DNA from: Aliivibrio fischeri ES114
Lineage (GTDB): Bacteria > Pseudomonadota > Gammaproteobacteria > Enterobacterales > Vibrionaceae
DNA length: 32,000 nt
Strand: one strand, 5' to 3'
NCBI RefSeq assembly: GCF_000011805.1
Contig: NC_006840.2
Each line of letters opens with the position of its first letter. Position 1 is the stretch's first letter. The notes under the pieces are model-generated. The model saw only the letters and a program-made list of their open reading frames with translations, did not search any database and was not told where the DNA came from. Positions 1 through 32,000 of this stretch are shown piece after piece. Made by a program: the position numbers and the translations under genes.

Positions 1-342
1 AGATGCTTTGATTTCTTTTACTAATTTCTTAGCAATTAGCGTATCAACACCTTGTTTAAAATCGATGTCTTGGTAAAAATTCTTACCTGAGTGAACCGCA
101 TCTTTGATATCCATAGCACGAGCATCAACGCCACGTTTTGCTAGGTTACCACGAAGAATATCAACTAGTTGAGACAGTTGGAAATCATCTTCAGCTTTGA
201 TTTTGATGTTTTCGCCTTTAAGTTCAAAGCTAGCGTCAACGCCACGAAAATCAAAGCGAGTTGCAAGTTCACGTGTTGCGTTATCAACCGCATTCTTCAG
301 TTCTACATTATCAACTTCAGAGACAATATCAAAAGCAGGCAT
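1..342 (-). CDS. yajQ: YajQ-family nucleotide-binding protein (UPF0234); first 114 codons, 3' end lies beyond the window edge
   Basis: Absent from the supplied ORF track because there is no stop in the window. Manual minus-strand translation from the ATG (complement of 340-342) gives [100 protein letters not shown]... This is collinear with E. coli YajQ ([22 protein letters not shown]..). Confidence 0.85.
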
Positions 343-358
343 AGTTTTAATCCTTAAA

Positions 359-1411
359 TTAACGAGATGTTTTAATAGTATTCGATAACATGTCTAACAT
401 AGCCACGGTATCTTCCCAACTTAAACATGGGTCTGTAATAGATTGACCATAAGTTAGGTTATTTAAATCCGTCATTGGTTGGTTGCCTTCAACAATGAAG
501 CTTTCAGCCATAATACCAACAACTTTATTGCTACCAGATTCGATTTGAGCACAAATATCTTTGGCTACATCGAGTTGGCGGCGGTGTTTTTTCTGACAGT
601 TAGCATGACTAAAGTCAACGATTAGGTGAGGAGGCAAATCAACATCCGCTAAACGTTGACAGGCATCTGTCACTGAATCGATATCGAAGTTAGGCTTATC
701 ATTACCACCACGAAGGATCACATGACCAAATGGGTTACCCGCAGTGCGGTAAACTGTCATACGGCCTTGTTTATCTGGCGAGTAGAAAAAGTGAGAAGCT
801 TTCGCTGCACGAATCGCATCCATAGCAATTTGAATATTACCATTTGTACCGTTTTTGAAACCGACAGGGCATGATAATGCAGATGCCATTTCACGGTGGA
901 TTTGAGATTCAGTTGTACGAGCGCCAACAGCACCCCAAGTGATCAAATCAGCAATATACTGACCTGTGATCATATCTAAAAACTCAGTCGCTGTAGCTAA
1001 ACCCAGTTTGTTGATATCAAGGAGTAGTTTACGAGCCTTATGTAAGCCAGCTTCAAGTGCATAGCTGCCATCTAAATTAGGATCTGTAATTAAGCCTTTC
1101 CAGCCCACAATCGTGCGCGGTTTTTCAAAATAAGTACGCATAACGATGAAAAGCTCATCTTTATACTGTTCTTGAATGTTTGCTAAGCGTTGTGCGTAAT
1201 CCAATGCTGCTTCTGTATCGTGTACAGAGCATGGTCCCACAACAACTAAAAGGCGCTTATCTTTGCCAGTTAAAATTGCTTCAACCTGCGCACGAGATTG
1301 CTCGATATGTTCAGCAACATCGTCCGTAATAGGGTGAGCAGTCGTAAGCTCAGCTGGCGTTGGCATTGGGCCTAGAGGCTGAGTACGAAGTTCATCTGTT
1401 TGAAATGGCAT
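359..1411 (-). CDS. aroH: 3-deoxy-7-phosphoheptulonate (DAHP) synthase, class I, AroH-like isozyme
   Basis: The 350-aa ORF is collinear over its full length with E. coli DAHP synthases ([62 protein letters not shown]). It is closest by eye to AroH (N-terminal TDELRT; [15 protein letters not shown] versus AroH DFSHGNCQKQHRRQL). Confidence 0.85.
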
Positions 1412-1619
1412 AAAAGTTCGCCTGTTAATTCTTTTTTAATACACACCGATAAGATAACGGAAAACGAGAGGGGATGAAACCCAAAACTTTTATTGTTAGC
1501 CACAATAAGTAAATAAAAGTTAACTTGTTGTATCTTTTGGACTTGAGTTGTTGGCAATGTATCGGTATGTTCACATTAATAACAACATAAATGGTATTTA
1601 CGCGTTTACTGGAGCAAGC

Positions 1620-2504
1620 ATGACAGACACAATTTTACCGACACTTAATCGTGTTGCGAGTTTACCTTCATATCAATCAGAGACAGACTCAGACGCTTCA
1701 CTATATGTATCTATTGCTGCATTAATTCAAGAGCATTTGTTTTATCACCCAAAAGCAGTAATCAAAGCACCTGAAATGACGTCAATTGATGCTCAAAGTT
1801 TTGCTGCAATCATTGAAAGTGCGGCTGATGGAAAAACGCATTTTATTGATACACTAGCAAACGTGATTTTATCGAATGTTACTGAAGCGACAAAAGAAAT
1901 CAAAATTGCATTTTCAGATGCGGATAGCGCGGCTTTTGCAGGCCTTCTTGCGGGTCAACTAGAAGAGAAAGAAACCAATCCAATGATGGGAGTTCGAGGT
2001 GTAACTCGATACGCTTCTGACGCTAGCGCCGATCAATTTGCACTAGAGTGTGAAGTGATCAAAAAGGTCATTGCAAACACATCAGCAAGTGTGCAAATCG
2101 TCGTACCATTTGTTCGTAATTTAAGTGATGCTGCAACCATTATTGATCGCTTAGCGATTCAAGGCTTACCGCGTGGTTTAGATAGTTTAAAAGTACACTT
2201 TGTGTGTGATGTGCCAGCTGCAGCATTAATGGCAGATAAATTACTGCAATACTTTGATGGTATGGTGATTAATGTTGATACATTAACGCAGTTTACATTA
2301 GGCGTTGATAAGCAAAATGAAGCATTAGAACATCATTTTGAACCACAAAACGATGCGGTTATACACCTTATTGGACATGCTATTCAATCAGCTAATAAAG
2401 CAAATAAGCCAGTGTTAACCACCATTGATGAACTGGCTCAAAACCTTCGTATTCAAGAGTTGCTAGAGCAACTGAATGTCGTAGATGTTGTAGTTACAGC
2501 GTAA
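1620..2504 (+). CDS. Stand-alone PEP-utilising-enzyme C-terminal (PEP/pyruvate-binding TIM-barrel) domain protein, PpsA-C-terminus-like
   Basis: NPMMGVRGVTRYASD..FALECEVIKKV...VQIVVPFVRNLSDA..GLPRG.DSLKVHFVCDVPAAALMADKLLQYFDGMVINVDTLTQFTLGVDKQNE aligns by eye with E. coli PpsA NPMLGFRGAGRY..FALECEAVKRV..IMIPFVRT..GLKRGENGLKIIMMCEIPSNALLAE.FLEYFDGFSIGSNDMTQL.LGLDRDS. There is no ATP-grasp or phosphohistidine domain. The start was moved from the track start (1548) to ATG 1620, which has a GGAG about 7 nt upstream. Confidence 0.6.
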   Translation: MTDTILPTLNRVASLPSYQSETDSDASLYVSIAALIQEHLFYHPKAVIKAPEMTSIDAQSFAAIIESAADGKTHFIDTLANVILSNVTEATKEIKIAFSDADSAAFAGLLAGQLEEKETNPMMGVRGVTRYASDASADQFALECEVIKKVIANTSASVQIVVPFVRNLSDAATIIDRLAIQGLPRGLDSLKVHFVCDVPAAALMADKLLQYFDGMVINVDTLTQFTLGVDKQNEALEHHFEPQNDAVIHLIGHAIQSANKANKPVLTTIDELAQNLRIQELLEQLNVVDVVVTA

Positions 2505-2526
2505 CTTAATATTATTAAGTAGCAAT

Positions 2527-2568
2527 AAAAAACGCCTTTATTTCGTTAAGCAATAAAGGCGTTTTTTT
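2527..2568. terminator. Rho-independent terminator between convergent genes
   Basis: The aacgcctttatt (2531-2542) / aataaaggcgtt (2552-2563) stem is flanked by an A-run upstream and a T7 run downstream, so it can work on both strands. Confidence 0.7.
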
Positions 2569-2586
2569 GTATCATAAGCTGTTTAA

Positions 2587-3942
2587 TTATTTTTCGTCAG
2601 ATATCTTTTCTATATCAATAATCTTTGAACGGTTAACAATGATTTTCCAGCGGTGCAACTGCGTGCTGTAATCATCCATTGTCTCTCTAATGACCAAATT
2701 AATTAAATGACGTTTCTCAACAGATTCTTTACTGACTTGACCATCATTTAAGTGATAAATCTTTTGAGACCCTTTCTCCATTAAACGAGCGATAGGGCGC
2801 AAATCAATCAGCATGGTTTCACGAGTTTGTTCATAACCACTCATGAATTTGGTTATGGCCATTTTAGTTTGACTTTTATAGGCTAAAACCACTTCTTCAC
2901 GTTGCACAACACGGTGTTTACGTAATTTTTGAATATCAGAATCAAGCTCAGCAAACGTCATGTAATCAAGCCATTCTAATTTTCTTCCAACATAAGTATT
3001 ACTTGTTGGGTCAAGGTAGCGTTTACGCCACTTAGGTTGTCCTTTACGTATCCAACGCCACATTACATCACGTAAGTCATCCTTAAAGACTTCACGCATA
3101 GCATAGATAAATGAGACCGCAAAAATGAAAGAGGCTGTAATTTCACCCAAGAAACCACGAGCTTGAATCACCATCAATGACACAAAGATCATGACCACAG
3201 CCGTTGCACCGCCTTTTACCATACGCTTAATATGTTTACCTAAAGCAAGGTTCTTTTCTTTAAGCACGATAGGGAATTCGATTAAACGACGCAGTAGACG
3301 CATTTTGTTTGACATACGAGTAATATCTTCCCGAGCTTTACGAGAGTTATAACTCTTATCTAAACGATGCAGATCTTCTTTTTCACAGAAATCGATAAGC
3401 TTCTCTTTCACTTCTTTATATTCTTCATTACGCGGCATGTGCGCAATCAGAGAAAGAAACTTCTGCTCGGTGTACCAAGAAAGGTAATTGTCGATGTTTG
3501 CGTAGTAACGCTTTAGCGTATCGTCATAAGGTACATTACGACGTAACTTTCTAAGGATATCAATTGCGAGTTCAATAGCATCTTCAACTTCCTCGTGCGT
3601 AATGTCGTCACGAGTCGTATCGCTTAGTTGTTGTATCGCTTTTTCTAATGCAAGGGCATATTGATAGGCGTATAAACTCAAACTTAAACGATATTGTTCG
3701 CTCGATAAACGTCCACGTTGTGCAAGGCGAGAGTGCACAAGAGGTAGGTGGTTTTTATCACTAAAATAGGTTCGTTGGCTTTGAATCGAGTTGTAATAAA
3801 ACTCAGATTCAGAAATCATATCCTTGTTTAATCCAAGCTCACCAGGAATAAAAAGAAACATTTCTAGTTCATGTTGTTTGGATTCTTCAACAATATGAGA
3901 AATTTTTAGTGATAAGCCATCCTTCTTACCAACTGTAATCAC
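2587..3942 (-). CDS. Conserved hypothetical protein with a central two-helix membrane hairpin
   Basis: 451-aa ORF with a GTG start and AGGAA about 9 nt upstream. The charged helical N-terminal half is followed by two hydrophobic segments (GGATAVVMIFVSLMVIQARGF / ITASFIFAVSFIYAM) and a basic C-terminal domain. I do not recognise a family signature. Confidence 0.55.
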   Translation of the reverse strand: MITVGKKDGLSLKISHIVEESKQHELEMFLFIPGELGLNKDMISESEFYYNSIQSQRTYFSDKNHLPLVHSRLAQRGRLSSEQYRLSLSLYAYQYALALEKAIQQLSDTTRDDITHEEVEDAIELAIDILRKLRRNVPYDDTLKRYYANIDNYLSWYTEQKFLSLIAHMPRNEEYKEVKEKLIDFCEKEDLHRLDKSYNSRKAREDITRMSNKMRLLRRLIEFPIVLKEKNLALGKHIKRMVKGGATAVVMIFVSLMVIQARGFLGEITASFIFAVSFIYAMREVFKDDLRDVMWRWIRKGQPKWRKRYLDPTSNTYVGRKLEWLDYMTFAELDSDIQKLRKHRVVQREEVVLAYKSQTKMAITKFMSGYEQTRETMLIDLRPIARLMEKGSQKIYHLNDGQVSKESVEKRHLINLVIRETMDDYSTQLHRWKIIVNRSKIIDIEKISDEK

Positions 3943-4031
3943 AGGAAATTCCTATAAAAATGCTAATTCATACAGCAAGCATATCAGAGTTCGGGTATAA
4001 TCACCGAGTATTTTATTTAGGAATTGAAGTA

Positions 4032-4868
4032 ATGGTTAAAATTGGTCAAATCAACAAATTAGAAGTAACAAAAACCGTAGATTTTGGTGTCTTTTTAGAT
4101 GGCGAAGATTTTGGTTCAATTCTTCTTCCAAGTCGTTTTGTTCCAGAAGGCACAGAAGTAGGCGAAGCACTGGATGTGTTTATCTATTTTGATTCAGAAA
4201 ATGAAGTGGTAGCAACAACTGAAACGCCAAAAGCACAAGTGGGTCAATTTGGACTAATGAACGTGATCGGTACAAACAGTATCGGTGCATTTGTGGATTG
4301 GGGCATTGCTAAAAAAGATCTGCTTATTCCATTTAGTGAGCAACGTGGTCGTTTAAATGAAGGTCAATCAATCCTTGTTTATGTATACACAGATAAAGCC
4401 TCCGGTCGTATCGTAGGAACAACACGTTTCAACAAGTGGTTAGATAAGACACCAGCAAACTACGAGAAAGGTCAACAAGTTGATATCTTAATTGCTGAGC
4501 GAACAGATCTTGGTTACAAAGCCGTTGTGAATGGCGAGCATTGGGGATTAATTTTCCACTCTGATGTATTTGGCAAACTGTTCATTGGTAAGCAACTAAA
4601 AGCATTCATTAGTGATGTGCGTGAAGATGGCAAAATATCATTATCGCTTCAACGTCCTGGTAAAGCACGTATGGATGACTTAAGTGAAAAAGTGATTGCG
4701 ACATTAGAGAAGAAAGAAGGTTTCTTACCGCTAAGTGATAAATCATCACCAGATGCAATTTTTGCTGAGTTTAGAACCAGTAAAGGCACGTTTAAGAAAA
4801 CCATTGGTGGTTTATATAAAGCAGGTAAGATCACCATCGAAAAAGACGGTATTCATTTAGTTAAATAA
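4032..4868 (+). CDS. S1 RNA-binding domain protein, CvfB/YitL family
   Basis: MVKIGQINKLEVTKTVDFGVFLDGEDFGSILLP... shows repeated S1-like OB modules followed by a C-terminal winged-helix-like tail, as in CvfB/YitL. ATG 4032 with an upstream AGGAA is preferred over the track start at 3960. Confidence 0.75.
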   Translation: MVKIGQINKLEVTKTVDFGVFLDGEDFGSILLPSRFVPEGTEVGEALDVFIYFDSENEVVATTETPKAQVGQFGLMNVIGTNSIGAFVDWGIAKKDLLIPFSEQRGRLNEGQSILVYVYTDKASGRIVGTTRFNKWLDKTPANYEKGQQVDILIAERTDLGYKAVVNGEHWGLIFHSDVFGKLFIGKQLKAFISDVREDGKISLSLQRPGKARMDDLSEKVIATLEKKEGFLPLSDKSSPDAIFAEFRTSKGTFKKTIGGLYKAGKITIEKDGIHLVK

Positions 4869-4879
4869 CGTTTTTACCT

Positions 4880-4917
4880 AAAAAATAGCCCGTAACTATT
4901 CCTGGTCACGGGCTTTG
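4880..4917. terminator. Hairpin terminator, better suited to the minus-strand cyclase gene
   Basis: agcccgt (4887-4893) / acgggct (4908-4914) stem. An A-run on the + side becomes a T-run when read on the minus strand. Confidence 0.5.
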
Positions 4918-5029
4918 GGAAACGGCTCATCGCGAGCCTTGCGCTAATAATAAAATGGAAAGCATTACCTTATTTAGCGTAGTTCAAGGGCTCGTCCTGT
5001 CCAGTTTTTCTTCAGTTTATTTTCTGCAA

Positions 5030-6580
5030 TTATATATCTTGATAGTGAGTGATTTTATTACGCCCATTATGTTTTGAGTAATATAGCGCCTTATCTGCTT
5101 GTTCAATTACATCATCTAATAGTACGTTTGGTTTATTAATTGTCGTAATCCCAGCGCTCAGAGTAATGTCTTCATGAAGCGTATTATAGTTTGAGATTTG
5201 CGTACGTATTTGGTCAGTAAATTCAATCACTGACTCAATGTCATTATCTCGAATAAAAAGAATAAACTCCTCACCACCATAACGACCAGCTAATACGTTA
5301 GGGTATTGAGCCATTGTTCTACCCACGATAGCGATCACCTTATCACCAACCAAATGTCCGTAATTATCATTAATACGTTTAAAGAAATCGATATCCAATA
5401 AAATAATCGAATAGGGCTTAAATTTGTTATTACTGTTACTCGATTTTATGAGTGGCGATACCTTGTTATGAAACGTCCCACGGTTGTATAAGCCAGTTAA
5501 ATAGTCTCTATTAAGTACATTAATTAATTTTCTATGGCGATGGTTAAGTAACAACATCAAAATCAAGATTAAAGTCGTTAAGCTGATCACTAAAGTCAGC
5601 AAGCTATATAGCAATGTATTGGTTGGTTGATTTAATTCATCTCGAGAAATACCTGAAATGATCGCCCAGTCCAAATAAGGGTAATAGATAAACAACACAT
5701 CTTTTTGATACGTTTTATTATCTAAAGTAATTTGGTAAGTGTAATCCTCAATATCCATACGAGAATGATCACTTGAAGTGGTTTGGTGTTGATTCATCTG
5801 TAAATTGTACGCATGAGCAGACTGACGTATTTTTTCTAACAGTCCATCAGCGTGAGAACCAATTAAGTCACGAACATTTTCGCCTTCATAGCTAGGGTGA
5901 AGCAATAACTTACCATCTAGGTCGATGACATAGACATAACCAGTTTCACCATATTGATATTTATTTAACTTGCCTTTCAGTAAGCTTTTATCAATAAAGT
6001 GAAGAAGTTCGTCCTTATAAGCACTTGCTGATACGATAAGATCAGAATCAGGCAAGTAAACCGAGTAAGTGATTTTCTTTCTTGGCTTCTCATCTCCAGG
6101 GTTTGTCCATAAATACTCAACAAAATTATCATCATTGCCAATTTGTTGCTGAATATGCAGGTACTGGCCAACATTACGACCCTGAAAGATAGGGTGGTAC
6201 AGTAAATCCCCATTCGAGTTTAGAATGTAAGGATAGCCAGTGTCTCCAATTTTGCTGTCGTTAATATAGTCTTGTATGACTCTTTTTTTTTGCTCAGCAC
6301 TTAATACTGGAGAGTTTTGAATTTGAGAAATAAATTCAGCAGAGGTTGTCACTATGCCTTTTAAATAACGTTTGATAGATTCATTAAGTGCAGTGTCTAC
6401 AATATCGTAACTGGCTTCAATTGAGTTGTTGAATGCCTGAAAGGATGATGTTTTGATTGTTTTTTCAACAGATTTAAAGTTTTTGACACTAAACGTGAGT
6501 GAAATAGCAGCCATCCCAACCAGGAGTAAGATGATAATTGGTTGTAAGAACGATAAGCGCTGAAGACGAGATTGAGGCAT
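5030..6580 (-). CDS. Membrane sensor diguanylate cyclase (periplasmic Cache-like domain plus GGDEF)
   Basis: It has an N-terminal TM helix, a ~290-aa extracytoplasmic region with Cache-like YP/YV..D..G repeats (GDTGYPYILNSNGDLLYHP; GETGYVYVIDLDGKLLLHP), and a second TM helix. The GGDEF domain follows (RDYLTGLYNR ... GRYGGEEF). No RxxD I-site lies upstream of GGEEF. Confidence 0.85.
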   Translation of the reverse strand: MPQSRLQRLSFLQPIIILLLVGMAAISLTFSVKNFKSVEKTIKTSSFQAFNNSIEASYDIVDTALNESIKRYLKGIVTTSAEFISQIQNSPVLSAEQKKRVIQDYINDSKIGDTGYPYILNSNGDLLYHPIFQGRNVGQYLHIQQQIGNDDNFVEYLWTNPGDEKPRKKITYSVYLPDSDLIVSASAYKDELLHFIDKSLLKGKLNKYQYGETGYVYVIDLDGKLLLHPSYEGENVRDLIGSHADGLLEKIRQSAHAYNLQMNQHQTTSSDHSRMDIEDYTYQITLDNKTYQKDVLFIYYPYLDWAIISGISRDELNQPTNTLLYSLLTLVISLTTLILILMLLLNHRHRKLINVLNRDYLTGLYNRGTFHNKVSPLIKSSNSNNKFKPYSIILLDIDFFKRINDNYGHLVGDKVIAIVGRTMAQYPNVLAGRYGGEEFILFIRDNDIESVIEFTDQIRTQISNYNTLHEDITLSAGITTINKPNVLLDDVIEQADKALYYSKHNGRNKITHYQDI

Positions 6581-6690
6581 AAGATTAAAATCCTTTTAAC
6601 GGTATATGCAATTGTATTGGAAAGTATGGACTCTATCAATATGTTCTGATTTTATTCGGATTGAATGAGAAATAGACAAACGATTGATAA

Positions 6691-6733
6691 TGAAAAAAAA
6701 TTACTTGCAGACTGATTCTGAACTCGATAATAT
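6691..6733 (+). promoter_or_regulatory. Putative sigma70 promoter for the tRNA-Val pair
   Basis: A-tract (6693-6700), TTGCAG (6705-6710), 17-nt spacer, TAATAT (6728-6733), then a GC-rich cagcctcg discriminator 20 nt before the first tRNA. Pattern match only. Confidence 0.4.
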
Positions 6734-6753
6734 CAGCCTCGTTCTAAAGGAAT

Positions 6754-6830
6754 GCGTCTGTAGCTCAGTTGGTTAGAGTACTACCTTGACATGGTAGGGG
6801 TCGGTGATTCGAGTTCACTCAGACGCACCA
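6754..6830 (+). tRNA. tRNA-Val (anticodon GAC), copy 1
   Basis: 77 nt: gcgtctgtagctcagttggttagagtactaccttgacatggtaggggtcggtgattcgagttcactcagacgcacca. Cloverleaf with anticodon loop cttGACat, encoded CCA, near-identical to E. coli tRNA-Val(GAC). Confidence 0.95.
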
Positions 6831-6907
6831 TTCCTTCTGTTTGTTTTTGTCAAACAACAACTATTGATTTAGTCACAATAGGTTTTATAGAAGATTTAGA
6901 ACACAGT

Positions 6908-6984
6908 GCGTCCGTAGCTCAGTTGGTTAGAGTACTACCTTGACATGGTAGGGGTCGGTGATTCGAGTTCACTCGGACGCACCA
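6908..6984 (+). tRNA. tRNA-Val (anticodon GAC), copy 2
   Basis: Same 77-nt sequence except for positions 6 and 67 (C:G instead of U:A in the acceptor stem). Confidence 0.95.
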
Positions 6985-6998
6985 TTATTTAAACGAAG

Positions 6999-7024
6999 AA
7001 GCCCACCTAGTGTGGGCTTTTTTG
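6999..7024 (+). terminator. Rho-independent terminator after the tRNA pair
   Basis: gcccac (7001-7006) / gtgggc (7012-7017) stem followed by a T6 run. Confidence 0.75.
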
Positions 7025-7073
7025 TATCTGTGATTTGCTGTTTTATTCATTATTTTTAAAAGTAACTTTGTAA

Positions 7074-7985
7074 TTAGAAGCTATATTTCAATCCTATTGA
7101 GAGTGTGGAGTATAGATTATCTAGGCCAGCTGCATTTTCGGAAAAACTGGAATCATTTGTTTTGTTATTGACCTTTGTCATATCTGCATTGGCTTCAAAA
7201 TATCTGGTATAAGCATATTCGGTGTATAGATTCATATTTGGACCGAAGTTATAGTTATAGTTAATCGATAGAGAAACGGCATCAGAGTATTCATTACTTT
7301 TTTCATAGAAAGTAAGGTTTCTTAGGTAGTGGTTATCAACATCTTTGGCTTTAACCCAAGGGCTTAATTTTAATAAAAAACTAAACTCAGAGTTATCTAG
7401 TCTGTATTTCCCTGTTAGCCCAGCATAAAACATACCGAATTCTTGCTTATAATCAATGCCTACAACATCAGGAAAAGTTCCTACATCAGTACCGTTGTTA
7501 TATGAGTAAGTACCACCTAAATCCTCCCATTTGAATTGGTTATATTGAAATCCTCCTAAAGCGCCTATTTCGTAATTGTTTTGAATGAACAGCCAATAAG
7601 TGGTATGTAAGCTCGCTTGATAAGCTTTTTTCAAGGTTGTTTTTGGACTTATAGATATATCAGTAGGAAAATGTTGATTTTCAATGAACCAATCTCGGTC
7701 TTCCATATGGGCGTTACCATCATCGATTAATATAGACCAAAAATCACCCGTTAAAGTCCATCTTTGGTTAATATTCCAGTCCGTTTCTAATTTTATGATA
7801 GGAACATTATCGATTCTCCAATCAAGCTGACTTAGTTTTCTTCCAGTGTCGTCATATACAAGTTCTTTAGATGCTCCGTTTAAAACACCCAGCGAAAGAC
7901 CTAAAGATATATCTTTTTTATCGCTCTCAGCCATTGCTTCGGAGATTAAAACTAGGGGAGTGAGTATGAAAATTAACTGTTTCAT
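7074..7985 (-). CDS. Omptin-family outer-membrane protease (OmpT/Pla-like)
   Basis: Signal peptide, ISLGLSLGVLNGASKELVY..GRKLSQLDW (OmpT: ISLGTLSGKTKERVY..GRKVSQLDW). Catalytic pairs are retained by eye: MEDRDW (OmpT VDQDW) and KDVDNHY (OmpT DNDEHY). C-terminal GLKYSF matches OmpT GLKYTF. Confidence 0.85.
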   Translation of the reverse strand: MKQLIFILTPLVLISEAMAESDKKDISLGLSLGVLNGASKELVYDDTGRKLSQLDWRIDNVPIIKLETDWNINQRWTLTGDFWSILIDDGNAHMEDRDWFIENQHFPTDISISPKTTLKKAYQASLHTTYWLFIQNNYEIGALGGFQYNQFKWEDLGGTYSYNNGTDVGTFPDVVGIDYKQEFGMFYAGLTGKYRLDNSEFSFLLKLSPWVKAKDVDNHYLRNLTFYEKSNEYSDAVSLSINYNYNFGPNMNLYTEYAYTRYFEANADMTKVNNKTNDSSFSENAAGLDNLYSTLSIGLKYSF

Positions 7986-8409
7986 AAGTATGTTTGATAC
8001 TCCTATATTGTATATGTAAATTGGTTTTCTCGATGATGCTTTAAGAGTTCCTAATTAAGGTGGATGCCGTTTTAGCTATTTAAATGATGAAGCAAAAGGG
8101 GTGCAGAATTAGCCTTCAATTGAGAGGCATTGTAGGTTGATCTATTTTGAAGGGTAATTGTAAGAAGTTACAGGTACTGCTCTAGGGTATCTTTGTTATA
8201 TTGGTTTTATAAGTAGCAAATATAGGATACAAACATAGTAGACATTGATAAGGTGGTGTTTATTAATTTTACTGTGGATCCGTTATCTGTATAAATGCCA
8301 TAAACTCAGCAGAATCAAATGATAAAACCATTTATTACTTGTGCATACATCTTATTTTTATGACAATACTCGAAATTATTTATCAAACAGATGAAGTTGT
8401 GAGAAAAGT

Positions 8410-8841
8410 ATGAAACAGAAAAAAAGTATTATTCTGGTAGCGTCGCTAATGTCTTCGTTAGTTCTTACTGGTTGTGCGTCAAACGATGAGCTGATCGGAC
8501 AACAAAAGCAGCATGCAGAACAAATTAACACCTTAGAATCAACGGTAAGTACGCTAGAGTCTCGAGTAACAACGTTAGAGAACGAGCTACAAGCGCAAAA
8601 AGAAATAGATAAAGATATTTACCAAGAAGTAAACAAGCTAAATACAGAGCAAGGTAAATTGAAACAGCAAGCACAACAACAAGTTGAGCAAGCAGATAAG
8701 TTCTACACAATTAAACAAGATGATACGCTTTACAGCATTTCAGTAGAGTTTGGTTTAACAGTAGATGAACTACTTCAATTAAACCCAAAAATTGAAAACC
8801 CAAGACGTCTACTTATTGGACAAATCATCAACATCAAATAA
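8410..8841 (+). CDS. Lipoprotein with an Lpp-like coiled coil and a C-terminal LysM peptidoglycan-binding domain
   Basis: Lipobox LVLTGC. Heptad-like segment INTLESTVSTLESRVTTLENELQAQ. C-terminal LysM: YTIKQDDTLYSISVEFGLTVDELLQLNP...LLIGQIINI. Confidence 0.75.
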   Translation: MKQKKSIILVASLMSSLVLTGCASNDELIGQQKQHAEQINTLESTVSTLESRVTTLENELQAQKEIDKDIYQEVNKLNTEQGKLKQQAQQQVEQADKFYTIKQDDTLYSISVEFGLTVDELLQLNPKIENPRRLLIGQIINIK

Positions 8842-8860
8842 TGGTGTTAAATAAGTAACG

Positions 8861-8890
8861 AAAAGCCGCTAATCAATAGCGGCTTTTTTT
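8861..8890. terminator. Bidirectional rho-independent terminator (copy A)
   Basis: aaaagccgcta-atcaa-tagcggcttttttt: a symmetric hairpin with an A-run and a T-run. Confidence 0.8.
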
Positions 8891-8910
8891 ATGGTTTGCG
8901 GAGGTGTGGG

Positions 8911-9108
8911 TTACCTCTCTAAGGCTTCTTTAATTCGTTGCATTGCTTGAATAAGTACCTCACGAGGACAACCTAGATTTAAGCGAATAAATCCTGAACC
9001 TTCATTGCCAAACGCAATCCCCATGCTTGGAACTATCCCTGCTTCTACTAATTTTCTTTCTAGTTCTTTATCTGTTAGTCCAAGATCTCGGCAATCTACC
9101 CATGCTAA
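8911..9108 (-). pseudogene. Orphan 3'-terminal fragment (65 codons plus stop) of a PatB/MalY-type C-S lyase gene
   Basis: The minus strand reads LAWVDCRDLGLTDKELERKLVEAGIVPSMGIAFGNEGSGFIRLNLGCPREVLIQAMQRIKEALER*. This matches the C-terminus of the intact gene 13912-15084 except for G versus E at one position. An in-frame TAA lies immediately upstream and there is no start codon. Confidence 0.85.
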
Positions 9109-9614
9109 TTACTTGAGCGAGTAATAAACCGATTAATGCTTTAATAATTAACCAATTATAGGACTTATTCTGTGATTATAATCGCTGAAATAAAAGCGAT
9201 TATTTCCAGCCGATACATGTATTAGTTTCGGTATTAAAAAAATAATTGTTTTTCAGTAGGTCTGTTTTTATCTTTTCTATTTTTGAGCATATTAAATTAA
9301 CAGATTGATTTCCTGTTAATTTTTCTTTATCAATTGGAATACCATTAGAATCAATGAAGTTCTTTTTCATCTGAAGAACTAATATAAATTCTAATTGGAG
9401 CAGTGTAATAAAATAATTCTATTATCGGAAGCGATAATATTAACATTAATATTTAATATGCATTCATTCTTTTGATTTCTTAAGGTTATCTTTGACGTGA
9501 GGGGTTTTAATGAAATTATTACAATACTATAAAAGTGTGTTATTTATCACTGAAAATAAGTGTTAAGTGCGAAACTATTATTTAACAAATAATGAAAGTA
9601 GAGATGAATAGTGA

Positions 9615-10529
9615 ATGAAAAATAATGACATAAAACTATCGATTCCTAACATTAGACGTTCAAGATTAATAAATGTAATAAAATCGCATGGTTGCATCAG
9701 AATATTAGAAACTCATAATCCAATCTCAGCACTTATAGCAGAGAAAGCCAGTGCTAATGATATTGATTCTGAAGAGAATGTTGAATATCAAGGTTTTTGG
9801 TCAAGTTCATTAACTGATTCGGTAAGTCAAGGTAAGCCAGATATTGAGTTGCTTGACATTAAGAACAGAATCTCAAATATAAGCGATATATTTGAGGTAA
9901 CTTCCAAACCTCTAATTATAGATGGTGATACTGGAGGGAAAATTGAACATTTATCATTCAACATAAGGTCTCTTGAGCGACTTGGCGTGTCAGCAATTAT
10001 AATTGAAGATAAAACAGGGCTTAAGAAAAACTCATTATTAGGTAATGAGGTTGAACAGAAGCAAGATACAATAGAATCATTCTGCACAAAAATAAAAAAA
10101 GGTAAAGAATCTCAATTAACAGAAGAATTTATGATTATTGCAAGGGTTGAAAGCTTAATTCTAGATGCTGGAATGGAGGATGCATTAGAAAGAGCTTTTG
10201 CTTATAGTGAAAGTGGTGCTGACGGAATAATGATCCACAGTCGACACCAAGATGGAAAGGAAATATTTGATTTTGCGAAACAATATAGATCTAAGTATCC
10301 AGATAAGATATTAGTATGCGTACCTACTAGTTACAATGAAATAAAATTCGATGAACTTAAACAAGCTGGCTTCAATATTGTTATTTATGCAAATCACATG
10401 CTAAGAGCAGCATATAAGGCTATGGAATATACATCTGAGCAAATACTTAAAAATGGAAGAACATCTGAAATAGAATCTCACTTTCTATCAATAAAAAGAA
10501 TGCTAGATCTCGTGCCTGGAACTCGGTAA
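9615..10529 (+). CDS. pepM: Phosphoenolpyruvate phosphomutase (PepM), isocitrate lyase/PEP mutase superfamily
   Basis: Collinear by eye with Mytilus PEP mutase: ETHN (EAHN), WSSSLTDS (WGSGLSVS), DGDTGG (DADTGYG), IIIEDKTGLKKNS (CLEDKLFPKTNS), ARVE, GADGIMIHSR (GADAILMHSK), VPT, YANHMLRA (WANHNLRA). The PepM-diagnostic EDKX5NS motif lies at aa 131-140 (nt 10005-10034). Confidence 0.8.
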   Translation: MKNNDIKLSIPNIRRSRLINVIKSHGCIRILETHNPISALIAEKASANDIDSEENVEYQGFWSSSLTDSVSQGKPDIELLDIKNRISNISDIFEVTSKPLIIDGDTGGKIEHLSFNIRSLERLGVSAIIIEDKTGLKKNSLLGNEVEQKQDTIESFCTKIKKGKESQLTEEFMIIARVESLILDAGMEDALERAFAYSESGADGIMIHSRHQDGKEIFDFAKQYRSKYPDKILVCVPTSYNEIKFDELKQAGFNIVIYANHMLRAAYKAMEYTSEQILKNGRTSEIESHFLSIKRMLDLVPGTR

Positions 10530-11818
10530 TGCTTATGTCTATATTTATATTAACATTAATGATTTTATCTCTAATATATAAGAGAAAATACATACCTTTG
10601 ATTTTTATATTGTTAGGGATTGTTGTTTCCTTGTTTAATGGCGTAGAATTACGAGAAATCGCTTTAAACTTCTCTAATGCATTAAGCTCTGTTTTTTTAT
10701 CTATCGGGTTAAATATTGTTGTTATTATAGCGTTCTCTGAATATGTTAATAAAAATGGGGCAACAAAAGATTTAGTTTTACTCGTTTATAAACCAATAAG
10801 TAAAATAAAAGATAGATACTTAATCCTTGCTATGTTTTATTTAATAGGATTAGCATTAAGCACAGTAATCACATCCGCATCAGCTCTATCTATGATATAT
10901 ATGTCTACTGTATTCCCTATACTGATATCTAAGGGAATAAGTAAAGAAGGTGCAGCGGGAATGATCGCTTCAGTTGGAGTAATAGAATTTGGTCACTTAA
11001 AATCGAGTACTATTTTTATGGCTGAAGAGCAAAATAGATTAATAAATGATTATGTTATTAATGGACAATTATTTTTATTTATTGGTATCGCTATTGTCGG
11101 TGCAATTAGCCATTACTTCTGGCAACGTTACCTCGATAACCGTTTGACTAATGATAACGATGAAAAATCATTAACAGATAATCTAGATTATCAGCATAAA
11201 ATCAGTATATTTACGGCACTGCTACCGTTACTTCCGCTATTTCTTATTTTACCTGAACATCTATTCACTAAACTAAACTTGCCACTTTGGACTATTGGGA
11301 TGATATGTATTTCAATCTCGTTTATTTTAGATCTAAAATCCAATAAATTTAATGTTAAAGAACAATTATCTTTCTTTTTAACTAGCATTAGTAACTCATT
11401 TTTCTTTATCGTATCTGTCATTGTTGGCGGTAAATTTCTAGTCAATTCGTTACCGATAGAAAGTATTATTAATATTTATAGCCATATGTCTTTAGGTTCT
11501 ATAAACCCGATTATTTTATCATCAGTATTATTATTGGCTATCGTGTTATTTTGTACTTTGCTTGGTTCTGGAACGGTCTCTTTTATTACAATAACGTCAA
11601 TAATGTCAAAATTTAAAATCGTATCGATGAATCAGTTCAGTTCAACATTTACATCGATGCAAATGATATCAGGAATAGGAAGAACAATATCCCCTGTATC
11701 TCCAACTACATTATTATGCTCCCAAATTTCTGGAGTTACACTATCTAGCATAATATTAAGAAATATTGTCCCAACCATACTTATTGTAATTTTATCAATC
11801 ATATACAGCAATATTTGA
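10529..11818 (+). CDS. DcuC-family (C4-dicarboxylate anaerobic carrier-like) membrane transporter
   Basis: Polytopic 429-aa ORF. AFSEYVNKNGATKDLV..KP...YLILAMFYLIG.ALSTVITSASAL..IYMSTVFPILISKGISKEGAAGMIAS matches E. coli DcuC GFAAYMTHIGANDMVV..KP...YLLMIAAYFVACLMSLAVSSATGL..LLMATLFPVMVNVGISRGAAAAICAS. Also AISHYFWQRYLDNR (AIAHFFWQRYLDKK) and GRTISPVS (GRTLSPVS). The start overlaps the pepM stop (TAATG). Confidence 0.75.
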   Translation: MLMSIFILTLMILSLIYKRKYIPLIFILLGIVVSLFNGVELREIALNFSNALSSVFLSIGLNIVVIIAFSEYVNKNGATKDLVLLVYKPISKIKDRYLILAMFYLIGLALSTVITSASALSMIYMSTVFPILISKGISKEGAAGMIASVGVIEFGHLKSSTIFMAEEQNRLINDYVINGQLFLFIGIAIVGAISHYFWQRYLDNRLTNDNDEKSLTDNLDYQHKISIFTALLPLLPLFLILPEHLFTKLNLPLWTIGMICISISFILDLKSNKFNVKEQLSFFLTSISNSFFFIVSVIVGGKFLVNSLPIESIINIYSHMSLGSINPIILSSVLLLAIVLFCTLLGSGTVSFITITSIMSKFKIVSMNQFSSTFTSMQMISGIGRTISPVSPTTLLCSQISGVTLSSIILRNIVPTILIVILSIIYSNI

Positions 11819-11826
11819 GGTTAGTT

Positions 11827-12831
11827 ATGAATAAATACGTGATCATTCTGGAAGCTAGTGAAGATAAAAATAAGGATGATACTGGCTTTAGAAAAGATAC
11901 AGCACCGATAATTAAAGCCGTTCAAGATATAGGTATCAATTGTAAAGCTATACATTTCACACTAAGTGAAAAGGATAAAATATTTGATTTTATGAGAAAA
12001 AATTGCGTAGCTTACATATCAAGAGTTAACCCGGGGAAATTAACTACTGGGGAACAAACCTATTTTGATTTCTTAGATAATCTTATTGATGAAGGAATAG
12101 TAGGAATAGAACCCCCAAGTACTTTATTAGCGCTTGGTTCTAAGTCATCGCTCTGTAAGTTAGTAGGTACAGGATTGGTTCCTGATGACATGAGAATATA
12201 TAAAGACAAAAAAGAACTCATTGAAGATTTTGATATTGAAAGTCTGAATTCTGATAGGGTTTTTAAACAAAATAGAGGTTCTAGCGGAAAAGGCATTTTC
12301 AGATTAGGTCTCGTTGATAGCTCAGCATCAAAGATAAGAGTGACCGATGCACAAAATAACCGAACACAGAATATACATATAAATGATTTTATTGATAATT
12401 ATGTTAACTTTGATTCAGGCGTTGTTGTTAATATGCCATTTTTATCTGGAATCAAAGAGGGTGAGTATCGTGTTCTCTTGATTGGCAATACCCCATGCTA
12501 TGTTATTCATAAAAAACCGACAAAAGGTGATTTTAACTTTTCTACGACCTTGCACTCAGGTTCAGAATATAAATATGAAGATGTGTCCAAACATCCTATT
12601 TTGATTGATCTTGTTACTAATAACATTGAGACAATCCTAACAAAGCTAAATGACTCAAGACCTGCGCCATTAATTTGGAGTATTGATTTTATAAGGGATA
12701 TGAAAAATGACAAATTCCTTATATCAGAAATAAACTGTAATTGTCTTGGTTTCACATCATTATTGGATTCGGACATTCCTAAACTAATGGCTGACATGAT
12801 ATATAACCGAATTTATCATGAACATAATTAG
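11827..12831 (+). CDS. ATP-grasp fold ligase, RimK/glutathione-synthetase-like
   Basis: VFKQNRGSSGKGIF (P-loop-like, compare RimK KP..GSGGRGV), EYRVLLIGNTPCYVIHKKP (RimK DIRCLVVGDEVV), DFNFSTTLHSGSEY (RimK DFRSNLHRGG) and SIDFIRDMKNDKFLISEINCNC (Mg/ATP-binding E-x-N). ATG 11827 with GAGG 7 nt upstream is preferred over the track TTG at 11815. Confidence 0.6.
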   Translation: MNKYVIILEASEDKNKDDTGFRKDTAPIIKAVQDIGINCKAIHFTLSEKDKIFDFMRKNCVAYISRVNPGKLTTGEQTYFDFLDNLIDEGIVGIEPPSTLLALGSKSSLCKLVGTGLVPDDMRIYKDKKELIEDFDIESLNSDRVFKQNRGSSGKGIFRLGLVDSSASKIRVTDAQNNRTQNIHINDFIDNYVNFDSGVVVNMPFLSGIKEGEYRVLLIGNTPCYVIHKKPTKGDFNFSTTLHSGSEYKYEDVSKHPILIDLVTNNIETILTKLNDSRPAPLIWSIDFIRDMKNDKFLISEINCNCLGFTSLLDSDIPKLMADMIYNRIYHEHN

Positions 12832-12840
12832 GAGCGAAGA

Positions 12841-13788
12841 ATGAAAGTTTCATACTATGAAGTAAAAGAACGATTAATAAGAAAATTCATAGCTTCAGGA
12901 TTGGCTTGGGATGATGCAAATTGGGTTACTGATGTTTTAATTTCTTCAGAGCAACGCGGTGATAAATCCCACGGGATAAAACATGCAAAGAATATATTTG
13001 ATGTGATTAATAGTGAATGTTATATAGCACAGGCTCCTATTATTCATGATGAAAGGTCAATAACGATACTGGATGGACAGAATTCTATAGGACCAATAGT
13101 AGCGAAACAGGCTATTGATATAGCAATAAAAAAAGCGAAGAAATATGGAACAGCAGCAATATCTTTACGTTCATCAAATCATTTATTTTCATTAAGTCAT
13201 TACGTTAGATATATAGCTAACAATAATATGATTGGTTTTATATGCAGTAGTAGCTCCCCCGCAATGGCTGCTCCAAACTCATTAAATGCCACAATTGGGA
13301 CTAACCCATTTGCATTCGGAGCACCATCATCAAAAGATCCCATAGTCATAGATATGAGTTCGACAAATGTTGCACGAGGAAAAATAAAAGAATATAAGGA
13401 TGCGGAATTAGATATTCCAGTATCTTGGGCATTGGATGAATATGGAAATCCAACCACTTGCGCAATTGAGGCACTTAAAGGCACTTTATCTCCATTGGGA
13501 GGTTATAAAGGTTTTGCTTTAGGCTGTATGATCGATATATTCAGTTCAGTATTGTCTGGTTCTGCTTTTTCGACGCAGATTACAGGTACAAGTCTTCATA
13601 TGGAAGAGGCTGATGTAAATAAGAAAGGAGATTTTTTATTTGTCCTCGATATCAGCAAGTTTATTCAATTAAGTGAGTTTAAAATTCGTATGGATGAATT
13701 TATTCACATTATAGAAAGTAATGGTGGGTATATTCCAGGAACCAATTATATCAATAATCAGTTCGCTGATATAGAAATACTGAATTGA
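12841..13788 (+). CDS. Ldh_2-family NAD(P)H-dependent oxidoreductase (malate / (R)-2-sulfolactate / ureidoglycolate dehydrogenase family)
   Basis: Family landmarks by eye: RGDKSHGI, SNHLFSLSHY, IGTNPFAFGAPS, IDMSSTNVARGKI, SWALDEYGNPT, LSPLGGYKGFALGCMIDIFSSVLSG. A strong AGGAG lies 6 nt upstream of the ATG. Confidence 0.8.
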   Translation: MKVSYYEVKERLIRKFIASGLAWDDANWVTDVLISSEQRGDKSHGIKHAKNIFDVINSECYIAQAPIIHDERSITILDGQNSIGPIVAKQAIDIAIKKAKKYGTAAISLRSSNHLFSLSHYVRYIANNNMIGFICSSSSPAMAAPNSLNATIGTNPFAFGAPSSKDPIVIDMSSTNVARGKIKEYKDAELDIPVSWALDEYGNPTTCAIEALKGTLSPLGGYKGFALGCMIDIFSSVLSGSAFSTQITGTSLHMEEADVNKKGDFLFVLDISKFIQLSEFKIRMDEFIHIIESNGGYIPGTNYINNQFADIEILN

Positions 13789-13861
13789 TGAGTGGGGACT
13801 GAACGATGAGAATTAACTTACTGGGTATAGTAAGAAATAGATCAAATAGTGGCATGATGAT

Positions 13862-13891
13862 AAAAAGCCGCTAATTAATAGCGGCTTTTTT
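13862..13891. terminator. Bidirectional rho-independent terminator (copy B), serving the cassette operon (+) and the C-S lyase gene (-)
   Basis: aaaaagccgcta-attaa-tagcggctttttt. Confidence 0.8.
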
Positions 13892-14109
13892 ATGGTTTGT
13901 GGATGTGTGGATTATCTCTCTAAGGCTTCTTTAATTCGCTGCATCGCTTGAATAAGTACCTCTCGAGGGCAACCTAGATTTAAACGAATAAAGCCTGAAC
14001 CTTCGTTGCCAAACGCAATCCCCATGCTTGGAACTATCCCAGCTTCTACTAATTTACGCTCTAGTTCTTTATCTGTTAGTTCAAGATCTCGGCAATCTAC
14101 CCATGCTAA
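13863..14109. repeat. Direct repeat copy B (terminator plus 3' end of the intact C-S lyase gene)
   Basis: See copy A. This copy is contiguous with the complete ORF 13912-15084. Confidence 0.9.
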
Positions 14110-15084
14110 ATAACCCGCTTCTGGTGGGGTAAAGCGTAGCTCTGGCAGTTCGCTTTCAATAAAAGTTGCTAAGGTAGTAATGTTCTCTTGTAAGTAGGTT
14201 TTAAGTTCGTTTAACCACGGTGCTGAAGTTTGATAAGCAGCAGTGGCAGCACACATCGCCAAGCTATTATAAACATCCATGCCATGCGCATCTAAACGAC
14301 GAACTAAACGTGCTTTTAATTCTTGATTTGGGATCATGAAATTAGAAATACGTACAGAAGACAAGCCGAATGTTTTACTCGCTGCCGTTGCTACAATCAG
14401 TTTTTGTTGTAGATTCTCTGGCAATGATAATGCTGAATGGTAAGTGTTATCTCCCATCGCTAAATCGCCCCAGATCTCATCACTTAGTAGCCACACATCG
14501 TATTGATGACATAGCTCTGCTACAGCGGTTATCTCTTCTTTTGACCATGCTTTACCAACAGGGTTGTGAGGGTTACAGAAGATCATTACTTTAGCGCCTT
14601 GCTGAAAACAAGATTCTAAATGAGCAAGGTCGATAGTGTAGTTTCCTTGCTGCTCAATTAATGGGTTCTCAACCAATACTCGGTCATTAAATTCAACGAT
14701 TTTACGAAACGAGCCATAGCCCGGTGTTTGCATTACCACTTTGTCATTGGTTTCAGTCAGTAGCTGAATTGCCATTGAAAGCCCAGGTAATACGCCGTGT
14801 ACGGTTGTTATCCATTCTTTTTCAATGTGAATATGATGCTGCTCTTGATACCAAGTGATGATCGCTTGGTAGTAGTCATCATTACGTTCTGCATAACCAA
14901 AAATACCATGGTCAATGCGATTATGAAGTGCTTCTAATACGTGTGGTGGCGCTTGAAAATCGTAATCAGACACCCACATAGGTAGTCGGTCTGTGCCATC
15001 TAATCCGAGTTTTTCTTTCATGAAATCCCATTTTAATGAGCCTGTGTTACAACGGTTGTGAATGCAGTCAAAAGAAGTTGTCAT
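13912..15084 (-). CDS. PLP-dependent C-S lyase / cystathionine beta-lyase, PatB/MalY subfamily of class I aminotransferases
   Basis: NRCNTGSLKWD, PMWVSDYDFQAP, GIFGY, CNPHNPVGKAWSKEE and AASKTFGLSSVR (PLP-lysine motif SKTF) are typical of MalY/PatB. Confidence 0.85.
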   Translation of the reverse strand: MTTSFDCIHNRCNTGSLKWDFMKEKLGLDGTDRLPMWVSDYDFQAPPHVLEALHNRIDHGIFGYAERNDDYYQAIITWYQEQHHIHIEKEWITTVHGVLPGLSMAIQLLTETNDKVVMQTPGYGSFRKIVEFNDRVLVENPLIEQQGNYTIDLAHLESCFQQGAKVMIFCNPHNPVGKAWSKEEITAVAELCHQYDVWLLSDEIWGDLAMGDNTYHSALSLPENLQQKLIVATAASKTFGLSSVRISNFMIPNQELKARLVRRLDAHGMDVYNSLAMCAATAAYQTSAPWLNELKTYLQENITTLATFIESELPELRFTPPEAGYLAWVDCRDLELTDKELERKLVEAGIVPSMGIAFGNEGSGFIRLNLGCPREVLIQAMQRIKEALER

Positions 15085-15093
15085 GAGATAGCC

Positions 15094-16551
15094 TTATTTT
15101 ACGTCAACTGGAGATAGTGAGTCGTTGTCTTGAGTTACTGGTGCTTTTGCAATACCAAAGCCTGTGAAACCATAAATGATGGCGAAAATCACGCCGGTGT
15201 AACATTGAATTGCCCATGGGAGGTAATCAAGCGTTGCTACGCCTAATGTGCTTGCCATGTAAATACCTGCTGCAGTCCACGGAACCAGTGGTTCGATAAT
15301 GGTGCCCGCATCTTCAATAGTTCTTGAAAGGTTTTTAGTGTCCAATCCCATTTTGCGATAAGCATTTTGGAATAATTCACCTGGGATTAATAAGGCAAGT
15401 TTGCCATCAGAGGTTGTGAATACCACGGTAATCGTAGCAATCACAGTTGATAGAATTAACTGACCAGTGCTGTGAATAAGATGTAAGAAGCGGCCTAGAA
15501 CCACATTTAATGCACCTGTTAGACTTAAAATTCCCGCAAAAGCAAAGGCACAAAATACAAGAAGAATGGTGCTCATCATAGAGAACAGGCCACCACGATT
15601 AAGCAGTTTTGCAATATCTGGAACTAAACCATCTGTTGTGTGACCGTTAGTGTTCAACATATCGATATTGAAACCATTAACAAACGCTTGCAGTGCTTGT
15701 TGTAAGCTGAAGCCTTGTAGAAATACACCGATAAGTAGAGCAAGGGCAGAGGCTGCAAGCATCAGAGGAAGTACTGGTTTTTTCGTGAATGCGCCCCATA
15801 AGATCATGATTGGTGGCACAATTAATAGAATGCTGAAGTTATATAAACTGTCCAAGCCAGCAATGATATCAACTACTTTTTGAGGTTCGCTCACATTTGT
15901 AATATCACCGTATTGACCAGCAAAGAAGAAGACAACAGAAGCAATAACAAAGCCTGGTAGCGTGGTATAAAGCATATGTTGGATGTGTTCATATAATGTA
16001 GTGCCAGAAACAATAGGTGCAAAATTTGTTGAATCAGAAAGAGGGGAGATTTTATCACCAAAGTAAGCGCCAGAAACCACCGCGCCAGCAGCTGCCGCCA
16101 AGGATACGTCAAGACCTGCTGCTACACCCATTAACGCAACACCTACTGTTCCTGCAGATCCCCATGATGTACCAGTACACACAGAAACCACACTGGTAAC
16201 AAAGAAAGCAGCGATTAAAATATATTGAGGGCTAATAACTTTTAATCCCCAATAAACCATGTAGGGGATAGTGCCACTGATCATCCAACTTGCGATTAGG
16301 CCGCCAACCGACACTAAAATTAAGATAACTGGCATTGCTTTCGCCAGTTTCTCAACAATGGCGTTCATTATCTCATCCCAGTTGTATCCCATTTTATATG
16401 CAATAAAACCAGTGAAGGTTGCTGAAGTAAGTAGTAGTGCTTCAATTTGTAGACCAAATAGGCCATATCCAATTGCCAGTAGACCAAACATTACAGCAAT
16501 AGGAGCTATTGCTAATGCAAAGGATGGAAGAGGCTTTGATGAATGTGTCAT
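15094..16551 (-). CDS. NhaC-family transporter (Na+/H+ antiporter fold; the family also contains amino-acid and organic-acid carriers)
   Basis: 485 aa, 11 or more TM segments. It carries GTSWGSAGTVGVALMG and GAYFGDKISPLSDSTN motifs characteristic of NhaC. It ends 9 nt before the lyase start, which suggests an operon. Confidence 0.85.
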   Translation of the reverse strand: MTHSSKPLPSFALAIAPIAVMFGLLAIGYGLFGLQIEALLLTSATFTGFIAYKMGYNWDEIMNAIVEKLAKAMPVILILVSVGGLIASWMISGTIPYMVYWGLKVISPQYILIAAFFVTSVVSVCTGTSWGSAGTVGVALMGVAAGLDVSLAAAAGAVVSGAYFGDKISPLSDSTNFAPIVSGTTLYEHIQHMLYTTLPGFVIASVVFFFAGQYGDITNVSEPQKVVDIIAGLDSLYNFSILLIVPPIMILWGAFTKKPVLPLMLAASALALLIGVFLQGFSLQQALQAFVNGFNIDMLNTNGHTTDGLVPDIAKLLNRGGLFSMMSTILLVFCAFAFAGILSLTGALNVVLGRFLHLIHSTGQLILSTVIATITVVFTTSDGKLALLIPGELFQNAYRKMGLDTKNLSRTIEDAGTIIEPLVPWTAAGIYMASTLGVATLDYLPWAIQCYTGVIFAIIYGFTGFGIAKAPVTQDNDSLSPVDVK

Positions 16552-16559
16552 TTTGTATT

Positions 16560-16598
16560 CCTCATAAAAAGTTGTAGGGTTGTTTTGTTTTTATGAGG
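16560..16598 (-). promoter_or_regulatory. 5'-UTR hairpin whose 3' arm contains the NhaC-gene Shine-Dalgarno
   Basis: The minus strand reads cctcataaaaa-(17 nt)-tttttatgagg-aatacaaa-ATG. It has perfect 11-bp arms (16588-16598 and 16560-16570), and GAGG lies 8 nt from the start codon. Confidence 0.4.
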
Positions 16599-16647
16599 TC
16601 ATAATAAGAGTTCTATTAATTAGAATATGAGAGACAGGTAACGCACT

Positions 16648-16665
16648 CATGTAAGCGCTTACATG
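16648..16665. promoter_or_regulatory. LacI/GalR-type operator (perfect 18-bp palindrome)
   Basis: catgtaagc|gcttacatg. The core TGTAAGCGCTTACA fits the LacI-family consensus TGTAA-CG-TTACA. It sits in the 136-bp gap between the LacI-family gene and the NhaC/C-S lyase genes. Confidence 0.6.
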
Positions 16666-16687
16666 AAGTTCTTACCTAAGATGCTCA

Positions 16688-17710
16688 TCACACTTTTAGG
16701 GCTTGTTTATTTGAAAAAGGTATAACAGTTTGTCGCTCGACCAAGCTGGCATTAAAGCGATGATTAGATGGTGGAACATAACCGGTGTTTTTTATTTTTA
16801 ATGCTAAATCAGCAGCATAGCTCGACATTTCATCAATAGGATTGTGCATTGTGGTTAAGCGTGGGTAGAGATATCGAGCCAATAAAACATCGTCAAACCC
16901 AATAATAGAAATATCGTCTGGAACACGAATATTATTTTCATGCAGGCTTGCCATTAAACCTGCGGCCATTACATCGTTAAAGGTAACCACAGCAGTGACT
17001 TCTGGGCATTGAAACAATAATTGTTCACCGGCAAGTTCTCCGCCTTGTTCGCTAAAGTTCTGATTTATTATCCAGTTAGGTTCAATGGTAATGTTGGCTT
17101 CTGCCATAGCATCGCGGTAACCGTTAAGTCGCTCTGTTCTGTCTTCAATAGGAAGATCACTGGTGACACAGGCGATTTTGCGGTGACCTTGCTTAATTAA
17201 GTAAACAACAGATTCTTTGGCACCAGCTCTATTATCAATATAGACAGAACGATTTGAGATTTGTGGAATGGTACGGTTGAGCAATACCATCGAAGGGAGT
17301 TGAGCGCTGTATCGTAATAGGGTGGCATCATCTAGCATTTTGGCGTGAACCACCATGGCTTCACATCCTTGACTGATTAAAAAATCCAACCCTTCTTTTT
17401 CTCGCTGTGCATCATGACCTCCGCTTACTACTACTAATTGGCATTTATGTTTACGTGCGACTTCTTCTACGTGTTTGGCTATTAGGGCAAAGAAAGGATC
17501 AGCTAGGTTGCCGGTTAGTAGGCCAAGGGTATTATTTGTTTTTTTTGCTAAGGCACTGGCTCTTGCATCGCGCTGATAATTGAGTTCACGAATGGCACTT
17601 TGTACTCGTTCAAGAGTTACCGGCTCAACATAAGCGGAGTTATTGATTACGCGGGAAACGGTAGCGGTAGAAACTCTTGCTAACTTTGCAACGTCACTGA
17701 TTGTCGCCAT
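16688..17710 (-). CDS. LacI-family transcriptional regulator
   Basis: N-terminal HTH MATISDVAKLARVSTATVSRVINN followed by a periplasmic-binding-protein-like sugar-binding core. Confidence 0.9.
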   Translation of the reverse strand: MATISDVAKLARVSTATVSRVINNSAYVEPVTLERVQSAIRELNYQRDARASALAKKTNNTLGLLTGNLADPFFALIAKHVEEVARKHKCQLVVVSGGHDAQREKEGLDFLISQGCEAMVVHAKMLDDATLLRYSAQLPSMVLLNRTIPQISNRSVYIDNRAGAKESVVYLIKQGHRKIACVTSDLPIEDRTERLNGYRDAMAEANITIEPNWIINQNFSEQGGELAGEQLLFQCPEVTAVVTFNDVMAAGLMASLHENNIRVPDDISIIGFDDVLLARYLYPRLTTMHNPIDEMSSYAADLALKIKNTGYVPPSNHRFNASLVERQTVIPFSNKQALKV

Positions 17711-17913
17711 GATGACTACTTATGGTGATTAACATTGAGTCAGAGTGTAGCGCGGATTTTTCGATAAAGATGTTAGAACTATCAAATTCTGTGGAGCATG
17801 CCGTTTATAATTACCTTCTTATTAATAGTCTTAAATATTTAATACATCATTCATTTATCTCATTGTATTATCTGATTGAGCACAAGGGTGTGCAGTATTA
17901 TTTAAGGTTGGAT

Positions 17914-18906
17914 ATGTTTAAAAATAAATTAGCAGTGTTATTTACGTGTTTGTCTGTTTTTTCTTTTTCGGCTCAATCTGGGAGTTTTGATACCGTTACG
18001 TTAGGGAGTAAAGGTGGGATCCAAGATGGTAATTTAACGGCTTTTTTAATTAAAAGTGAGGCGGATTCTAATTTTGTTATGCTTGATGCAGGCTCTGTTG
18101 TTAATGGATTAATTGTTTCAGAGCAGAAAGGAGCGTTTAAAGATATTACCGTGCCAGACAGTTCTCCTTACACCAAAGTAGGTTACCTATTAAAGGATAA
18201 GATTAAGGGTTACTTTATCAGCCATGCTCATTTAGATCATGTTGCCGGTTTAATTATCTCTTCTCCTGATGACAGTAAAAAACCGATATATGGATTAGCA
18301 GCGACAAATAAAGATCTCATGAAGAATTACTTTAATTGGTCAGCATGGCCTAATTTTGGTAACAAAGGTGAAGGCTTTAAACTGAACAAATACAATTATG
18401 TGGATCTTCAACCGGGCGTTTGGAGTCCGATAGCTGAAACAACAATGAGTGTGATGTCATTGCCTTTGTCTCATTCTGGTGGGCAATCTACGGTATTTAT
18501 TCTAAAAGACAGTGAAGGGGATGTATTTGCTTATTTTGGTGATACAGGGCCAGATGAAGTAGAGAAAAGTTCGGCAATGAAAACGGCGTGGTCTGCTTTA
18601 GCTCCTTTTGTAAAACAAGGGAAGTTAAAGGGGATTATTATTGAAGTTTCTTTTACCAACGAAACCCCAGATAAATCTTTATTTGGACATTTAACGCCAA
18701 ACTGGTTAGTTAAAGAATTAAGTGTGCTTGAAGACATGAATGGCAAGGGTTCTTTAAATGATCTAAATGTAGCCATCAGTCACATCAAATACAGCTTAAA
18801 GAACAGTGAAGATCCTAAAGTAATTATTAAAAAGCAGTTAGCAGAAGCAAATGACTTAGGTGTAAATTTCATTTTTCCTGAGCAAGGTGATTCACTGCAG
18901 TTTTAA
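17914..18906 (+). CDS. cpdP: Periplasmic 3',5'-cyclic-nucleotide phosphodiesterase, class II (CpdP)
   Basis: Signal peptide MFKNKLAVLFTCLSVFSFSAQS. The class II PDE signature H-x-H-L-D-H-[LIVM]-x-G-L-I-I-S-S-P is present as HAHLDHVAGLIISSP. The protein matches my recollection of V. fischeri CpdP. ATG 17914 is preferred over the track start at 17722. Confidence 0.85.
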   Translation: MFKNKLAVLFTCLSVFSFSAQSGSFDTVTLGSKGGIQDGNLTAFLIKSEADSNFVMLDAGSVVNGLIVSEQKGAFKDITVPDSSPYTKVGYLLKDKIKGYFISHAHLDHVAGLIISSPDDSKKPIYGLAATNKDLMKNYFNWSAWPNFGNKGEGFKLNKYNYVDLQPGVWSPIAETTMSVMSLPLSHSGGQSTVFILKDSEGDVFAYFGDTGPDEVEKSSAMKTAWSALAPFVKQGKLKGIIIEVSFTNETPDKSLFGHLTPNWLVKELSVLEDMNGKGSLNDLNVAISHIKYSLKNSEDPKVIIKKQLAEANDLGVNFIFPEQGDSLQF

Positions 18907-18923
18907 AAAAGTTATTGTAAAAA

Positions 18924-18953
18924 TGGATATGGTCAATACAAAGACCATATCCA
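18924..18953. terminator. Hairpin between convergent cpdP and the lipoprotein gene
   Basis: tggatatggtc / gaccatatcca 11-bp stem. A T-run follows it when read on the minus strand (tttttac). Confidence 0.5.
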
Positions 18954-18977
18954 CTCCACGCATTTGTTTTTTATCTC

Positions 18978-20900
18978 TTAAATCGTCGTCTCTATTTTTT
19001 TAAGTACGGCGATCTCATTGGGTACATCAATGTTATAAATATGTCCTTGGTCAGTATAAATAGTAAAGCCCGTTTTATGTGAGAATACTTTATCGACTTT
19101 TCCAGGTAATTTTATATTTGTTAAACTAGCACCAAGCTCTTTAAATCCCCACGAGTTAAGGATGAAGTGGGGAGAGGGTTCTCGCTTTGCTTCTTCTGTT
19201 AATAAATAAGCGCCTTCATTTGATGTGAAAGAGGTAACACTATCTGGAGATGCTTTGATAAATGCATCAGAGAACCCTACATGACTCGGTCTATTTTGGT
19301 CATAATAATAATATTTAATATATTCACCAAATTGTATCTCGGCTGCAATATCCCATATTCCTTGCCATGAAGTAATATCACCATCTTGTCGTATGGTTGA
19401 ATACCCGCTTGTGTTTGTTTTTATATCTACGATATTGGTTAATTCATTTGCATGGTTAACTTTATCTGAGTAAATATTACCTCCACTGAAGATAGTTCCC
19501 CATGTAATAACATCACCATCAAGAGTTAAGGCCGCAAAAGAACCAGACGCACCAACGATTTTTTTAACATTGGTCAGTTCAGTATCTAATTTATGCTCAG
19601 AGTGTTTTTTTTCTGGTGAATAATACGCAGGAATAGACACTTGCTCATAGCCTCGGCCACATATCGGATCATAAGCTGGTTCATAGTCAGGATCATATAT
19701 ATCGCTTGAGTCATAGTCTGGTTCATCATTTTTTACAGGTACGCATTTCTTACTGGCTTTAAAGTAAGTTTGCTCAAAACTATAATAATCATAGATGAAT
19801 TCACCACCTTGGGTTCTGCTTCCCCAAGCACCAACGGTTCCATCTAGTCTAAGAAAAGCAAAAGCACTATCATTTGCAATAATATTCTCTACATTTTGGC
19901 TAACTAATTCGCCTTGTGCTTTTGCTAGTTTTCCCCATCGATATAGATTGCCTTGATCGGTTAAAAGCGCGTAGTTACCTTTATAATCGTATTTTAGCTC
20001 TACAAGGTTCTTTATATCGCCTTGTATATCACTGCATGATATTTTTCCGCTATCTTCAATTAAGCAAGCTTTGTCTTCTTCAGTTTGAATAATAGTACTG
20101 CTTTCACTCGTTAACATATCAATACCATTATCGATAGTTAACTTTTTAGTTGTGCCTTTAGTACTACCAATAATATAAACATTGCCTGTATTGGTTAATA
20201 TTGAAAAATAGTTATTTGCAGAAGTGACTTTTTTAACTCCTTCAGCGTTGATTGCATCAATTAAATCAACATTATCTTTTATTTTTGGCCCCCAAAGGTA
20301 GAAGTTGCCATTATTTTTTATACCAGAGAAGGCATTAGCATGTGCATAGATGGCGATAAACTGATGATTATCTATTGATGGGATTTTTTCAAAGCGTCTT
20401 TCTGCTTGATATGCATATTCTCCATCAAGAATATGATTCCACTCTATAACTTGACCGGTATTAAGCAGAGTCACTTTACTATAACTATTTTCTACTTGTT
20501 GAATAGGAAATGCCTTAGTAAATGTTTTAATGAATGGCTCGGTTACTTGTTCTTTATAATTAAGTTGAGCAGATACAATAATAGGCGAAAGGTGTTCATT
20601 TTCTTTCAACTGATATTCACAATCATTTGAAACAGTAATGTTATCTATCATCCAATTGCAAGATATGGTTTCTGAACCATCAGTAATATTATCTGTGGAA
20701 AAGACGACTTTTAAATGATCTCGGTTAGAGTAATCATTTATTTTATCTGGATAAATAGTTGACTTTAAACTGATGCCATCAAGGTTTACGGTTTTTTCTG
20801 GCGTTGTTACATGATTAACTACGGCTTTATTGTCGGAGGAGCTGTCACCACCACACCCAAATAAAGATAAAGCAAGCAAAGCAGTTAAGATATGTTTCAT
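18978..20900 (-). CDS. Large lipoprotein with RCC1/BLIP-II-like beta-propeller repeats
   Basis: The lipobox LSLFGC follows Met-25 of the track ORF (start 20900). There are 7-9 repeats of the form x-aromatic-x-x-L-x-x-D/N-G-x-V/I-x-x-W-G: NAFSGIKNNGNFYLWGP, NYFSILTNTGNVYIIGS, GNYALLTDQGNLYRWGK, SAFAFLRLDGTVGAWGS, GSFAALTLDGDVITWGT, SGYSTIRQDGDITSWQG, TGFTIYTDQGHIYNI. Confidence 0.6.
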   Translation of the reverse strand: MKHILTALLALSLFGCGGDSSSDNKAVVNHVTTPEKTVNLDGISLKSTIYPDKINDYSNRDHLKVVFSTDNITDGSETISCNWMIDNITVSNDCEYQLKENEHLSPIIVSAQLNYKEQVTEPFIKTFTKAFPIQQVENSYSKVTLLNTGQVIEWNHILDGEYAYQAERRFEKIPSIDNHQFIAIYAHANAFSGIKNNGNFYLWGPKIKDNVDLIDAINAEGVKKVTSANNYFSILTNTGNVYIIGSTKGTTKKLTIDNGIDMLTSESSTIIQTEEDKACLIEDSGKISCSDIQGDIKNLVELKYDYKGNYALLTDQGNLYRWGKLAKAQGELVSQNVENIIANDSAFAFLRLDGTVGAWGSRTQGGEFIYDYYSFEQTYFKASKKCVPVKNDEPDYDSSDIYDPDYEPAYDPICGRGYEQVSIPAYYSPEKKHSEHKLDTELTNVKKIVGASGSFAALTLDGDVITWGTIFSGGNIYSDKVNHANELTNIVDIKTNTSGYSTIRQDGDITSWQGIWDIAAEIQFGEYIKYYYYDQNRPSHVGFSDAFIKASPDSVTSFTSNEGAYLLTEEAKREPSPHFILNSWGFKELGASLTNIKLPGKVDKVFSHKTGFTIYTDQGHIYNIDVPNEIAVLKKIETTI

Positions 20901-21209
20901 AATATATAATTCTATTTTAATTAATATAAATATATGTGCTGTTTTGTAATCAAACAGCGTTATTATCGACATGCTACATTAAGGCTATTATTTATAAGTG
21001 CCTTTTAGTGAATAGTATTTCATAAGTGAAATGAATGCTAGATATAAATCACTTAACTTAATGAATGTAAAAGTAATTAAAAAATGATAATACAAAACAT
21101 TTTTGTATATTTAATTATTAAGAGGTTTAAGGGTAAGGTAGTTACCATTGAATTCATCATGAGGATAAATTCTTTATTAGAGCGAATACCTCTGACGATA
21201 GTTTAAAAA

Positions 21210-21225
21210 TGTGATATCTTTCACA
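21210..21225. promoter_or_regulatory. Consensus CRP (cAMP receptor protein) binding site
   Basis: aaaa-TGTGA-tatctt-TCACA-aaat: both pentamers are perfect with a 6-nt spacer. It sits 26-41 nt upstream of the yciA start. Confidence 0.55.
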
Positions 21226-21250
21226 AAATTATTTTGTATGGAGAATCGTT

Positions 21251-21661
21251 TTGAGAACTGAATTAAACACTAACCAAACACCAAAAGGGCAGCTACTTCT
21301 TCGAACTCTTTCTATGCCAGCAGATACTAATGCTAATGGTGATATTTTTGGTGGTTGGATTATGTCTCAGCTTGATTTAGCTGGTGCAATTTTAGCTCAA
21401 GAAATCTCTGGTGGACGTATTGTAACGGTTTCAGTATCTAGCATTACGTTTAAAAAACCAGTGAAAGTGGGTGATGTGGTTTGTTGCTATGGTGAATGTA
21501 CAAAAGTAGGGCGAACTTCAATGTCGATAGATTTGGAAGTGTGGGTTAAACCAATTAAAGAGGACGAAGTAAGTCACCGTTTCCAAGTGTGTGAAGCAAC
21601 TTTTAATTACGTAGCAATTGACTCAAACGGAAAACCGCGCGCAATTCCAAAGCACTCTTAA
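21251..21661 (+). CDS. yciA: Acyl-CoA thioesterase, YciA type (hotdog fold)
   Basis: LLLRTLSMPADTNANGDIFGGWIMSQLDLAGAILAQEI..GR.VTV....ITF.KPV.VGDVVCCY is nearly identical in pattern to E. coli YciA. TTG start with GGAGA upstream. Confidence 0.85.
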   Translation: MRTELNTNQTPKGQLLLRTLSMPADTNANGDIFGGWIMSQLDLAGAILAQEISGGRIVTVSVSSITFKKPVKVGDVVCCYGECTKVGRTSMSIDLEVWVKPIKEDEVSHRFQVCEATFNYVAIDSNGKPRAIPKHS

Positions 21662-21727
21662 TGGGAATTGGTCTTAAGTAGAGCTTACACATGCAAGGGT
21701 GATCTCTGTTTAACATCAAAAAAGAAC

Positions 21728-21762
21728 AGCCTGCTCAATGAAAATTGAGTAGGCTATTTTTT
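21728..21762 (+). terminator. Rho-independent terminator of yciA
   Basis: agcctgctcaat / attgagtaggct 12-bp stem (one G-U pair), gaaa loop, T6 run. Confidence 0.75.
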
Positions 21763-21802
21763 ATCTATAATAGGTTATCTATAATCGGTTATCTATCATA
21801 GG
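21761..21802. repeat. Three tandem 14-bp direct repeats
   Basis: ttatctataatagg / ttatctataatcgg / ttatctatcatagg. The last unit overlaps the stop codon of the minus-strand DUF417 gene. Confidence 0.9.
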
Positions 21803-22248
21803 TGTGGTTTATTATGCTCAATCACAAGTAGTGATACAGAGATAAACACAATGTCTTTAAGTAAAAAGAAGTTGGTTGTTAATACGCCATCAACGACTTT
21901 CCATGTATTCGGTGTGGTTGCTAAGAAGCTAAGTGTCGCAATAAATGTAAGTAAGGCAAGGATCCCTGAATAGTAACCAATTTTAGGGTTAAAGAAGCCT
22001 GCGATAAGTCCTATTGCAATCACAATTTCAGTCAAGCCAATGATATTAGATACCATTTGTACTGACATAAATCCGTATATCCAGCCCATTAAAGGGTGGT
22101 TTGCAACTAACGGTTCGATAGCTGCCGCTTCTGTTGGGGTAAATTTAAAAATACCTATCCAAAGTAGGGTAAGTACGACACCAAAGACACCAATTTTATA
22201 ACCTAATGACGTTTCTGCTGAGATGGCTTTACAAGTTTGAGTATTCAT
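21796..22248 (-). CDS. DUF417 (YkgB/RclC-like) inner-membrane protein
   Basis: LWIGIFKFTPTEAAAIEPLVANHPLMGWIY and IATLSFLATTPNTW..LLKD resemble E. coli RclC/YkgB as I recall it (WIGLLKFVPYEADSITPFVANSPLMSFFY; LVTLSFLITTPEAW). Four predicted TM helices. Confidence 0.65.
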   Translation of the reverse strand: MNTQTCKAISAETSLGYKIGVFGVVLTLLWIGIFKFTPTEAAAIEPLVANHPLMGWIYGFMSVQMVSNIIGLTEIVIAIGLIAGFFNPKIGYYSGILALLTFIATLSFLATTPNTWKVVDGVLTTNFFLLKDIVFISVSLLVIEHNKPHL

Positions 22249-22266
22249 TCTTATCTCCTGATTAAT

Positions 22267-22295
22267 AAATTAAACTAAACTGTTTAGTCTAATTT
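22267..22295. promoter_or_regulatory. 29-bp palindromic operator (site 1), probable TetR-family binding site
   Basis: aaattaaactaaac-t-gtttagtctaattt, with one mismatch between the arms. It lies 19-47 nt upstream of the DUF417 start, in the divergent DUF417/tetR intergenic region. Confidence 0.6.
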
Positions 22296-22328
22296 ATCGT
22301 TTATTTTGATACTGTCAATCAGTTTTTG

Positions 22329-22345
22329 AACTAAACAGTTTATTT
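22329..22345. promoter_or_regulatory. Weaker copy of the same operator core (site 2)
   Basis: aactaaac-a-gtttattt, 34-50 nt upstream of the TetR-gene ATG. Confidence 0.35.
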
Positions 22346-22378
22346 TGCTAAAATCACAGCATTAATGGAGAGTGTTAT

Positions 22379-22939
22379 ATGAAAGAAGAAAAAAGAGTAA
22401 ACGCACTTAAAAAGACAATAGAGCTGTGCGCATTACATGGTTTTCACGGTACGAGCATGGATAAAATTACTGCGGCGACGGGGTTATCTAAAGCGACCAT
22501 TTATAAATATTTTCAATCTAAAGAGAACTTAATTGCTAATGCATTAGAGCTGTTTAGCCAACAATCTCTTTCTCATGTTCAAGCTTTGTTTGAAAATACA
22601 GAACTGACATTAGAAGAAAAAATTGCGCTTCGTTTTGAAGGCCTTGCTGGGTGTATTGATATTGAATCATTTAATGGCTGTTATTTTCAATTGGCGTACA
22701 GTGAATACAGCAGTGAAGATCAAGGTATTACTGAGGTAAGTGCGCAATACAAACAGCGCACACAAGAGCTATTAATCGAGTTATTTAAAAGACACGATAT
22801 TAAAGATGCAGAGTTAAAGGCTAAAAAAGCAGGACTAGTTTATAACGGGCTATTGGCATCGTTACAGTTAACAAAAGATGCAGAGCTGATTGAACTCGCT
22901 CACCAAATGTTTTTAGGGATCATCTTTAAATCTGAATAA
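22379..22939 (+). CDS. TetR/AcrR-family transcriptional regulator
   Basis: The N-terminal HTH GFHGTSMDKITAATGLSKATIYKYFQSKENLI is typical of TetR_N. Confidence 0.85.
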   Translation: MKEEKRVNALKKTIELCALHGFHGTSMDKITAATGLSKATIYKYFQSKENLIANALELFSQQSLSHVQALFENTELTLEEKIALRFEGLAGCIDIESFNGCYFQLAYSEYSSEDQGITEVSAQYKQRTQELLIELFKRHDIKDAELKAKKAGLVYNGLLASLQLTKDAELIELAHQMFLGIIFKSE

Positions 22940-22972
22940 TGTTTTACGTTTTAATTTCATAGGGAATGAATC

Positions 22973-23353
22973 ATGAAAGTTGCACGTTTAGATCATCTTG
23001 TTTTAACGGTTAACAGCATTGAAGTGACGAGTCAATTTTATTCAAACGTGCTCGGAATGGATATCGTTACCTTTGGTGAGGGCAGGGTCGCCCTTACTTT
23101 TGGTGAGCAAAAGATAAACCTTCATCAATTGGGAAATGAGTTTGAACCTAAAGCGGCACAGGTTAAAAGCGGCAGTGCGGATCTGTGTTTTATTACTCAT
23201 ATGCCTATTCATGAAGTTCAAAGCCATATTGAATCACAAGGCGTGACTATCATTGATGGTCCAATTCAACGAACAGGTGCGATGGGCAAGATTATCTCAG
23301 TCTATTTACGAGATCCCGACGGTAATTTAATTGAACTCTCTAACTATTTATAA
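22973..23353 (+). CDS. VOC-family (glyoxalase/bleomycin-resistance/dioxygenase fold) protein
   Basis: LDHLVLTVNSIEVTSQFYSNVLGM ... YLRDPDGNLIEL is the classic VOC beta-alpha-beta-beta-beta signature. Confidence 0.8.
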   Translation: MKVARLDHLVLTVNSIEVTSQFYSNVLGMDIVTFGEGRVALTFGEQKINLHQLGNEFEPKAAQVKSGSADLCFITHMPIHEVQSHIESQGVTIIDGPIQRTGAMGKIISVYLRDPDGNLIELSNYL

Positions 23354-23467
23354 CACCTAATTAAGTAAGACATATTACTTACATCTCAAAACCATTTTCT
23401 TAGCATATACTTATATCGTGTAGCGATAAGATCAATCATAAAGGTTGACTTAAATTGAAATTCAACT

Positions 23468-23496
23468 AAATTAAACTAAACGGTTCAGTTTAATTT
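23468..23496. promoter_or_regulatory. 29-bp palindromic operator (site 3), same motif as site 1
   Basis: aaattaaactaaac-g-gttcagtttaattt. The left arm is identical (14/14) to site 1, with one arm mismatch. It lies 36-64 nt upstream of the glutaredoxin-like gene. Confidence 0.6.
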
Positions 23497-23531
23497 TAAG
23501 ATAAATCAGTTTGCTGATAGGGGAAGTCGCA

Positions 23532-24107
23532 ATGAAACCAGTAAAAATTACATTATATCGTTGGGCAGGCAGTTGGGGTCCATTTAAAGTCAATATTCCG
23601 TGTGGAGAGTGCACCTTAACGAAAGACATTCTGGAAGATACATTTAACACTGAGCTTGATGGTATTCCTATTGAGCTTGAAGTGAAAGATTGGCTGTCTT
23701 ACTGGTGGGAGCCTTTAAAGCTCAAAGCGTGGCATGCTCCGATTATCATTGTTGAAGATAAAGTGATAAGCCAAGGTGAGGCGTTAAATCGTGGTGTTTT
23801 GGTTCAAGCTGTTATAGCTCAAGTTGCCAAGCGTGATGATATCAAAGGTAACGTGGTATTTGGTAAAGCAACATGTCCTTATTGTATTAAAGCGAAAGCT
23901 GCATTGGATGAGGCCGGAGTTGAATACACTTATCACGATGTAGTGAAAGACAGTGCAGCCTTGTATCGAATGATCCCAGAGGTTAAAGCCATTATTGGTG
24001 AGAAAACACCTGTGACAGTGCCTCAAATTTGGTTGGATGGTAAATACGTTGGTGGCTTTGATGATTTATCAAAACAGATGAACACTGATGTGAAAGCGGG
24101 GAATTAA
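23532..24107 (+). CDS. Two-domain thiol-disulfide protein: N-terminal CGEC thioredoxin-like module plus C-terminal CPYC glutaredoxin domain
   Basis: The N-terminal domain carries NIPCGECTL. The C-terminal domain is FGKATCPYCIKAKAALDEAGVEYTYHDV...TVPQIWLDGKYVGGFDDL (glutaredoxin CPYC, TVP and GG motifs). ATG 23532 is preferred over the track TTG at 23511. Confidence 0.75.
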   Translation: MKPVKITLYRWAGSWGPFKVNIPCGECTLTKDILEDTFNTELDGIPIELEVKDWLSYWWEPLKLKAWHAPIIIVEDKVISQGEALNRGVLVQAVIAQVAKRDDIKGNVVFGKATCPYCIKAKAALDEAGVEYTYHDVVKDSAALYRMIPEVKAIIGEKTPVTVPQIWLDGKYVGGFDDLSKQMNTDVKAGN

Positions 24108-24108
24108 T

Positions 24109-24795
24109 ATGAATAAAAAACTGATTTTATTACTTATTCTTTTTGCGTCATTTGCTGCAGTGTATGTCAATTTCGGGCATTTATTGACACTTGAGCAGGT
24201 GAAAGCATTCCATCAAAATGTGCAAAATGACATACAAGCGAACCTGTTTGTATACAGTGCCGTTTATTTTATCTCTTATGTTGTTATTACGGCTCTGTCT
24301 ATTCCTGGTGCTGCGGTTGTAACTTTGCTTGGCGCGGCATTGTTTGGTTTTTGGTGGAGTTTATTGTTGGTGTCGTTTGCCAGTACCATTGGAGCAACCA
24401 TTGCGTTTTTAAGCAGCCGTTATTTATTAAGAGAGTGGGTAGACAGTAAGTTTAAAGATAAGTTGGTAGCGATTAATGAGGGTGTGGAAAAAGATGGTGC
24501 ATTCTATTTGCTGACACTACGCTTGATCCCTGTGTTTCCGTTTTTCTTAATCAATTTACTTATGGGATTAACCAAAATATCAGTAGGTCGTTTCTATTTG
24601 TTTAGTCAGTTAGGTATGTTACCGGGGACAATGGTGTACTTAAATGCGGGTACACAGCTCTCAGAAATAACCTCGCTATCTGGGTTAATTTCACCACAAA
24701 TTTTAGGTTCACTCGCTTTACTTGGTTTGTTTCCAATTATCATTAAATTTATTATGGGGCAGATTCAAAAACGTCGCTCTCAAGTAAAAGAGTAA
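24109..24795 (+). CDS. TVP38/TMEM64-family (SNARE-associated / DedA-superfamily) membrane protein
   Basis: LRLIPVFPFFLINLLMGLTKISVGRFYLFSQLGMLPGTMVYLNAG is the family core. The start lies 1 nt after the upstream stop. Confidence 0.8.
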   Translation: MNKKLILLLILFASFAAVYVNFGHLLTLEQVKAFHQNVQNDIQANLFVYSAVYFISYVVITALSIPGAAVVTLLGAALFGFWWSLLLVSFASTIGATIAFLSSRYLLREWVDSKFKDKLVAINEGVEKDGAFYLLTLRLIPVFPFFLINLLMGLTKISVGRFYLFSQLGMLPGTMVYLNAGTQLSEITSLSGLISPQILGSLALLGLFPIIIKFIMGQIQKRRSQVKE

Positions 24796-24882
24796 TCGAT
24801 AGAGAGACCTATCCCACATTCTTATCTTTTGGTGGGCAGAATCATCTCGTAATCGTTATATTTATCAATTAAATTAATTAAG

Positions 24883-24914
24883 AAGAAGCATTCTCCCCAA
24901 TGCTTCTTTTTTTT
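24883..24914 (+). terminator. Rho-independent terminator
   Basis: aagaagcatt / aatgcttctt 10-bp stem, ctcccc loop, T8 run. Confidence 0.75.
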
Positions 24915-24943
24915 ATTTTCGGGGGCATGATTAAGGTTTAGGA

Positions 24944-26380
24944 ATGAAGCTTAAAAGCTTGGTATTGAGTGTTAGCGCTGTCTTGCTATCTGGTTGTGGA
25001 ACAATGGCAAAACAACAAGAATATAATGCAGATTTGATCATTAATAACGGACAAGTGTTAACCGTCAACGCCGATATGCAAGTGATTGATGATGGTGTCG
25101 TGGTGGTTAAAAACGATAAAATAATTGCTGTTGGTGACGAAAAACTACTAGAGCAATATTATGCACCAAAAAACATTGATGCTAATGACGGTATTGTGAT
25201 GCCAGGAATGATTAATGCTCACAACCATCTTCCGATGATCGCATTTCGTGGTTTAGGTGAAGAAGGCATTTCTAATCGATTATTTGCTTATTTTTTCCCG
25301 TTAGAAGCACAAAAGTTAAGCCGTGAGCTGATTTATAATGCCACTAAGCTTGGTGCTATCGACTTAGCCCAGAGTGGCGTTACCACTTATGCTGATATGT
25401 ATTATCACATGGATGAAATGGCTAAAGCGACCAAAGAGGTTGGGTTAAGAGCCGTACTTGGTGAAACGGTTATTAAGTTCCCTGTGGTGGATGCAAAACA
25501 ACCGTATGGTGGAATTCAATATGCCAAGCCATTTATTGAAGAGTATCAAAATGATCCGTTAATTACGCCAGCTTATGCACCTCATGCCGTGTATACGGTA
25601 AGTAAAGAAAAGCTTCAAGAGATCAATCAGCTTTCAGAAGATTACGATGTACCTGTTTTAATCCATGTTGCTGAGTTTCCAAATGAAGAGGCAAGAATTA
25701 AAGATCCAACTAAAGCGACATCTCCTGTTGAGTATCTAGAAGAGATTGGTGTACTGGACGAGCGTATGGTGATTGCTCACGGTATTCATTTGTCCCAACA
25801 TGATCAAGCGTTATTAAAACAAGCGGATGCGGGAGTGGTTTATAACCCAATGGCGAATGTGAAAGGGGCAACAGGCATTGCTCCTGCTTGGGATATGTTT
25901 CGTGCGGATATGCGAGTTGGTTTAGGAACGGATGGACCAATGAGTTCAAACCAAGTGGATTTGTGGCGCACCTTAAGTTATGCCGCAAATATGCAGCGTT
26001 TAAAACACTCAGACAGAACCATTATGATCCCAGAACAAGTGATTGAAATGGCAACCATTGGTGGTGCAAAAGCATTGCATATGGAGGATGAGATCGGCTC
26101 TTTAGAAGTCGGAAAGAAAGCGGATATCATTATTGTTGAAACTCAATCAGCGAACATGATGCCAAGTTATGATCCATACGCAACATTGGTTTATCAAGCC
26201 AACCCAAGTAATGTGGATACAACGATTGTAAATGGCAAAGTGGTTATGGAACAGCGCCAGATGAAGACGATTCAATTAGATGATATTCGACAAAGTGTTG
26301 AAGCGTTTGAATCAGATATCGCCGATTTTGCAAAAGAACTATCCAAAAAAGCGATAAAATCCAAAAGTTTAATGGATTAG
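24944..26380 (+). CDS. Metal-dependent amidohydrolase (aminohydrolase/chlorohydrolase, MtaD/Atz-Trz-like) with a lipoprotein signal peptide
   Basis: Lipobox VLLSGCG. GMINAHNHLPM (HxH metal ligands), later HVAE, AHGIHL, GLGTDG. The architecture matches the amidohydrolase_1 superfamily. Confidence 0.8.
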   Translation: MKLKSLVLSVSAVLLSGCGTMAKQQEYNADLIINNGQVLTVNADMQVIDDGVVVVKNDKIIAVGDEKLLEQYYAPKNIDANDGIVMPGMINAHNHLPMIAFRGLGEEGISNRLFAYFFPLEAQKLSRELIYNATKLGAIDLAQSGVTTYADMYYHMDEMAKATKEVGLRAVLGETVIKFPVVDAKQPYGGIQYAKPFIEEYQNDPLITPAYAPHAVYTVSKEKLQEINQLSEDYDVPVLIHVAEFPNEEARIKDPTKATSPVEYLEEIGVLDERMVIAHGIHLSQHDQALLKQADAGVVYNPMANVKGATGIAPAWDMFRADMRVGLGTDGPMSSNQVDLWRTLSYAANMQRLKHSDRTIMIPEQVIEMATIGGAKALHMEDEIGSLEVGKKADIIIVETQSANMMPSYDPYATLVYQANPSNVDTTIVNGKVVMEQRQMKTIQLDDIRQSVEAFESDIADFAKELSKKAIKSKSLMD

Positions 26381-26391
26381 TTTTATACAAA

Positions 26392-26423
26392 AAGCCTGAT
26401 TTTTAGATGTTGAGTCAGGCTTT
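26392..26423 (+). terminator. Possible terminator hairpin
   Basis: aagcctga / tcaggctt stem with only a weak T-run (ttt). Confidence 0.4.
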
Positions 26424-26504
26424 AAAAGATTCTCATATTTTGGATAGAATGAGACGATCGATTCCCTTATTATTCGACCTTAAATCGATTATCGGATAAA
26501 TAGG

Positions 26505-26840
26505 GTGTTTAAGTATTTATTGTTAGTAGGTGTACTTTTTAGCGGTACTTCTTTTGGTCGTGAATTGTTTGAAAAAGAAGCTGAGAGCAACAAAGATGAG
26601 ATGTATCGAGTTCAAGCTTATGCTTTCTCATCTATGCCTGATCTAAATTTCAAAGTATGCAGTAGTAATATGCTGACACTATATAAAATAGAAGATACGT
26701 ATTATTTAGTGACTGACTTTACTACCTATGAAAATGCAAAAGACATAGTAAGTTCTTTAAGAGTAGAGTGCGGATTTAAATCATGGATCCGACCTCAAGC
26801 GATGGATTTGTCATTTACTCAGGATAACCGAGCTTACTAA
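26505..26840 (+). CDS. Small secreted hypothetical protein (possible SPOR-like fold)
   Basis: GTG start, signal-like MFKYLLLVGVLFSGTSFG. YRVQAYAFSS....YYLVTDFTTYENAKDIVSSL is loosely SPOR-like. The RBS is weak, so the start is uncertain. Confidence 0.45.
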   Translation: MFKYLLLVGVLFSGTSFGRELFEKEAESNKDEMYRVQAYAFSSMPDLNFKVCSSNMLTLYKIEDTYYLVTDFTTYENAKDIVSSLRVECGFKSWIRPQAMDLSFTQDNRAY

Positions 26841-26844
26841 AAGG

Positions 26845-26882
26845 ATGGGCAAAGGTATTTATTTACTTTTGCCCATTTTTAT
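26845..26882. terminator. Hairpin terminator between convergent genes
   Basis: atgggcaaa / tttgcccat stem followed by a T-run. It is immediately adjacent to the stop of the MATE gene. Confidence 0.6.
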
Positions 26883-28226
26883 TTAGATAAGATTAAATTT
26901 AGTCCATACTTTAGAGCGCCAGCGGCGAGCCATAATTACTCCTCGAACCCATTCATCTGCAGCTAATGCGAGCCATGCGCCCAGTACACCAAAACCAAAC
27001 TGAACGCCAAGTAGATAAGTCAGACTAACCGCAACTCCCCACATGCTTAATATCCCTAATTGAACTGGAAATTTAATATCACCAGTCCCTTTAAGTGCGG
27101 ATATAAAGACAAGGTTAAATACTCGTCCAGCTTCCACTAAAATAGAGCCTGCGATTAATCCTGCTGTTAAGGTTATGACCTCTGGATCTTGTGTGAATAT
27201 GTCGAGTAATTCATAACGGAAGAAAAAGACGATACAAGTAAGGGCAACAGAGACAGCAAAAGAGATTAAGAAGTAGATCTGAACTCGTGTAAGAATCTGC
27301 TCAATCCATTTTTTTCCTACGTAATAACTGGTTTGTATTTGGCTTGCTTGACCAACAGCTAATGCAAAAGCAAAAGAGACGCGAGCAATATTTTGGGCGT
27401 AAGTAAAAGCGGTTAACGAAGCGGTACCCATTCTTACTACTAAGTAAACAATGACCATTTGTGACAAGTTATATGAGAGCATTTCACCTGCATTCATTAC
27501 CCCAATATGCATGATCTTTTTATAGGTTGTTTGAGGTATTTTTTTAAAGCTCATCATTGGCAGCGCAATGTGTTTTCTATGGATCATTATCCATAAAATA
27601 ATCGTATTAATGACTTGGCTAAACGCAGTCGCAACAGCTACACCTTGCACACCATAAACAGGCAATCCAAAAGGTTGATACAAAGCGCAATAGTTACCAA
27701 ATATATTAAGTCCACCAGTGAGAAGATTCACTATCATTGGAGTACGAGAATATCCATTACTGCGTAATATGGTAGAGAAGACGATACCAAGGGTTACGGT
27801 TAATGTGAAAGAACCTGTAATAATTAAATAATCGTATGCAAAAGTTGCAACGTCACTTTCTAGTCCATACATGATGACAATAGGATTTGCGGCAAAAAAG
27901 GCAAATAAACTGAGGCCAAGTCCTAATATTCCACCAAGCACAACACTGGCTACCGCAACATCGGTTGATTGTTGAGTTCGTCCAGATCCATTGTATTGAC
28001 CAATAAGAATGCCAGTACCAGTACTCACCATCATCGAAATTATCATTAAAAAGAAAATGATTTGCGAGATGACCCCAATAGCAGATACTGCCAGATCAGA
28101 GTAGCCACTAAGCATGAATACATCACTGGTACTAATGGCTGTACGCAGTAAAATTTCCACCAGAATCGGCCACGCTAATGTCGTGATCTGCATTCGGCGT
28201 TCAATAGGATTGCTTTTATCAAGCAT
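26883..28226 (-). CDS. MATE-family multidrug/toxin efflux transporter
   Basis: 447 aa, 12 TM segments. The N-terminus LAWPILVEILLRTAISTSDVFMLSGYSDLAVSAIGV and the two-fold internal repeat are typical of MatE. Confidence 0.85.
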   Translation of the reverse strand: MLDKSNPIERRMQITTLAWPILVEILLRTAISTSDVFMLSGYSDLAVSAIGVISQIIFFLMIISMMVSTGTGILIGQYNGSGRTQQSTDVAVASVVLGGILGLGLSLFAFFAANPIVIMYGLESDVATFAYDYLIITGSFTLTVTLGIVFSTILRSNGYSRTPMIVNLLTGGLNIFGNYCALYQPFGLPVYGVQGVAVATAFSQVINTIILWIMIHRKHIALPMMSFKKIPQTTYKKIMHIGVMNAGEMLSYNLSQMVIVYLVVRMGTASLTAFTYAQNIARVSFAFALAVGQASQIQTSYYVGKKWIEQILTRVQIYFLISFAVSVALTCIVFFFRYELLDIFTQDPEVITLTAGLIAGSILVEAGRVFNLVFISALKGTGDIKFPVQLGILSMWGVAVSLTYLLGVQFGFGVLGAWLALAADEWVRGVIMARRWRSKVWTKFNLI

Positions 28227-28399
28227 AGTTTGTCCTTAAAAAAGGGAAGAGAGGATGCTCTTCACCATACAGCTAGGAAGGAAATATAAAGGTGTCTACT
28301 TTGACGAAATTCATTCTCCCAATCTGGGAGCTGGAACTCATTTTTGGATAGTATATTAATTCACACAATTATCTATGAAAATAGTGAGAATAATTGGTA

Positions 28400-29661
28400 T
28401 TAACATCGAATTTTAGGAATGTCTTTCCATTTGGTAGTGTATTGCGGGGTGAGCATTTCTCGTTTCATTCCCCATTGGGTATTTATCCCTTGAGCGCCAA
28501 GAAATAGGGTGTCTGTACCGTATTTATGATTGATTTTATCAAAAATAGTCATTAACTGATTATTGTTTGGGGCTGGGTTTAATAAATCGAATTGCTCATG
28601 TCTTCCATCAAGTAAATCTAATAAACCAACACCCACTTTATAATAGCGAACGTCTGGATGAAACAACTCTTTAGCGATGTGTGTGACCACTGAGGTGATA
28701 TGATTTACATCGGCTGTTGGGTAAGCAAAATGGTGAGTTGCACGTCCATTTACTGGTTTATCATCATGAGGAGAGTTTGAAGCAAAGCAAAGCAAAGTAA
28801 TGTTTTACATAATGAACCTTGTTTTCTGGCTTTCTGTGAAGCAATAGCTGCATGTTTTGCTAACGCTTGTTGTAATGCATCAAGATCGGTAATGCGGTTT
28901 CCCATACTACGAGTTGAAAATATTTGTTTTTTATCTGCACGAGCAACATCCTATGATTTACATGGCGTTCCATTTAACTCTAATACAATACGTTCAACTT
29001 CAACGTTGAAGTTTTTTCTTACTAAGCCGATTGGCATATTGGTCAGTTGGAGTGCTGTATGAATACCCATTTGATGCATACGTTCAGAGAGTTTTCGACC
29101 GATCCCCCATACTTCTTCAACAGATAAAAGGTGGAGTGCATTCAAACGTTCTTGTTCATTATCCAATACACAAACACCATGATAGCCTGCGAACTTTTTG
29201 GCTGCATGGTTTGCTACCTTAGCCAAGGTTAATGTGGTTCCCATACCGACACAAACCGCTAATCGACACTCTTTCCATACGGCTTTACGTAATTGATTCG
29301 CATGTGAACGTAAACAAGGTATTGCGGGAAAGCTACGTTTAAAAGAGAGAAAGGATTCATCAATGGAGTAGATATGTTGCTCTGGCGCAAAGCGTCCAAT
29401 AACTTCCATCATTTTAGACGATAAATCAGAATACAATTCATAATTAGAAGATAGAGCAATAACCCCTTTGTCTTCACATTGTTTTTTTATTTGAAAGTAA
29501 GGTTTAAATTTAGGTATACCTGCTTCTGTCGCTTGGCGATTGGCTGCGACAATCATGCCATCGTTATTGGATAACACAATAATAGGGCGGTTACGCCATT
29601 CAGGACGAAAGACTTGCTCTGCACTGCAATAAAAAGAGTTAGCATCAACCAGAGCAAACAT
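28400..29661 (-). pseudogene. umuC: umuC (DNA polymerase V catalytic subunit) inactivated by an in-frame TAG and a 5-bp tandem duplication
   Basis: The N-terminal ORF (MFALVDANSFYCSAEQVFRP...SNNDG) and the C-terminal ORF (...QWGMKREMLTPQYTTKWKDIPKI) are both UmuC-like but in different frames. Manual translation across 28796-28950 restores collinearity with E. coli UmuC once the TAG (28951-28953) and one ctttg unit are ignored. Confidence 0.85.
28781..28797. repeat. Pentanucleotide tandem repeat (CAAAG)x3 (minus strand CTTTG x3) at the umuC frameshift
   Basis: gaAGCAAAGCAAAGCAAAGtaa. Removing one unit gives ...KTLLCFASNSPHDDKPVNG..., which joins the two reading frames. Confidence 0.85.
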
Positions 29662-30068
29662 TAGGATTGGCTCAGTAAATAACTTGGACGGTGGCAGCGA
29701 ATAGAGCGAGTAACAACGCCCTCAATGGTGAAGGTATCGTAATCATTAATGGGAACGGTTTGGTATCTTTCATTGGCTGAAACTAATAAACGACGTTGTG
29801 TATCCAGTATTTTACAGACGAATTCACCATTAAAATTAGCGACAATGACATCATTGCTTTGTACTGTTACATAGCGATCGACAATGAGTAAATCGCCATC
29901 AAAAATGCCAACCCCTTGCATTGAATCACCACTGGCACGCCCAATAAAGGTTGAACTTGGGTGCTCAATTAATAATTCATCGAGATCAAAAGAAAGCTGA
30001 GAATATTCAGCAGCAGGGCTTTCAAAGCCACTAATACCAGCACTGGCGTGAAGAGGAATTACATTCAT
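29661..30068 (-). CDS. umuD: UmuD (S24 LexA-like self-cleaving accessory subunit of Pol V), apparently intact
   Basis: GFESPAAEY...IGRASGDSMQGVGIFDGDLLIVD...FNGEFVCK aligns with E. coli UmuD GFPSPAADY..VKASGDSM..GISDGDLLIVD..VDGEFTVK (Ser/Lys dyad). The stop overlaps the umuC ATG (TAATG). Confidence 0.85.
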   Translation of the reverse strand: MNVIPLHASAGISGFESPAAEYSQLSFDLDELLIEHPSSTFIGRASGDSMQGVGIFDGDLLIVDRYVTVQSNDVIVANFNGEFVCKILDTQRRLLVSANERYQTVPINDYDTFTIEGVVTRSIRCHRPSYLLSQS

Positions 30069-30077
30069 AAAATAACA

Positions 30078-30093
30078 CTGTATATAAGTACAG
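30078..30093. promoter_or_regulatory. LexA (SOS) box
   Basis: CTGTatataagtACAG is a perfect CTGT-N8-ACAG. It is embedded in a larger 34-nt palindrome (30069-30102) and ends 9 nt upstream of the umuD ATG. Confidence 0.75.
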
Positions 30094-30160
30094 CGTTATT
30101 TTGGGTGTGAATGAATAAAATAGCAAGTGATTAGATAAAAAATATCGTTAACTGCTTACT

Positions 30161-30928
30161 TTATAACAAGGCATTTTTCTTCATTAATTCTTTATCTACA
30201 CCTTTTAGCTTCATTTCATCCATAATGAAGTTAACCGCATTTAGCAGCTCTTGCTCGCCTTTAGGTACTAAATAACCAAATTGGCTTTTTGTGAATGGGT
30301 CGTCGCAGCGAGACGCTTCTAATCGCTTGTCTGTTGCTTGGTAGTAAAGCGCTTCTGGTGTTTCGGTTACCATTACGTCAACTTTTCCTGTCGCAACGGC
30401 TTGGGGAACATCAAGGTTATTTTTGTAACGTGTGAATGTTGCACTTTGTAGATGAGTATCAGCAAATATCTCATTAGTACCGCCAATGTTAATACCTAAA
30501 CGAGTACTTGATTTATTGACTTTATCAATGGTGTTATAAGTTTCAGCTTTTCCTTTTGCGACAAGGAAGCATTTACCAAAAGTCATGTAGCCTTGGCTTT
30601 GTTCAGCATGCAGCTGACGCTGTATTTTACGTGTGATGCCGCCCATTGCGATGTCGTATTTGTCAGCATTAAGATCGGGAATGAGATTTTTCCATGAGGT
30701 TTGAACTAACTCTAATTTTACATCTAGCTGTTCTGCTATGTATTTGGCAACATCAATATCATAACCAGAAAATTGCTTACCATCGAAAGAAGAGAAGGGC
30801 TTATAGTCACCCGTTGTACCGACTCGAATAATTCCGGCTTCTTGGATTTCATCTAAGCGATCTGCGTGAGCTGTGAAGGAAGCGGCAAATAGCACAGATA
30901 TGCATAAAAGTTTCTTTTTCATCATCAA
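30161..30928 (-). CDS. Periplasmic family-3 solute-binding-fold protein, cyclohexadienyl (prephenate/arogenate) dehydratase PheC-like
   Basis: Signal peptide. RLDEIQEAGIIRVGTTGDYKPFS, TSWKNLIPDL, YDIAMGGIT and GGTNEIFA match my recollection of Pseudomonas PheC (RVGTTGDYKPFS, TSWPNLMRD, FDIAMSGIS, GGTNEKFA). No ABC permease or ATPase gene is adjacent. Confidence 0.65.
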   Translation of the reverse strand: MMMKKKLLCISVLFAASFTAHADRLDEIQEAGIIRVGTTGDYKPFSSFDGKQFSGYDIDVAKYIAEQLDVKLELVQTSWKNLIPDLNADKYDIAMGGITRKIQRQLHAEQSQGYMTFGKCFLVAKGKAETYNTIDKVNKSSTRLGINIGGTNEIFADTHLQSATFTRYKNNLDVPQAVATGKVDVMVTETPEALYYQATDKRLEASRCDDPFTKSQFGYLVPKGEQELLNAVNFIMDEMKLKGVDKELMKKNALL

Positions 30929-31212
30929 ATCTTTTTGTTTATTAATTTAACTAACAAACTTATCACTATTTTGTAAATAAACAGATTAAACCATTCTATA
31001 AATAACGATAAAAAAACATGAGTGAGACATATTTCAAGTGGATGATTGTTGTATGTATTGATTCAATCTATTTGAAGGTCGCAAAATGTAAATAATATGG
31101 ATTAATTGTTATTAAGGGAATGGAGTAAGCCTTTACCACATAAGGGCTGCACTGGTTTTTCTTATTAATCTGAATTACTATTCTCAGCTTTGTTTCAACT
31201 GTGTGATGTATT

Positions 31213-32000
31213 GATGACAGTTTTATTATTCTTACAGATCGGTCTTGTTATTGGAGGCCTAACGTTCCTTTTTATGCTTGTATCACTATGGCTTAAGAAA
31301 AAGGACTCAGAAAAAGACACTAATATATGGGCAGTTGGTCTAATTGGTGGTTTTGCAAACTTTTGTGACACTCTTGGTGTTGGAAGTTTTGCCATTAAAA
31401 CGGCTGGTTATAAGCAGTTTAATTTAATCGATGACAAAGTATTACCTGGTACCTTGAATGCTCAAGCAACCATGGCAACGGTTTTTCAAGCATTGATTTT
31501 TCTTACCGCTGTTAATGTGGATTTAACGACGCTACTTAGCCTAATTATTGCAGCGTGTGTTGGCGCAACAGTTGGTGCTCGATTAGTATCAAATTTTGAT
31601 CGCCAATTGATTCGTTTGATTATGGCTGGCGCTTTGCTGGTTGTTGCATTACTGATGTTTGCAGGACGTTTAGATTTATTCCCACTAGGTGGTGAAGAGT
31701 TAGGATTAAGTGGTGAAAAATTGGTTATCGGTATTATTGGTAACTTTATTTTTGGTGCATTAATGACGGTAGGGATTGGTTTATACGCACCGTGTATGAC
31801 GATGATTTACTTGTTAGGTATGAACCCGTTAGCGGCATTTCCTATTATGATGTGTTCATGCGCATTTTTATGTTTCTTTTCTGCTGGCGGTTTTATCAAG
31901 CAGAAAGCCGTGAACTCAAGAGCATCTTTGGTGGTGGCGATTACCGGACCTATTGGCGTGCTAATTGCGGCGTTCATTGTTAAATCTCTTGATGTCGATA
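31213..32000 (+). CDS. TSUP/TauE-SafE-like (DUF81) polytopic permease; 3' end beyond the window
   Basis: Absent from the ORF track because there is no stop in the window. Manual translation from ATG 31213 gives MTVLLFLQIGLVIGGLTFLFMLVSLWLKKKDSEKDTNIWAVGLIGGFANFCDTLGVGSFAIKTAGYK...IGIIGNFIFGALMTVGIGLYAPCMTMIYLLGMNPLAAFPIMM...ITGPIGVLIAAFIVKSLDVD. It has an uninterrupted hydrophobic pattern with two Gly-rich half-repeats. Confidence 0.55.

Follow-up and report, generated by a model that had tools for sequence, protein, structure and literature searches.

A four-gene PEP mutase cassette of Aliivibrio fischeri ES114 as a candidate operon for a phosphonolactate-based phosphonate

In a window of 32,000 nucleotides from Aliivibrio fischeri ES114 (the whole stretch of DNA analyzed here), four tightly packed plus-strand genes at 9615-13788 encode, by sequence assignment, a PEP mutase (PepM), a DcuC-type carrier, a Cj0069/DUF6815 ATP-grasp ligase, and an Ldh_2 oxidoreductase (Table 1). 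In our view, the stretch 9112-13890 fairly probably represents an operon that is complete in itself, moves horizontally, and serves to produce and export a small phosphonate based on phosphonolactate. PepM would convert PEP to phosphonopyruvate. The Ldh_2 enzyme would reduce phosphonopyruvate with NAD(P)H to 3-phosphonolactate and thus provide the thermodynamic pull in place of Ppd, a step suggested by comparative genomics and by kinship with sulfopyruvate and oxaloacetate reductases. With ATP, the ATP-grasp enzyme would join phosphonolactate to a partner, as an amide via the carboxylate or as a VanA-like ester at the 2-hydroxyl; for this step its fold is our guide. The carrier would presumably export the product, a C4-dicarboxylate analogue. 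A preliminary description of this DNA had outlined the same route from PEP via phosphonopyruvate and phosphonolactate to an exported ATP-grasp product, and we retain it as the best reading because of the PepM score, the joint travel of the four genes, the absence of a canonical pull, and the occurrence of the Ldh_2 clade in PepM clusters lacking Ppd.

Table 1. Positions of the cassette genes and flanking elements in the window.
Feature	Position	Strand	Remarks
Terminator in left repeat	8860-8888		hairpin
Left direct repeat	8861-9111		copy of bidirectional terminator hairpin and patB 3' end fragment
patB 3' fragment in left repeat	8911-9108	-	65 codons, translates ...AWVDCRDLGLTDKELERKL...KEALER(stop)
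Leader, presumed promoter region	9112-9614	+	AT-rich, ORF-poor, moves with cassette in A. fischeri
ORF1, predicted pepM	9615-10529	+	304 aa
ORF2, predicted DcuC-family carrier	10529-11818	+	429 aa
ORF3, predicted Cj0069/DUF6815 ATP-grasp ligase	11815/11827-12831	+	334 aa from ATG 11827
ORF4, predicted Ldh_2 oxidoreductase	12841-13788	+	315 aa
Intrinsic terminator ending operon	13862-13890	+	12-pair stem, then T-run; common to convergent patB
Right direct repeat	13863-14112		terminator and 3' end of intact patB
patB, C-S lyase family, PF00155	13912-15084	-	native flanking gene, insertion target

The preliminary description had reported a same-strand operon of four ORFs with a TAATG stop/start overlap at 10527-10531, gaps of 8 and 9 nt, and about 500 bp of ORF-poor DNA upstream. 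All of this is found in the sequence: ORF1 and ORF2 overlap by 1 nt, the two gaps hold provided that ORF3 begins at its second possible start, which we adopted as called in other assemblies, and a terminator stands at either end. The leader measures 503 bp, and its biggest ORF comprises 56 aa (9200-9370, minus strand). It is kept in the A. fischeri loci L001 and L009, though their left junctions differ, and could not be aligned to its Photobacterium or Vibrio mediterranei counterparts; it gave no Rfam match, contains no Pho box, and shows no excess of promoter-like sites. The block had also been called far more AT-rich than its flanks. The spot counts behind this are right (21.7% GC at 10561-10620, 50.0% at 14101-14160), but the size of the contrast was overstated, since the cassette (9112-13862) has 31.6% GC versus 37.6% in the remainder of the window. 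It is the window's lowest-GC stretch of 4.75 kb (same-size windows outside: mean 0.372, sd 0.014, minimum 0.344), and GC3 amounts to 0.22-0.25 in the cassette genes, whereas 14 further genes of the window gave 0.25-0.34. In Pfam and NCBIfam scans, no cassette gene came out as a regulator, a resistance gene, or a tailoring enzyme.

By its sequence, ORF1 is a phosphoenolpyruvate mutase interconverting PEP and phosphonopyruvate. It passes the PEP mutase equivalog TIGR02320 with 430.1 bits (cutoff 319.55) and matches PF13714 with 192 bits, while scores against the phosphonopyruvate hydrolase model (137 bits, cutoff 374) and other models of the ICL superfamily (PrpB 103 bits, CPEP mutase 44 bits) stay far below their cutoffs. 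The EDKX5NS signature noted earlier is present as EDKTGLKKNS and aligns, together with DGDTG, ARVE, and IHS, to the solved PepM 5unc; at this position the solved phosphonopyruvate hydrolase 2dua reads EDKTFPKDTS, with TS where ORF1 has NS.

A PepM requires a partner, as the equilibrium between PEP and phosphonopyruvate lies more than 500-fold toward PEP (PMC12871164) and the forward reaction has a Delta-G'0 of about +17.9 kJ/mol (PMC12619172). The usual partner genes had been reported absent from the window. The Pfam and NCBIfam scans, which covered every window ORF of 100 aa or more except a 135-aa one at 29661-30068 (28 of 29), bear this out: no Ppd, HMGL-like/FrbC-like protein, Aminotran_5/PhnW, PhnX, PhnA, or C-P lyase was found. 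Nor did they reveal a VlpB-family PF02826 (2-Hacid_dh_C) protein, the only oxidoreductase there being the Ldh_2 protein (PF02615). Likewise, neither cassette nor window contains a PGK-like kinase, a semialdehyde-type dehydrogenase, or an alcohol dehydrogenase, which we take to be the families of VlpC, VlpD, and VlpE. The nearest PepMs outside the cassette (52-57% identity) behave differently. In all five informative loci (L003-L007) they adjoin a canonical pulling enzyme, namely Ppd in L003-L006 and an HMGL-like, FrbC-type gene in L007, whereas the cassette has none; the sixth nearest locus (L008), a 538-bp fragment, was left out of this count. Since the window offers neither Ppd nor an FrbC-like or transaminase partner, reduction would be the sole pull available there, and by gene content Ldh_2 the only candidate to provide it.

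ORF4 carries an Ldh_2 domain (PF02615, 266.5 bits, gathering score 38.8). Among solved proteins, the closest to the clade profile is the (R)-sulfolactate dehydrogenase ComC of coenzyme M biosynthesis (also given as L-sulfolactate dehydrogenase, PDB 2x06; 259 bits). The substrate that ComC reduces, sulfopyruvate, is isosteric with phosphonopyruvate, bearing a sulfonate in place of the phosphonate. Judged from its score, ORF4 is a relative but no orthologue of ComC: it reaches 208.9 bits against the NCBIfam sulfolactate dehydrogenase equivalog, below the cutoff of 500. The clade has His or Cys at the position aligned with ComC Arg48, and the gene context is PepM rather than comABDE. The nearest relatives outside the Vibrionaceae (42-51% identity) were examined in seven loci, and a neighbor-joining tree places this group (P0014-P0017) next to the cassette enzymes as their sister. 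Co-location with PepM was judged from three independent long loci and four fragments; all three loci long enough to tell have PepM without Ppd, and five of the seven have PGK-like and/or semialdehyde dehydrogenase genes. In detail, L034, L035, and L036/L041 combine PepM, PGK-like, and Semialdhyde_dh genes without a TPP enzyme (with an additional Fe-ADH in L034), L042 and L043, both short fragments, belong to the same PGK-like/Semialdhyde_dh type, and in L045 a CDP-alcohol phosphatidyltransferase gene adjoins Ldh_2. No PepM was found near the next Ldh_2 relatives (at most 37% identity). The sister-clade loci appear to resemble the vlpABCDE-type valinophos/DHPPA route, with Ldh_2 in the position of VlpB. 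Because its sister clade resides in such Ppd-less PepM clusters, ORF4 probably reduces phosphonopyruvate to phosphonolactate and thereby pulls the mutase reaction.

ORF3 belongs to the Cj0069 family (NF033816, 389.1 bits, cutoff 150) and ends in a DUF6815 domain (PF20668, 92 bits, cutoff 28). A search of the PDB returned no sequence homologue, but its AF2 model (pLDDT 86, pTM 0.85) matches DcsG, Ddl, RimK, GshB, and LysX in Foldseek with E-values of 3e-15 to 1e-11. As modeled, it is an intact three-domain ATP-grasp fold with its motifs kept: K147-QNRGSxGxG, D287, E301, and N303, presumably the glycine-rich loop and the Mg-ATP ligands, are invariant in the alignment. From this we infer that ORF3 would turn a carboxylate into an acyl phosphate for coupling with an amine or a hydroxyl group. 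The mainstream members of the family (at least 935 proteins, 36-41% identity) are orphan genes without a PepM nearby, and hence the family itself is not phosphonate-specific. Among 1.84 billion representatives, an exhaustive search recovered a single relative above 40% identity, the V. mediterranei cassette protein; by sequence, the cassette ligases thus form a separate subclade that occurs only with the cassette. Several phosphonate pathways are finished by ATP-grasp ligases, e.g., VlpF of valinophos and PnaB/C of phosphonoalamide (PMC12723261, PMC11867202). ORF2 scores well against PF03606 (121 bits, cutoff 23) and NF037994 (161.5 bits, cutoff 100) and falls below the cutoff of TIGR00771 (168.6 of 187 bits); on these scores it is a divergent member of the DcuC family, and we presume it to be the product exporter.

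We regard it as unlikely that the pathway stops at phosphonolactate and exports it as such, with the ligase acting elsewhere, e.g., in self-protection or on a cellular carboxylate like the mainstream Cj0069 proteins. Phosphonolactate has been isolated from used culture medium of the valinophos producer (PMC8942020). As an analogue of malate it fits a DcuC carrier, and the mainstream proteins do work without any PepM. However, ORF3 is of the distinct subclade seen only with the cassette, and its gene is placed between those of carrier and reductase with the narrow gaps given above.

The mirror image of the proposed route is quite improbable. Here the carrier, presumed to be an importer in this case, would take up phosphonolactate or a conjugate, Ldh_2 would oxidize it to phosphonopyruvate, and PepM would form PEP, such that phosphorus and carbon are recovered. 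DcuC-family carriers are able to work in either direction, Ldh_2 enzymes are reversible dehydrogenases, and the lack of regulator, resistance gene, and tailoring enzyme would suit catabolism as well, but we know of no PepM shown so far to act catabolically. The conversion of phosphonopyruvate to PEP is strongly favored (PMC12871164, PMC12619172), and PepM is reversible. This route would be the first to achieve C-P bond "cleavage" via PepM itself, returning phosphorus and carbon to central metabolism without hydrolase or lyase. Yet it has no role for an ATP-consuming ligase kept under purifying selection in all copies, there is no Pho box upstream, and the sister Ldh_2 clade resides in plainly biosynthetic clusters with cytidylyltransferase-PepM fusions, LicD, CDP-alcohol transferases, and polysaccharide genes.

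With their order unchanged, all four cassette genes recur in A. fischeri (L001, L009-L018), Photobacterium profundum (L002), V. mediterranei (L019), and a metagenome contig (L040), with unrelated flanks among these. Amino acid identities for ORF1 to ORF4 are 79/69/77/75% in P. profundum and 77/52/60/59% in V. mediterranei. The comparison of gene neighborhoods proposed along with the preliminary description thus finds the four genes traveling together through three Vibrionaceae genera. The carrier gene is retained in every copy (52-70% identity, dN/dS 0.14-0.23), pepM shows a dN/dS of 0-0.10, and none of the four genes is broken, their dN/dS staying at 0-0.30 both inside a genus and across genera, which indicates purifying selection. 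These values, at short and long divergence, speak against a non-working system, either a decaying remnant of horizontal acquisition or an ORF1 with a non-mutase activity of the ICL superfamily, as do the PepM equivalog score and the motif of ORF1. Low GC, the missing regulator, the patchy, strain-variable distribution, and shortened copies in Logan contigs (DcuC of 179 aa in L013, Ldh_2 of 275 aa in L012) could be read in its favor; we regard it as highly improbable.

In this strain, a lysM-lipoprotein gene flanks the cassette on one side and patB on the other, and direct repeats of 250 bp with 93% identity bracket it (repeat families D1/D2: 227 and 29 nt, 93-97% identical). The ends of the interval first delimited (8861 and 14109) fall on these repeats, which had been missed. 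Direct repeats duplicating the 3' end of a target gene are a trait of integrative islands; as to a further trait, no ORF for an integrase, recombinase, or transposase was found. The repeats would permit RecA-type loss or gain of the cassette. Contig L026 is an apparent crossover-type empty site; in alignment A2 it agrees with the left repeat copy up to roughly column 187 and with the right copy from there on. Other A. fischeri strains have the cassette without the left repeat.

Transamination of phosphonopyruvate to phosphonoalanine by the neighboring PF00155 gene, in the manner of PalB/PnaA, is scarcely credible: PF00155 is the Pfam family of known phosphonopyruvate transaminases, and near pepM such neighborhoods are classed as PalB-like by Li and Horsman (PMC8942020), as an automated classifier would do, but TIGR04350 (409 bits, cutoff 340) identifies the product of this gene as a C-S lyase of the PatB family, and the gene is convergent, past the terminator, of host-like GC (41%), present at the cassette-free site, and not beside the cassette in L002, L019, and L040. 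The preliminary description had passed over this PF00155 neighbor. We therefore rejected patB as a pathway enzyme; it is a native flank that was not co-transferred and falls outside the PalB/PnaA branch.

Among known systems, valinophos/DHPPA biosynthesis in Streptomyces durhamensis (vlpABCDE and vlpF) provides the closest logic: reduction of phosphonopyruvate to phosphonolactate pulls PepM without Ppd, a carboxylate is activated with ATP, and an ATP-grasp ligase performs the last step (PMC8942020, PMC12723261, PMC12871164). The vlpABCDE-type route leads to dihydroxypropylphosphonate (PMC8942020). In contrast, the cassette reductase is of the Ldh_2 family and unrelated to VlpB, the PGK-like, semialdehyde dehydrogenase-like, and alcohol dehydrogenase steps to DHPPA are missing, the ligase is a Cj0069/DUF6815 protein, the operon brings its own DcuC carrier, and the hosts are Vibrionaceae rather than an actinomycete. 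The phosphonoalamide cluster pna (PepM PnaD, aminotransferase PnaA, ATP-grasp PnaB and PnaC) is likewise minimal and lacks Ppd; of its four enzymes, one exerts the pull on PepM and the ATP-grasp ligases assemble the end product (PMC11867202), but its pull is transamination to phosphonoalanine, and it has two ligases of other ATP-grasp families and no carrier.

The metagenomic clusters of the sister clade (L034, L035, L036/L041; L042, L043, L045) share the Ldh_2 clade, a PepM of 51-53% identity, and the lack of Ppd. They differ in proceeding to a DHPPA-type head group, in lacking Cj0069 ligase and DcuC, and in carrying cytidylyltransferase fusions, LicD or CDP-alcohol transferases, and radical-SAM enzymes, and thus look like systems for glycan or lipid decoration, not like an operon for a secreted metabolite. 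The same logic as in the cassette is found in GCF 842 of Paenibacillus larvae (Ppm, malate dehydrogenase, fumarase, ATP-grasp), for which Li and Horsman (2022) predicted that an MDH-type enzyme reduces phosphonopyruvate to phosphonolactate prior to ligation by the ATP-grasp enzyme (PMC8942020). This design, known as a prediction, differs from ours in the dehydrogenase family, an extra fumarase leading to phosphonoacrylate, and the phylum. With the branch to phosphonolactate known from valinophos and the P. larvae design predicted, the earlier designation "undescribed" is valid for this four-gene set only and not for reduction to phosphonolactate as such. Two enzyme families of the cassette have not been tied to phosphonates before, and we consider it a solid lead for genome mining.

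The cassette consists of four genes, ORF1 to ORF4, preceded by a leader (see table). Their operon-like packing on one strand, with a stop/start overlap and two short gaps, had been noted in the preliminary description and was found here, as was the ORF-poor stretch of roughly 500 bp ahead of the genes. The GC spot counts of that description proved exact (21.7% and 50.0%), but are unrepresentative of cassette versus window, since the GC content is 31.6% for the cassette and 37.6% for the remaining window. The cassette is the window's lowest-GC stretch of 4.75 kb, and GC3 amounts to 0.22-0.25 in its genes and 0.25-0.34 in the other measured genes of the window.

Features of the cassette and its borders (window positions)
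Feature	Position	Strand	Remarks
ORF1 (pepM)	9615-10529	+	
ORF2 (DcuC-type carrier)	10529-11818	+	ATG overlaps the ORF1 stop as TAATG, 10527-10531
ORF3 (ATP-grasp ligase)	11827-12831	+	ATG start as called in other assemblies; 8 nt after ORF2
ORF4 (Ldh_2 oxidoreductase)	12841-13788	+	9 nt after ORF3
Leader upstream of ORF1	9112-9614		503 bp; largest ORF 56 aa
Terminator hairpins	8860-8888 and 13862-13890		

In the leader, an Rfam scan revealed sub-threshold, terminator-driven matches only, and the regulatory search found neither a PhoB box with up to three mismatches allowed nor an enrichment of sigma-70-like sites (20 observed vs. 28 expected). The 56-aa ORF runs antisense in the leader (9200-9370, minus strand; MKKNFIDSNGIPIDKEKLTGNQ...) and several assemblies annotate it as a gene. 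Its conservation reflects only the near-identity of the A. fischeri copies, and nothing supports a coding status.

Profile searches returned the PepM, DcuC, ATP-grasp and Ldh_2 assignments expected for the four proteins. ORF1 passes the PepM equivalog model TIGR02320 (430 bits, cutoff 319.55) and fails the hydrolase, methylisocitrate-lyase and CPEP-mutase models. The signature EDKX5NS reported for it is present as EDKTGLKKNS; a solved phosphonopyruvate hydrolase reads EDKTFPKDTS at the same place. ORF2 is a divergent member of the DcuC family. ORF3 scores 389 bits on NF033816, the "Cj0069 family" model (cutoff 150), and contains DUF6815. No sequence homologue of it was found in the PDB; its AlphaFold model (pLDDT 86, pTM 0.85) matches DcsG, D-Ala-D-Ala ligases, RimK, glutathione synthetase and LysX/ArgX with E values of 3e-15 to 1e-11, all of them ATP-grasp carboxylate-amine/hydroxyl ligases, and the glycine-rich loop and D/E/N positions are invariant in the family alignment. 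ORF4 belongs to the Ldh_2 family (266 bits), its best NCBIfam match being sulfolactate dehydrogenase at 209 bits, below the cutoff of 500. The usual partners are indeed missing: no gene for Ppd (the TPP-dependent phosphonopyruvate decarboxylase), PhnW, PhnX, PhnA or C-P lyase, and no FrbC-like gene, was found in a scan of 28 ORFs, which are all those in the window that reach 100 aa except the 135-aa ORF at 29661-30068 (29 in total).

The conversion of PEP to phosphonopyruvate is unfavourable, lying more than 500-fold towards PEP (PMC12871164) at a cost of about +17.9 kJ/mol (PMC12619172). A comparison of gene neighbourhoods, as suggested in the preliminary description, revealed that, wherever flanks are readable, the closest non-cassette PepMs (52-57% identity) adjoin a canonical partner. 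Ppd lies beside pepM in a proteobacterial MAG, SAR86, Ruminococcus and a Firmicutes MAG (L003-L006), and in Xenorhabdus (L007) an HMGL-like FrbC-type synthase is found there together with an aconitase and a luciferase-like oxygenase. The locus of the sixth relative (L008) is a 538-bp fragment, uninformative on neighbours.

Since the cassette has neither Ppd nor an FrbC-type partner, the loci of Ldh_2 relatives were examined. The closest homologues outside the Vibrionaceae (42-51% identity) form a sister clade in a neighbour-joining tree, and wherever their loci are long enough to judge (L034, L035, L036/L041), PepM is present and Ppd absent. These loci combine PepM, often fused to a cytidylyltransferase, with a PGK-like kinase and a semialdehyde-type dehydrogenase, in L034 additionally with an Fe-ADH. 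PGK/Fe-ADH/semialdehyde-dehydrogenase neighbours recur on two short contigs, L042 and L043, and in L045 a CDP-alcohol phosphatidyltransferase gene adjoins Ldh_2. No PepM was found near the next tier of Ldh_2 proteins (at most 37% identity). A profile of the PepM-linked clade has the L-sulfolactate dehydrogenase of M. jannaschii as its best solved relative (259 bits), an enzyme that acts on sulfopyruvate, a sulfonate isosteric with phosphonopyruvate. Reduction of oxaloacetate or pyruvate by NAD(P)H amounts to roughly -25 to -30 kJ/mol, and NAD(P)H-dependent reduction of a 2-oxo acid is thus exergonic enough to offset the mutase step. We infer that ORF4 is a phosphonopyruvate reductase, and PepM and Ldh_2 together probably lead to phosphonolactate.

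At residue 48 of ORF4, aligned with Arg48 of sulfolactate dehydrogenase (2x06; SHGIGR), the Vibrionaceae carry His (SHGIKH) and the sister clade Cys (SHGISC), a difference that may mark a change of substrate. The sister clusters (L034, 168-10577; L035, 1-15008; L036, 4963-14608) are metagenomic, with a Nanoarchaeota-labelled MAG protein and groundwater contigs among them, and their gene content further includes B12-radical-SAM enzymes, TauD, LicD or CDP-alcohol transferases. This combination resembles DHPPA-type pathways to a phosphonoglycan or phosphonolipid, with Ldh_2 in place of VlpB.

In the sister clusters, the carboxylate of phosphonolactate would be activated by the PGK-like kinase. 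In the cassette, the ATP-grasp protein is the sole ATP-using enzyme, and its superfamily acts via acyl-phosphate intermediates. Fold and position of ORF3 suggest that it may ligate phosphonolactate to a second substrate; in the simplest reading, it would join phosphonolactate to an amine or esterify the 2-hydroxyl VanA-style, and the product would then leave through the DcuC-type carrier. We lean towards this complete model of biosynthesis, ligation and export, with moderate confidence. At E < 1e-10, mainstream Cj0069 proteins number at least 935 (36-41% identity). Their genes are orphans, spread over Bacteroidota, Gammaproteobacteria and further groups and lacking a PepM neighbour; hence, the family overall is not specific to phosphonates. 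Neighbourhoods of distant members (38% identity) are unrelated and unconserved and give no functional clue, and the literature search revealed no function for Cj0069/DUF6815, mentions of "Cj0069" being incidental.

A catabolic mirror route, in which the same enzymes would run in reverse towards PEP, appears improbable: the conserved ATP-grasp gene would have no function in it, and the Ldh_2 sister clade is plainly biosynthetic. A sulfonate or coenzyme-M pathway is rejected, as the ComA match on ORF1 (17 bits, cutoff 25) reflects TIM-barrel similarity only. A phosphonoalanine route via the flanking PF00155 gene is wrong here, because this gene encodes a PatB-family C-S lyase (409 bits, cutoff 340), is convergent, lies beyond the terminator, has host-like GC, occurs at the cassette-free site and is absent beside the cassette in other genera.

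The cassette is not confined to the window. In A. fischeri emors.2.1, the proteins of the region are 98-99% identical to those of the window. All four genes, in the same order, occur in Photobacterium profundum ATCC BAA-1252 (79, 69, 77 and 75% amino acid identity for ORF1 to ORF4), Vibrio mediterranei (77, 52, 60 and 59%) and a Photobacterium-like metagenome contig, with unrelated flanks in all three. ORF1 to ORF4 are intact with dN/dS of 0-0.30 at shallow and deep divergence alike, which argues that the four genes are maintained as a functional unit. When 1.84 billion representative proteins were searched exhaustively with HMMER, only the V. mediterranei cassette protein exceeded 40% identity to ORF3; thus, the cassette-type ligase is rare and, as far as sampled, confined to the Vibrionaceae. 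PLSDB plasmids contained no close copy of the cassette, only Cj0069 proteins at 20-24% identity. Two Logan contigs carry truncated genes, a DcuC of 179 aa (L013, 1520-2059) and an Ldh_2 of 275 aa (L012, 3832-4659); the truncations may reflect genuine loss of function in some strains, or faulty assembly.

The cassette is bordered by a direct repeat of 250 bp (8861-9111 and 13863-14112, 93% identical), whose ends coincide with the limits set in the preliminary description. Each copy comprises a terminator hairpin and, from patB, the final 65 codons. The patB portion on the left is a truncated fragment of the gene. No ORF in 8861-14112 encodes an integrase or transposase. On Logan contig L026 (two samples, ERR868086), lysM is joined directly to patB, both sides outside the repeat being 100% identical to the window. 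Its single repeat (1917-2167) is a hybrid that switches from left-type to right-type at about column 187 of alignment A2, and the junction is the exact product or substrate of a single homologous crossover in a 35-nt identical segment. Such a hybrid implies that the cassette is gained or lost through its repeats, with no integrase involved. In cassette-bearing samples, further Logan contigs break off at the repeat node, which also bounds island-length contigs of about 5.0 kb at both ends. We conclude that the natural empty site is probably real, though it may be a k-mer assembly artefact. A PatB protein look-up intended to confirm it yielded short contigs only.

Further variation affects the same site. 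L001, another A. fischeri locus, has the cassette and lacks the left repeat. In two assemblies (GCA_041470685.1, L009, 3678-7368; GCA_001730145.1, L010, 3679-7368), an extra module of three genes lies between lysM and the cassette, encoding an RpiR-type HTH_6/SIS regulator, a second, more canonical DcuC carrier and an M20 peptidase; L001 retains about 35 bp of its downstream junction. Since the window, L001, Photobacterium and V. mediterranei all lack the module, it was treated as a separate insertion, and a functional tie to the cassette, e.g., hydrolysis of N-acyl amino acids, is conceivable but unsupported. These strain-to-strain variants characterize the lysM-patB intergenic site as a hotspot for accessory cassettes.

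Elsewhere in the window, a umuC-like gene (28400-29661, minus strand) is apparently split into an IMS-domain ORF (28951-29661, 236 aa) and a DUF4113 ORF (28400-28795, 131 aa), with the 135-aa ORF at 29661-30068 directly upstream; the region may be a disrupted translesion-polymerase operon. A second low-GC patch (18978-21500, 0.31-0.34) encodes a 664-aa protein with a weak RCC1-like repeat match only and a GC3 of 0.245, possibly another horizontal acquisition. A 451-aa ORF at 2587-3942 (minus strand) has no Pfam match, and a stand-alone 318-aa protein made up of a PEP-utilising-enzyme PEP-binding domain (1548-2504, plus strand) adjoins a DAHP synthase gene.

Classifiers of pepM neighbourhoods currently rely on the domains PF02826, PF00155, HMGL-like and TPP and, if the model is true, would miss or misfile Ldh_2 clusters. 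As a PF00155 gene abuts the cassette, an automated classifier would call phosphonoalanine, in A. fischeri a false call due to the native patB neighbour. The model, if true, would also provide a first functional foothold in the large orphan Cj0069/DUF6815 family, and it would supply a route of four genes, easy to transplant, to a new metabolite derived from phosphonolactate. Strains of A. fischeri, a squid symbiont, are polymorphic for the cassette, and the apparently clean empty site and the 250-bp repeats permitting loss would make it a convenient system to study the role of a secreted phosphonate in a host-associated community.

The cassette is a real, compact and testable orphan phosphonate operon; it is also one more of many orphan pepM clusters and introduces no new principle. 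The literature search yielded nothing on this Vibrionaceae cassette, on a PEP mutase or phosphomutase of A. fischeri, or on Ldh_2 (PF02615) as phosphonopyruvate reductase. The cassette had been called a candidate undescribed system, which holds insofar as no paper on this gene set was found, but the phosphonolactate branch point is established for valinophos, and Li & Horsman predicted a similar design of Ppm, malate dehydrogenase and ATP-grasp protein in Paenibacillus larvae (PMC8942020). The sister clusters share the layout of the vlpABCDE route to 2,3-dihydroxypropylphosphonate (PMC8942020), with Ldh_2 in the slot of VlpB. VlpB itself is a PF02826 dehydrogenase, unrelated to the Ldh_2 of the sister clusters. 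For VlpC-E, the family assignments follow PMC8942020 in part. If the model is true, Ldh_2 would represent a second, unrelated solution beside the VlpB-type dehydrogenases for a reductive pull on PEP mutase.

Follow-up and report, generated by a model that had tools for sequence, protein, structure and literature searches.

A phosphoenolpyruvate mutase cassette set between two natural alleles of a lyase gene end in Aliivibrio fischeri ES114

Introduction

In Campbell integration, a non-replicating circle with homology to the chromosome ends up between two direct copies of the homologous segment, and the target gene is preserved. The repeats are predicted to be reciprocal chimeras of resident and incoming sequence, and the event can be reversed by excision. 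In homology-facilitated illegitimate recombination (HFIR), one homologous junction is combined with one illegitimate junction, and foreign DNA is captured beside a conserved anchor. A microhomology joint is typical of HFIR, and natural competence is known in Vibrio species including V. fischeri. HFIR during natural transformation has been described in Acinetobacter, Streptococcus pneumoniae and Pseudomonas stutzeri (summarised in PMC3240628). At Rhs, CDI and T6SS effector loci, where orphan immunity arrays and orphan 3' ends occur, a displacement model has been put forward in Vibrio cholerae (PMC5361080): a conserved segment of the gene is the site through which a new module recombines, and the old 3' part is displaced without a dedicated recombinase. 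Islands in the 3' ends of tRNA, tmRNA and protein-coding genes likewise leave the gene intact, with its old 3' end at the far side and direct repeats on the flanks.

Here we describe a locus of Aliivibrio fischeri ES114 in which a four-gene metabolic operon of phosphonate type lies between two copies of a lyase gene end, and which resembles each of these systems in part. In contrast to the textbook Campbell case, the homology is just 248 bp long and 7% diverged, and the circle is hypothetical; the inserted unit would have been made by an illegitimate joint within a larger island, with no plasmid or phage, and the chimerism, which holds at 12 of 13 sites for each parent, is not unique because the population is a mosaic. 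Unlike in HFIR as usually seen, the captured DNA would have brought its own copy of the anchor neighbourhood, so that a 248-bp duplication results where a deletion would be usual. What was displaced is the final part of a housekeeping-type PLP enzyme gene with its terminator, the cargo is not a toxin/immunity pair, and there is a single orphan rather than an array as at the Rhs, CDI and T6SS loci. The integrase and short attachment core that define islands in gene 3' ends were searched for and are missing.

Results

The DNA analysed here, called the window, is a stretch of 32,000 nt from contig NC_006840.2. Its relevant features are listed below, with positions counted from the first letter of the window.

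8410 to 8841, plus strand: LysM lipoprotein gene (Pfam LysM), the left border of the variable site
8861 to 9108, minus strand: copy A, an orphan fragment consisting of a terminator, a 22-nt spacer, a stop codon (8911-8913) and the 65 terminal codons of the lyase gene (8914-9108)
8861 to 8889, no strand assigned: terminator hairpin of copy A (term1), the bidirectional terminator of the lipoprotein gene; terminator scan positive on both strands, -17.2 and -16.4 kcal/mol
9005 to 9039, no strand assigned: stretch S in copy A, 35 nt, the longest run that is identical in A and B
9103 to 9111, no strand assigned: illegitimate joint at 9108/9109, where lyase codon 325/326 is fused to the intergenic DNA that separates pepT from the PEP mutase gene (pepT-ppm spacer)
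9109 to 9614, plus strand: AT-rich region upstream of the cassette, GC 0.24-0.30
9615 to 10529, plus strand: phosphoenolpyruvate (PEP) mutase gene (TIGR02320 equivalog, 430.1 bits against a cut-off of 319.55; Pfam PEP_mutase)
10529 to 11818, plus strand: DcuC-family transporter gene
11815 to 12831, plus strand: Cj0069-family / DUF6815 ATP-grasp protein gene (NF033816, 389 bits; PF20668)
12841 to 13788, plus strand: Ldh_2-family dehydrogenase gene, whose best matches are sulfolactate dehydrogenase models, below their cut-offs
13863 to 14109, minus strand: copy B, consisting of a terminator, a spacer and the 65 terminal codons of the working lyase gene
14006 to 14040, no strand assigned: stretch S in copy B, where contig L105 and 21 similar contigs end
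13912 to 15084, minus strand: PatB/MalY-family C-S lyase gene, intact, 390 aa (TIGR04350, 409.2 bits against a cut-off of 340)
14172 to 14221, minus strand: block of 7 sites, mostly third codon positions, at which the window lyase differs from the other A. fischeri alleles compared

Copies A and B are direct repeats with a spacing of 5001-5002 nt. An alignment of 248 columns shows 17 substitutions and a single 1-nt indel, the latter in the T-run of the terminator, which gives 92.7% identity and agrees with the positions and the value of about 93% in an earlier, sequence-only reading of this DNA. The homology can be read 3 nt further, up to 9111/14112, with one mismatch. Both terminators fold as hairpins of -16 to -18 kcal/mol on either strand, so that the bidirectional terminator proposed in that reading was borne out, and the stem of the copy B terminator directly adjoins the right end of the cassette. 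A TAA codon in the lyase frame lies directly before the copy A fragment, and the orphan is truncated and untranslatable. The resident lyase gene, as had been argued, is intact because a complete 3' end has been supplied to it. Its protein is 99% identical to that of A. fischeri strain emors.2.1 and is named MalY/PatB family protein by NCBI. A literature search on the PEP mutase of V. fischeri gave nothing relevant. An Rfam search of the region upstream of the cassette gave no match at the gathering score of any family, and known RNAs such as a riboswitch were rejected for both the repeat and the cassette leader, where the only matches were below threshold and driven by the terminator.

The repeat structure is also present in independent public assemblies. 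The edge between the lipoprotein gene and the left part of copy A is covered by contigs L079, L080 and L082, which terminate within S of copy A. Contigs L098, L102 and L104 lead from the right part of copy A across the joint and the cassette into the left part of copy B, and contig L089 leads from the cassette through copy B into the body of the lyase gene. With all four edges backed in this way, an assembly artefact was ruled out as the source of the duplication.

At the codon level, the 65-codon parts of A and B differ at 13 nucleotides in 12 codons. Eleven of these codons are synonymous, including an AGA/CGT arginine pair, and the single non-synonymous one is a Gly/Glu codon; the count made by hand in the sequence-only reading was thus exact. 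A formal estimate, which had been left to later analysis, was made by the Nei-Gojobori method and gave Sd 11 and Nd 2 (with the AGA/CGT pair path-averaged), dS 0.293, dN 0.0135 and dN/dS 0.046 (Fisher P 1.9e-6). The same segment was gathered from other A. fischeri strains in which the lyase gene is intact. Pairwise dS among eight such alleles ranged from 0.13 to 0.42 with a mean of 0.28, a range that takes in the value for A and B, and dN/dS among strains was 0.03-0.08. Every state of copy A, at 13 coding and 5 non-coding sites, was found in intact lyase genes of other strains. Relative to the sampled alleles, private substitutions are absent from copy A and number two in copy B, where both are non-coding.

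Since the states of copy A all occur in intact genes and dS between the copies is ordinary for a pair of strains, A and B are two pre-existing, conspecific natural alleles of the lyase 3' end. Their differences are therefore standing polymorphisms that are older than the rearrangement, and not mutations that came after it. Purifying selection in separate lineages, as had been claimed, is what the low dN/dS and the presence of the copy A states in intact alleles point to, and we regard it as almost certain that such selection shaped the divergence and that the acquisition was driven by homology. The description of the second allele as xenologous did not hold, given that the dS of 0.29 lies within the conspecific range and that the copy A states are A. 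fischeri polymorphisms.

Neutral decay of an orphan left by a local duplication has in its favour nothing but the existence of a truncated, untranslatable copy. The earlier reading had expected mostly non-synonymous changes under decay. That expectation, a null of about 77%, was too generous; the apt null for an in-situ duplication, in which only the orphan drifts, is about 38% non-synonymous. Decay was nevertheless rejected, as one of the 12 changed codons is non-synonymous and the probability of at most one non-synonymous change in 13 is 0.017 even under this lenient null with one selected copy. The lack of private states in copy A, each of whose states is a polymorphism also carried by intact genes, is stronger evidence against in-situ decay than dN/dS by itself. 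We consider neutral decay refuted by the two comparisons together and give it next to no probability. Distances to other species were about equal for the two copies (24-31 differences for A and 23-32 for B in 177 nt), and conspecific alleles behaved likewise, so the distance to other alleles was uninformative as to which copy is native and which imported.

The spacer between the lipoprotein and lyase genes is a variable site, at which five configurations were found. Cassette-free relatives have the empty site that the sequence-only reading had foreseen, in which the LysM lipoprotein gene adjoins the lyase gene across roughly 70 nt that contain a single terminator; this arrangement was seen in L106-L115 (including the complete genome CP092712.1), L117-L119 and L120-L121. 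The site of A. finisterrensis (L003) is apparently empty as well. The sequence inserted inside the terminator of L116 had no match in any locus or in the window. In L095, L096 and L122 the site is occupied by a 7-gene island, made up of module 1 (rpiR/SIS, dcuC, pepT) followed by module 2 (PEP mutase, DcuC-like carrier, Cj0069-family ATP-grasp protein and Ldh_2 dehydrogenase). L097 carries module 2 and the same lyase end on a contig that starts too near the PEP mutase gene to show module 1, and L001 carries module 2 only, module 1 having been deleted between two terminators, from T-run to T-run. In other Aliivibrio species, module 1 occurs with an EamA gene and without module 2 in at least one case (L004), a similar ORF layout is present in L020, and an unrelated 8-kb gene set occupies the site in L002. 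The window has module 2 only, with 4.75 kb between the repeats. The cassette, which had been taken for a self-contained unit, is the right-hand half of a 7-gene composite island, and its left edge is an illegitimate joint. Module 2 is 98.1-98.9% identical among four strains, compared with 92-97% for the flanking core genes, which suits a comparatively recent spread of module 2.

The end of the lyase gene also varies. Type 2 ('...VALSS', with a different spacer and terminator loop) was found in all five island-bearing strains sampled, and in the other Aliivibrio species compared the lyase ends in the same or a similar way. Type 1 ('...EALER' or '...EAFER', with the spacer as in the window) was found at every empty site in A. 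fischeri. The window breaks this rule, with module 2 between two type-1 ends. None of the strains sampled is island-bearing with a type-1 lyase end, which is the donor that all models require. The 31-nt spacer and tail of type 1, sought elsewhere for its origin, was present in type-1 alleles only.

The map of the window resembles that of an island in a gene 3' end, with the gene intact and its old end displaced, and a site-specific integrative element that targets the lyase 3' end and carries a replacement end, or a transposon, could be proposed on that basis. No integrase, transposase or terminal inverted repeat was found in the window interval by Pfam and NCBIfam searches and a repeat search, and the only inverted repeats at the ends of the interval are the terminator hairpins. 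The ORFs of the 7-gene island in other strains were also free of tyrosine or serine recombinases and of transposases, their Pfam/NCBIfam annotation being metabolic or regulatory. Moreover, the left edge lies within the composite island and not at an attachment core site, and a 248-bp repeat with 93% identity is no target-site duplication. Integrase-dependent island, transposon and inverted-repeat models, whose defining features are missing, were rejected, and we hold an element of this kind to be very improbable. These results agree with the earlier claim that acquisition depended on homology and involved no integrase or transposase.

At the left edge of the cassette, homology between the window and L095, L096 and L122 starts exactly at 9109. 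Microhomology common to both parents lies there in register (TGCT at 9103-9106 and TA at 9110-9111), and the 20-mer across the joint was found only in window-type contigs. The boundary 9108/9109 is therefore an illegitimate microhomology joint. The same point is also the end-to-start joint of a 5001-bp unit (9109-14109).

The flanks of the two copies differ in what they share with empty sites. The intergenic part of copy A is identical to that of the empty sites L117 and L120 (72 of 72 nt), and its terminator hairpin is identical to the sole terminator of these sites. The junction of the copy B terminator with the right end of the cassette is missing from empty sites. Because the order of lipoprotein gene, terminator, spacer and left part of copy A is the empty-site configuration, the orphan is, by its position, mostly or wholly a displaced resident gene end. 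Copy A is thus the old end of the gene, either wholly or in its larger left part, and the end of the working gene seems to have been imported along with the cassette. The sequence-only reading had treated the orphan as the acquired piece, a polarity that has to be largely reversed.

We propose the following course of events. Within a donor lineage, the 9108/9109 joint would have closed module 2, its neighbouring terminator and the lyase end into a 5.0-kb unit, in the form of a circle or, equivalently, of one repeat of a tandem duplication. The unit would have entered an empty-site chromosome through one reciprocal homologous exchange inside the 3' end of the lyase gene, located between 9004 and 9055 (copy B: 14005-14056) and most likely within S, which is the likely crossover zone. 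Integrase would be unnecessary, and uptake by natural transformation is plausible. Copy A would then consist of the resident old end on the left and 55-105 nt of imported sequence on the right, and the working lyase gene would have received imported terminal codons and an imported terminator. The repeats would permit precise loss of the cassette through homologous recombination.

Campbell-type integration by a single crossover is the best fit, because each of the two reciprocal chimeras that it predicts has a natural counterpart that agrees with it at 12 of 13 sites. Scored at the 13 coding differences between A and B, the empty-site allele L117 reads aabaaaaaabbbb, the left part of A joined to the right part of B, and the empty-site allele L120 reads abbbbbbbbaaaa, the left part of B joined to the right part of A. 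In a one-breakpoint permutation test the P values were 0.019 for L117 and 0.020 for L120. L120 also links rare states of the left part of B (13963 T, 13984 A) to rare states of the right part of A (GAA AGA, Gly). A test of chimerism by majority states, made on the first six alleles sampled, was not significant, and the pattern became clear only with the later alleles L117 and L120. No allele resembling the whole of B was found among those sampled. The alleles are mosaic, however, and all four combinations of left and right parts occur in the population; in the island-bearing L122, 9 of the 11 sites that can be compared agree with copy A taken along its whole length. The window is nearest to the island-bearing L001 on both flanks, at a distance of about 1%, which would fit vertical inheritance of module 2. 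The block at 14172-14221 lies just outside the repeat, and two of its seven states recur in L120; it could be a continuation of the imported tract, and a tract running beyond the repeat would explain it better than the Campbell model. On account of the mosaic population, this block, the closeness of L001 and the donor haplotype missing from the sample, we put Campbell-type integration, the favoured model, at about an even chance. The earlier proposal that a circle carrying the cassette had integrated in this way thus stands as the best fit to the reciprocal chimeras, but HFIR gives the same map and the alleles are too mosaic to settle the matter.

As a one-step HFIR event, the same map would arise if a linear fragment of an island-bearing donor entered an empty-site recipient, with its left end broken in the pepT-ppm spacer and joined to lyase codon 325/326 by microhomology, and with a homologous crossover to the right of 14109. 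Copy A would in this case be the recipient's entire old gene end, and copy B together with some of the lyase body would be donor DNA. Such a course would suit the joint, with its in-register TGCT and TA, and the gain of only half of the composite island by a break at an arbitrary intergenic point, and it needs just a single event in the recipient. It would also suit the position of the 14172-14221 block, which is unique to the window and directly past the repeat: sequence like that of L117 resumes at about 14239, and a donor tract from 9109 through B to a crossover near 14235 would account for the block. L122 is evidence that a haplotype like the whole of A exists. Events of this kind have been described in naturally competent bacteria and proposed for orphan arrays in Vibrio (PMC3240628, PMC5361080). 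On the other side, the whole-B haplotype is absent from the sampled alleles and the whole-A haplotype from the type-1 alleles, whereas both Campbell parents were sampled at 12 of 13 sites. The geometry would be unusual, with the illegitimate joint placed in sequence to which the incoming anchor is itself homologous, and this model too requires an unsampled donor that has module 2 next to a type-1 end. We therefore rate one-step HFIR as a possible but distinctly weaker account, well short of an even chance.

Two further scenarios would start from an island-bearing chromosome. Empty-site DNA could have recombined on the lipoprotein side of such a backbone, with its broken lyase end joined illegitimately to the pepT-ppm spacer; module 1 would thereby be deleted, the donor lyase end would become the orphan, and the working type-1 end would come from a separate allelic replacement. 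The distance of the window from L001, about 1% in the cassette as on both flanks, is consistent with this, as are the match of the orphan and the lipoprotein side with empty-site strains and the independent loss of module 1 in L001, which shows that this loss recurs. Two separate events are needed, however, one of which would have to cross over within a terminator stem of about 10 nt, and the cassette is 98-99% identical in every pair of strains, which is no specific signal of vertical descent; we judge this course improbable. Alternatively, an island-bearing ancestor could have duplicated 9109-14109 in tandem in situ, followed by deletion of module 1 with the first cassette copy and by replacement of one lyase end with a foreign allele. 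The junction 9108/9109 is exactly what such a duplication would leave between the end and the start of its 5001-bp unit, and allelic replacement is rampant at the locus. Against this stand the three events required, the absence of the intermediate form from any strain examined, and differences that span all 248 bp, including the terminator loop, for which the replacement tract must stop exactly at the cassette-side boundary of the repeat. We find this sequence of events quite unlikely.

The sequence-only reading had also predicted an allele from which the cassette is precisely excised. Most short-read (Logan) contigs break at S. A literature search on the ERR8680xx runs gave no hit. Contig L081, which belongs to run ERR868086 and is present in two samples, leads from the omptin and lipoprotein genes into the left part of A and through S into the right part of B, and contig L092 (run ERR868070) has a full-length lyase gene with the left part of A as its end. 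Over 2535 and 1482 nt, respectively, the two contigs are 100% identical to the window minus 9021-14021, and this identity takes in the hypervariable spacer between the omptin and lipoprotein genes and the block that is unique to the window. A deletion-type allele appears in three public read-set assemblies. S is the sole shared run of at least 31 nt, that is, the only place where a path in a k=31 graph can switch, and such a switch in the de Bruijn graph may have produced L081 and L092 as artefacts; other low-coverage contigs cross S along the true path (L089-L093). The predicted allele has therefore been seen in public contigs, but possibly as a product of assembly.

Discussion

The arrival of the cassette is a known kind of event, recombination through a gene end without a mobile-element enzyme. 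The mechanism is not new, and the locus is a well-resolved new example of it. It offers a clean case of a cassette of the flexible genome that entered a chromosome without mobile-element enzymes, and whose flanking copies preserve the parental alleles. A codon-level comparison of such repeats, combined with alleles from the population, can tell recombinational import from local duplication and decay.

A bolder reading, which we regard as speculative and rather unlikely, would extend this to a class of elements. Small metabolic cassettes of the Vibrionaceae would be mobile units without a recombinase that use the 3' end and terminator of a neighbouring gene as a homology handle, entering in Campbell style after natural transformation and leaving by loop-out. 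The spacer between the lipoprotein and lyase genes would then be a reversible docking site, and the contigs that join the left part of A to the right part of B would be true excisants. For the source lineage, a widely used squid-symbiont model, the PEP-mutase cassette can probably be lost through recombination between the repeats, and such loss could cause unnoticed differences among laboratory stocks.

Variation in the lipoprotein-lyase spacer

The spacer between the lipoprotein and lyase genes was compared using L095 (4885-15473) and L122, which carry the composite island of modules 1 and 2, L001, an A. fischeri strain with module 2 only, and three loci from other Aliivibrio species (L002, L004 and L020, the last at 11170-19900). 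It was found to be empty, or to hold module 1 (rpiR-dcuC-pepT) without module 2 but with an EamA gene, both modules together, module 2 (the PEP mutase cassette) alone, or an unrelated 8-kb sugar/PTS gene set. The state with module 2 alone was arrived at via two independent routes. Judged from these loci, Aliivibrio genomes share a hot spot at this spacer.

We also found that the lyase gene has two alternative ends (window 13912-13930 and 8911-8929, and the 3' ends of L001, L095 and L122):

First kind (type 1): '...EALER', with its own spacer; its 31-nt tail was seen in type-1 alleles only
Second kind: '...VALSS', with a different spacer and a different terminator loop

In the sampled strains, the kind of end tracks empty versus island-bearing sites perfectly, with the window as the sole exception.

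At the contig end of GCA_001690925.1 (L116, 9215-9232), the type-1 terminator breaks off directly behind its loop, where unrelated sequence takes over; the contig stops 18 nt past this interruption. The interrupting sequence had no match in any other locus compared. The break suggests another insertion, possibly of a repeated element, within this terminator.

Recombination around the cassette

The affinities of the window shift sharply along the lyase-side flank. Identity to L001 is about 99.2-99.7% across the 5' half of the lyase and the antiporter gene (window 14410-16300). Over most of 16400-19000 the divergence from every sampled strain is 3-8%, and beyond 19200 (span 19200-22000) identity to L117-L120, A. 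fischeri strains with empty sites, exceeds 99.5%. By these comparisons the flank is a patchwork of recombination tracts. On the other side, the omptin-lipoprotein intergenic region (window 8000-8400) is hypervariable: about 75 of its 400 nt differ from the empty-site strains L117 and L120, and only 2 from L001.

Within the lyase gene, 7 sites in 50 nt (window 14172-14221), mostly at third codon positions, distinguish the window allele from the A. fischeri alleles it was compared with. L120 has two of the seven states as well, and some states are those of other Aliivibrio species. The block resembles either a short tract of imported sequence or the trailing end of the cassette import.

The leader directly 5' of the PEP mutase start (window 9400-9600) has 18-21 differences per 200 nt from L001, L095 and L122, compared with only 0-9 per 200 nt in the cassette coding part. 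This difference may reflect remodelling of the promoter or leader in the window lineage.

Other loci in the window

Between the GGDEF and omptin genes (about 6830-6945), position 6945 is the start of many independent short-read contigs, and L079, a short-read contig, is discontinuous at 6832-6907. This pattern suggests a small repeat or indel polymorphism here. The many identical Logan contigs would, if the window comes from strain ES114, represent resequencing of this laboratory strain. Further along, judged only by the ORF list and sequence recognition, the following features lie at 28400-30068:

UmuD-like ORF, 135 aa
ORF, 236 aa, following the UmuD-like ORF
ORF, 131 aa, following the UmuD-like ORF

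As recognised by sequence, the 236-aa ORF resembles the N-terminal part of UmuC and the 131-aa ORF its C-terminal part, and this arrangement suggests that umuC is disrupted.

Gene content of the cassette and a possible pathway

The PEP mutase in the cassette (window 9615-13788) is bona fide, with a TIGR02320 score above the cut-off. Its partners there are:

Ldh_2 dehydrogenase, with sulfolactate-dehydrogenase-like matches
Cj0069-family ATP-grasp ligase
DcuC-like carrier

No phosphonopyruvate decarboxylase was found among the genes of the cassette (window 9615-13788), and a literature search on V. fischeri PEP mutase returned no account of a phosphonate pathway such as the one considered here. 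The gene set suggests that phosphonopyruvate is reduced to phosphonolactate, with a ligation step following. Such a route would be a small phosphonate pathway of an unusual kind, in a symbiont of squid or fish.
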